A DNA stretch of 61,095 bases, counting the filler, from Basidiobolus ranarum (lineage: Eukaryota), in NCBI GenBank assembly GCA_040143965.1. It is 12 parts of 12 records of this genome, joined end to end, with 100 filler letters (N's around TTAATTAATTAA, not from the genome) between each part and the next. Parts side by side here need not be neighbours in the genome. Positions count along the whole stretch, not along the records: positions 45,928 to 50,918 come from JASJQH010008629.1; positions 51,019 to 56,007 come from JASJQH010008630.1; 10 more parts are not named here. One strand, 5' to 3'. Both the position numbers and the translations under genes were made by a program. This document shows positions 1-61,095 of the stretch, in pieces. Positions within the stretch are counted from its first letter, which is position 1; each line of letters opens with the position of its first letter. The notes under the pieces were generated by a model. The model had not been told where the DNA came from. It searched no databases and was given only the letters and a program-made list of their open reading frames with translations.

Positions 1-51
1 ATTACAAAGATCTGCAATTCCAGAGTCAGATATACTGGCAAAAAAGGTTAC
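1..51 (+). mobile_element. Short fragment of the CACTA-family second ORF
   Basis: TTACAAAGATCTGCAATTCCAGAGTCAGATATA matches copies near 32473 and 35399. Confidence 0.6.
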
Positions 52-239
52 TTTATTCTCAAGAGTATATGGTGACTTATATAGTAGAAAAGTAAATCAA
101 TTATTTGAGATATTCAGGAGTTTGTCTAATAAGATATGATAGATAAGTGGGGGTAATAAGACATACTTGTTATATAGATATAGAGATATTTCTATTTAGA
201 ATATAGGGGCTATAGACACATTGCTTTCTGTTTCTGATA

Positions 240-1060
240 TATCTATCATAACTAAAGTTAACTATGATGTTGAATAAAGATTAATTATCCAACATATTCA
301 CATTCTGTTATGTAGTTATTTTTTTGGATTTTATGCTCAAAATGGATAAATATTTAAGCTATTGAAATGGGCTTTCAAGAATATCCAACCAATTCACCCT
401 CAGAATGCAGTTACAGGTATATGATATTTGTGTACTGACTAACAAATATTGCATTTGTTTAATACATATAGTATCAATGATAGATAATAGGTTATAACTA
501 TTAGAAACAGATATTGGCAAAAATAGTGTTTGATGGTAACTCAGACATAGCATAAGATTTATAAACTATATAAATGAGCTTATTAGTCTGCTTGGAAATA
601 ACATGTGTGCTGCATATGAAATTTTGACACCTCATCATTAGACCAATAATTAATACTAGTATTAATGATAGGTTTGCATGCAGTAATTATAAAATGTTGG
701 TGTCAAATGCTTTTCCTGGTATGTAACATTTTGTAAGCTATTCTCTTTCCTCACAGAAAAGGCTTCAATTTTACCTTAAAAGCTCCTGATATTTCTGGTA
801 GAAAATGATGCAATGTCTTGAACTTTACTCAATCAACAAAATAATTAGGTGCAAATTCTAAGAGCTGACTAAGTTGAAAATATTAGAAGAATAGAGCTTG
901 CTTAGTTAGCTCTAACTTCTCATTGCAATGGGAATAAATCAGCACCAAGCATACAATCTCTGAGTTAAATCAGGGGGAATAATGTGAGATTAGCTCAGAA
1001 TCAACAATTAGAAATTGACTGCCAATAGGTAAGAAAAATGAATCAGTGATAATGACAACA
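240..1060 (-). mobile_element. Possible highly degenerate Ty3/Gypsy pol remnant
   Basis: Minus-strand traces in Gypsy order: DCMLGADLF (protease-like), LCLSYHQ..SNSYNLLSIID (RT-like), TECEYVG; CpG-depleted. Matches are weak. Confidence 0.3.
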
Positions 1061-2856
1061 AGTTGCTTTCATAGCTTTCCATTTTTGAATAATCTTATGG
1101 AAAGCTTAAATGTTAATGACTTACTAACTGCAAAGCAGGAAATCATAAAATTAGATCACATGATATATTAAGCTGAGATTTGACATGCTTGCTAATTTTT
1201 ATAATGTAATTGAAAGAATGAAAGAAACTTGGAAGTAGTTTTGTGAGCTTTAGGTAGGTTTATGCTCTCATTTGTATTTTTAAATATATAACTGAAGAAA
1301 GATTTTTTGAAAGTTTGTTAGAAGTGTTTTGGAGAACTGGAAGTATTGCTTGTTTGCACTTATTGGACTTGTTCCATGTGAAAGTGCCAGATTGCAATGT
1401 ATATATTGCATTGGCTAAAGTACTCTAAAATAAATTTGGCACAATTTGGCATCCTGTAGCAATATCAGTTTCATTCAAAATATCCCTGGTATATTGTGCC
1501 AAAATCCAATACGTACATGTGCAGTTACAACATTCCATTGAGTTGAAAGTTGACATTTTAGTTTTGTTAGAATACTACCAACCATGGGGATTTGATAAGA
1601 ATAGTCTTGGCAATATGTGTTAAAGATTTGGGGCTTCTAGCACAAACTGGTTTAAGTATTATAAGTAAATTTCAAATGAGAGTAGTGCATGATACCTTTG
1701 TTCAAAGTATATTAACTAAATAATAAGCTATATACCACTTCCAACAGGCTCCCAAATGCTTTAACATATATAACTATGGAGGTGTGTAGGCTATACTTAT
1801 TTCAACAGACAAGTATGAGAAATAAACTATAAAGTTCTGTTCAGAGCACCTTTGGAGTGAAATAAGATAGCATGAGGTTGATGAGAAAACTATTGATATT
1901 TCAAGTTTAACATTGCTAGTAAATAAAACCTCTGAGTGCTAGTTTGTATAACTCAAGGTCATTGATTTTCATTCTGGGATGATCCACATATTTACAAAAT
2001 ATATATCACAAGTTACAGCCAAAGCAATATGCAGCCAAAAAGGGCTGATAACTTATAAGTGATATATGAAAATAATTTGAGTATATTCAATGTGTCAGTA
2101 GTGTGTCTTTTTGAGACTAAGAGTTTGGGTTATTGAAATTTCTTTGTTTCAGGTAGAACACTTACCTTATTGGTACTGGTTAATAATGAGATTTTAGATA
2201 CTGGATGGTTTGAATTGGTGAATTTTTATCAATGAGTATAGGAATAGTACAGTAGTATTTGAACATAACTGGTTAAAATAATGCTAAATCAGCTAAATCA
2301 GGAATTGTAATCATTTTATATTTTCCAACAACTATAATTTCCTCATTCTCTTGAATTCATTAATGATGTTCCATATGTAACACTTGTTGATTATATGGTA
2401 TTTACTATACACACTGCTAGTTAGATTGAAACCATCGGAATCATATGATTAAGAACTTTCCAATATAATAAGTCGGAGCTCTTCAAGTCAGATCATACTC
2501 AATTCAATCTGTACACTGGTTAGTTCCTAACTCGACTCATGGTAGTGAGAATTCAATGGTTAAATAGGGTTAAAAATTAAGCATGAATTTTAATTAAAAA
2601 CAAGTGGGGAGCAGTTATATCATGAGACCTTGGGTACAATCGAGAATGTTCTCATTAAAATCTTCCCAAAGTTTCAGGCTTATGATTCCTTGTTGGAAGA
2701 AAATTTCAAAACTATTACATATCGTAGTCGGATGTGATCAGGGGAGGAGGTACAGCGGGCCAAAGAACCATGAAGGTCAATCAAATGCGCCCATGGAGAA
2801 GGAAAACAGACAGAAAGAGGAAGGAGGAGGGAGAGGAGAAGGGTTAAGGGTTAAGG

Positions 2857-3540
2857 CTACTCTATAGAATCAAAGATGTTTTTGGAAATCTCATCGTAAT
2901 TAAAGTAATTGGAGATTTTTATGCTGTAAATATGTTTACCGTTGGATACAACAGACACCGAAGCTCCGAATGTCTTTTCCAAATACTTGATCACTATCTC
3001 TTTAGCTGGGGATCGAATGATTTGATAACCATGATTTAAGCGGCTCATGGTCTTCTCCTCTATCTCATGATCCACTGAACCTAACCATATCTTGTGAGCG
3101 CCACCACGATTAAGTATGATACATACATTGGAGCTGAATATCTCCACCGCTTGGAACATAATCTCCACTACCACATCCAAGAATTGCTTTAACACCAGGC
3201 TCGCTTTGGAGTTGAGTTCATCGGCCACCGATTGGGATGGAACCGCCCAGAAGTTTACGATCTGATCGAAGGAGTCCACATTCTTTGGTCTATGAATTGG
3301 CTTTCCAGTTCGATGAAATTCCAAGATTCGATCAAACCATTGAGGGTTGTAATCAATAAAGTACTCCCCTTCCCCGTTAGGTTTGGTGATGGACTGATTA
3401 TGTTGGGCGAACATTCTACCTAACATGGTGTCAGGTTGACTTCTCAATGTCCCTAGAGTGGTAACGAACTTCACTCCACCCACGTTGAGAATGATGGGTG
3501 ACTCCTTGGCTTCCTTTGATGTTGGTTCAGTGGAACTCAT
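2857..3540 (-). CDS. KCTD-type BTB/POZ domain protein, 227 aa, intronless
   Basis: IILNVGGVKFVTTLGTL...TMLGRMF...EYFIDYNPQWFDRILEFHRTG is the BTB_2 (T1-type) signature; ATG-to-TAG ORF. Confidence 0.88.
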   Translation of the reverse strand: MSSTEPTSKEAKESPIILNVGGVKFVTTLGTLRSQPDTMLGRMFAQHNQSITKPNGEGEYFIDYNPQWFDRILEFHRTGKPIHRPKNVDSFDQIVNFWAVPSQSVADELNSKASLVLKQFLDVVVEIMFQAVEIFSSNVCIILNRGGAHKIWLGSVDHEIEEKTMSRLNHGYQIIRSPAKEIVIKYLEKTFGASVSVVSNGKHIYSIKISNYFNYDEISKNIFDSIE

Positions 3541-5014
3541 CGGTGCTAATTAGCTATTGGAAAACTTCCCCCCGCTTCCCAAGTATTTATTCATAAGCAA
3601 GAATCTTGATCGCTCCCCCGTCTCGTAGACAATCAATCGTAGCCACCGTGCATTCTGAATGTCCTTCAAGTTGATCGGAATTCTACCGACCTCACGTGGG
3701 AAACACCAACAGTCGAGTGCAGATATAAGCTGTACTGCTCGAACGTTTTATCTGTGTTGAAAGAGGGGAGTGGGTGGGATAAAATTCACTCCACTACTCC
3801 TACCTGTAGTTAGATGGTTGGAATAGCATCACTAATATTGATATTGATATTGCTATGCAGCAAGTAATATTATGCATCCAGTAACAACTTGACCGTAAAT
3901 CAACTCAAGTCAGCCAATCAGCAGGATGGGCTGATTGAACAACAAGGAATTCCGGAATTACCCCACCCATCATTGGCCATTTTGGTTAAAGCAGTTTGAG
4001 GTTGTATCACTTCCAGGTCTCCCCTCTTGCGTTCATACAGTGTTGTCGTCTTCATTGGCAGATCTTCTGAAAGGAGTGGATACTATCAGCTTTGGAGTAA
4101 ATGCTGGATATATCAGCCTAGTCAGATCCAGTTGTGACTGGATTACTGGCGGTCATGGTGAGAATCATTTCAGCCGGTGATTTTTGGAGAAGGCTGGGGC
4201 TGATGAAGAGCTAGACCCACTATGCTAGTTGGTAACTGGAGTTAACCTGCTTCATTGATCTGGTTTGCTGGAACAAAGTATGTATTGCAGTTAAGCTACT
4301 GGGACATGATCTGCTAGTGGGCCTATCGCAGTATCTTAATAGCAGTCTCGGATATGAACATGCTTGAGATGTTGCACAGAATATCGATTGAACACTATCG
4401 CTTTCAATGTGCTGTGAGAACAAGGGAGGCTGAAATTTGTCAGAGTGACCCAACCCTTGATTTCAACTCTCTACCAACCCTGGACATGCATGCTAACTAT
4501 GATGCTGAACGACATTCAAATCGATGGGACCTCTTGGGCCATCTGAAACATCCTCACATTATATGTTATTGTTTACATCAGACGCCCTGCAGTGATTCAG
4601 ATGAAACTGGTAAAAAAGAATCTAAGCTTCAGCCGCTAAACAGGTAGATTCATTATTGATTTAATGATACTAGAATGTCGCTATTCTGGATTCATTGTTT
4701 GTATGGTCATGAGTCCACTCTTACTATTTAAGACAGATCCATTCAAAAAGATAGTCACATCCATGCTTTTTCTGAATCCAAATGAAACGGCTCTGAATCG
4801 AAATCCGAATCCTAATCCTCAGCCCTATTTACAGTGTTTTAATCTAAAAAGGGATGGATTAAAAAAATCAATAGACATTTCATAAAATAAATGGGACGAT
4901 CGCAAAAAATTGAAGATAAGCTCAGACACATGGCAAAAGAAACTTACTCTGTATTAAATGTTTAGTGTAGCGATAATCACACAGGATGGTTTGCTTTTTG
5001 AGTTTATCGACTGC

Positions 5015-5114
5015 NNNNNNNNNNNNNNNNNNNNNNNNNNNNNNNNNNNNNNNNNNNNTTAATTAATTAANNNNNNNNNNNNNNNNNNNNNNNNNNNNNN
5101 NNNNNNNNNNNNNN
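5015..5114. other. Artificial contig linker, first of 11 (others start at 10125, 15231, 20335, 25438, 30538, 35637, 40733, 45828, 50919, 56008)
   Basis: Same 100-nt N-run/TTAATTAATTAA/N-run each time (stops in all six frames); intervening segments shrink monotonically from 5014 to 4988 bp. Confidence 0.98.
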
Positions 5115-5115
5115 A

Positions 5116-5463
5116 ACTGGTACGATTTCTTTAGCCAGCGATGCTAGCGGTATCAGTGGCTACCCTATCGTATATCCAGAGTTCAATCAGTGTGCCAATA
5201 TTGACCCTGTTGAGAACAATGGCGGCTTTGCCCTTAACTGGCCTACTGAGGCTATCTACTGCTTTTATAGCGAGTCCAACTGTGTTGGAGAGCGTGTATG
5301 TATGATCCCATATGGCCCTGGATCCGAATATAACACAATCATCCCTGCTACCGAAAATATGATTAAGAACGGACTTCGCAGTAGTGTGGCGTTGCCAATG
5401 AAGCCAGCAAATGGCTATAAGGCTCCATTTACCATGAATCCTTTCGAGAACATTGACTACTAG
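5116..5463 (+). CDS. 3' part (115 codons) of a small Cys-containing protein, missing from the ORF track; 5' end cut by contig edge
   Basis: Open frame TGTISLASDASGISGYPIVYPEFNQCANIDP...AIYCFYSESNCVGERVCMIP...FENIDY* with gene-like GC and codon use. Confidence 0.7.
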   Translation, partial: TGTISLASDASGISGYPIVYPEFNQCANIDPVENNGGFALNWPTEAIYCFYSESNCVGERVCMIPYGPGSEYNTIIPATENMIKNGLRSSVALPMKPANGYKAPFTMNPFENIDY

Positions 5464-6589
5464 ATTATTATACGTGTTGTATCCAAATCCATATTAATTG
5501 CTCAATAAATTTAGACTTACATCCACTTTGTATCTTTCTCTGGCTTGGTTGATCTCTAAGTTCCACATGGCCAGTCTTGCAGGATAGTTTGTCGCAATTG
5601 CAACATTCAACACAGCCAATGAAAATTCGGGGTAGAGAGCTTTATTGACAGCGGCTTGTTTGCCTGTAATGAGCCACCACAACCAGGTTTGACTGTTGAG
5701 TTTCACTGGTGCTTTTAAAGCGTCGTCTTTCAATAAAGGTATCAAGATATTCTCAGACAAAACGTCAGCAAGGATATTGAATATCAATTAATTGCAAACA
5801 ACCACGGAGATACCATACTATCAAGTTGAATTCATCTTGAATAATCTAAACCCTTAAGATTTTACAAACTGGTAAAAAGGGCATTCATATCAAAACCTTG
5901 TGCCTACATAGCGTATTCTATGAGTTAATACTGCAAAATCCAACAAATAGTAGCAACGCTTTTCTCGTACTCATTGAATCAATAATTGAAAACATACTGT
6001 TAGTAACATGGCAGCGATGGCCAGAAATAAGCTATAAGAGACTTCTCGAAGTATTAGGTGTACAGTTCTACATTCAACATTCATAGAAACATGTCGTGCT
6101 CGTCTCACATAAACTTGTATCCAAAAACTATTACATAACCTTTAATCCATACCAGTAAGGATAGTATTATACCTGTGATGCGACACCTGGTAAAGTTATG
6201 GATCTGCACAGCAAAAACACGATGTTGAAGGGTAGTAACAATAACAGTTACCCAAGGCTGAAGGTTTTGAATACGTGATATTTTTAGGAAATCTGAACGT
6301 TATAGTTGTGCATGCCATATCGTATTTTGATATAAACATTGACTAAAGCACAATGTAAACTTCGTATCAGGAAAATCATTAAGCAAGCCGCATTTCGGAC
6401 CATTCATTTCCGGATCCGCACCCAATGATCTGATGATAAAGCACCCACGCTTCTAATTCTAGGATGGACTATTTGCTTTGGTGTATAGACCAGCGGGTAA
6501 ATGGAAAACCAGGCAACAAAGACATCAACAAATTTAGTATAAAATGCCCTCATGCCACTGCCATGGCCACGGATTGAACTTCAGTAAAC

Positions 6590-6735
6590 ATGGCATTCTA
6601 CATCAGGTGAAAAAAAAAGTAGCAGACAAGTTCTCTAACCAAATCGATGGAAAGTTTATTTTATTGACTGGTGCTACATGAGGAGGGCTTGGTGCTGAGA
6701 CTGTTCGTATTCTTTCCAAACATTCAAAACTTTCA
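6590..6735 (+). pseudogene. Short-chain dehydrogenase/reductase N-terminal fragment
   Basis: VADKFSNQIDGKFILLTGAT*GGLGAETVRILSKH is a TGxxxGxG-like Rossmann start with an in-frame TGA; frame broken near the ATG; TATAAAA about 50 bp upstream; no continuation. Confidence 0.65.
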
Positions 6736-7408
6736 TCCTTTCAATGGTAATTTGTAACTGTTGCAATTATTGACTTAACGGGGTAACCTAAGCCATGTGT
6801 TCTACCCACGAAAGTATCCACATAGAATATGAGAGGATAAAATTCAACAATGAAAATAATCAGACACCATCAACTATGCAACCTTCGATAATTTTCCCAG
6901 CATTTTCATAAAACATGGAGAATTAAGAGTACCTTGCTTTCACCGTAATTGTATGGAAGTATTAATCGATGGATCTTGCGGTAAAAATGTTGAGTGCAGA
7001 AGGTCTTCCTGTTAGTGATTTTTTATCGGGGTTTGGAAAATTGGAGCACAAGTGCTTAGATCCTGATTGCGTTAATGGTACCATCACTGAAATAACAAAG
7101 TATTACGGTGATCATTATGGATTTACACTCACGTCATACTGGATACCGATTGATGTCATTTACAATATGGTAACAATATCTTGAAGTATGACATCAGTAA
7201 TAACATGGCTGATAAGATGTTTGGTTGGATGATAGTTTCTGTTCAAGGACCCTCACAGTGAGTGTCAATGGTCTAAGCTAAGGATTTCTCTCTTTCAGAA
7301 CATAATTATGAAGTGGTACAACAAGATCATTTACCGGGTGCAGAAGAAACTTTTATTATTATTCAATTTAGAAAACAATATTCTGTACAACTCGGAATTT
7401 TCAATAAT

Positions 7409-7774
7409 TTAATCGTATTGACGACCAGAACGAGGATGGCTCTGTTGACCATTTCTGCGGGAGATTCCATTTTCATATTCGCTATCATGCTCGTCTTGAC
7501 GCTCATAGTGAGAGTGAAGATAGCTTTGTTGGCCATCTCTGCTCGAGATACCGCGTTCATATTTGTTGTCATACTCATCTTGTTCGTATTGACGGCCATA
7601 ATGAGAATGAGGATAGTTTTGTTGACCATTTCTGTCAGAGACACCGCGTTGGTATTCGTTATCATACTCATCTTGCTCGTACTGGTGGCCATAACGAGAG
7701 TTACTTTGCTGATCACATCTGCGAGTCAAACCTCTTTCGAAGCGGCTTTGTGATTGATGTTAGTTAGAAGGCAT
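7409..7774 (-). pseudogene. Hydrophilic tandem-repeat protein (93-bp/31-aa units) with TAA at codon 5
   Basis: ATG at 7774 reads MPSN*HQSQSRFERGLTRR then YGHQYEQDEYDNEYQRGVSDRNGQQNYPHSH / YGRQYEQDEYDNKYERGISSRDGQQSYLHSH and a shorter third unit. Confidence 0.6.
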
Positions 7775-8736
7775 GTTAAAAAATGTTAGTTTTACCAATT
7801 ATTAAATGAATTAATATTCAAGTGTAGTGCTATATTTATTCGCTGCTCCGTTTTATAACAAGTGGCTTAGGAGAGTGCCACGTGAAGGCTAAGCCACCAT
7901 CTTGATGGATTACTCATTAGTCAATACCCAATAATTTCATGAAGTTATTCGTATATTCTGGCATGGATGATCCAATTTCTAATATCTTCCCAATGGTACA
8001 TAGTCATATTGCTAGTATCACATTATAACATCCGATTTTTCCTTAATCATCAATGATATGTGTAGCTACATTTTATTTGCCACTGAACATTAGCGATAGA
8101 TTTAAGTCTCACGTATTTAGAGATGTCTCGCGGTGTATTTCCGTCAACCCATAGATATTTGATTCAACATATAGATTCGGGGAAAGCCTGCACCCAAAGA
8201 AGCCTATTTCAAGTCAGCATATGGATTCGTTTATCAGACTCTATGGTTCTTTTGTCTTCTTAGCCTTTCACTAGACGAACCATAACCTAAGCAAATTCTA
8301 AGGTACACAATAAATACCAGAACAATATATAAATTAAAGCTTATATTCTCATTTCTTGGTTAAAAATATGCCCCAAGTAACTCTTTGCATGGTAGAATAC
8401 TCCAGTCCCACAACATCATGGGGGCAAAGACATGTGGAGATTCATACATGAAAATTTATTCTTGGAAGGAAATCTTTACCTCCGATTTATAGTAACACTT
8501 AGTTTTCAACATGATGTAACCTAGGTGACATTACTCAATTATGAATCCCCAGGTGATATCAGATTGTTTGCTGATTGTTCTATTCTTAGAATATACATAC
8601 ATACATCTCGCGAAACTGCTGTCAGACATATTTATTCTTTCAACTCATTATGCGGTAGTTTTATAAGAAAGAGAACTTGTGTAAGTAATGGTTTATTCAA
8701 TGACGATTATTGATGGATGTATATCAGTATGTTGAA

Positions 8737-9072
8737 TTATTGAACAGTAGCAACAACCTTTATACCATCAGCAACGCATACAATTGCGCGAATGTTCAAT
8801 CCCAACGCGTTAATGCGCGCATCGATATCGGGGGAGCATTGTGTGCTTGGGTTTGGTGCCATACCGGTAGGCAACTCTTCTCCACTTCGAAGACAAACAA
8901 CTGCTGTGATTTTCACATCCAAAAAACTGATCTTAGCGTTAATATCTTCACAGCTACCAAGAGTGAGTGATGTACCAATGTTGGCATTTATCGCAGCCTT
9001 CAACGGTAATGGAGCAGCAATTGTGGAGAAAATTGCGCACAATACAGCTAATAAAGTAAGAACGAAACACAT
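8737..9072 (-). CDS. Small secreted protein, 111 aa, two Cys-bracketed repeats
   Basis: Signal-peptide-like MCFVLTLLAVLCAIFSTIAAP; repeats CEDINAKISFLDVKITAVVCL and CSPDIDARINALGLNIRAIVCV; TATAAATA about 60 bp upstream. Confidence 0.78.
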   Translation of the reverse strand: MCFVLTLLAVLCAIFSTIAAPLPLKAAINANIGTSLTLGSCEDINAKISFLDVKITAVVCLRSGEELPTGMAPNPSTQCSPDIDARINALGLNIRAIVCVADGIKVVATVQ

Positions 9073-9957
9073 GATCGCGAAGTTGGTATTTGAAGTGTGA
9101 TTGCTAGAAACTATTTTTATTTGCTATTTATACCAACATCAAGATGTAGGGTTAGGGTCAGTAGACCCGGTAGAGCTAAACGGAAATTCATTGAAATGAT
9201 GACTGAAATGGTAGTATAATTAAATCATGCACATGCCCACTTTTAATTCAGTTCAGGATACCTCTACTTCTACCTTTCGACATGTTTAGAATGTTGCTTC
9301 CATTCTCTTATGCAAGCTGTTAGGCAACAGCTTAAGGTTGATTCTGTATCTTCCTCTACTTGAGACTTAGTATGCAATGGATGAACGTCGTGATAAGTAA
9401 ATTGGTAATATTAAATTGATAACATATACTAGTTTAATTATGAGTGTTTTACATTGATAATACTTACTAGTTGAATTATGAATTTTGGTGAACTACTTCT
9501 TGTTTGCAACCTCCTGCGTCTTGTAGTTATCACGAAGATCATATGCGACTCTTGTCTGTGCGGATTCAATATATTGCTGAGATACTAACATCGAAGCATA
9601 TTACATGCGTTTCAACATTCCTTTGTCTCAAAGATATATATTAATTCATCATAACATACTTGAGAATCAATCTGTCCAAAACCCTGCCAAATCTTAACCA
9701 CAGATGGGGACAAATTTCTTGGATAATCTCTTCATATATGTATGTCACCCGCATTAATGTGGAGAAGTTGATGTCATACATTAATTTTGTTAAAATATAG
9801 GTGATTTAACTTGGAAACTGTAGGAATTCAGGGATTAAAACAAGTCGTTATACTTCTTTACACTTTTAATTGTGTTTTCGCAAGTATAAAATTAACTAAG
9901 ATTTTGACCAGAAATATATTATTCGACTTGATTGCTAGCGATTATCAACTCATTAAC

Positions 9958-10124
9958 ATGAAAGTTACACTTATTGCTTCTTTGCTCTTCCTTGGTACTG
10001 TAGCTTCTTTATGAACTTACAATGTTGGTAGTTCTGGTGGAGGTCACAGTGTCGAAGATTACGATAGAGGTCATCCCGGTGGTAAAGAAACTGACTACCA
10101 ACACGCTGGGTCGGATGGAGGTAT
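9958..10124 (+). pseudogene. Secreted Gly-rich protein 5' end with in-frame TGA after the signal peptide; cut by contig edge
   Basis: MKVTLIASLLFLGTVASL*TYNVGSSGGGHSVEDYDRGHPGGKETDYQHAGSDGG; TATAAAA near 9885. Confidence 0.6.
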
Positions 10125-10224
10125 NNNNNNNNNNNNNNNNNNNNNNNNNNNNNNNNNNNNNNNNNNNNTTAATTAATTAANNNNNNNNNNNNNNNNNNNN
10201 NNNNNNNNNNNNNNNNNNNNNNNN

Positions 10225-10545
10225 TGCAGAAAGTGGCTTCAGAAGAAGAACATTCAACTTGACATTCAGTCTGGTGTTGACCATGCAGATATCTGGGAAG
10301 AACTCAATACAGAGTGGCACTATATTGCAGGGTATTCACCAGATAGCTGGCAGAATGTTGATTCAGCAACGTTGATACAATGGTGGGCTTTGATGGAGAT
10401 ATTGACACAAACTTGTGTTGGGTATGTGCTAAACCTTGGGTATGACGAACTCTATAAAAATATTCAGGAGAATATATCAAAGAGACTAGGGATTTCAAAG
10501 GTGACAAATTAGTGTTCAAGCGGTAATTGTGTAAAATTTGAGTTA
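10225..10545 (+). mobile_element. CACTA-family ORF2 C-terminal fragment
   Basis: CRKWLQKKNIQLDIQSGVDHADIWEE matches 16774-17090 and 32815-33130. Confidence 0.75.
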
Positions 10546-13050
10546 TGTTTGCATTTTTTATCTTAAGTATTTCAAATATGTGTGATTGCATGGAAATTAT
10601 ATAATAAACTGCATTAGCAAAGTTAATCATAGTTTGATCTGAATCAATTTATCTTACATACATATAAAAATGGCTCAATGCAGAATGCATTATGCTTGTT
10701 CAAACTATAGGAAATTAGCTTTGACATTTTAACCAATAATATAGAAAGATCCCTAATTCTTAGTGAAATTAATAAAGTCTAACATCATAGATGTATATGG
10801 TAGTTACATATCATGTCAAAGCAGATTCTTCCTGATTCACAACCTACATTAGTACCAGAAACCAACACTTCCAAAATTTTGCATGTGCAGCTGAATGCAG
10901 GTGTAGGTGGCACAAAGCAGCATGCATCCAATGATTTTACAGATTCCCAGGTATCCACTATGAATTGTTGCTTGAATATATTAGAATTATTGATAAACAT
11001 GACAGAAGCTGTGGATGAGGGCATTAGATAAACATGGAAGCAACTTTTGACTCTGCTTTGGAGAGAATACTATTTCTTCATGCCTTGAGAAGTCTTCAAG
11101 AGAATATACAATAAGACTCATGAGGATAGAAAGTATGAATCAAGAAATAGGAATTTTGATTTTGAGTCCACAAAAACATGATGGCAATTGTGTTTTTGCT
11201 TGTGTGGACTGGAAGCAATCAGTGCAGCCTCAACATTAGAGACAAAAGATGTACTAAATGGATATTTACCAGTACTCAATGAGACTTTGCAGCAACTGTT
11301 GATGGAGGTTACAGAGTTCAAAACAACATTTCAGGACACCATGGCAAGAGTAATCAACAGAGGTATAAAGAAAAAAGTAAGACAATTTATTGAATTAGAA
11401 GATATTCCCAAAGGCAAATTGCAGAAGTCCAGACCATTGCACAGACATACTGGATCACTCCAAATTGTAAAGACTCTTGACAAGGTATCTATTTCACAAG
11501 AAGAATTTACACAACTCACCACTGGAATTGAGGTAATACCTCCAACAAGGGCAAGGGCCCAACAAGTTGGTTCATTAGCTAGTAGTACACATTGACAGCA
11601 CTACCAGCTTGGAAGAGTCTGTGATGTTTCTCCTGTTTTTGATGAAGAGCAAACAGTCAATAAAGAACCAGAAAGAGGATAGCCTGCATTCTCATGCATC
11701 ATGGTGTGCAATTTACCTGATTCAACCAAACCAATTAGTGAGCTTTTTACATCTGGCCAAGAGTTAGCTCTAAGGAGCATGCCACCAGACAGACATAATG
11801 GTTTAATGCATACCACTGGACACCAGCAACAAAGGCCAACTGTAGGAATTATTGAACCTTCTACTTTGTTGGATGAAGATCTGACTCCTGAGGGCAATCT
11901 TGTAAGATAGCAATCTGTTGCAACATGTATCCTCACAAGACCAAGACATTGGGTGTCTGAGAGATATAGTAGAGCTCTTACTGAGCTTGAAGAAGCCACA
12001 ATAGCTAAACACAAACCTGAAGGTAGACAATATGTTGCAACATGTACTGCCATATGAATGCAGCCATGGCCAGCCAAAAGAGATGAAGCTTTTACCATGC
12101 TTGAAGAGGCAAGAACTGCACAACACAAACCTCAAGGAAGATGAATGCTCAAATACATATTGCCATGCAACCACAGCCATGGCCAGTTGACATACATAAA
12201 GCTTCTACTATGGTTGTTGAATCAATAACTGTTCAGCACAGAACTTAAGTGAGACATTCCGGGTTGACACATAGAACTGCACACCAGTAGCAATGGCTGG
12301 TTGACTTATTAAGTTACAAAAATTGCTTTTGTCTTTATGAAACACTGATAGTATGAAATTGTAATATATGAACTAAATCAATGATAGCCTATTAATACAA
12401 GCAATTTCACTACAATTTAATGAAAAAGTCTGTCAATAAAAAGCTTGTGCAGCCATGTTGGCTCAATATGGCTCATTCCATTCATATTCTCAACCAACTA
12501 GAAGCTTATATGATTAAATAAACAATTTGCTAATCCAAAAAGATGAATCAAGTGATGCTGATCATTACAATCAGACTGCAGTTTGCTCCACTATTGAGTG
12601 CTGTGATTTATCACCAGTGTGCCAAAACTACTGCTGTTTCATAATGTGGGAGCCATTGAAGAACAGGATATTGTGTGAGTAAGAGATAAATGATTAGCCT
12701 AAAAACATATGATTGTCTTAGTTATATATTTGATAATGAAAGTTATGGTATAAATTGTTTATTGTTGCACATTCAACAATTTGTAAGTTACCAACCAAGG
12801 GATAAACTTGCTTTATTAGGTATCCAAAATAGTTATTTGGCAATACTAAATTGGGTAACTTGGTATGGGCTGGCATGATATCTCCAAAATATCATCTTGT
12901 CAGATGATGGTGTGATAGTGCCATATTGTTCCTTTTAGTTTCCAATTGAGTGTTACAGGACCTAGCCATGATAATTGACAGATTGTTCAGATGGTTTGTT
13001 AGCAGGCTAGATTGAGCAGCACAATATGACCTGGCCCAATGTAACAAGTC
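10546..13050 (+). mobile_element. PIF/Harbinger element, ORF2 arm through right TIR (decayed)
   Basis: 10546-12300 is colinear with 38455-40560; ends in AATGTAACAAGTC, the inverse of left terminus GACTTGTTCCATT (37279) with one mismatch. Confidence 0.75.
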
Positions 13051-13094
13051 TATAGCATTAAATGCTTTAGTTATATCATGATTGCTTATATGTT

Positions 13095-13640
13095 TATAAG
13101 ACCAGAGAGTGTGAAATTGTCATATATTAAAAAAATCAATGATAGCCTATTAATACAAGCAATTTCACTACAATCAAATGCAAAATGTCTGTCAATAAGA
13201 AGCTTGTGCAGCCATTTTGCCTCAATAAGGCTAAATCCATTCATGTTCTCATCCAATTAGAAGCTTACATGCTGGAATGAATAAAATGCTGATCTAAAAA
13301 TGCTGAATTAAGCAATCCTGATCATTACAATTGTACTGAAGATCAATCAATTATCAAGTGCTGTGATTTGTCACCACTGTGCCAAAACTACTGGTGTTTC
13401 ATAATGCTGGAGCCAGTGGGCCCAATTAAAGATCAGGATATTGTGTGTGTCAGAGACAAATGATTGGCACAAAAGCATGTGAATGTCTTGGACATACATC
13501 TGATTTGCTAAGTTACACTGTAAATTGTGTGTTGTTACACATTCAATTATTGGTATGTTACAAACTAGAGGATGAACTTGTTTTGTCAGTTACTAAAAAT
13601 CTTTATTTGACAGCACTAATTTTGGTAACTTGGTTTTGCA
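13095..13640 (+). repeat. Second copy of the Harbinger right subterminal region
   Basis: Direct similarity to about 12340-12870 (AATCAATGATAGCCTATTAATACAAGCAATTTCACTACAAT; GTGCCAAAACTACTG). Confidence 0.8.
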
Positions 13641-13989
13641 TATGATTTGGGTTGATGAATTATACACTTAAGTTTTATTGAATTGCATATGTCCTGTTTA
13701 GAGTTAATATTAACTAGGACTTTTGAATAAGCTTAGATCAAAACAAGCATGCCCATAAAGCTTGGGTAAAGCCTTAAGGTGATTTTCAGAAGTTTTTGAG
13801 AAAATAACAATATTTGGTAAAAGTGATCTAATTAATATTTCCATCAATTAGAAAAATGATCACATATTTTTAAATTTTAGAATCAAGTACTCACCAGTAA
13901 CAATTTGAAAGTACCAATCATCATATAATGAGTTGCTATTTACCAAGTTTCAATATTCCTGCTTGACTAGTTATCTTATATTTCTCATA

Positions 13990-14890
13990 AACCTAACTTC
14001 TATGTTAATAACTCAGATTGTGCTTTTGCTAAGGGTCTGGTTAAGAAGTCAGCAAACATTTCTTGAGAAGGGCAATGGACAGGGTTAATTATCTCATTCT
14101 CTATAGCTTATCTAACAAAATCTTGCCTAATATCTAATATGTTTTGTTCTAGCATGAAATGTAGGGTTTTTAGCTAATGAAATACAACTTTAATTATCCA
14201 CTAATACAGTAATAGCACATTTTTGCATCTATCCTAAGTCTTTAAATGGCATCCTTAACCACAGAGCTTCTTGTGGTGTAGCTGAAACAGCCATATACTT
14301 TGCTTTTGTATTGGAAAGTGATATGATTGGTTGCTTGTTATTCTTCAAAGTTATGGTCCTGCTGCAAAGAGAAAAGTGTGCCCAGTTAGTGATCTTCTAT
14401 AATCAAGATTTCTTCAGAAGTCTGCATCACTATGGCCCTTGACATTTTGTGCACCAGGAGTGCCAGAGTATTCCAGAACTATGAGCACCATTTATCACAA
14501 ATATCTCAATATTTGTTTTACTGGTGTGTTGTGCACACATCCTGGATTTTTGAGATATAGGCTGACAGTTCCCACAGCTGCAGCAATATCTGGATGTATT
14601 CCAACAAATGGATAGAGCAAACTACCCACCATGGATGGCTAAATCAACTCCTTGCTGTTATTTGGGTCATTTTGGGCCAATATGGATGAAATTTGATTAA
14701 TTTAACATTGGGATCCATTGCTGTTGGTACAGGCTGGCTATTCTCCAGGTTGAAGTAGGTTAGGAGGTCTAGGATATATCAAGACTGACTAGGCATGATT
14801 TCTGATTGGGTTTGTCTCTCTTGATTTGAATTCCAAGAAAATAACTTAGTTCACCCATATCAGTCATCTAAAATTGGTTTGAACAGCTGT
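13990..14890 (-). mobile_element. Ty1/Copia RT-RNase H remnant
   Basis: Minus strand gives ISLAKNPTFHARTKHI, ADFLTRPLAK, TDMGELSYFLGIQI, with stops and frameshifts. Confidence 0.88.
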
Positions 14891-15330
14891 TTTTTGTCTG
14901 ATTACGGGCAACTGAGAGTGCCAGGATTGATCTGTTGAAGCTACACCTAGCTATTGGAGCCAAAGATTCATTAAAGTCACCTCATGGAGTTTGGGAATAG
15001 CTGTTTGCAATTAATCTTGCTTGGTACCTGTCTATGGTCAATCAGCTTGATTTTGGGCTTAGTTGACTAATTTGCAACCTATTGGCTTTATTCCTTGTGG
15101 TGAAGGACTCAGGACCCAGCAAGAAATCTGTGAAATATGATTAAGTAACCCCTGTACAGAAAGGTAAAGTCACTTAGAGTGTTATGGAACAATTAGCAGT
15201 ACAAAATAAATATGGTGCAAGTGTGAGTAGNNNNNNNNNNNNNNNNNNNNNNNNNNNNNNNNNNNNNNNNNNNNTTAATTAATTAANNNNNNNNNNNNNN
15301 NNNNNNNNNNNNNNNNNNNNNNNNNNNNNN

Positions 15331-15532
15331 TAAGACACTATGAATAAAGCTTTCATTATCTTTTGAATGTGCAATAATGTCTAAAAGTACTTTTCTTAAA
15401 CATACCACATAAGTAAAATAAACTGTTTCCAAAATGGTAAAAAACATCATGCCGGATAGTGCCCAATCATGCCAATTTGTGCTGGCACACTTTTTAGCTG
15501 GCCTGATCTGGCTCAATAAAATGGAACAAGTC
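15331..15532 (+). mobile_element. Harbinger transposase-side terminus
   Basis: Matches 36116-36319; ends AATGGAACAAGTC followed by TAA (15533-15535). Confidence 0.8.
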
Positions 15533-15535
15533 TAA

Positions 15536-17600
15536 CATCTACTTCCAAAGTGGCTACTTTGTCAACTATTGAACAACCCTCCATAGAAATTTTGCATACA
15601 AATATTACAACAAGCAAATCACAAGCAGAACACCACAATGAATTGTATGTGATCAAAAGTAAAAACTCAAAGTTCCTATGCAGGCCATGCCAAGCAATAA
15701 CACCACAATATTGCAATTAATGCCGCAATCTGAAGCAAGTAGTCAACAATTAGACAATCACTCAACAATGATACTTGACCTTCAGAATGCTTTACATGAG
15801 CTTCAGCAACATGCTGCTCCCTCTGTCCGTTCTCAAGTGGGATTTCTAATAATCCCACACCATACCTATGAATGTCACTGTGACAATCTAGCAGAGCAGA
15901 ATCAGCGTTGGACCATTAAGCCTATACAACAACCAAAAATTGCTTAGGCATATGAATGTAGAAATCTAGTAGGAAAACCAACAAACCTAAGGACTCTGAA
16001 TGTCAGAGCTGCAATCACTTGCTCTGACAAAGATTGGTTTAACATTTTGGAAACTGTGTGGAATCTTGCCTGAAAGCACCTTGATTTGGACCAATTGTGG
16101 AAAATCCAAAAACTAGGTATTACTTTGAAGGTTCTTGACTTATTTCTTGTGGCTTATCCTGCATTTTACAAGCAAATGGCAATTGGGCTAGTATAGACCT
16201 ATTTGTGAAACATCTCAAAAATTTATGCAATTATTGACTTGGAACAGAAAGAAATGCAGCTAACAAAGTACTCAAGGAGCAGGAAGTTAATAAACCAAAG
16301 GGAAAAGCAAACAAGTCGGTGAGTTTAGGCTCAACTGTCCTACTCACCAAATTCTTCACACTATTATAAAGATCTGTACTTCCAGAGTCATATATACTGG
16401 TAAAAAGGCTTAATTTAACCATGGAACCAGGTACACCAGTTGGAGGAGTGCCAAATTTGGAAGCTTATCCAACACCTGGAACCTCTCAACAAGCTAAAAC
16501 ACCAGCAAACAAAACTCATGGCTCTCCAACCTCAAATGGTACTTTTCAAAGTGTTGAAATTAGTCCCAAAGATAAAGGCAAGCAAAAAGCCACACAAACA
16601 CTGCAAAGCACCCTGTTGAAAAAAAAAATTAGCCCCAAACTTAGAGGCAAGCAAGAAGCTGAACGCACCCCACCAAGCACCCTCAGTTGTGTCACACTAC
16701 AAGGATGTTTAAAAAAGTAAAAGTACTTGAGGAATATTTTCAGAAGTATATAGTGAAACATTCAGTACAAGTATGCAGAAAGTGGCTTCAGAAAAAGAAC
16801 ATTAAATTGGACTTTGCATCTGGTGCTGACCATGCAGATATCTGGGAAGAACCTAATACAGAGTGGCCCAATATCTCAGGGTATGTGCCAGATAGCTGGA
16901 AAAATGTTGATTCAGCAATATTAATACAATGGTGGGCTTTGAAAGAGATACAAATACAGACTTGGGTTTGATGTGAGGTAAACCTTGGGTATGAAAAACT
17001 TTATAAAATTTTTCAGGCAAATGTATCAAATGAACCAGGGATTTCAAAGGTGACAAATTAGCTTTCAAGTGGTAAATGTGGGAAATTTGAGTTACATTTT
17101 TTCACATGTGTTGATCCATAATTCTCTGAGATTGTAGCCAATTATGTGCAACTAATCTGCAATATCTTGAAAATTCACTCCTGAAACTGAAAAAATTGAT
17201 TAAATATAATCTAACTTGAAGACTTTATGATGGCAAGTTAATAATAGATCCAAAATGGATTAAAATTGTGACAGTTTGCCTGTTAGAGTAGTTGGAAGTC
17301 TGTTGCAAGTGGTTTGGAGAATTAGAGGATTCAGTGGTTTCACTGATTGATTTATTGAGTAGAAAGTTGACAATTGTATTTTTGTCAAGATGTAAACAAA
17401 CTAACATGTAGATTGTGTTAAGGAAGGTCCCAGGATCATTTGTGCCAAGTTTGGGGCTTCTAGCTCAATTTTGAAAAATCAACATATCTGAGAATTTCCA
17501 AGTTGGTAACAATAGTCTAAGTAAATTCTAATCAAGAATATTGGATGATATCTTAGCAAAATAAAAGATAACTAAGTACTAAGCTATATACAACTGTATA
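15536..17600 (+). mobile_element. CACTA-family ORF2 remnant and downstream repeat
   Basis: Colinear with 32230-33300 and 34560-35636, and inverted with 56108-57140. Confidence 0.75.
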
Positions 17601-17649
17601 GGTATTTAGGCAATGCTAATTTCAACATTTACTACAATAACAATCCTCA

Positions 17650-19740
17650 AATTTCTGTTAGAGGTTATTCCAGTACTGATGGTAATATATCACAGGATGA
17701 TGAAGAAGGCAATGGCTTTGTTACCAACTCTTTGTTATTGAAAAGCAATAGGTCATGCATAACACTTACAGTAAAGGAAGCAGCTTTGATTTCTGAGGAG
17801 TGCAGAGTTCAATCCAATCTTGTCAACCAGATGTTTACTGGTTTTCTAACACTTTTAGTGTAGTTGATTGGTAATTGTGGGATGCCACAGACCCGGTACA
17901 AGTCAAAAACACTTGTTAATCATGTGACTTATAATTTGTCAAAAATTAATCTACACTAATGTCTAAATGGTTGTTTGTCTTTCACTGGTAATCTGAAAAC
18001 CCAAAGTCTTGAATTGTTTGCACACAATTGGCAATCACTGAGGCAGGTGAATATTGTTCAAATTTGGCTAACGTACCATTGATTCACCATCTTAAAACTC
18101 TGATGAAATAACCCAAATATAGATCATTGCTCCAATATCAAGGTACACACTGTAAAGCTGATGGTATTACCAACATAATTGATCAATGTGCAAACCAAAA
18201 TCTGACAAGTCAAGATTTCTTTGAGAGCACATTTGATCTTGCGTTTGGATTGGCTCTGAAAAGTCAAGGTTTCTTTGAGAACATGTACAATCATGCATTT
18301 TCATTGGCTCTGGATGGTTTCTTGCTAAACCAATATACCATTGGAAAGGCTTGCTGGCCAATAATTTTAATCAACTTAAATCGTCCTCCTTCTGAATGGT
18401 ATAAGAGTCACAATATTTTGATACTATCCATCATATCAGGACCTAAATCACCAGTGGTTATAGATAGCTTCTTGGAGCCTTTGCTTGTGGAATTTAAGTG
18501 GTTATCTAATGGGGTTCAAATGGGTGAATATTTTGTTAAAGCTAATATAATTGTATGTATTGGTAACATTCCTGCAATCAGTCTACTTTGAGGTTTCTGT
18601 GATCTCAATGTTCAATCCTGCTATAGATTTTGTCAAATCCATGGAGCTTACTCCACCTGGCATATGCATTACTACTATCCATATACAATACCAAGCTCCA
18701 TGATTTTACCATCAAGAGCCTGGTCAGATTTCACCATGCTCACTGATATCAATTCACAATATAGTCAGTCTAACATCAAACTTGGGATTAGTTGTAAGCC
18801 TGACATTATATTGCTAAAAGGGATTGGCTGGAGCCAGAGCTCCTCATTATGCACAATGCACCTACTATTCAACAACATTCTAATACTGCTTACTCAGCTA
18901 TGTAGTGGAAAATTCAATATGAATTAGCCATTAGAGATAGGATGAAAGTTTGAATCAACTGCAAAAATGCTTGAAAATATCAAGATACCATCATGTTGTA
19001 CCAGGACTCCCATCAATATCCACCCATCTATGAATTTATTCACATGCAAAGACTAGAAGCATGGGATTTATATATATTCAAGTGAAATCTTGAAAAGATT
19101 TCTGTCTGAAAATATTGGCAACATTAGGAGTTGTTTGTGGATATCATGTGTATGTTTTTGAGGTATCAACTCACATTGGCTGATCTCAGGCAGACACAGT
19201 GACTGTGTAGAGACTTTGCAATTGGATATGAAAAACTTCATCACAGATTTCAAGACTATAGACTGAATCTATGCCAATATTCAATACATTCCCTGCTGCA
19301 TCTTTCACAATGCTTGAAGATTGTAGGCCCTTGCTATAAATTCTGGAAGTTCTCAATGGAGTGTACCTGTGGTGAAATGATGCTCCATGTGAAATCCTTG
19401 GCATTGTCATATGTTAATCTGATTAACAATCTATCAGCGTAATCAGTTATGGATGTAATGCAGTTTGTTAACAAGACTCCAGAATATATATTAATCTTCC
19501 AACAGAGGGCTCTTTTCAATGTGCTTACAGGTTTCTGCATTGTTTGAGCACAATAACAACAACAAAACCCAATCCATGGACTCAGAGTAAATATATCTAT
19601 AGTTAGAACTAATTTGTTTGAGTGTCAATCAGAAGGTTTTTCTAGAAAAGCTGCAAAACAGACTTCTTGGCTAGATAGATTGCAATATGCAATACTATTG
19701 TTTTAGCCATGGCATAATCTATTCAAGGAATGATGCACCA
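17650..19740 (+). mobile_element. Decayed CACTA/EnSpm Tnp2-type transposase
   Basis: ALDGF...CWPIILINLNRPPSEWYKSHNILILSIISGPKSP..IDSFLEPL..EF..L..G...CIGNIPA and MHLLFNNI; many stops. Confidence 0.85.
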
Positions 19741-19779
19741 ACTTGTCATACTGCCATCAGCACTGGAATAACCAAGGTC

Positions 19780-20334
19780 AACATCTAGCAGCATGTCTGC
19801 AGAGTTGTCTGGACTTACTGGTTTGACCAAAGTTGACTTTTACCTACATCATTTTGGTCATATATCTGTGGTAACTCCATGGTATCTTGACTTTCAGCAG
19901 TGTTACCAAAACTTTGAGACAAAGTACAGTCAGCAGACACAGTGGGCAAAACTTAAGTCAATTTTGTGCACTAATTACTATTAATATTCACCAGGCTTTG
20001 TGCAGCTGGTGGCTTTGTACAGTAATCATGCCTGTCATTCTTTTTTCTATGAAGCCTCCAGCTTTGATAACACAAAAATTTTTGACAATAATAGCAGGGC
20101 TTCTTTGAATGTTTGTGTTGCACCATGACAAGGATACTGTGGAAAAAGAATACCCACACCATAAGTGTGGTATTTTAGGTATAGCCCATCAATATCATCA
20201 GCTGATTCTGAGCCAGTGTCAGAGAAGCATCATCAGGGGATTTACAAGATATTCCCGATAATGAATGGCAATTTTGGCTTAATATAAGCTGATTCTAAGC
20301 AATTTCATTACACCAAGTTTTTCATCTGCATATT
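19780..20334 (-). mobile_element. Inverted copy of the segment between the CACTA transposase and ORF2
   Basis: Reverse complement of about 47340-47880 and 57440-57980. Confidence 0.7.
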
Positions 20335-21062
20335 NNNNNNNNNNNNNNNNNNNNNNNNNNNNNNNNNNNNNNNNNNNNTTAATTAATTAANNNNNNNNNN
20401 NNNNNNNNNNNNNNNNNNNNNNNNNNNNNNNNNNGAGCTTTATGGTAAATGCTGGGGTTATATTAGCCGAGTTTTCTATAGATGAATGAACGGGCGGGTA
20501 ATTTACCGAGGGTGGCTGCTAAATCGATTAATTGAAATTCATCCTCATCGGCCTGATCAGCATGTGGTTAATATATAAATATAGAATCCATACTAACTCA
20601 GTCTATGACGACATCGCTCATTTCAGGTGAGATATTGTCTAATTTCCTCTTCAGAAGTCTCGACAAATTTCTGTTTTGAATAAATTTTTTTGCAATTGAA
20701 TATTTGGTAATAGGTCCACTTGTACAAAGTTCCCTTTTATAGACATGGCTGCCATTGATTTGACGAAGCGAGATCCACCTGACAAGCTGTGTATTTAGAT
20801 AATATCGGAAATATCTCCTTTGGTACCACTTCTGTTGAAACATGCTAAATCCAATTAGAATCGTGTTTATTGAGAATGCGAGCATTCATTAAGATCAAAT
20901 GGGTCTGTATATGTAGTATCTTTAGATTTCTTCCCAAGGCGAATTTCAGAGGACGCTTTGAATCAGATGTGCTAAATTCTTGTGTTGTGCTGATGAATAG
21001 ATGCCGTGATAGAACCTGATCCGATTTCTCTGCCCCACATCGTGATTAGTGATTCTTCTAGG

Positions 21063-23195
21063 TTAATCATTTCTCCTACTTTCGAGAAAATTGATCATTA
21101 GAGAGCTAAGTGTGTTGGCTTCTGAAAGCTTTGTTTCAAAAAACGCGGCCGTATCCATGAAGCGTTTTTTATAACTGTCCATGTTGCTATGTTCAATGCA
21201 TTGCGCCCAACCTAGTGTTGCAAGGTAATACTACAAGACAAATCTTACTAAAGAAGCTCAATGTATTAGCCACCGTAAAGAGATATACTTACAGCTAGAT
21301 CATGAGTACGAATTTGACGATCATACAGAGCAGTTTGAATCCCCATCTCTAAGGTTTCTTCATCTCGAAATGAGTATTCAATTATTCCAAGCCATAACCT
21401 AAACAGCGGCGTTTGACAAATAAGATGATCGTAGGGATTAATCTTCATGTTATACCAGCAATCCACCTGGATTCAAACAACGCATTAGCCCTGGATAGTA
21501 GTTTTCTGTTCAGATCTAAAGGAACCATATATACTTACCATAGCGAATAGTGACAAGTTTGAGTTTGGCCGCTTATCTGTCTTGGGAACCGTGGAAAGAG
21601 AGAATTCGTTTAAAATATCCTGTGGCAACTCGATATACCGATTTTCTCTTCCGTTGCCAAATATGAATTCTTTAGCCTGGGTGTTCACGTTAACATTATT
21701 TAAAGTGTTATTTCGTAAGAATTAAATCAAATTGAGTCTCTTACTCTACAGATTCTCTCTCGAAATTCCAATTCTTTTTCTGAGATAATGAGTTGATACA
21801 GCGTTGATACGGATTCGCCATATTGCTTGATTTGTGCACGTGCGTATGAGTTGAAGATTGCTATACCTATGGAGTATACATGTCCTTAATAAGAACCAAG
21901 TGGAAGACATGCCATCTCTACTTAGTAACATTCAATACCTGCGTACACATGCCATTTGTTGCTGTAGATACGTAGAGCCAAGTTCACTTTGACATTGCCA
22001 ATGCCATCGATATAGGCAGGATTTTCCCACTAATTGAGAGTCAATTTTGTCAATGTTACAGTGGATACATGTAGAATATTCAATCGTACCGGGACGATTC
22101 CACCAGTCTTCCATGCAGTTCCCATACTGTAAAGAATGTTAATATCTCAAATCCAGACTTAGAAAGAGCCACATTTACATGGAGGCTACCTTTCGAAAGC
22201 CAAGTGAGTGGCTGCTTGAGTATCAGCAGTTATTCTAGAATAATGAAAAAAGATAGCCACGGTTTTAATCAATAAAGTATAGACAAATAGAAAGGCACGT
22301 TCAAACCGGTCATGTTCTTGCCATGTTAGCGGAATGACTTTTGAGTTCAAACTTTCAAGGATACGGTATACTAAGTCGTATTTCGTTTGGTCACCTCGAT
22401 AATTAATGATGATCTGAGAGAATTGAGTAAATAGCATCTATAATGCATGATTAAAAACTACTTACCAATGGTTGATCGGTTGGATCGACATTAGGTCCAT
22501 GCAGGGAATGGCAGGTAACAATACTTATGTCCTCTGGTAGGTGTTTTTCGAATGCCTCAATCTCTGGTTGCTTCACAGAGGTCTTTCGATATCAACAGAT
22601 GAGTGAAGAACTAACAGTTGGCGATGATTGATTTTGTATACCTGACCCCCTACTATGGCGCCAAACTTGGTAGCTAGAATAGAGATAATTGCTCAGTAAC
22701 GTCAGGATCATTGGTGAAATATTGGAAGTATCATACATGGTCCGTACTGTTGTACCACAGAGTCAATGAATTCTGTTTCCACAGAATAGATGATGAAATC
22801 ACTTCTTCGTGAGACCAGATGTCCATTTTCAAGCACGTTCACGCCACTGCCTACCAAGATCGTATCCAACCAATAGATAAGGAGAGATGAAAAGCAAAAC
22901 AATAGGCCAATCTCAAGAATTTACCTTGGAATTGCTTTTGGATGATTTCAAATCGCTCAGGTAAATCACATATATTTACGCTATAAATTAGAGAACATTG
23001 AATACGAGCCCTAATAAAAGGCCATTATTGCAAATTGAATTACTTCCATCCAGCCTCTTGGATTTTATGAGCGTACAACTGACCCATCACTCCGGCACCT
23101 ATAATTCCCACTTGGATATTCTCCTTCTCTATTTTAATATTCTTTTCACCTAGCATCGGATTTGATATGAATGTGGATTGAGAAGATTCCGTCAT
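21063..23195 (-). CDS. TYR1: Prephenate dehydrogenase, about 13 exons
   Basis: Spliced reading gives VGIIGAGVMG, NGHLVSRRSDFIIYSVE, GAIVGGQTSVK, CHSLHGP, EHDRITADTQAATHLAF, LRIYSNKWHVYAG, INPYDHLICQTPLFRLWLG; short GT-AG introns (exon 1 23195-23044, exon 2 22980-22925); TAA at 21063. Confidence 0.93.
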
Positions 23196-25114
23196 TGGTT
23201 TTTGACTGGTCTTTATAAAGAAGGGCAACTGGTAGATTGATTGTCGTCAAGCTGAAACAATTGCTTTATTGAAACGAAATATCCTTGCATATTATCGCTT
23301 TCAAGAATGTGGAATACCTTTAGTAGCGGTGAACATTAGAAACTCTTTTCAATGAGCTGTACTACGAATCTAGTTGCATACGTAACTGGCCATTTAACTT
23401 TGTATGAAGATGACACTATAGCCGCATTTAATTGGTTGATATTCGAATTAGGCACTAGGACTGATTTCATGCCTTCAACTATTATGCTAGAACTTAACCA
23501 TACTCTGTTACATGGTTCAGATTCATTTAATCCTTCTCGGCATCACTGCACATTTACTTGCAAAACGCCCGCATCCTTTATCATCATGCCTACTGCTGTA
23601 CTTCTACTCTTTCCCCTAATTGTGCATTCTTAGCCACAGAACACTAAATTCATTGCTAAACCGAAAACAGTGGTTACTAGATAAATATTATTGTATGGAT
23701 TTGAAATACGTAAGTTTGAATGGTATGTTCAAAATTTGGCATCCAGTCATGAGAATGAGAGTAACAACATCACCAAATTTTAATAGATACTAAGATGTAT
23801 ATTTATGAGATATAGATGTATTGGAAAGCGGTGAAAATCCAGTTTTGGGATGGATATTCTAGACACCCATTTCAACTGGGTTTATTTAGTTTAATAAAAA
23901 TTTCGATTATGATGAAAGATGGAATCGATTGCTTCATTACTCTGAAGTAAATCACACACCTCTCAAGGTAGAGAATAGGAGAGGGAATACAATGGACTGT
24001 TGCTGATGTTTCAACTTATCAAACGATCCTTGGCTGTGTACGCCAGTTTCAATTACCAAAGCTTTTGTTGGTTCGATTATCACCACTATTACACTCAGGG
24101 GTAATTAGCATGTGCTAGATCATCCATATCGGGAACGGCAGTATTAATCCTAAGCAACTCCACAAATCACCTAGAGGATATCGAATTCCACACTATAAAA
24201 GGGTTTCCTCCGAAATCATGTGGTCTCTCCCTCTGTAGCCTATTAATAGAATGGGAACGAGATTGTTCCAATAGATGGATGATGGTGTGGCTTCGCACAT
24301 TATATTTCTCGACGATTCATTACTAGCATCAGGACTGCACAAACTAATCCACTGAACACATCTACTCCCACCTAATCCTTTCCAATGAGGTTCACACTAC
24401 ATATAGATAGATCTAACTCAAAGAATGACGTGGGAATATTTCAAGCATGTTAGGAATCCAAACCATCTATTGATGGTCCTTCACCGCAGTCTCTTTCTCT
24501 CTAAATTTGGAAGTATGACGAGTGTCCATTGAAAATTGAATTGGCAAAGATCAATTGATTCGTGCTGGGGGATCCTATTCCAAATAAATCATCTTTCTTT
24601 TTTGAGACGTGACCGCCTATTCAATCAGTCATATCAGTGGAGTGGCAAGCAAGAGAAAAGGTGTGGGGGAGGATCAGAGCAAGAGGGATAGAGAGTAACA
24701 AATATGGGCAGAAATCCAAGCACATGTATGGTTTAATATTGGCTTGTTATAATTAGTAACCAACCAAATAAAGAATCGATCATAATGATGATTTTCCTAT
24801 TTAGGGTCCTTTTTTTCAAGAACCCTCTTCTGTTTCTATAAAACTCATGAAACTCTGAAGTTTAATATGCAAAATCAGTTAAAGTGCCCGCAATTGAATT
24901 CAAGTATATCCATGGAATGAAGCTTAAAAGCGAGATTAAGTGAGGTTGACATTGAATTAGAGAAGATGCGAAGAAATTCCTTTGACTTTGGCTCATAGAC
25001 AGGTGAAAATGTATTTAAAAACAAAACAATAGATAAAAATAAAATAAAATAAAATCAAGTTACAAATCAAATATACACATAATCGAGTTCTTCCGCTAAT
25101 CTTTCTGATGGTAA

Positions 25115-25437
25115 TTACGGTATGGAAATTCCCTCCTGTGGCAGGCTAACAAGATACTCGATTTTGGAGATTCATGGCTGTGCTAAGGATACATTCCGTC
25201 ATTAAATGCGATATCGTTAATCGAGACTAAGATTAAAATACTTGTTCATTCAATTGACGATGACAGTACGAGTTTGGTCTTTGTCCACAAGGATTTGTTT
25301 ACTAGACACACTCTGCCCAAAATATAGTATATAGGTGTTGGTCATAAAAGAGTATCGGCTTCAAATCCTTGGAAGAACCAAGTAAGAGCGCTGTGGTGTT
25401 CAAAAATTGTCTGCAATAGTCAGATTTTCCTAATAAA
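25115..25437 (-). CDS. Probable last exons of an unidentified spliced gene
   Basis: Open frame KSDYCRQFLNTTALLLG...VDKDQT; two plausible GT-AG introns give LSINDIAFNDGILPQEGISIP*; T-rich tract downstream on the minus strand. Confidence 0.4.
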
Positions 25438-25537
25438 NNNNNNNNNNNNNNNNNNNNNNNNNNNNNNNNNNNNNNNNNNNNTTAATTAATTAANNNNNNN
25501 NNNNNNNNNNNNNNNNNNNNNNNNNNNNNNNNNNNNN

Positions 25538-28500
25538 TATATACTTTTAAGGATGTACTACATGTTCCAGATATTGCCAAGAATTTAATATCTGTATGCA
25601 AGGCCACCTCAGAAGGGCTAAAATTCAATTTTGATAAGTCAGGATGCAACATCACTGATCAAAATGGGAATTATTTAGCTTTGGGAGAAAAGGATGAGAT
25701 CTTATACAAACTTACATGTAATCCAAGAGGTTTATGTGTAAATATAAGTTATTCCAATCAAGATACTATTCAATTATGGCGTAAGAGATTTGGCCATATT
25801 TGATTTGATCATTTGATCAGTATGAGCAAAAATTGCCTAATTTTTGAAATTCAAATTAACCCCTGAACTAAAATTAAAATTTATGAGGCATGTATATATG
25901 GAAAATAAGCCAGGTAGCCATTCAAGAGCTCTGGTGTAATCAAATCAGTTAAAAAATTGGATCTAACTCATTCAGATTTGTGTGGACCTATGCAAAATTT
26001 ATCCTCAGGTGAAAAAGAAATTTAATCAAATGTATTGATAATTATACAAGATGCACTTGAGTCTACTTGATGGGAAGAAAAGAAGAAGCTCTGTCTATTT
26101 TTGGAGATTTAAAACACTTGTGGAGACTGAAACTGGAACCAAAATCAAAAAAATACATACTGATAATGGTTGAGAATATACTTCACTATTTAATCACTTT
26201 TGCAAAGTTCAGGGAATAAAGCAAAAAACTATGGCCCTCTATTCACCTCAACAGAATGGAGTTGCTGAAAGAGCTAACAGGACTATAATAAAAAGGCAAG
26301 ATCTATGGTAAGTGAACAAAGTATATCCATAACTTTTGGACAGTATTGGTTGCTACAGCTGTATATTTGAAGAATATGAGTTTTACTAGAAGTCTGTCTA
26401 ACTCTGCACCATATAAAGCTTGGCTTCAAATTAAACCTGATTTAAAACATTTGAGGATCTTTGGATGCATTACATTTGTTAAAATTATGACCAAAAATTG
26501 GTTTGAATTTGATCTAAAAAGTAAGAAATGCATGATTCAGGGCTATTATACTCAAACTAAAATCTACAGACTCTACAATACACAATTTCAGAGTTAATCA
26601 AGTCCAGGGATGTTACATTGAATGAAAATGAAACATTTTGATCCAAAATGACTTCAGATGATGACAAAAATTAATTTTCTCCAGATCCAATCATTGAAAT
26701 TGATTCAAACCAAAATGATGAGAAAATTGCATCCCTCTGGTCCCTTCAACTGACATTCTGCCTACTGAAGTGCCCAACACAAGGCCACAAGTTATAGTAC
26801 CTTTATTCAAAACCAGGAGATCTAATTGGATCAGAAATAGCCCAGAATACTATATCAATGAGTCATAAAATTAGGCTTATGCCTGCACAGCTCATGTAAA
26901 TGAGACCCAGACTGTAAAACAGGCACTGAACAGCCCTCACACAAAATTCTGGAGATCTGCAATGGCTGATGAGTACTAGGCTTTGATTGATGATTAAACT
27001 TAAATTTTAACCAACTCTCCTGATGATAGAAAATCAATTGTCTGCTGATGGGTGTTTAATGTTAAATACAACTCTGATGGCAATATAGAAAGATACAAGG
27101 CTAGACTAGTAGCCAAAAGCTGTTCCCAAACACCAGGAATAGATTAGACAGAGATCTTTGCTCCTATAGCAAAGTTTAATTCAAATAGATTGATTTTAGC
27201 AATTTCAGCTAAATATCATTTATTATACATCAAATGAATGTTAAAACTATCTTTTTGAGTGGTGAGCTTGCTGAGGAGATATATAAGAACCAGGCAGATA
27301 GTATTGTGGACCCAGAAAACCTAAACAAGTTTGCTGACTCTGGAAAACAGTCTATTGCTTAAAACAATCTCCAAGAGCTTGGAATAGCAAGACAGATGCT
27401 TTTTTGGAAACACTGATATTCCAAGAGAGTAATGCTGACTATAGTATCAACTTCAGGCCAGATAAGACAAAAACTTTTTGATTAGCCTTATATGTAGATG
27501 GCCTTATTATACAAACCAATGACTTGAAGACTTTGGAGAAAACCCTATCTAGCTTATCTGCCAAATTCAAAATCATAGGTCTTGGTGAACTGATGTACTA
27601 TCTTGGATTTCAATCTAAAATAGATAGTACTACCAAAATGGTAACTTTAAGCAATCTAAGTATATCCTAGAAATACTAAAAAAGTACAAAGTGGAAGAAT
27701 GTAATGTAGTAATTACCCAAATGGGGACAAATCTTAACTTGGCCAAAAATGGCTCAATTCAGATTTTCTTGGTTTCAAATGAAAGCCATAAAATCCTTGT
27801 CAATCTATGGTTGGTAGTTTGATGTATATTAAGGTTGGATCATGGCTAGCTATTGCTTATTCTGTGTGAGTTATGTGCTAATATCTTCAAAATTATGGAT
27901 CTAATCAAATCACAGCAATTAAATGGATATGTAGATATTTGAAAGGTACTGTGGATCTGTGTTTAAAATACACATATTCTGGATTAAACTTTGCTGTGAT
28001 AGGTTATTCAGATACAAATTGGGGAAGACATACTGAAGACAGGGGATCTATAACAGGAAACTTATTTCTTTGCTGTGATGGACTATTTCTTGGAATTCAA
28101 AGAAACAACCTACTGTAGAACTTTTAACAACAGAAGCTGAGTACATGGCTGCCTGTGAAGCAACAAAAGAAGCAATATGGTTAAGAAAACTCTTAACAGA
28201 TATATTTTATTCTCAAAGTTCACCAACTACAGTATTGCAAGATAATCAAAGTTGTATCAAAATAGCTAAAAATCCCTTGTTTCATAATAGAAGCAAACAT
28301 ATAGATATTAGACATCACTTCATTAGAGAGACTATAGCAAATGAGCTTATTGACTTAACTTATTGTTCTACAGAAGACATGATTGCTGATATATTAACCA
28401 AAACATTAGCTAGACAGAAATTTGAGAAATCTAGACCTTTCTTAGGATTAGTTTATATGACTATTTAGTTGAAAAAGAGTGTTGAATTTAGCATTACCTA

Positions 28501-28684
28501 AACACCTACATAATGATGCTTTATTATGAGGAGTAAGAGAATATGGGAAAGTAACCAAAGATTTCTAGACCTGATAATATGCTAACAAGTAATTATTAAG
28601 CAAAATTTGGGATATATTGCTTAGACTTTACTTGATCCCAAGTTTTCTGCTCTTGAAGGCAATCATGAATAACTTTTTGCAACA
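25538..28684 (+). mobile_element. Ty1/Copia retrotransposon, decayed pol plus 3' LTR
   Basis: HSDLCGPM, PQQNGVAERANRT, RYKARLVAK, LKQSPRAW, LYVDG, TTEAEYMA, FHNRSKHIDIRHHFIRE, in integrase-RT-RNase H order. Confidence 0.95.
28480..28684 (+). repeat. Putative 3' LTR (about 205 bp)
   Basis: Purine tract GAAAAAGAG right after pol, then TGTTG...CAACA; no second LTR to confirm. Confidence 0.5.
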
Positions 28685-30072
28685 TCTCAAATATCAAACC
28701 TTGAGGACTGTACATAAATTGGATTTTTGATCAAAATTTTGTGTTAATGATTGGATTGCATTGTTGTGAGCAAAGTGAAAAAATGTATCAAAGCTGACTG
28801 ATCCACAGAAACAGCTCAGTGCAGAAGCTTGTAAATGTTTAACATGGTGACATTATGTGAGCAAATCATGGTTATTGAGAATAACATTGAGTTAGTGTAT
28901 AGCATTATATATTTGTGTTATTAGATGACTAGACTGATATTCACTAAATTCTGGATATATATGATTATATTATTCAACTCTCATTCTCTTTTGCTAGTTT
29001 TCAATTGTTGATAGAGCTTTAGCATGTGTGCTCTATTTCCAATGCTCCAATTTTATGGAAATGTTGGTACTACTTTGTCAGGTTCAATTGTATAAAAATT
29101 AATACAAGTTTCCCAATAAATATTCATGTTGAACATCACTTGTTTTTCTTGAGATGCTAATAAGCATACAAGCCATACAATAGTTTGGATGGTTTAACTT
29201 CTATTATAGTGCTGCTTATAAAGTGTGGGGTAAGATAACAGGCTTTATATAACAACAAAAATATTTTATATTATTTATACAAGTATGCCCAATTGAGTTG
29301 TTTGGCAAGAGCTTTATTGCTGCCAAATAGACTAAAGTTATTGCTTACTGAAAAGGAAAAATGGTTGGTCTCCTTCACTTGAATGTATTAATTAATTATT
29401 TTGTACCAATATGTGGGACATTGAAAAGATACTAGGGAAAACAATGATCCATATGCGGTTTTGATAGCCACAATTGGTGAAAAAATACTTTTTCTTTATG
29501 TATATGAAGTTGAAACATTTTTTAGTGATGTACAAAGTTTAAGTTTTATAATTAGGTTAGTAGGGTTATATCTATATGAAAATAGTTATAATCAAAACTT
29601 AAAAGGCAAAAGGAGAAATGATAAAGTAATATTAGTGAAAATACATGTAAACAGAGTGTTTTAAATGAACCGTGCGCAAAAAACAAATTCAGCAGAGCGC
29701 CATACTGGTATGAGTGGATAACTTCCAGCTATATATAACAAAACTGAAACTAATATAAAATGCTGACCAAAATAATGCACATCGTAAAGATTTCGGAGAC
29801 TATTGTACCAAAAATAGGTTCAGAAATATAATAAGATTACTGTTCACACTGTCGAGTAGCATTTCATATGATATGACTGGTCCTTGGGGCGAATTGAAAA
29901 TACCGATGTCATGAGGTCTATCTGAGTTTTAGTTACGTACGTGTAGCAATATCCTAAAGAGAATTGTAAATGCTATGTATAGTAAATACTCTGCATCTTT
30001 ATTGAAGCTTCGAAGATAATGGATAACAGTAATTGTGACACAATACGATCAGGAATGTGCTTGAATTGTAAT

Positions 30073-30537
30073 CTAGCTGTACTCCAAGTCGAGTGGAGAT
30101 GCTCCTACAACAGGTCCGATAAACTTCTTCATAAATGCCTTATCTTTCTCCACTTGGGCACGGTTCATCATGTAGTCGCGGAAACCAAGAGGATCAGTAT
30201 TCTTGACCTTCCAGATATGCTTCTTACCGGCTGGAGGAGGGACATCTACTCTCTGGGACCATGTATCGGTCATGAGATTCTTTTGAACATCATAAGATAT
30301 TAACCAACTGACATACAGCTTAGCAGTTGCTGGATGTTTCGCCTTCTTGAAGATGGCACCGGTCTGAGCCCATGACTGGAAGAATGTAGTCTTAGGGACG
30401 ATGGTTGTAGCTTTTTCCCCGCGAACTGGCTTCAATGATCCCGCAGTGGTAAAACTGACAGTGGAGGTACCGTTGTTGATATAGTACACTGGGGTAGTGG
30501 TGCCACGGACAGCCAATGGCTTTTGTGCAAGGTAGGC
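30073..30537 (-). CDS. C-terminal part of a bacterial-type (ABC Fe3+/thiamine-like) solute-binding protein
   Basis: FQSWAQTGAIFKKAKHPATAKLYVSWLISYDVQ...WSQRVDVPPP matches the class II periplasmic binding protein motif; frame open to contig edge. Confidence 0.8.
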   Translation of the reverse strand, partial: AYLAQKPLAVRGTTTPVYYINNGTSTVSFTTAGSLKPVRGEKATTIVPKTTFFQSWAQTGAIFKKAKHPATAKLYVSWLISYDVQKNLMTDTWSQRVDVPPPAGKKHIWKVKNTDPLGFRDYMMNRAQVEKDKAFMKKFIGPVVGASPLDLEYS

Positions 30538-30637
30538 NNNNNNNNNNNNNNNNNNNNNNNNNNNNNNNNNNNNNNNNNNNNTTAATTAATTAANNNNNNN
30601 NNNNNNNNNNNNNNNNNNNNNNNNNNNNNNNNNNNNN

Positions 30638-33600
30638 GGATCAAAGTTTGAAATGATTGGGAAAATGCTTGAAAATGTCAGGATACCATCATATTTTACC
30701 AGGACTCCCATCAATATCCACTCATCTAGCTTCCCATTAGGCACTATGCACTTACTATTCAACAACACTCCATAACTACTTACTCAGCTATGTAGTGAAT
30801 AATTCAATTTGAATGAGCCATTCAAAATATGATCAAAGTTTGAATTGACTGGGAAAATGTTTGAAAACATCATGATACCATTATATTTTACCAAGATTCC
30901 CATCAATATCCACTCATCTAGGCATTCATTCAAATGCAAAGACTGGAAGTAGTATATTTGTATATATTTTTGTTGAATCTTGAAAGATTTCTGCCTATTA
31001 AGTATTGGTAACATTGGGAGTAATTTGTGGACATTGTTATTATATTCTTATGGCATCAACTCACATTGGCAGATCACAGGCAGATATAGCAACTGGCAAA
31101 GATTTTGTAATTGGATATGAAGACCTTTATTAGAGGTTTAAAGAAGATAGACTGAATCTATGCCAGTATTTGATACATTCCCTGCTGCATGTTTCACAAT
31201 GCTTAGATATTCTAAGCCCTAACTATACATTCTAGGAGTTCCCAATGGAGCACACCTGCAGTGAAATGATGCTCCATGTTAAATTGTCAGTATAACTGCA
31301 TGCTAATCTGATTAACAATGTAACAGCAAAATCAGTGATGGATGTAATGCAATGGGTTAAGGGGACTCCAGAGTTCATTGACCTTCCAACATAGGGCTCT
31401 TTTCAATGTGCTCATAGGTTTTTGCATTGTCTGAGCACAATAACAGCAACAAAGCCATTTCATGGACACAGAGTAAGTACTTCTATAATTTGGACTAATT
31501 TGTTTGTGTATATATCTGAAGATATTTCTAGGAAAGCAGCAGGACAGACTTCTTGGTGAAATAAGAAGAGATATGCAGTATTATTGCTTTAGCCATGAGG
31601 TATTCTATTCAAGCAATGACATATCTACTTTTGGCAGGGCATTTGTTGACTGCAAGTTGACGATATATTGGCTGAATTCTTTGTGGATGTTTGCTAAAAT
31701 CCTAAAGCTTATTATCATTGTAAATGGTAACAAGAGTCAGCTATTTGCCAAGTGTTAGTGCTATTCAAAATTTCAGGTGTTTAGCAATTTTTCTACCATT
31801 GGTTTGCTTGTAAAGCATATTGATGTCATTGAGTTATGTCGGATCAGTCAAGTATGGGCATATGTAGAGATCAAACACTATGAGAGTCTTGTATTTTTTG
31901 ATTTGCATTATGGCTAGAATATGAAGCCAAAAATATCTAAATAAAGGCATGCATATTAATTTGAATTCCCAGAGTGGCAAACTCAAGGACTTGCTATTTG
32001 AAATTTAGCTTTTTGCAAAAATTGCCAGAATTTAGATGATGCATGCCAAATATGAGGATCAATTTTTTACAGGTATGAATACCATCAAGATACCATTGAG
32101 AAGCTGCTGCCACTCCATCAAAATCCCTTGCAGAATGCAAGCCATCAATATTGTGATGGTTCTGTGTCAGTTCTGTGATCTGGCATGGTAGTTCCAATCC
32201 AGATCAAATGGACTCATTTTTGTTTGGGTGCTCTGAAGGTTCTTGACTTATCTCATATGGCTTACTCTGGGTTTTTGCAAGCAAATGGCTATTGGGTAAG
32301 TGTAGGCCTATTCATGAAACATCTTGAAAGTGTACCCAATTATGGATTTGAAAAAGAAAGAAAAGCAGCTAAAGAAGTACTCAAGGAGCAGGAAATTAGT
32401 AAACCCAAAGGGAAAGCAAAGAAGCTAGTGAATTTAGGCTCAACTGTCTTACATACCAAATTCTTCTCACCATTACAAAGATCTGTATTTCCAGAGTCAG
32501 ATATATAGGTAAAAAAGCTTAATTTTACCATTGAACTAGGTACACCAGTTGAAAGAGTGCTAAATTTGGAAGTTTATCCAACACCTGGCACCTTTCAACA
32601 AGCCAAAACACCAGCAAATAAAACCCAGCACTCTCCAACATCAACTGGTACTTTTTAAAGTGTTGAAATTAGCCACAAACCTATAGGCAGGCAAAAAGCA
32701 GCACACACATTGCAAAGCACCCTCTGTAGTATCACATTACACAGATGTGTAAAAATAGTAAAAGTGCTTAAGGAGTATTTTCAAAAGTATGAAGATAAGA
32801 TTGTAGTGCAAGAGTGCAGAGAGTGGCTCAAGAAGATGCTCATTCAACTTGACATTCAGTCTGGTGTTGACCATGCCAATGTCTGGAAAAAACGTAATAC
32901 AGAGTGGCACAATATTCCAGGGTATCTGGCAGATAGCTGAAAGAATGTTAATTCAGCAACATTTGTAAAATGGTGAGCTTTGATGGAGATATTGTTACAA
33001 ACTCATGTTTGATATGAGCTAAACCTCAGGCATTAAGAACTCTATAAAAAATTCAGGAGAATATATCAAGGAAACTAGGGAATTTGAATGTGACAAATTA
33101 ACATTCAAGTTGAAAATGTGTAGAATTTGAGCTATACTTTTTGCACATGTGTTGATCCATATTACTTTCAGATTGTAGCCAATCATGTGCAACTATTTTT
33201 CAAGATTTTGAAGCATCACTCCTGAAACTGAAATGATTGATTAAAATTAAAACTAGCTGGACGGCTTTATGATGGTAAGTAAATGGTCAATCATGCATGG
33301 ATTAAAATTAGGATGATTTTCCTTTGATAACAATCCTCAAATTTTGTTAGGGGATTTTGGTCAATTTCTATGAAGACTTCAGCCATAATATCCTCAACTT
33401 GGTGTCAACAAAGATCCTGCCATAAGCAGTTATTTAATTGCTTGACTAGATTACCCAATGGCTAAAACAATGAAACTGCATATCCTGATATATCTCACCA
33501 AGCATTTTGTCTTGCAGCTTTTCTAGAAATAGCATCAGATTAACACACAAACAATTTAATCCAACTTGTAGAGGCACTTACTCTGTGTCCATGGATTGGT

Positions 33601-35636
33601 TTTCATTGCTGTTATTGTGCTCCAACAATACAAAGCCCTGTGAGCACATTGAAAAGAACCCTCTGTTGGGAGGCTTATATACTCTACAGCTCCTTAACCC
33701 ATTGCATCACATACATCACTGTATTTGTTGATACATTTTTAAACAGATTAGCATATAGTGGTACTGACATCTTCACATGGAGCATCATTTGAGCACAGGT
33801 GTGCTCCATTGGGAACTCCCAGAATGTATAGCAAGGGCCTATAATCTCTAAGCATGGTGAACAACACAGCAGGCAATGTATCAAATACCAGCATATATTC
33901 AGTCTATCTTCTTCAAACCTGTAATAAAGTTCTCATATCCAATTACAAAATCATTGCACAGTCACTGTAATTGCCTGAGATCTGCCACTGTGCATTAATG
34001 CTGTAAGAATATATTAACAATATGCACAAGTAGCTCCCAATGTTGCCAATACTTATGAGGCAGAAATCTTTTGCAGATTTCACTTGAATATATACAAATC
34101 AAATACTTCCAGTCTTTGCATTTGAATAAATGTCTAGATGACCAATGTATATTTGTTTGGTGAGAAACCATCCAGAGCCAAAGAAAATGCATGCTCATAT
34201 GTTTTCTCAAAGAAACCTTGACTTTTCAGATTCTCATAGTAATAACTATCAAGTATATTGATAACAATATCAGCTTTATGGTGTGTACTTTGGTATTGGA
34301 TTAATGTTCCATATTTGGGTAATTTCATCAAAACTTTATGATAGGGAGTCAATGATATTTAGGTAGGGCTCCTTTAAATGTTTGTGTTGTGGCATTACTG
34401 GGATATTGTAGAAAAAAGTGCACTTCCTACATAAGGGTGGCATTTTAAGTATATGCTATCAATATTATCAGCTGATTCTGAGATGGATAGTGCAAGTGAA
34501 GAGATTGTAATCTTCTAATCATGTAGTAAATCAATGATTTATCAAAGTTCAACAGGAACATCATCAAGACCATCAACTTCCAATATAGCTAATTTGCCAA
34601 CTATTGAATAATCCTCTGCAGATGACTTGAATAGAATTATTATAATAAGGGAATCTCAGGCAAAACACCATAATGATTTGTAGGCAATCATAAGTAAAAA
34701 CTACAAATTTGCTATACAGGCCATGACAAGCAATAATGCCACAATATTGCAATTAACGCAGCCTTTTGAAGCAACTAATCAGCAGTCTGATAGTCACTCA
34801 ACAATGATACAAGACCTTCAGAATGCTGTACTAGAGCTACAGCTACATGCTGCTCCCGCCATCCACTCTCAGATGGTATTTCAATTAATCCCACACCACA
34901 GATATGAACATCACTTTGACAATCTAGCAGAGCAGAATATATGTTGGATCACTAAGCCTACATCTCAACCCTTATTTGATAGGGCTCATGATAGTAGAAA
35001 TCATATAGAATAACTGGCAAACTAAAAGACTCTGAAGGTCAGAGCTGCCATCACTTGCTCTGATGATGAGTCTTTAACATTTTGAAAACTGTAAAGAATC
35101 TTGCCCAAAATCACCTGGATTGGAGCCACTTGTGGAAACACCAAAAACCAAGCATTACTCTGAAGATTCTTGACTTATTTCATGTGACTTATCCTAGGTT
35201 TTTGTAAGCAATTGACAATTGGGCTAATATAGGCCTACTTGGGAAACATCTCAAGAATGTATGCAATAATGACTTAGAAAGGAAAAGAAAAGCAGCTAAA
35301 GCAGTACTGAAGGAGCAGGAAGTTAGTAAACCCAAGGGAAGCCAAACATGCCAGTGAGCTTAGGCTCTATTGTCCCACTTACCAAATTCTTCACACCGTT
35401 ACAAAGATCTGCATTTTCAGAGTCAGATATACATGCAAAAAAGCTTAATTTCGCCATGGAACCAGGTACACCAGTTGGAAGGGTGCTAAATTGGGAAGTT
35501 TGTCCAATACCCAGCACCTCTCAAAAAGCCAAAACACCAGCAAATAAAACTCATGGCTCTCCAACCTCAACTGGTACTTTTCAAAGTGTTGAAATTAGTC
35601 CCAAAGGTAAAGGCAAGCAAAAAGCCGCACAAACAC
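30638..35636. mobile_element. Mosaic of CACTA-family fragments (transposase + 30638-31950, ORF2 + 32230-33130, transposase - 33440-34350, ORF2 + 34370-35636)
   Basis: GPCYTFWEFPME, FKCKDWKY, ALDGF motifs and direct similarity to contigs 4, 10 and 12; internal deletions. Confidence 0.85.
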
Positions 35637-35736
35637 NNNNNNNNNNNNNNNNNNNNNNNNNNNNNNNNNNNNNNNNNNNNTTAATTAATTAANNNNNNNN
35701 NNNNNNNNNNNNNNNNNNNNNNNNNNNNNNNNNNNN

Positions 35737-36319
35737 AGTGGGCCACATCCAGGGAGACACCATGACAAAAGGCTTTGGGTTGAGAGGCATGCACCATTTG
35801 TAAGATATGAGAAGACTATGGCTGATTTGGCATATGTTGGGGAAGAAAGCAGAAGGCTAGGATGTTTTACTGCTAACAAGAGGCCCAGAGCAGGGATCCT
35901 CACAGAGAGGCAAAAACAATATAATGACATTTTTTCCCTTTTTAGAGCAAGAGTATAACTTAGCTTTGGTTTCCTAAAGTGATGTAGCATTGTAGTAGGA
36001 AAGTATAGAGGAAAGTCATTTTGTGGGCCTCAATCAAAGTTCAGCTAAGTATTCAATATCCTGATTAATTTTCATTACATTCATACTCTAAGATATCCAT
36101 TGAGAGCTCTAGACTTAAGACACCCTGAATAAAGCTTTCATTGTATCTTAAATGCACAATAATGTCTAAAAGTACTTTTTTTTAACATACACCACATAAG
36201 TAAAATAAACAGCTACCAAAATGGTAAATAACATTGGGCTGGATAGTGCCCAATCATGCCAATTTGTGCTGGCACACTTTTTAGCTGGCCTGCTCTGGCT
36301 CAATAAAATGGAACAAGTC
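35737..36319 (+). mobile_element. Harbinger transposase C-terminus and terminus
   Basis: GPHPGRHHDK...MADLAYVG...YNDIFSLFRARV*LSFGFLK; ends AATGGAACAAGTC. Confidence 0.85.
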
Positions 36320-36359
36320 AAATGTAGAAACAATAACATCTCATATGTAACAATGATAT

Positions 36360-37278
36360 TTTAGCTATATCCAATCAATATTGTCAGCTAATTCTGAGAC
36401 AGAGTTGCGGATGCATCAGGGGATTAACAAGATTTTTTTGATAATGGAAGGCACTTTTGGTTTATTATAGGCTGCTTCTAAGCAATTCTTTTTCACCAAG
36501 TTTACCATCTGAAAATTCCAATGCTATTCAAAACGTGTACAAAATGTAAATAAAAATTGGCTTCCAAGCAGAAGCCTGCTGGCACAAAAGTAAAAAACCA
36601 GCAGGAACAGAGGACTGAATTGATGAATAGTCTGTCAATTCACTAACCACTTTGGAAGGCATTAACATGTTGGAAACTAACTCAAGTAATGATAAAGCAC
36701 TAATCAATTTACCAGATGTGTTCCCTTCCAGCAATAGTGCAAGTGAATAGATTGTACTCCCCCAATTACATACTAAACCAATAATTGAGCATAGTTTGAC
36801 AGAAACACCATCAAGACCATTAACTTCCAAAATGACTATTTTGCCAACTATCAAAAACCCCTCTGTAGAGAATATGGCTAGAACTACTCCAAGAAGAAAA
36901 ATGAAAAGCAGCTAAAGCTCTCATGAAGCTGGAAGTTAGTAAACTCAAGGAAAAGCAAAGGAGCCAGTGAGTTTGGACATTACTTTTCCACTTACTAAAT
37001 TCTACACACCATTATGAAGATCTGTATTTCCAAAGTCATATATGCAGGCAAAAAAGAATACTTTCACCATGAAACCAGGTATACCAATTGGCAGGATGCT
37101 AAATTTGGAAGTTTATCCTAAACCTGGCATCTCTTAACAAGCCAAAGCACCAGCAGATGAAACTCATGGCTCTCCAACCTCAACTGGTACTCTTCAAAGT
37201 GTTAAAATTAGCCCCACACTTAAAGGTAAGCAATAAGCCTCACAAACACCACAAAGCATCCTCATTAGTATCATATTA
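36360..37278 (+). mobile_element. CACTA ORF2 fragment interrupted by a Harbinger insertion
   Basis: Matches other ORF2 copies up to TCATATTA, where the Harbinger TIR starts. Confidence 0.75.
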
Positions 37279-37479
37279 GACTTGTTCCATTTCATTAAGC
37301 CAGATCAGGCCAGTTCAATAGTGTGTCAGCAAAATTGGCACAATTATGCACCATCTGGCATTATTTACCTTATCAGAAATAGTAGTATTACTTATGTGAT
37401 ATATTGGGAAAAGGAGCTTTTAGAAATAATTATTCATTCAAAACATGATGAAAACATTATTAATGGTGTGTTAGTTCCA

Positions 37480-38366
37480 GTGCACTCAATGGATATCCTT
37501 GTGTTTGGATGTATTGACACTTAATCAAGAATTTAACTACTATGCCTAACTTTGATTGAGGCCCACAAAATGATTTACCTCCATACTTTCCTGCTACAAT
37601 CCTATATCTGTTTAGGAAACTAAAACTGAGTTCTACTTTTGCTCAAAAATGGGAAAGATGTAATTAGACAGCTTTTTCCTCTCTATAAGTATCCCTTCTC
37701 TGGTCTCTTGTCAGCTGTGATATATCCTAGCCTTCTGCATTCTTCCCCAACATATGCCAAATCAGCAATAGTCTTTGCATATCTTACAAACATTGCATGC
37801 TTCTCAACCAAAAGTTTATTGTCCTGGTGTCTCCCTGAATGTGGCCCACCAAACCAAGTGATATTTCCTTCCAAATCTGTCAAAGCCTGGAACTTTGTGC
37901 AGTAAGCTTTGTACTTGCCAGAATAGAATAGCTTTTTGTTGCTTTTGGGCCTGTTGATTCTCACAAGAAGTGTGAGAAGAATACTCCTTATATGAACTCT
38001 ATTAGGAAATACTTCAGGAAATGGGGGGAAATTAGAGTCTCTGAATCTTTTGTCCCACGCATCTTCAACATCATTCATGACCGAAGCTGGATAATTTTGA
38101 CTCACTTGAAGCCTGGTAAGTAAACTTCTACCACACTTACTACCATTAATAGTGAACTGAAATCTGATCGGACAATAGTTTTTGTAGTAACAAAACAAAT
38201 TGACTAGATGCTTTTGGGTAGGTATTGAAGTATATGAGCCATGGTATTTCTCAAATATAGCTTCTAGGGTGGTGATAGGAAAGCCAGTAGTTGCATTTGG
38301 ATTAATGAGGAATGACCATTTAGAGTAGATGGAGAGCATGATATTAATCTTGTATTGATTTGTCAT
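37480..38366 (-). pseudogene. DDE_Tnp_4-type (Harbinger/ISL2EU-like) transposase, disrupted near the 3' end
   Basis: RINRPK...FYSGKYKAYCTKFQALTDLEGNITWFGGPHSGRHQD...IADLAYVG; ORF stops at 37683, homology continues beyond. Confidence 0.85.
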
Positions 38367-38723
38367 GATACTGATTGATATGGCATGTGCAAGTTATTTA
38401 TCTAAGAATATCAATTATCATGGTAAACTTCCCTACATTCTGTATAATAAAATTTCTGTTTGCATTTATTATCCTCATTATTTCAATTATGTGTAATTGC
38501 ATGAAAATTATAAAATAAACTGCATCAGCAAAGTTAAGCATAGTTTGATCCAAATCAATTTATCAAGCGTACATATCAAAATGGCTCAAAGTGGAATGCA
38601 TTATGCCTGATCACACTATAGAAAATTAACTTTGACATTTAACCTACTAATATAAAATGATCCCTAATTCTGTTTGAAGCCAATAAAGCCTAACATGATA
38701 GATATATATGGTAGTTATGTATC

Positions 38724-40732
38724 ATGTCAAAACAGATTCTTCCTGATTTGCAACCTACTTTGGTACAGGGAACCACCACTTCCAAAATTTCACACGCACA
38801 GTCAAATGAAGGTGTGGGTGGCATGAAGCAGCACAAGCCTAATGCTTTTACAGATGCCCAGGTATCCACTATCAATTCTTGCTTGGATATATGGGAGTTA
38901 TTGATAAACTTGATAGAAGCTGGGGAAGGGGACATTAGACAAAAGTAGAAGCAACTTTCAACTCTGCTTTGGACAGAATACTGTATCATCATGCCATCAG
39001 AAGTCAGCAAGAAAATATACAAGAAGACTCATGAAGATGGAAAGCATGAATTGAGAAATAGGAATTTGGATTTTGAGTCTGCATAGACACAGTTCCAATT
39101 GCGTTTTTGCTGGTATGGACAAGAAGCAGCCATTGCAGCCTCAACTTCAGAGACAAATGATGCTGTTAATAGATATCCACCACTTCTCAATGAGACTTTG
39201 TAGCAACTGTTGATGGAGGCCGCAGAGTTCCAAACAACATTACAGGACACTATGGCATGAGTAATCAACAGAGGGGTTATGAGAAAAGCAAGACAGTTTA
39301 TTGAATCAGAAGATATTCTTGAAGGCAAATTGGAGCAGTCTAGACTGTTGCAGAGTCATACTAGAACACTCCAAATTGAAGAGACTCCTGACAAGATTTC
39401 TATTTCACAAGAAAAATCTATACAACTCATCACTAGAATTGAGGTAACACCTCCAACAAGGGCAAGAGCCAAACAAGTTAGTTCATGAGCTAGTAGTACA
39501 CATTGACAGCAACACCAGCTTGGAAGAGTCTTTGATATTTCTCCCGGTGTTGATCAAGAGCAAGCAGTTGATGAAGAAACAAAAAGAGGATGGCCTGCAT
39601 TCTCAAGCATTGTAGCATGCAATTTACCTGATTCAACCAAACCAATCAGTGAGCTTTTTACATCTGGAGAAGAGTCATCTCCAAGGAGCATGCCACCAGA
39701 AAGACATACCTGTTTAACACATACTACTGCATGACAGCAACAAAGGCCAAACACAAGAATTATTGAACCTTCCCCTTGGTTGGATGAAGATCTGACACCT
39801 GAGAGCAATCTACTAAGTCAGTAATTTGTTACAATGAGTACCCCCACAAGACCAAGACAATGGGTGTTTGAGAGAGATAGTGAAGCTCTCACTGAGCTTG
39901 AAGCAGCCACAACAGTTGAATACAAACCTCACGGTAGACAATATGCTCATGCATGTTCCACCATGCAACACAGGTGATGGTGGCCAGTTGAAAGAGATGA
40001 TGCCTCTACTGTGGTTGAAGAGGCAAGAACTGCCAAACGCAAACCTCAAGGTAGATGACTTGCTCCAACACATACTGGAAAGTGACCATGGCAATGGCCA
40101 GTTGAAAGAGATGAAGCTTCCACTGTGGTTCAAGAAGCAATAACCAACAAACATGAACCATAAGGTAGATAACTTGCTCCAACACAAACTGCCATGCAAC
40201 CACAACCATGGCCAGATGAAAGAGATGAAGCTTCTACCGTGATTGAAGAGGGAAGAACTGCCGAACACAAACCACAAGGTAGATGACTTGCTCCAACAAG
40301 TACTGTCTTGCAACTTCAATCATGGCTAGTCATAAGAGATGAAGAGTCCACTGTGGTTGAAGAAGCAATAACTGTCGAGCATAAACCTCAAGGTAGATGA
40401 CTTGCTCCAACATGTATTACCATGCAACCGTGGCCATGGCCAGTTGAAAGAGATGAAGCTGCTAATGTGGTTGAAGAAGCAAAAACTGTCAAGCACAAAC
40501 CTCAAGTGAGACATTCCAGGTCAATGCGTAGAGCTGGATGCCAGCAGCAATGGCTGGTTGGTCCATTAAGTGAAGGCTCCACATTTGAAGAAGAGACTGT
40601 AGATACAAATGAACTGCAAACTAGACCAAACAAGCCAATGCATACCACAGCACATCAACCTCAAGCCACAACTCATGCTGGCCAAGGTAGAGGAACTTCA
40701 GCAGGATCAAACCAACCAACTCAGTGCAGAGG
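38724..40732 (+). pseudogene. Harbinger ORF2: Myb/SANT-like N-terminus plus low-complexity repeat tail
   Basis: One frame read through stops: AFTDAQVSTINSCLDIWELL...DIRQK*KQLSTLLW...SKKIYKK; the domain call rests on spacing of aromatic residues and element context. Confidence 0.55.
39890..40560 (+). repeat. 114-bp (38-codon) tandem repeat, about 6 units
   Basis: AAACC.CAAGGTAGA-like anchor at 39924, 40041, 40155, 40269, 40383, 40497. Confidence 0.9.
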
Positions 40733-40832
40733 NNNNNNNNNNNNNNNNNNNNNNNNNNNNNNNNNNNNNNNNNNNNTTAATTAATTAANNNNNNNNNNNN
40801 NNNNNNNNNNNNNNNNNNNNNNNNNNNNNNNN

Positions 40833-41520
40833 CTTGGGCAATAAGACGATTGAGGTTGGCATAACAAGGACGCTCAATGTCAAGGTTGCGCTTGCAGATA
40901 TCATAGATAGCTTCGTTATCAACCATGAAAGAACAATCGGTATGTTCCAAAGTGGTATGGGTAGTCAAGATGGAGTTATAAGGCTCAACGACAGCGGTAG
41001 CAACTTGGGGAGCGGGATAGACAGAGAATTCCAACTTGGATTTCTTGCCATAATCAGCAGAGAGACGCTCCAAAAGAAGAGCTCCAAAACCGGAACCGGT
41101 ACCACCACCGAAAGAGTGGAAGACCAAGAAGCCTTGAAGGCCACTGCAGTTATCAGCAAGTTTACGAATGCGTTCAAGAACGGGATCAACCAATTCTTTA
41201 CCAATAGTGTAGTGACCACGAGCGTAGTTGTTAGCGGCATCTTCCTTACCAGAAATCAACTGCTCAGGATGGAAAAGTTGACGGTAGGCACCAGTACGAA
41301 CCTCATCAACAACAGTAGGCTCCAAATCAACGAATACAGTGCGGGGAACGTGCTTACCAGAGCCAGTTTCGGAGAAGAAAGTAGAGAAAGAATCATCGGT
41401 CTTAGGAACGGTCATTTGACCATCAGGTTGAATACCATGTTCAAGACAATAGAGTTCCCAACAGGCATTACCAATTTGAATACCGGCTTGACCGACGTGG
41501 ACGGAGATAACTTCACGCAT
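40833..41520 (-). CDS. TUB1: Alpha-tubulin, N-terminal about 229 codons; cut by contig edge
   Basis: [61 protein letters not shown]. Confidence 0.98.
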
Positions 41521-43094
41521 GATGATATATTAGTAAAAGTTCAAGGATTCGGAGCCGTTCGTGTTATGGAGAACAACGTCGAAAGAATGTGTGTTTGAAA
41601 TCGTGCAAGATTCACCGGTTTATATGATCCTGTGTGAGACCCTGATTTTTCATTTGTTTACTTTTGGTGCTCTTAGAGAGTTGATATCCATTGGCTCGTG
41701 ACTCAATGTTTGGGTTACAAATATAAACTTGATTGGTTACAAACAATCCAATCAAATCGTATTTGTCAATGGCGGTATTTTTTTTCCACTCCAACATCCT
41801 GGTCTCGATTAATCGTTACAATCATTAATCGAATTGTTTGACAAATGAAATATCGGCCATAGCCGATTTAGGGATTGATGATTGGGTATTTGTTGATTAA
41901 ATAGAGTATCTGATAATGCCTAGCAGAGGAGGTCTAGGTGATGTCAAGGAGCTTAGGGTTACACCGGAAGTAGATGCCACTAAAAGAGTTACAACCATTG
42001 AAGCGTCGACTGCGCTTTTGTTGAAAGAGAGTAAATGCGAACTCAAGTTAAAAATGAAGCTTTTCCGTACGGTCTTTCATGAAACATGTCTCAGGACTAG
42101 TAGAACTACTTCATGCTTCCGGAATATAAGGACGCGGTTACTGAAGTTGCTATTTTCGTATCTAATTTAGAGTTGGAGATGATTCATATACAATAGTTTA
42201 TCCTTGGCGAAGCTTTATAAATATGGGGTAATGTTACCGTTTACCCTCTCTTGGTCAGAATACGCTTGAAAAGGAACACTTGTGCTTGGTTGATAGCTAC
42301 AGGGCAGTTCACATTATGTTGGTAACCGATGAGACATTGAGATTGTGTGATAGGCTAAGAAACAGTTTTGGACATTGCTATCTCCAGGAAGTTCTTTTTA
42401 CTCCCGTGAGATGATTGTAATGAGAGGTCATTTCTCAAGGCCTTTCACATCGAGACAGTGCAACTATGGCGTTGCATGTTGGAAACAAGGCACACATACT
42501 TCGTAATCAGCACATGCACTGAGGTATAAAAGTCGAAGGTGTAACATCGAATCGATTTTTTAAACGAAGTTGGCAATAGATGACTTCATTGTAGATGGAC
42601 AAAGTCATGGATTGTATATTTAAATGTCTAGACCGTGGAGATTAAAGTTCGAGCGCAAGTAAAAATAGGCTAGCTTGGAAGCGTACTAGGGAGCTCACAT
42701 GATTGCATATACAACAGCCATCTAAACAACCATCAAGGTCAACTTCTTAATACATTTGGATATATCGAGCTTCCAGCACGGGGAATCTATTGAAGTATTT
42801 CGATATAAAAGTAGTAATGCTAGTCCATTTTCAAATGAGACTTTAGTTTATAATTAAATATATTTATTAATAATCAACATCAGTGGGGATTTGAAAATTT
42901 CGGGATTAGCTAATCGAGATGCACGGAAAACTAATCAGCTGTTTTATTGTCTGGTCAAACATGTTCTATTTGGAATCTAAGATTCAATAAATTAAGAATA
43001 GGCTATACCATGTATCGAAATACTATATAATACGGCTATTTGTAGTTTACGACTTAATATTTACAACACTGTATCCTAACTCATAAACGTAACA

Positions 43095-43946
43095 ATGACA
43101 CTTCCGTTTTCCGATAAAGATTCCGTCAACACGGCCACATCAGTACACGGGCTTCCACGCATGTATAACACTGCGTCTGAGGTCGAACAAGAGATTGCTA
43201 GTATAGCTATTCACAAGGCTCAGCGTACCTGGTATAGCCAGTGTATGAATGGATTTATGGCTGGTCTCTTTGTGGCCTTGATTGGTACTTTGGCCTACAC
43301 TGCTGGTGGTGGTTTAGACCCTGCTTTCACAAAAGCTTTCCCATCAGTCCAAAAGATCATATATAGTGGTTGCTTCGCCAGTGCTTTATTATTCATTGTC
43401 ATCTTCGGTGGGGATTTGTTCACCGGGAACTCTATGATCATGTTTGTTGGTGTCATTCATCGCAAGATCTCCATACTCGACCTGGCTTGGAACTGGTTTT
43501 TGATCTTCTTCAGTAATCTTTCAGGAGCCTTAATCTCCACGTATCTCTTTACCTACTTGACCGATCAGTTTGGGGCTGAACCATGGTTATCATGGGTGAT
43601 AGGTAATGCTGAACACAAGATCGGCTACTCCTTTGGTGTTGCCTTTCTCAAGGCTATACCAGCAAATGCTTTTGTGTGCTTTGGTGTGTACCTTGGACTT
43701 ACAGCTCGGGACATCACCGGGAAGTTCATCTGCTTCTGGTGGCCTGTATTTGCATTTGCTGTATGTGGCTATGAGCATTCCATTGCCAATATGTTCTATA
43801 TTCCAATTGGCATGATGTATGGCGCCAAAGTTACTGTCGGTGACTTCATTGTCAAGAACCTGATTCCAGTTGTGCTTGGCAATATTGTTGGTGGAGCTGT
43901 CGTCGTTGGCCTTTCTTCTTTCGCCCTGAATCCTAAGAATCATTGA
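43095..43946 (+). CDS. Formate/nitrite transporter (FNT) family channel, 283 aa, intronless
   Basis: GGDLFTGN, KAIPANAFVC, FAVCGYEHSIANM, NLIPVVLGNIVGG; about six hydrophobic segments. Confidence 0.95.
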   Translation: MTLPFSDKDSVNTATSVHGLPRMYNTASEVEQEIASIAIHKAQRTWYSQCMNGFMAGLFVALIGTLAYTAGGGLDPAFTKAFPSVQKIIYSGCFASALLFIVIFGGDLFTGNSMIMFVGVIHRKISILDLAWNWFLIFFSNLSGALISTYLFTYLTDQFGAEPWLSWVIGNAEHKIGYSFGVAFLKAIPANAFVCFGVYLGLTARDITGKFICFWWPVFAFAVCGYEHSIANMFYIPIGMMYGAKVTVGDFIVKNLIPVVLGNIVGGAVVVGLSSFALNPKNH

Positions 43947-44804
43947 GTATTTGCTCATGTTCCTTTATAAACTGTAAATACTTGACTTTATTTTGGAAGC
44001 AATTATCGAAGGATTCTACCATCTATCCACATCACTAGCCCTTTTTGTAACTAATAATTAGCATCGAATGTACGAAAAAATAAGGTTCAGCTGCTTTTGG
44101 CCTACATCTTCATTATCAGGTTAAGCACTTCTCATTGTGGATAAATATTGAATATATCAATAAACGTATAATGCTGATAGTTACCTTTGTTTAATCGTAT
44201 GTAGGATTGGTGGTCTATTTTCCACATCTATTTTGATTAATCCGAAATATCATGATAGGTGTTTTCAATCTAGCGAAAGCCCAAAGATCTTCAAATGGAA
44301 CCAGTACTACACCAAATAATGATATATAGTTGGTATATATATTTGGAGTGCTCTGGCTAGCACCAAACACTATTGTATGCTAGATGAAACAGGCATCGTT
44401 TATTCATGAATATATGAAGTGTTGCTTTAGATCAGAATTGTATATATTATTATTTGTAAAAGCTTGAAGTACATCAGCTGAATTTCAGTGTTGGTTTAAA
44501 TGGAGTGAGTAATATCCAGATAATCGATAAGCAGCCTATTGTTAGTCTATAGGAGTATATATTTGGACCAAAGTTAAAGTTCATCTTTGCTAGCTGGATC
44601 TATAAATGAATGCACTCTAAATGGAGATTGGTTACTAAAAAGTTTGGCTAGTCCAGTCGATGAAAGTGAGTAAAACTATGACAGCAAAGTGAAACCTAGC
44701 TCAGATACACATCACAAATTGCGTTGAATATAGATGCAAATAATAAGCGTTAGGCAGGAGATTAACTTTCCGACAAAGAATCAAGTGGTACTAACTCATG
44801 GAAA

Positions 44805-45097
44805 GTCACTGTCTCGCTTGTATAATATTGAGTCTAAGGTTGAGCAAGAGATTGCTAGTGTAGCTATTCACGAGACTCAGCGTACCTAGTATAGCTTCTG
44901 GTGGTCTGTATTTGCATTTGCTGTGTGCGGCTATGAGCATTCCATTGCCAATATGTTCTATATTTCAATTGGCATGATATATGGCGCCAGGTTACTGTCG
45001 GTGACTTTATTGTCAAGAACCTGATTCCAGTTGTGCTTGGCAATATTGTTAGTGGGGCCGTTGTCGTTGGCCTTTCTTCCTTTGTTCTCAATCCCAG
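44805..45097 (+). pseudogene. Internally deleted tandem duplicate of the FNT gene
   Basis: Matches 43150-43238 joined directly to 43734-43935; TGG>TAG stop and small indels. Confidence 0.92.
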
Positions 45098-45927
45098 ATA
45101 TTAGAATGTCGAGATAGCACTGTTATAGTTATACCTGTTAGAATGTACATACATCTTCAGTATACACTGCAGTCCAGATTAATGGGTTGTAACAAAATTC
45201 GACGCATTTCTTAAATATTATTTTTTTACTTTGATCTAGTTTACTGAGATTTTTCACTGTTTCGTTAATGAACGCCTCCATTATAAACATCTTCTCAAAT
45301 AGATTGGCTAGTTGTTATACTTCTTATCTGTATGTTTAAAGTAGTAGCATCATCTGATAGATGCCATTATCTCACATCTTGCTTTATACGTAAAGAGATC
45401 CTCTATGATAAGGTGCACACTATAGGATCTACAAGTACTCGTCCTGGTTATTTTGTAAAGTATAAAAACAGTACTGGTAATATTGAACTTCATTGCTCGC
45501 GATAGAACTAATGCCATAGGTCTAGATCAGGTGTTAAGGCCTGTCGGCCTAAAGAGTCATCGGATTGAAAGCCGATATCTACAGTCAATATACGATTATC
45601 GACTATTTTTAATACTCATACTCCATAACTTCCCCAAACTTTGATTTACTTCTTAAATTTGGAATACTAAAACCATTAGGTTATTTTTCAGGTTAAATAC
45701 AATCAACCGATATTGAACTGATGAAATGGGATCATGTTAGCAACTAATAAGAGTTTCGCCAAGACTACTATCTAGTATCGTCACGTTCCAAACTAGCGTC
45801 AATGCGCGTTCCAGATGCCATGGCTACNNNNNNNNNNNNNNNNNNNNNNNNNNNNNNNNNNNNNNNNNNNNTTAATTAATTAANNNNNNNNNNNNNNNNN
45901 NNNNNNNNNNNNNNNNNNNNNNNNNNN

Positions 45928-48900
45928 AAGATTTCTGCCTGATAAGTATTGGCAACATTGGGAGTTGTTTGTGGATATTGTTAATATATTCTTATGGCAT
46001 CAACTCACATTGGCAGATCTCAGGCAGATACAGCAACTATGCAAAGATTTTGTAATTGGATATGAAAACCTTTATTATGGCATTTGTTGATTACAAGTTG
46101 GGGATATATTGGCTGAATTTTTTACAGAAATTTGCAAAAATCCAAGAGTGTATTCTCATTGTGAATGGTAACAAGAGTCAGCTATTTGCCAAGTGGTAGT
46201 GCTATTCAAAATTTCAGATGTTTAGCTTTTTTTCACCGTTATTTGCTGGTAAAGCATAATGATGTTATTGAGTTAACTTCCTGGTGCTTCATCACTTCTA
46301 TGGCTGCTTTTCTTTATTTTCCAAGTCAATAATTGCATACATCTTTGAGATGTTTCATGAATAGGCCTATATTAGCCCAATTGCCATTTGCTAGCAAAAA
46401 CCCAGGATAAGCCACATGAAATAAGTCACGAACCTTCAGAGTAACACCTGGTTTTTGGTTTAGCCACCATTGGCTCAAATACAGGTGATTTTGGGCAAAA
46501 TTCCACACAGTTTCCAATATGTTAAACCACTCATCATCAGAGCAAGTGATGGCAGTGCTGACATTCAGAGTCTGTTGGTTTGCTGATTTTCCTGTGAGAC
46601 TTCTACTTTGATGTGCCCAAGCAATTTTGGGTAGTTGTGTAGGCTGAATGGTTGGACCACTATTCTGCTCTGCTAGATTGTCATGGTGACATTCATATGT
46701 ATGGTGTGGGATTCATTGAAATCCCATATGAAAATAGACAGAGGGAGCAGCATGTTGCTGTTGCTAAAGTACAGCATTCTTAAGATCTTCTATCATTGTT
46801 GAGTGACTCTATAACTGTGGACTTGTTATTTCCAAACACTGCATTAATTGCAATATTGTGGCATTATTGCTTGTCATGGCCTGTATAGCAACTTCAAAGT
46901 TTTTACTTTTGATTGCATACTAACCTTTATGGTGTTCTGCCTGCAATTCCCTTGTTGTAATAATTCTATCCAAATTTTCTTTGGAGGCTTTTTCAATAGT
47001 GGACAAAGTAGCCATTTTGGAAATTGATGGTCTTGATGGTGTTTTGGTTGAACTTTCCTCAACTATTGATTTATTATGTAATTGGATGATTACAATCTCT
47101 TCACTTGCACTATTGCTTCAAAGGAACACATCTGGTAAATTGATTAATGCTTGAGCATTACTTGCGTTATTTTCTGGCATGTTAATGCCTTCCAAAGTGG
47201 CTAGTGGATCCCTAAACTGCTCATCAAATAAGTCCTCTATTCTTGCTGGTTTTTTTCCTTTTGGGCCAGCAGGCTTTAGCTTCAAAGCTGCTTTTGATTT
47301 AGATTTTCAATGCTTTGGAATGGCATTGCAATTTTCAGATGGTAACCTTGGTGCAATGAAGCTGCATAGAAACAGCTTATAATACACTAAAATTGCCAAC
47401 CATTACTGGAAATATCTTGTAAATCCCCTGACAACTCATCTGTGACACCATCTCAGATTCAGCTTATAATATTGATGGGCTATGCCCTAAATACCGCCTT
47501 ACATAGGAGGTGTTCTTTTTCCTACAATATACTCCTCATGCTGCAACACAAATGTTTAAAGAAGCCCTGCTATTATTGTCACAAATTCTTGTGCTATGAA
47601 AGCTGAAGGCTCCATAGAAACAATAATCTCAATCATGGTCACTGTACAAAGCCACCAGCTACAAAAAGCCTGGTATATAACAACAGTAATAAGTCCACTA
47701 AATTGTCTTTAGTTTTGCCCATTGAGTCCACCGACTATACCTTGCCTCAAAGTTTTGGTAACACTGCCAAAAGTCAAGATAACATGGAGTTACCACAGTT
47801 TTACTACCAGAATGATGTAGGTAGAAACACAACTTTGGGCAAACCAGTAATTCCAGACAACTTTGAGGAGTTACTGCTAGATGTTGACCTCAGTCATTCC
47901 AGTACCAGTGGTAGTATATCAGAAGTTGAAGAAGAAGACAACAGTTTTGTTATGGACTCTTTGTAATTGGCAAATATCATTCCATTCATAACACTTACAG
48001 TAAAGGAAGCAGCTTTGCTTATTAAGGAGTGGAGAGTTCAATCCAATCTTATCAACCATGTGTTTATTAGTTTTCTTACACTTTTACCACAGTTGATTTG
48101 CAACTCTTGCATACCACAGACCTGGTACCAGTGGAAAACACTTGTCAATCATTTGACTTATAATCCTTCAGTAATTAAACTGCCTTCATGTCCAAATGGT
48201 TGTTTGGCTTCCACCAGTGATCTGAAAAACCTGAAGTCATGTACTCTTTGCACACAATTGGCAATTGCTGAATCAGGTAAATATTGTTCATATTTGGCTT
48301 ATATACCATTGATTCCCCATCTTAAAGTTTTGATGAAATCACCCAAATATAGATCATTGATCCAATACCAAAGTACTCACCATGAAGCTGATGGTATTAA
48401 CAATATACTTGATGGATATCACTACCAGAATCCAGAAAGTCAAGGTTTCTTTGAGAGCATGTATGATCATGTATTTGAATTTGCTCTGGATAATTTCCCA
48501 CTAAACAAATATACCATTGGAAAGGCTTGCTGGCCAATATTTTTAACCAACTTAAATATTTCTCCTGCTGACTGGTATAAGAGTCATAATATTTTGATAC
48601 CTTCCATCATATTAGGACCTAAAACACAAGTGCTGATAGACAACTTCTTGGAGCCTTTGATTGTGGAACTTGAAGATTATCTAATGGGGTTCAGATAGGT
48701 GAATATTTAATTCAAGCTAACATCATTGTTTATATTGGTGACCCTCCTGCCATCAGTAAATTTGGAGGCATTTGTAGACACAGTGCACTATCTTGCTGTA
48801 GATTTTGTCAAATCAATGAGGTTTACTTTATCAGGCATACATATTACTACCATCCAAATACAACACTAAACTCCATGATTTTACCATCAAGAGAGCAGTC

Positions 48901-49089
48901 AGATTTCAACATGATCACCGATATCAATTCACCAAATAGTCAGTCTAACATCAAACTTGGTATTAGCCATAAGCCTAAGACTATATTGCTAAAGGGGATC
49001 AGCTGGAGCCAGAGCTTTCCATTAGGCATTATGCGCTTATAACTCAACAACATTACAATATTACTTACTCAGCTATATAATGGAAAATT
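45928..49089. mobile_element. CACTA-family element: transposase scraps (+, to about 46275), ORF2 (-, about 46275-47500), transposase (+, about 47700-49089)
   Basis: SCPNGCLA...SCTLC, ALDNF, CWPIFLTNLN, GPK, FLEPL, IGDPPAISK...CCRFCQI. Confidence 0.88.
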
Positions 49090-49479
49090 TGTTGAAGTAC
49101 ATGGTCTTTATCATATTTGTTATCTCTATCTTTGTACACGTAACTATTTCATATATCATATATAAGTTAGTCAACATTAGATAGTCAAACATCACTTAAC
49201 TGAAAATTGGAACATATATTATATATGTGTGAATAATGTGAGAATTAGCAATTCCATATTGGAGATATCAAACATGTCCAAGTCAACCCAAAGATAGCTC
49301 ATTTTACTCCCACAGATGTTTGGAACACAACCCCAGTGTTAGTTTTCTGTATTTCCGCCAAAATGTATAAATGCTATATTTCTGGACAATAAGTAATTAT
49401 CTCACAAAGCTATTCACAACTCCACTGTTCTAAAGTTCCTCCAAACAGCCCATATTTTTCCAATAGGTTATGAGTCCCA
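49090..49479 (+). repeat. Copia 5' LTR (49090-49465) and primer-binding site (49466-49479)
   Basis: TGTTG...CAATA followed by GGTTATGAGTCCCA, a variant of the copia GGTTATGGGCCCA PBS; starts where CACTA homology stops. Confidence 0.72.
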
Positions 49480-49957
49480 TGCTCTAACCTTCACTGCACA
49501 ACAGAAACCACTACTACCACTCTTATTAACTAGAGTGTTGAAATGCTTGATTGAGAAAATTACAATTTCTGGTAGTTCAAGATGAAAATCCTGCTGGAAG
49601 ACAGGGAGCTTTGGGATGTAGTCTCTGGATATGAAAAGGAACCTGCTGACCCTTCTTTACTGGAAGCTTAAAAGAACAGAAGTAAGAATTTGGAAAACAA
49701 ATATGAGGAATTGGCTCTTTTTGGAGCTGGAAAACACAGCTTTATAACTGAAGTGAATCATGGGGGCATCTCTGGGGACAAGTGTTTGACACTGAAAAAT
49801 GTGCTATATGTGCCTGCAATAGCAAAAAAATTTGTATCAGTGAATAAAGCTACATCTCAGCGTTAAAACTTTAATTTTGACCCAAATGGCTGTATAATCA
49901 GGTACCAAAAAGGCAATTATGTAGGTTCTGGAGCTAAGCAAAATAACTTGTATAAAC

Positions 49958-50239
49958 TATTGAAATTATTTAGGGAGAAATATTGGTCTGGCCTGGATTT
50001 GAACCTGGGACCTCCTTCACTCTGGCAAGGTGCTCTGACCACTAAGCTCCCAGTCCTTGTATACTATGCCTATATTGCCAGGGAACCTTAACCTAGTCTG
50101 TCAATGTATGCTACTTTGGCATTTCAGCTTTACAAGCAACTGATTGGCCTTAGACTTTGTGTTCAGATGCAGTCACCATACTCCGTAGTTTCCTCTTTGG
50201 GAATTACTGCTTGTACCACAAGTCACCAGACTTTCAACA
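49958..50239 (-). mobile_element. Solo LTR-like insertion, 282 bp, 5-bp TSD TAAAC
   Basis: TAAAC|TATTGAAA...TTTCAACA|TAAAC; removing it restores the Copia frame NNLYKLYYVRP...WYRRMGHLG. Confidence 0.85.
49984..50056 (-). pseudogene. 73-nt tRNA-like cloverleaf inside the solo LTR
   Basis: GGACTGG GA GCTT AGTGGTCA GAGC A CCTTG CCAGAGT GAAGG AGGTC CCAGG TTCAAAT CCAGG CCAGACC A: four stems, A box and B box; anticodon loop non-canonical. Confidence 0.8.
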
Positions 50240-51082
50240 TAAACTTTATTATGTTAGGCCAATATATGAGCAAGTTAATACTGCCATGGCTGAAGAGATA
50301 GACTGGAAAATCTGGTATAGGAGAATGGGTCATCTAGGAGCTGAAAATATGACAAATTTAATCAAAAACAAGATGGTTTTGGGACTAAATTTTGTAATTT
50401 AACCAGATCAGGAGCTATGTGAGAATTGCCTATATAGTATGTAACACAGACAGCCATTTATGGCCTCTGGAATGAGTAAACTTGACAAAAATTGGGCCTG
50501 ATACACTCAGATCTGTGCGGCCCAATGCAGACAAAATCCTTAGGCAGAAAAAGGTACTTTATGATTTTTATTCATGATAGGACAAGGTATATTTAGGTGT
50601 ACTTTCTGGCCAGTAAGGATGAAGCCTTTGATACCTTCCAGAAATTCAAAGCAATGGTGGATACTGAAACAGGTCTAAAGATTAAGATTAACCATACTGA
50701 TAACCCTAACAAAAATAAAATCGATTTGATCCGGATCGGATACACCCTCCAAAATAGCAAAACCGTCAGAGAACCGTCACAATATCGTTGGCTTGCATTC
50801 TGCCAGGGATTTTGATGATGTGACGGCGGTTTCTTGACGGTATCTTGGCGGTATTCATACATGTTAAATTATTGATCCTCAAATTTGGCATGCGTTATTC
50901 AATATCCAGCAATTTTAGNNNNNNNNNNNNNNNNNNNNNNNNNNNNNNNNNNNNNNNNNNNNTTAATTAATTAANNNNNNNNNNNNNNNNNNNNNNNNNN
51001 NNNNNNNNNNNNNNNNNNAAAGTATGACATTAACAAAGACATTGAGACACGTATCATATGCAGTATGAATAAGAAAGAACGA

Positions 51083-51978
51083 TTAGCGATTGAAGTTATA
51101 CAACTCGTCACACCATTCAGAAGTTGCCCCACACCACCCGAATTTAGAACAACAAACGCTTGGTGGACAGATGACCGCCACATCACCTATATACCCGCAC
51201 CGGGTATCAGTAGACACGACAGTTGGAATGGGCGAAGTTGCCGTCTGAGTAGAGGTTGTAGTGGTAGAGACGCTTGAATCTGTAGTGGTGGTAGATGCAC
51301 TTGAAGTGGTAGCGGAAGTAGTGGCGGTAGATGCACTTGAAGTTGTAGTGGAGGCGGTAGTGGTAGAAACGCTTGAAGTTGTGGCAGAAGTAGTAGCAGT
51401 AGATGCACTTGAAGTTGTAGTAGAGGGAGTATTTGTACCTGTTGATGAGGTAATTGCAGTTGTTGAGAGGGTGGGAGTAGTCACTTTGCTAGTGGATACA
51501 CTGGATGTGCCTTTGGTGGTATATTTTGAGGTAGTGGTTTTTGCCGTGGTTGTAGACTTGGTTGTGGTCCTAGTGCATTTGGTTGTAGAAGGCTTGATGG
51601 TAGTCTTCGTAGTGCATTTGGTTATAGTAGAAGGCTTGATATTCGATTTCACATAAGCAGGTGATTTATGATGAACTATGGGCTCACGGTAGTTGAGGCA
51701 TTGGGATTTACAACGAACTACACAATGGTCCTTAGTGTATCCGCACCTATATCATCAAATAACAGAAAGTCTTGTTTAACACTGACCGAAACATCACAGT
51801 ATCAAAAGCTGGAAATCATTACTTACAATCCTTCAGTTGAGCAGCATAGTCCTTGTGGGCACGTATATTTCACACCCTTGATGACTCCACACCGCTTAGT
51901 AGTGGTGATGATTGCTTGAACAATGGCTAAGTGCAAAAGAACTGCCACAAATGCGAAGACTTTCTTGGAGAAAAGCAT
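51083..51978 (-). CDS. Secreted chitin-binding protein, CBM18 - Ser/Thr linker - CBM18, about 271 aa (exons 51978-51827, 51746-51083)
   Basis: Signal [61 protein letters not shown] across a GTAAGT..TAG intron; C-terminal RCG...CPPSVCCSKFGWCGATSEWC. Confidence 0.9.
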
Positions 51979-52875
51979 GACTAAGAGATGATGGTTATTT
52001 CATATTCTACACTAGCTCTTATATACCTCTGTCCGATATTAAGCGGATCTTTCAGTAGCAGTTGGACCTCGATTAAAGCCAGACTAGTTCTAAAGTGTAT
52101 AATATTGGTCTCAAACTCCACTATATCTAACAAGTTGAATCTTGAAGCATTCTCCTTAGGTTTAGAAGTATCAATAAACGACCCCTAAAGAAGGAAGAGT
52201 GATTGGACCAGGAGGCTACTCTTGCGATGTATATCAGGATACAGGCTCAATATTTGCGGGCGCTAGGTATATATGATCCAGTTAAGCCAAGTGCTCATAT
52301 GATCTTCTTTTTAAGGAATAAAGTCTGATGAATCCATTTCTGACTACAAATTTCAACTGGGTTTATAGCTTTATTCGTACCCAAACTGAGTCAAGATCAC
52401 ATTAATCTATCACTAAATACTTGTATTGCAATTATAGAATAAGAGCACTATCTAGCCCAAGTATAATTCAGTTGGCGTATTTAAGAAATCTCTCTTTTTC
52501 GTATGGAATGATGGAGAGTGCCAACATACATACATACTTTTTTATAATAGAATGCCTCATATGGTAATGCACCATATAACTAGCTCTATTAGGCTAAGCA
52601 TGTGTCTTTCTTGGTATAAATGTAACTTCATCCCTTATATTTTTTATACTCCAGTTAAATAACACTATATGTCTATCATTAAAAGGTTTGCTACTTACAG
52701 AGTGCTACTTCAACTGCAATATAAGCTATCAAGAACCTAAGAAAGCAGGTATAAAATCTTAAACACGATTTAATGCATGCAAAAGTCAAAAAAATATCAA
52801 ATGGCTTAATTCTAAGACTTATGCTTGATTACTATTAAAAATCCATTGAATAAAATTATGAGTGAAAATCCGGCT

Positions 52876-53212
52876 TTAATAAATGATGACCATATAATCA
52901 AAGTATGACATTAAAAAGGATATCAAGACATGTATCATATACAGTATGAATAAGAAAAAAAATTCGCGATTGAAGTCATACAATCGGTCACACCATTCAG
53001 AAGTTGCCCCACACCTCCCGAATATAGAGCAACAAACACCTGGTGGACAGATTACCGCCACATCATCTATATACCCGCACCGGGTATCAGTAGACAAGAC
53101 AGTTTGAATGGGTGAAGTTCCTGTCTGAGTAGAGGTTGAAGTAGTAGAAACGCTCGAGTCCGTAGTAGTTGTAGATGCGCTTGAAGTTGTGGCAGAAGTA
53201 GTGGCGGTGGAT
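52876..53212 (-). pseudogene. 5'-deleted CBM18 array copy
   Basis: Only the end of the linker and C-terminal hevein domain remain, fused to promoter-side sequence GATATTAAGCGGATC; frameshifted and the stop is changed to GAA. Confidence 0.85.
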
Positions 53213-54045
53213 GATATTAAGCGGATCCTTGGTTGACAATTGTACCTCGGTTAGAACCAAACTAGTACTCAAGTGCATAGTATTGGTCTCAATCACCAAC
53301 AAATTCACCAAGTTGAATCTAATATACTGCACTATATCTAACAAGTTGAATCTAGAAGTATTCCCCTTGTATTAGGAAATATCAACATAGGACTCTTGAA
53401 GAAGGAGGAGTGATTAGACCAGGTGGCTGCTCTTGCCATGTATATCAGGATAAGGGTTCAATAATTGTAGGCGCTAGCTATATATGATGTAGTTCAACCA
53501 AATACTAATACGACCCTTCCTTCTAGAGAATAAAATCTGATGAATCATGGATCTCACATGATATATTACATTACAATACCTAGGTTGAAAGTGGGTTCAT
53601 ATTTGATCACAAATTACAACTGGGGTGGGAACTTTATCCGTGCCCAATCTGAGTCAAGATCACATTAATCTATCACTAGATAATCATATTGCATATATAG
53701 AATAGGAGTATGATCTAGCCAAACGTGAGTGCCAACATACATATGTATATATTTATATTAGAACCCTTCAGATGTAAATGCACCTTGTAACTAGCACAGA
53801 AAGTCTAAATATATGTCTTTCTTGGTACAAATGTATGTGTATGCCTTTCTATGTTTTCATTACTTCAATTAAATACTACTATTACTAAAAAGTATACTGC
53901 TTGCGGTGCTATTTCACTCAGTAATTACGTTCTAAAATGATGAGTGAAAATCCAACTTTAATCAATGATAAACATACAATCAAAGTATGACATTAACAAA
54001 GACATTGAGACACGTATCATATGCAGTATGAATAAGAAAGAACGA

Positions 54046-54941
54046 TTAGCGATTGAAGTTATACAACTCGTCACACCATTCAGAAGTTGCCCCACACCAC
54101 CCGAATTTAGAACAACAAACGCTTGGTGGACAGATGACCGCCACATCACCTATATACCCGCACCGGGTATCAGTAGACACGACAGTTGGAATGGGCGAAG
54201 TTGCCGTCTGAGTAGAGGTTGTAGTGGTAGAGACGCTTGAATCTGTAGTGGTGGTAGATGCACTTGAAGTGGTAGCGGAAGTAGTGGCGGTAGATGCACT
54301 TGAAGTTGTAGTGGAGGCGGTAGTGGTAGAAACGCTTGAAGTTGTGGCAGAAGTAGTAGCAGTAGATGCACTTGAAGCAGTAGTAGAGGGAGTAGTTGTA
54401 CCTGTTGATGAGGTAATTGCAGTTGTTGAGGGTGTGGGAGTAGTTGCTTTGCTAGTGTATACGCTGGATGTGCCTTTGGTAGTATATTTCGAGAGAGTAG
54501 TTTTTGCCGTGGTTGTAGACTTGGTTGTGGTCCTAGTGCATTTGGTTGTAGAAGGCTTGATGGTAGTCTTCGTAGTGCATTTGGTTGTAGTAGAAGGCTT
54601 GATGGTCGATTTCACATAAGCAGGTGATTTGGGATGAAATATGGGCTCACGGTAGTTGAGGCATTGGGATTTACAACGAACTACACAATGGTCCTTAGTG
54701 TATCCGCACCTATATCATCAAATAAGAGAAGGTATTGATTAACAATGACCGAAACATCGCAGTATCAAAAGCCTGGAATCATTACTTACAATCCTTCAGT
54801 TGAGCAGCATAGTCCTTGTGGGCACGTATATTTCACACCCTTGATGACTCCACACCGCTTAGTAGTGGAGATGATTGCTTGAACAATGGCTAAGTGCAAA
54901 AGAACTGCCACAAATACGAAGACTTTCTTGGAGAAGAGCAT
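54046..54941 (-). CDS. Second intact CBM18-linker-CBM18 paralog (exons 54941-54790, 54709-54046)
   Basis: Same structure as 51083-51978, offset by 2963 bp, few substitutions. Confidence 0.9.
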
Positions 54942-56107
54942 GGCTAAGAGATGATGACTATTTCACATTCTACACTAGCTCTTATATACCTTTATTCGCT
55001 ATGTAACGGATTTTTCAGTGATAGTTAGAACTCAATTACAACCAAACTAGTTCTAAGGTGCATAATATTGGTCTCATACTCCACTATATCTAACAAGTTG
55101 GAGCTTGAAGCATTCTCCTTAAGTTTGGAAGTATCAACATAGGACTCCTAAATAAGGAAAAGTGATTATATCAGAAGGCTACTACTCTTGTGATGTATAT
55201 CAGAATAAAGGTTTACTTATTGCGGGCGGTAGCTATATGCGATCTAGTTAAACCAAATACTAATATGAACTTTCCTTTTAGAGAATAAAGTCCGAGCTAA
55301 TGAGATCTTTACTTCTAGAGAATAAAATCCGGTGAATCCCGAGTCTAACGCAATACATTGCAATACAATAAAATGCTTGGCTTGAAAGTTGGTGAATTCA
55401 TTCTTGATCACAAATCATAACTGGATTGAGAACGTTATCTGTGCCCAAACTAAGTCAAGATCACATTACTCTATCACTAGATTCTTGTATTGCAATTATA
55501 GAATAGGAGTAAGATCTAAACGAAGTATAATTCAGCAGACGAATTTGACAAACCTCTTTCTTTCGTATGGAATGACAAAGAGTGTCAACATACATACATC
55601 TATTTTTATACTATAACGCCGCAGATAATATTGCACCTTGTAACTACTACCGATTGGCTAAATGTATGTCTGTCTCTTACCACCCTTTTGCTACTCCAGT
55701 CAATACTACCAAATGTCTATCATAAAAAGGCTTACACCCTACAGCCTGCTACTATACTCACTGATTAAAATATAAGCTATCGAAAACCTGTGAGACACGA
55801 TTTAGAGAGATAAGGAAATTTGGAAAGAATTTTCGTGCGTGTACATATAAGAAAGCAGGAACCGAATTTTGAACACGAATTTATGCATGCAAGAGTCAAA
55901 AAGTTATCAAACAGCTTCTGAAAATGTCCTACTCTTGTCTTTTATAGTAGATTATCGTTACAAGATCTATTCAATAAAATGATAAGTGAAAATTCGACTT
56001 CAAGGATNNNNNNNNNNNNNNNNNNNNNNNNNNNNNNNNNNNNNNNNNNNNTTAATTAATTAANNNNNNNNNNNNNNNNNNNNNNNNNNNNNNNNNNNNN
56101 NNNNNNN

Positions 56108-59100
56108 TAATTCAATACTTTGAAAAGTACCAGTTGAGGTTGGAGAGATGTGAGTTTTATTTGCTGGTGTTGTGGCTTGTTGAGAGGTGCCAGATATTGG
56201 ATAAACTTCCAAATTTAGGACACTTCCAACTGGTGCACCTGGCTCCATGGTAAAATTAAGCTTTTTTGTCAGTATATCTGATTCTGGAAATGCAGATCTT
56301 TGTAATGGTGTGAAAAATTCAATAAGTGAGACAATAGTGCCAACACTCACTGGCTCCTTTGTTTTTCCCTTGCATTTACTAACTTCCTGCTCCTTGAGTA
56401 CTTCTTTAGCTGCTTTTCTTTCTTTTCCAAGTTGATAATTGTGTACATTTTTGAGATGTTTCATGAATAGGCCTATACTAGCCCAATTGCCATTTGCTTG
56501 CCAAATCCAGGTTAAGCAACATAAAATAAGTTAGGAGCCTTCAGAAAAACACCTGGTTTTGGTTTTTCCACAATTGGCTCAAATCCAGGTGATTTTGGGC
56601 AAGACTCTGCAAAGTTTTGAAGATGTTAAGCCACTCATCTTCTGAGCAAGTGATGGCAGTTTAGACATTCAGAGTCTTTTGGTTTCCCAGCTTTCCTATG
56701 AGATTCCTACTTTCATGTGTGCAAGAAATTTCAGATTGTTGTGTAGGCTTAATGGTCCAACATATATTCCGTTCTGCTAGATTGTCACAGTGACATTCAT
56801 ATGTATGGTGTAGGATTGATTGAAATCCCATGTGAAAATGGATGGAAGGAGCAGCATGTTGCTGTGGCTCAAGAAAAGCATTCTGAAGGTCTTGTATCAT
56901 TGTTGAGTGACTCTCTAACTGTTGATTAGTTGCTTCCAAACACTGTATTTATTGCAATAATGCAGCATTATTACTTGTCACAGCCTGTATAGCAACTTTG
57001 GTGTTTTTACTTATGAATACATACAAATCATTACTGTGTTCTGCCTGCAATTTCCTTGTTGTAATAATTCTATCCAAACTTTCTATGAAGGGTTTTTCAA
57101 TAGTAGGCAAATAGACATTTTGGAAGTTGATGATCTTGATGATATTTCTGTTGAACTTTGCTCAACTGTTGATTCAATATGCAATTTGGGGATTACAATC
57201 TCATCACTAGCACCATTGCTGGAAAGAAACACATCTGGTAAATTGATTAATGGATAATAACTACTTCAGTTATCTTCCAGCCTGTTAATGCCTATCAAAG
57301 TGGATAGTGTATTGCTAGACTGCTCATCAATTAAGTCCTCTGTTCTTGCTGATTTTTTCCTTTTGTGCCAGCATGCTTTGGCTTGGAAGCCACTTTGGAT
57401 TTAGATTATGCATGCTTTTTGAATGGCATTGAAATTGTCAGATGGTAGACTTGGTTTAATGAAATTGCTTAGAAACAGCTCAAAATAAACCAAAATTGCC
57501 ATCCATTACCATGAATATCTTGTCAATCCCCTGATGACTCATCTGTGACACCATCTCAGAATCAGCTGATGATATTGATGTGCTCTACCTAAAATACCAC
57601 CCTTACATAGGAGGTGTTCTTTTTCCACAATATCCTTCTCATGCTGCAACACAATCATTTAAAGAAGCCCTGCTATTATTGTCTCAAATTCTTATACTAT
57701 GATAGCTGGAGGCTTCATAGAAAAAATAATCACAAGCTTGGTCACTGAACAAAGCCACTGGCTGCATAAAGCCTGATGAATATCAACATTAATCAGTGCT
57801 CAAACTCAACTTTAGTCTTGCCCACTGAGTCCACTGACTATACTTTGTCTCAAAGTTTTGGCAACACTGCCATAAGTCAAGATACCATGAAGCTACCACA
57901 GTTATATGACCTGAATGATGTAAATAGAAATGCAACTTTGGTTGGACCAGTAAGTCCAGACAACTTTGAGGATGTGCTGCTCAATGTTGACCTTGTTATT
58001 ACAGTACTGATGGTAGTATATCAGAAGTTGAAGAAAGAAGACAATGGTTTTGTCATGGACTCTTTGTTATTGGCAAGCATTAGTCCACTCATGACACTGA
58101 CAGTGAAGGAAGCAGCTTTGACTATTGAGGAGTGGAGAGATCAATCCAATATTGGCAACCAGGTGTTTATTGGTTTTCTTACACTTTTACCATAGTGGAT
58201 TGGCAACTGTTGCTTGTTGCAGCCCTGGTAGAAGTGAAAAACACTGGTCATTGACATGTCTTGTTATCCTTCTATAATTAAGCTATCTTCCTGTCAAAAA
58301 GGTTGTTTGGCTTTGACTGGTGATCTGAGAAACCTGAAGTCATATACTGGTTGCAAACAATTGGCAATCACTGAATCAGGTAAATATCCTTCACAGTTGG
58401 CTTACATACAATTGAATCCCCATCTTGCTGTTTTGATGAAATCACCCAAATGTAGATAATTGATCCATTACCAAAGTACTCACTGCAAAGCTGATGGTAT
58501 TACTGATATACTCAATAAATATTACAACCAGAGGCTGAAAAGTTTAGATTTCTTTGAGAACACACATGATCATTCATTTGCATTAGCTCTAGATGGTTTC
58601 TCACTAAACAAATATTTTATTAGAAAGACTTACTGGCCAAAAATTACAATAAGCTTGAATCTTTCTCCTTCTAAATGGTGTAAGAGTCATGATATAGTGG
58701 AACTTTCAAACATATCTGGACAATATCATCACCTATGGATAGCTGCTTGGAGCCTTTGATAACAGTGCTTGAATGGTCATCTCACTGGCTATAGATTAGT
58801 GAATAATTTTGTGATAGCTAACATCATTGTATGTATTGGTGGCACTCCAGCCATTAATACACTTGTAGGTTCTGTGCTCTCAATGGACCATCTTGCTGTA
58901 AATTTTATCAGATCAATGAAGTCTACTCTTACATGCATACACTATGCTACTATTTTAATACATCACCAACTTCCATGATTTTACCACTATGAACCCAGTC
59001 AGATATCTATATGCTCACTGATATCAGGTCACCAAATTTTTGGTCTAACATCAAACTTGGGATTAGCCATAAGCCTAAGATTATTTTGCAAAAGTGGATC

Positions 59101-60377
59101 TCCAGGAGCCAGAGCTTGCCATTAAGAACTATGCACTTACTATTCGGCAACATTCCAATACTACCTACTCAGCTATATAGATGAAAATTCAACATGATTG
59201 AGCTATTCAACACAGTATCAAAGTTTGAAATGTTGGGGAAAATGTTTGAAAGAATCAAGATACCATCATCTTTTAGCAGGACTTCCATCAATACCCACTT
59301 ATCTATGCATTTATTCATAAGCAAAGACTGGAAGTATTAGATTTCTACATATTAAAGTGAAATCTTCAAAAGATTTCTGCCTGATAACTATTGGCAACAT
59401 TGAGAGTTGTTTATGGATATTGTTAATATATTCATATGGCACAAGTTCCCATTGGTAGATCTCAGGCAGATACAATGACCATGCAAAGGATTTGTTATTG
59501 GATATGAGAAACTTTACTACAGGTTTAGACAAGGTAGACTGAATTTATGCCCATATTCTATAAATTCCTTGCTGCATCTTTCAAATGCATAGAGACTGTA
59601 GGTGTTTGCTATACATTCTGGGAATTCCCAATGGAGTGCAGGTGTAGTCAAATGACACTCTGTGTGAAATTGTCAGTATTACTGTTTGCTAATCTGATTC
59701 ACAATGTATTGGCAAATCCAGTGATGGATTTAATGCAATGGGTAAAGGAGATGCTAGAGTATATACTCATTCAAACAAAGGGCTCTTTTCAATATGATCA
59801 TGAATTTTTTCACTGGTTAAACACAATAACAACAACAAACTCTAATCCATGGACTCTGAGTATTTACTTTTACAATCCAGACTAATTTGTTTTTGTGATA
59901 ATCTGACAGTTTTTCTAGGAAAGCAGCAAGACAGACTTCTTAGTGAGATAGAATAACATACACAGTATTGTTGTTTTAGCCATGAGGTAATCTTTTCAAG
60001 CAATGACAAATCTGCTTGTGGCAGTACATTTGCTGACCACAAGTTGGGGATAGTTTGGCTGAATTCTTTACAGCAATTTGCCAAAATCCAAGAGCTTATT
60101 CTCATTGTGAATAGTAACAGAAGTCAGGTATTTGCTAAGTGTCAGTTCAGTTCCAAATTTCAGATATTTGGCAACTTTTCCACTGCTTGTTTGGTGGTAA
60201 AGCATACTGATGTTGTTGAATTACATCTGTTCAGACAAATATATGTATATTTAGAACCTAAATACAAGATTCTTGTACTTTTTGATACTCATTGTAGCTG
60301 GAATATAAAGCCTAAGATATCTAATTAAGCATGCTTATTATTTCAAACTCCTATAGTAGTAAATTGAATTATTTTTT
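56108..60377. mobile_element. Longest CACTA-family copy: ORF2 (-, 56108 to about 57650) and decayed transposase (+, about 57776-60330)
   Basis: ALDGF, YWPKI..LNLSP, CIGGTPA, MHLLFGNI, CYTFWEFPME; colinear with 46275-49089. Confidence 0.88.
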
Positions 60378-60544
60378 GTGGGAGAGGGGGAAGTGGGGTG
60401 TAGGTAGGTTACTTGCAAGCAATGCAAAGCTCCCCCCCTATCTAGGCCTCCTTGCCTTTCAGGAGGAGGCCCCCCACGGGGGGCATTTGGCAGCTGGTTG
60501 CTGCCTTGGCCAGGGGGCCTACTAGAAGTAGGTATCAATGTTTT

Positions 60545-60945
60545 TTGATTCAATAACTTCCGGCTCTTGACGGGCGATTAGTACATCTTCCAGATTCCAT
60601 TTCACCGTGGCATGGTGATCCACGATTACTAGCAATTCCGACTTCAGGGAGCCGAGTTTCAGGCTTCCATACCGTACAAAGTTGAATTTGGGCTCTGGCT
60701 CAAGAGCTCAAGGGGGCTCTAAATGCCAAAGGGGATTGGTTTCTTTCCCTTGTCTCAAAGGAATGTGGCACATCTGTAGCCCAATCGATTAGGGCTTGTC
60801 TTGATCCCTTTACTACCCGGCTAACTCAAGGGTAACCAGACAGTTGGAAGAAGCTCCGGTAACTGTCTGGGGGGGTTTTGTTCGTTAGCGCACTTAAGCT
60901 GAGATTTCACAACACGAACTGTCGACAGCCATGCAACGCCTGGTG
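60545..60945 (-). rRNA. rns: Fragment of mitochondrial-type SSU rRNA (3' major domain), probably a NUMT
   Basis: Minus strand has, in 16S order: CAGGCGTTGCATGGCTGTCGACAGTTCGTGTTGTGAAAT, TAACGAACAAAACCC, TGGGCTACAGATGTGCCACA, TGAAGTCGGAATTGCTAGTAATCG, GCCACGGTGAA, GTACTAATCGCCCGTCA. Confidence 0.85.
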
Positions 60946-61095
60946 AATCCTGAATGGTGTAGTGGGGTAGCATTGCTACCCACTGGCAGATTGACTTATT
61001 TCCACTCCAAGCTCATATCATTACTATTGCATAATTTCTATTTTATTATCCTTATTTGACTTACACATATTTTCTAGCCAATCATATCACACTAT

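Follow-up and report, generated by a model that had tools for sequence, protein, structure and literature searches.

A probable solo LTR with a decayed tRNA-derived segment, resembling Helenus, in a Copia remnant of the Basidiobolus lineage

A 282-bp insert that interrupts a dead Copia element in fungal DNA of the Basidiobolus lineage is probably the solo LTR of a retroelement that was integrated in the Copia manner and that carried a tRNA-derived segment within its LTRs, an anatomy that resembles that of the Helenus elements ('TRIMp3'). We found this insert in a stretch of 61,095 nucleotides, filler included, which we refer to as the window. It is bordered by a target-site duplication, has asymmetric termini of the LTR type and contains, in sense orientation, the relic of a tRNA gene (Table 1). 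The preliminary description of this DNA knew of no fungal element of this sort, but one has been described: Helenus, a group of TRIMs (small non-autonomous LTR elements) whose LTRs hold tRNA-derived sequence, was published from fungi in 2024, and its consensus sequences are deposited in Repbase (Kojima 2024, Biology 13:119, PMC10886601). The kind of element is thus already known, and the insert is an example of it from a fungal lineage where it is unreported, seen as a single decayed copy.

Table 1. Positions of the insert, of the Copia element that hosts it and of their parts, counted along the window.
Feature	Position	Strand	Basis or remark
Insert, probable solo LTR, 282 bp	49958..50239	minus	Frame restored on removal; termini of the type of the host Copia LTR
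Target-site duplication, left copy, TAAAC	49953..49957		Direct reading
Target-site duplication, right copy, TAAAC	50240..50244		Direct reading
tRNA-derived segment, 73 nt, element positions 184-256 of 282	49984..50056	minus	Rfam RF00005
Box A-like motif GAGCTTAGTGG	50039..50049	minus	Fits RGCY...YGG of the Helenus pattern; first base G, not T
Box B-like motif GGTTCAAATCC	49995..50005	minus	Includes GGTTC
Host Copia 5' LTR, 376 bp, TGTTGAAGTA...TTCCAATA	49090..49465	plus	Repeat homology stops at 49089; abuts the primer-binding site
Host Copia primer-binding site GGTTATGAGTCCCATGCTCTAACC	49466..49489	plus	Complement, in our reading, is the anticodon stem-loop of a tRNA with a CAU (Met) anticodon
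Degenerate gag-pol remnant of the host Copia, split by the insert	49540..50815	plus	Translations; Pfam fragments

The insertion is secured by the reading frame that it breaks; the termini by themselves are modest to weak evidence. When the insert and one copy of TAAAC are deleted, the flanks translate as a single continuous Copia frame (...GAKQNNLYK joined to LYYVRPIYEQ...WYRRMGHLG). Pfam places a Pol_BBD fragment (E 8.3e-05) directly upstream of the insert and a gag_pre-integrs fragment (E 7e-06) directly downstream, both scoring below the curated cut-offs owing to their shortness; the other four of the six Copia fragments scanned matched no Pfam family. The direct repeat around the insert measures 5 bp in the reading adopted here and 7 bp when the overlap is counted (ATAAACT, at 49952-49958 and 50239-50245, with an offset of 287). 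Because this longer repeat overlaps the ends of the insert, the position of the boundary has an uncertainty of 1-2 nt; we chose the 5-bp reading because it gives ends of the LTR type, TG... and ...TA. In minus orientation the ends are then TGTTGAAA...TTTCAATA, or in a fuller reading 5'-TGTTGAAAGT...AATTTCAATA-3'. When the window was searched for TGTTG...CAAYA termini accompanied by a 5-bp duplication, the insert was the sole match, and 30 shuffled windows gave 0.3 matches on average and two at most. The 282-bp insert with its TAAAC duplication in a Copia frame, as proposed in the preliminary description, is thereby confirmed, and the remark that a single copy is visible was also borne out: when the window was searched with the insert by blastn, the self match was the only one, the next best alignment having an E value of 0.58 and a length of 26 nt at most. 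No Copia paralogue with an empty site was found in the window, where the matches were partial integrase sequences and none ran across the junction. Metagenomes were scanned twice with transition-tolerant patterns drawn from around box B and box A, with 0 matches each time.

The host Copia element is degenerate as well. Its 5' LTR starts with TGTTGAAG and ends with CAATA, and its left boundary is set by a repeat of the window, whose alignments to three other copies all end at 49089. Of 12 matches to the motif of the LTR/primer-binding-site junction in the window, one is exact and 11, against 8.85 expected by chance, have three mismatches each. In our reading of the complement, the primer-binding site corresponds to tRNA-Met, and the host Copia would appear to prime from a half-tRNA-Met, as do Ty5 and Drosophila copia. 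These two elements, together with Copia families of rust fungi, have been described as priming from the tRNA anticodon loop (PMC10886601). The translations contain stops, a frameshift and an internal deletion in gag, and the element is dead. Rfam detected no tRNA-like match inside its LTR.

The Copia element is itself nested in repetitive DNA. Fragments with a Transposase_21 (CACTA/tnp2-type) domain form a repeat with three copies (~17700-19750, 47500-49089 and 57600-60180) that are ~63-86% identical across the repeat blocks; the middle copy is the one that the host Copia interrupts, the Copia sitting exactly at the point beyond which the three other aligned copies continue. At 60524-61095, on the minus strand and truncated by the end of the window, the bacterial SSU rRNA model matches weakly (98.7 bits, model positions 1004-1533, 44.6% G+C); this sequence adjoins a transposon copy and could be organelle-derived or a decayed rRNA fragment. 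The window also contains 22 runs of 44 N (968 N in total), paired every ~5.1 kb (for example at 5015-5114 and 50919-51018), which look like masking and not like biology; one such pair covers the region just 3' of the Copia remnant.

When we compared the insert with the host Copia LTR, we observed that both have the same asymmetric pair of ends, TGTTGAA...CAATA, the insert being read in minus orientation. The similarity of the first 30 nt of the insert to the start of the host LTR was equalled by only 0.34% of 5000 random 30-mers of the window. At the 3' end the last 5 nt are identical, and the comparison of the terminal 30-mers was not significant (11.8% of the random 30-mers did equally well). 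No similarity was found between the bodies of the two sequences, the best local alignment covering 20 nt. The shared ends support integration of the insert by what would be a Copia-type integrase, and the TA end, being shared with the host Copia LTR, may be native and need not derive from CA by mutation. The shared asymmetric termini also fix the orientation of the LTR, and it follows that the tRNA relic lies in sense and occupies the part of the LTR where R/U5 would be situated.

A short insert with a direct repeat on both sides could also be read as a MITE, in which the tRNA relic would be incidental, the duplication would be 5-7 bp and the terminal inverted repeats would be imperfect and 8 bp long. 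Indeed, seven of the eight terminal positions are complementary. However, the inverted repeat stops at 8 nt, and the difference between the two ends is the one seen in the neighbouring Copia LTR, whose own 3' end is fixed by the primer-binding site. We know of no DNA transposon superfamily that fits both the ends of the insert and the length of its duplication, and we regard the MITE reading as highly improbable.

The tRNA-derived segment was recognized by the Rfam tRNA model RF00005 over its full length (model positions 1-71) with 40.5 bits, above the gathering score of 29, and an E value of 3.8e-05 for the whole window. It is the sole tRNA match in the window, being one of two Rfam matches at the gathering level and one of five at E<=10, and no other tRNA-like relic was found there by Rfam at E<=10. 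The preliminary description spoke of a complete tRNA-like gene, a 73-nt cloverleaf with A and B boxes situated 26 nt from one end. The length, the distance (26 nt, measured to the end of the insert at 49958) and the box-like motifs all stand, and the cloverleaf does not: the minimum-energy fold of the 73 nt has another shape, with -19.9 kcal/mol and a z-score of +0.59, and 140 of 200 shuffled sequences fold equally well or better. "Complete" was likewise an overstatement. With default settings ARAGORN predicts 0 tRNAs, and a 'tRNA-Ser(aga)' is called only when the thresholds are lowered (-ps90, -ps80). In the cmscan alignment three stem pairs are non-standard and the anticodon loop, CCAGAGU, lacks U33; the triplet at the anticodon position is AGA (Ser), and the body that carries it has a short variable arm. 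A functional tRNA gene is ruled out by these features taken together with the ARAGORN result and the failure to fold. The tRNA part is a decayed relic, and the copy is dead and encodes no working tRNA.

We looked for signs that the tRNA part had entered the LTR on its own after integration. A duplication of its own was not found around it, the best flanking repeat being a 6-mer (CAATAT) that was reached by 1149 of 5000 shuffles; nor does an A-rich or simple-repeat tail follow it, the sense strand continuing for only 26 nt to the end of the insert. The earlier observation that the tRNA part has no separate duplication or tail was therefore borne out. The tRNA part is enclosed by the target-site duplication and no repeat flanks it separately, and so it belonged to the LTR when the element integrated. 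During reverse transcription a single template serves to rebuild the two LTRs of an element. If the segment was present in the LTR at integration, this mechanism of LTR replication implies that the parent element carried it in both LTRs.

The same observations bear on the possibility that the insert is a non-LTR retroposon, such as a SINE of tRNA origin, and not an LTR. A SINE would contain a segment derived from a tRNA, with both boxes, and the size of the insert falls inside the 100-700 bp range of SINEs (PMC10886601). However, in sense orientation the tRNA part begins only after 183 nt, while a SINE begins at the tRNA head; an A-rich or simple-repeat tail is missing, and the ends are inverted, LTR-like and matched by those of a Copia LTR. 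The comparison with SINE2 elements leads to the same place: the insert shares with them a module of tRNA origin with both boxes and differs in that its tRNA part lies away from the 5' end, is not followed by a tail, and is placed between ends and a duplication of the LTR type. We consider a SINE or other non-LTR origin of the whole insert very unlikely.

Whether the relic served as a promoter is a separate question. In the sense strand of the insert no run of T is longer than three, so that no Pol III terminator is visible. This absence is not unusual, since T4 is also missing in 48% of 20000 shuffles and in 201 of 1134 tiles of the window. Nor was a depletion of T runs significant as a sign of Pol III use: sequences without both T4 and A4 made up 5% of the shuffles and 60 of the 1134 window tiles.

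The insert could alternatively be the solo LTR of an ordinary LTR element driven by RNA polymerase II, in which a captured tRNA or SINE fragment was a passenger that had no role as a promoter. Its parent would then be either a Copia that was autonomous or some plain non-autonomous element of small size, and the evidence from the insertion and the termini would be the same as for a Helenus-like LTR. The decayed tRNA part that does not fold and the absent Pol III terminator both speak for a passenger. Upstream of the relic there is a CCAAT motif at 50143-50147 and, at 50059-50076, a stretch rich in A/T, as in a Pol II promoter, although such short motifs are unremarkable at the window G+C content of 37%. 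Many LTRs in Repbase have tRNA-like pieces and only some of them belong to TRIMs (PMC10886601). On the other hand, the box A-like and box B-like motifs have been kept despite the decay of the stems, which is the pattern seen in Helenus (PMC10886601), and the relic is in sense at the position where the transcript would be expected to start. We consider a Pol II-driven LTR with a passenger tRNA fragment a serious alternative, though rather unlikely, and favour as probable a Helenus-like LTR whose tRNA-derived segment may have served as a promoter or marked the start of the transcript.

The resemblance to Helenus concerns several features. In the published families box A (TRGCY...YGG) and box B (GGTTC) are conserved and most tRNA parts are non-functional; fungal and plant families make 5-bp duplications, reported LTR lengths go up to 323 bp and total lengths are 311-1263 bp, and many of the fungal families survive only as solo LTRs (PMC10886601). 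The insert likewise has a tRNA-derived LTR segment in which box A (RGCY...YGG) and box B (GGTTC) are kept and the tRNA is non-functional, and it has a 5-bp duplication, an LTR of 282 bp that is within the reported lengths, and the solo-LTR form. Its box A departs from the TRGCY pattern at the first base, which is G instead of T. [quoted passage not shown] A primer-binding site of the Met anticodon-loop type is present here in the host Copia and is not the insert's own. The AGA triplet of the insert recalls some families of rust fungi that are called 'tRNA-Ser-AGA' (PMC10886601, Table 2), a resemblance only.

We compared the insert and the published families by anatomy, with one solo copy on our side, beside which no second LTR, primer-binding site or polypurine tract was seen, and the insert is thus a putative member of Helenus. 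The hosts differ too, a Basidiobolus-like fungus on the one hand and Pucciniales with a few Agaricomycetes on the other. In fungi, 113 Helenus families have been described in rust fungi (Pucciniales) and more in the Agaricomycetes Agaricus, Coprinopsis and Amylostereum; the screen started from Repbase LTRs and was then extended to genomes related to the seed genomes (PMC10886601). The terms 'Zoopagomycota' and 'Mucoromycota' are absent from the main text of that article. In the literature we found no description of tRNA-bearing LTRs besides this article, and none for Basidiobolus. The origin proposed for Helenus is the insertion of a SINE2 into an LTR, and tRNA-like pieces occur in 'not a few' ordinary LTRs of Repbase (PMC10886601).

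The plant TRIMs known as Cassandra contain a 5S rRNA domain in their LTRs and have kept the 5S terminators (PMC10886601). The insert resembles them in harboring, inside an LTR, the relic of a small-RNA gene with an internal Pol III promoter; it differs in that the relic is of the tRNA type and not 5S, and in that no terminator is seen. No 5S family was among the three Rfam matches at E<=10 in the region 49800-50400, which speaks against the 5S type of TRIMp3 (Cassandra, Ajax). The preliminary description proposed a solo LTR with a tRNA-type Pol III promoter as a counterpart of Cassandra. The structural part of this proposal is the one that best fits the anatomy, and the Copia-LTR-like termini agree with it, while Pol III use is putative; in Helenus itself, transcription by Pol III is unproven by experiment (PMC10886601).

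In a Helenus-like element of this kind, the box A and box B relic would recruit RNA polymerase III, or would at least mark the start of the transcript, about three quarters into the 5' LTR. A short transcript would then run through the primer-binding site, a small internal part and the polypurine tract into the 3' LTR. A resident Copia could provide the reverse transcriptase and the integrase in trans, integration would create the 5-bp duplication, and a later recombination between both LTRs would have left the present solo LTR. The primer-binding site of the host Copia is complementary to a CAU anticodon stem-loop, and the insert has termini of the type of that Copia; the insert differs from such anticodon-loop-priming Copia elements in having neither coding capacity nor a primer-binding site, and its LTR body is unrelated to that of the host Copia LTR. 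The suggestion that the element supplied its own primer gained no support here: this solo copy has no primer-binding site, and the anticodon region of the relic differs from the tRNA segment implied, in our reading, by the primer-binding site of the host Copia. In Helenus the tRNA part is not complementary to the primer-binding site, and self-priming was examined and rejected there as well (PMC10886601).

Two protein-coding genes of the window inform on the host. For a formate/nitrite transporter, encoded by a single ORF (43080-43946, plus strand), the five best named matches all come from Basidiobolus with 74-86% identity, and the next ones have 52% or less (175 matches at E<=1e-20). For a BTB protein, the closest named relative is again Basidiobolus, with 85% identity among three matches in all. 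Judged from these matches, the host appears to be an early-diverging fungus near Basidiobolus, outside the Basidiomycota from which fungal Helenus has been reported. Below Basidiobolus, the transporter matches are unnamed metagenome proteins (43-52%) and lower named ones that are mostly bacterial, mainly of the Bacteroidota type (~35-42%), a pattern that would be compatible with an ancient acquisition of the gene from bacteria. The window has further repeats of its own. A block at 51019-52000 is duplicated at 53982-54963 with 96.5% identity over 983 bp, and each copy encodes a Thr/Ser-rich, secreted-looking protein with a terminal chitin-binding (hevein-type) domain and 36-nt internal repeats. 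A tandem array of 114-bp units (39980-40511) adjoins an alpha-tubulin exon (40777-41529, minus strand), and a unit related to it is found at 11952-12141.

We see about even chances that the insert represents a Helenus-type family in Basidiobolus, which would be the first in an early-diverging fungus and outside the Basidiomycota, either of independent origin or as part of an old shared lineage, and which would have been mobilised by a Copia that primes from the anticodon loop of tRNA-Met. Should this be so, LTR elements with tRNA promoters may recur wherever Copia lineages with anticodon-loop priming live, and some tRNA gene predictions in the large genomes of early-diverging fungal lineages may be LTR relics. 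In rust fungi, Helenus-type LTRs inflate the number of predicted tRNA genes (PMC10886601, Table 2). Since elements of this kind have been published, the main value of the present finding is one of housekeeping, namely that Helenus-type LTRs should be masked when genomes of early-diverging fungi are annotated. If a Basidiobolus family is confirmed, Helenus-type elements would extend beyond the Basidiomycota, and a second fungal lineage would become available in which to ask whether an LTR element is indeed transcribed by Pol III from its tRNA relic and whether elements of this kind originate recurrently beside Copia elements that prime from half-tRNAs.
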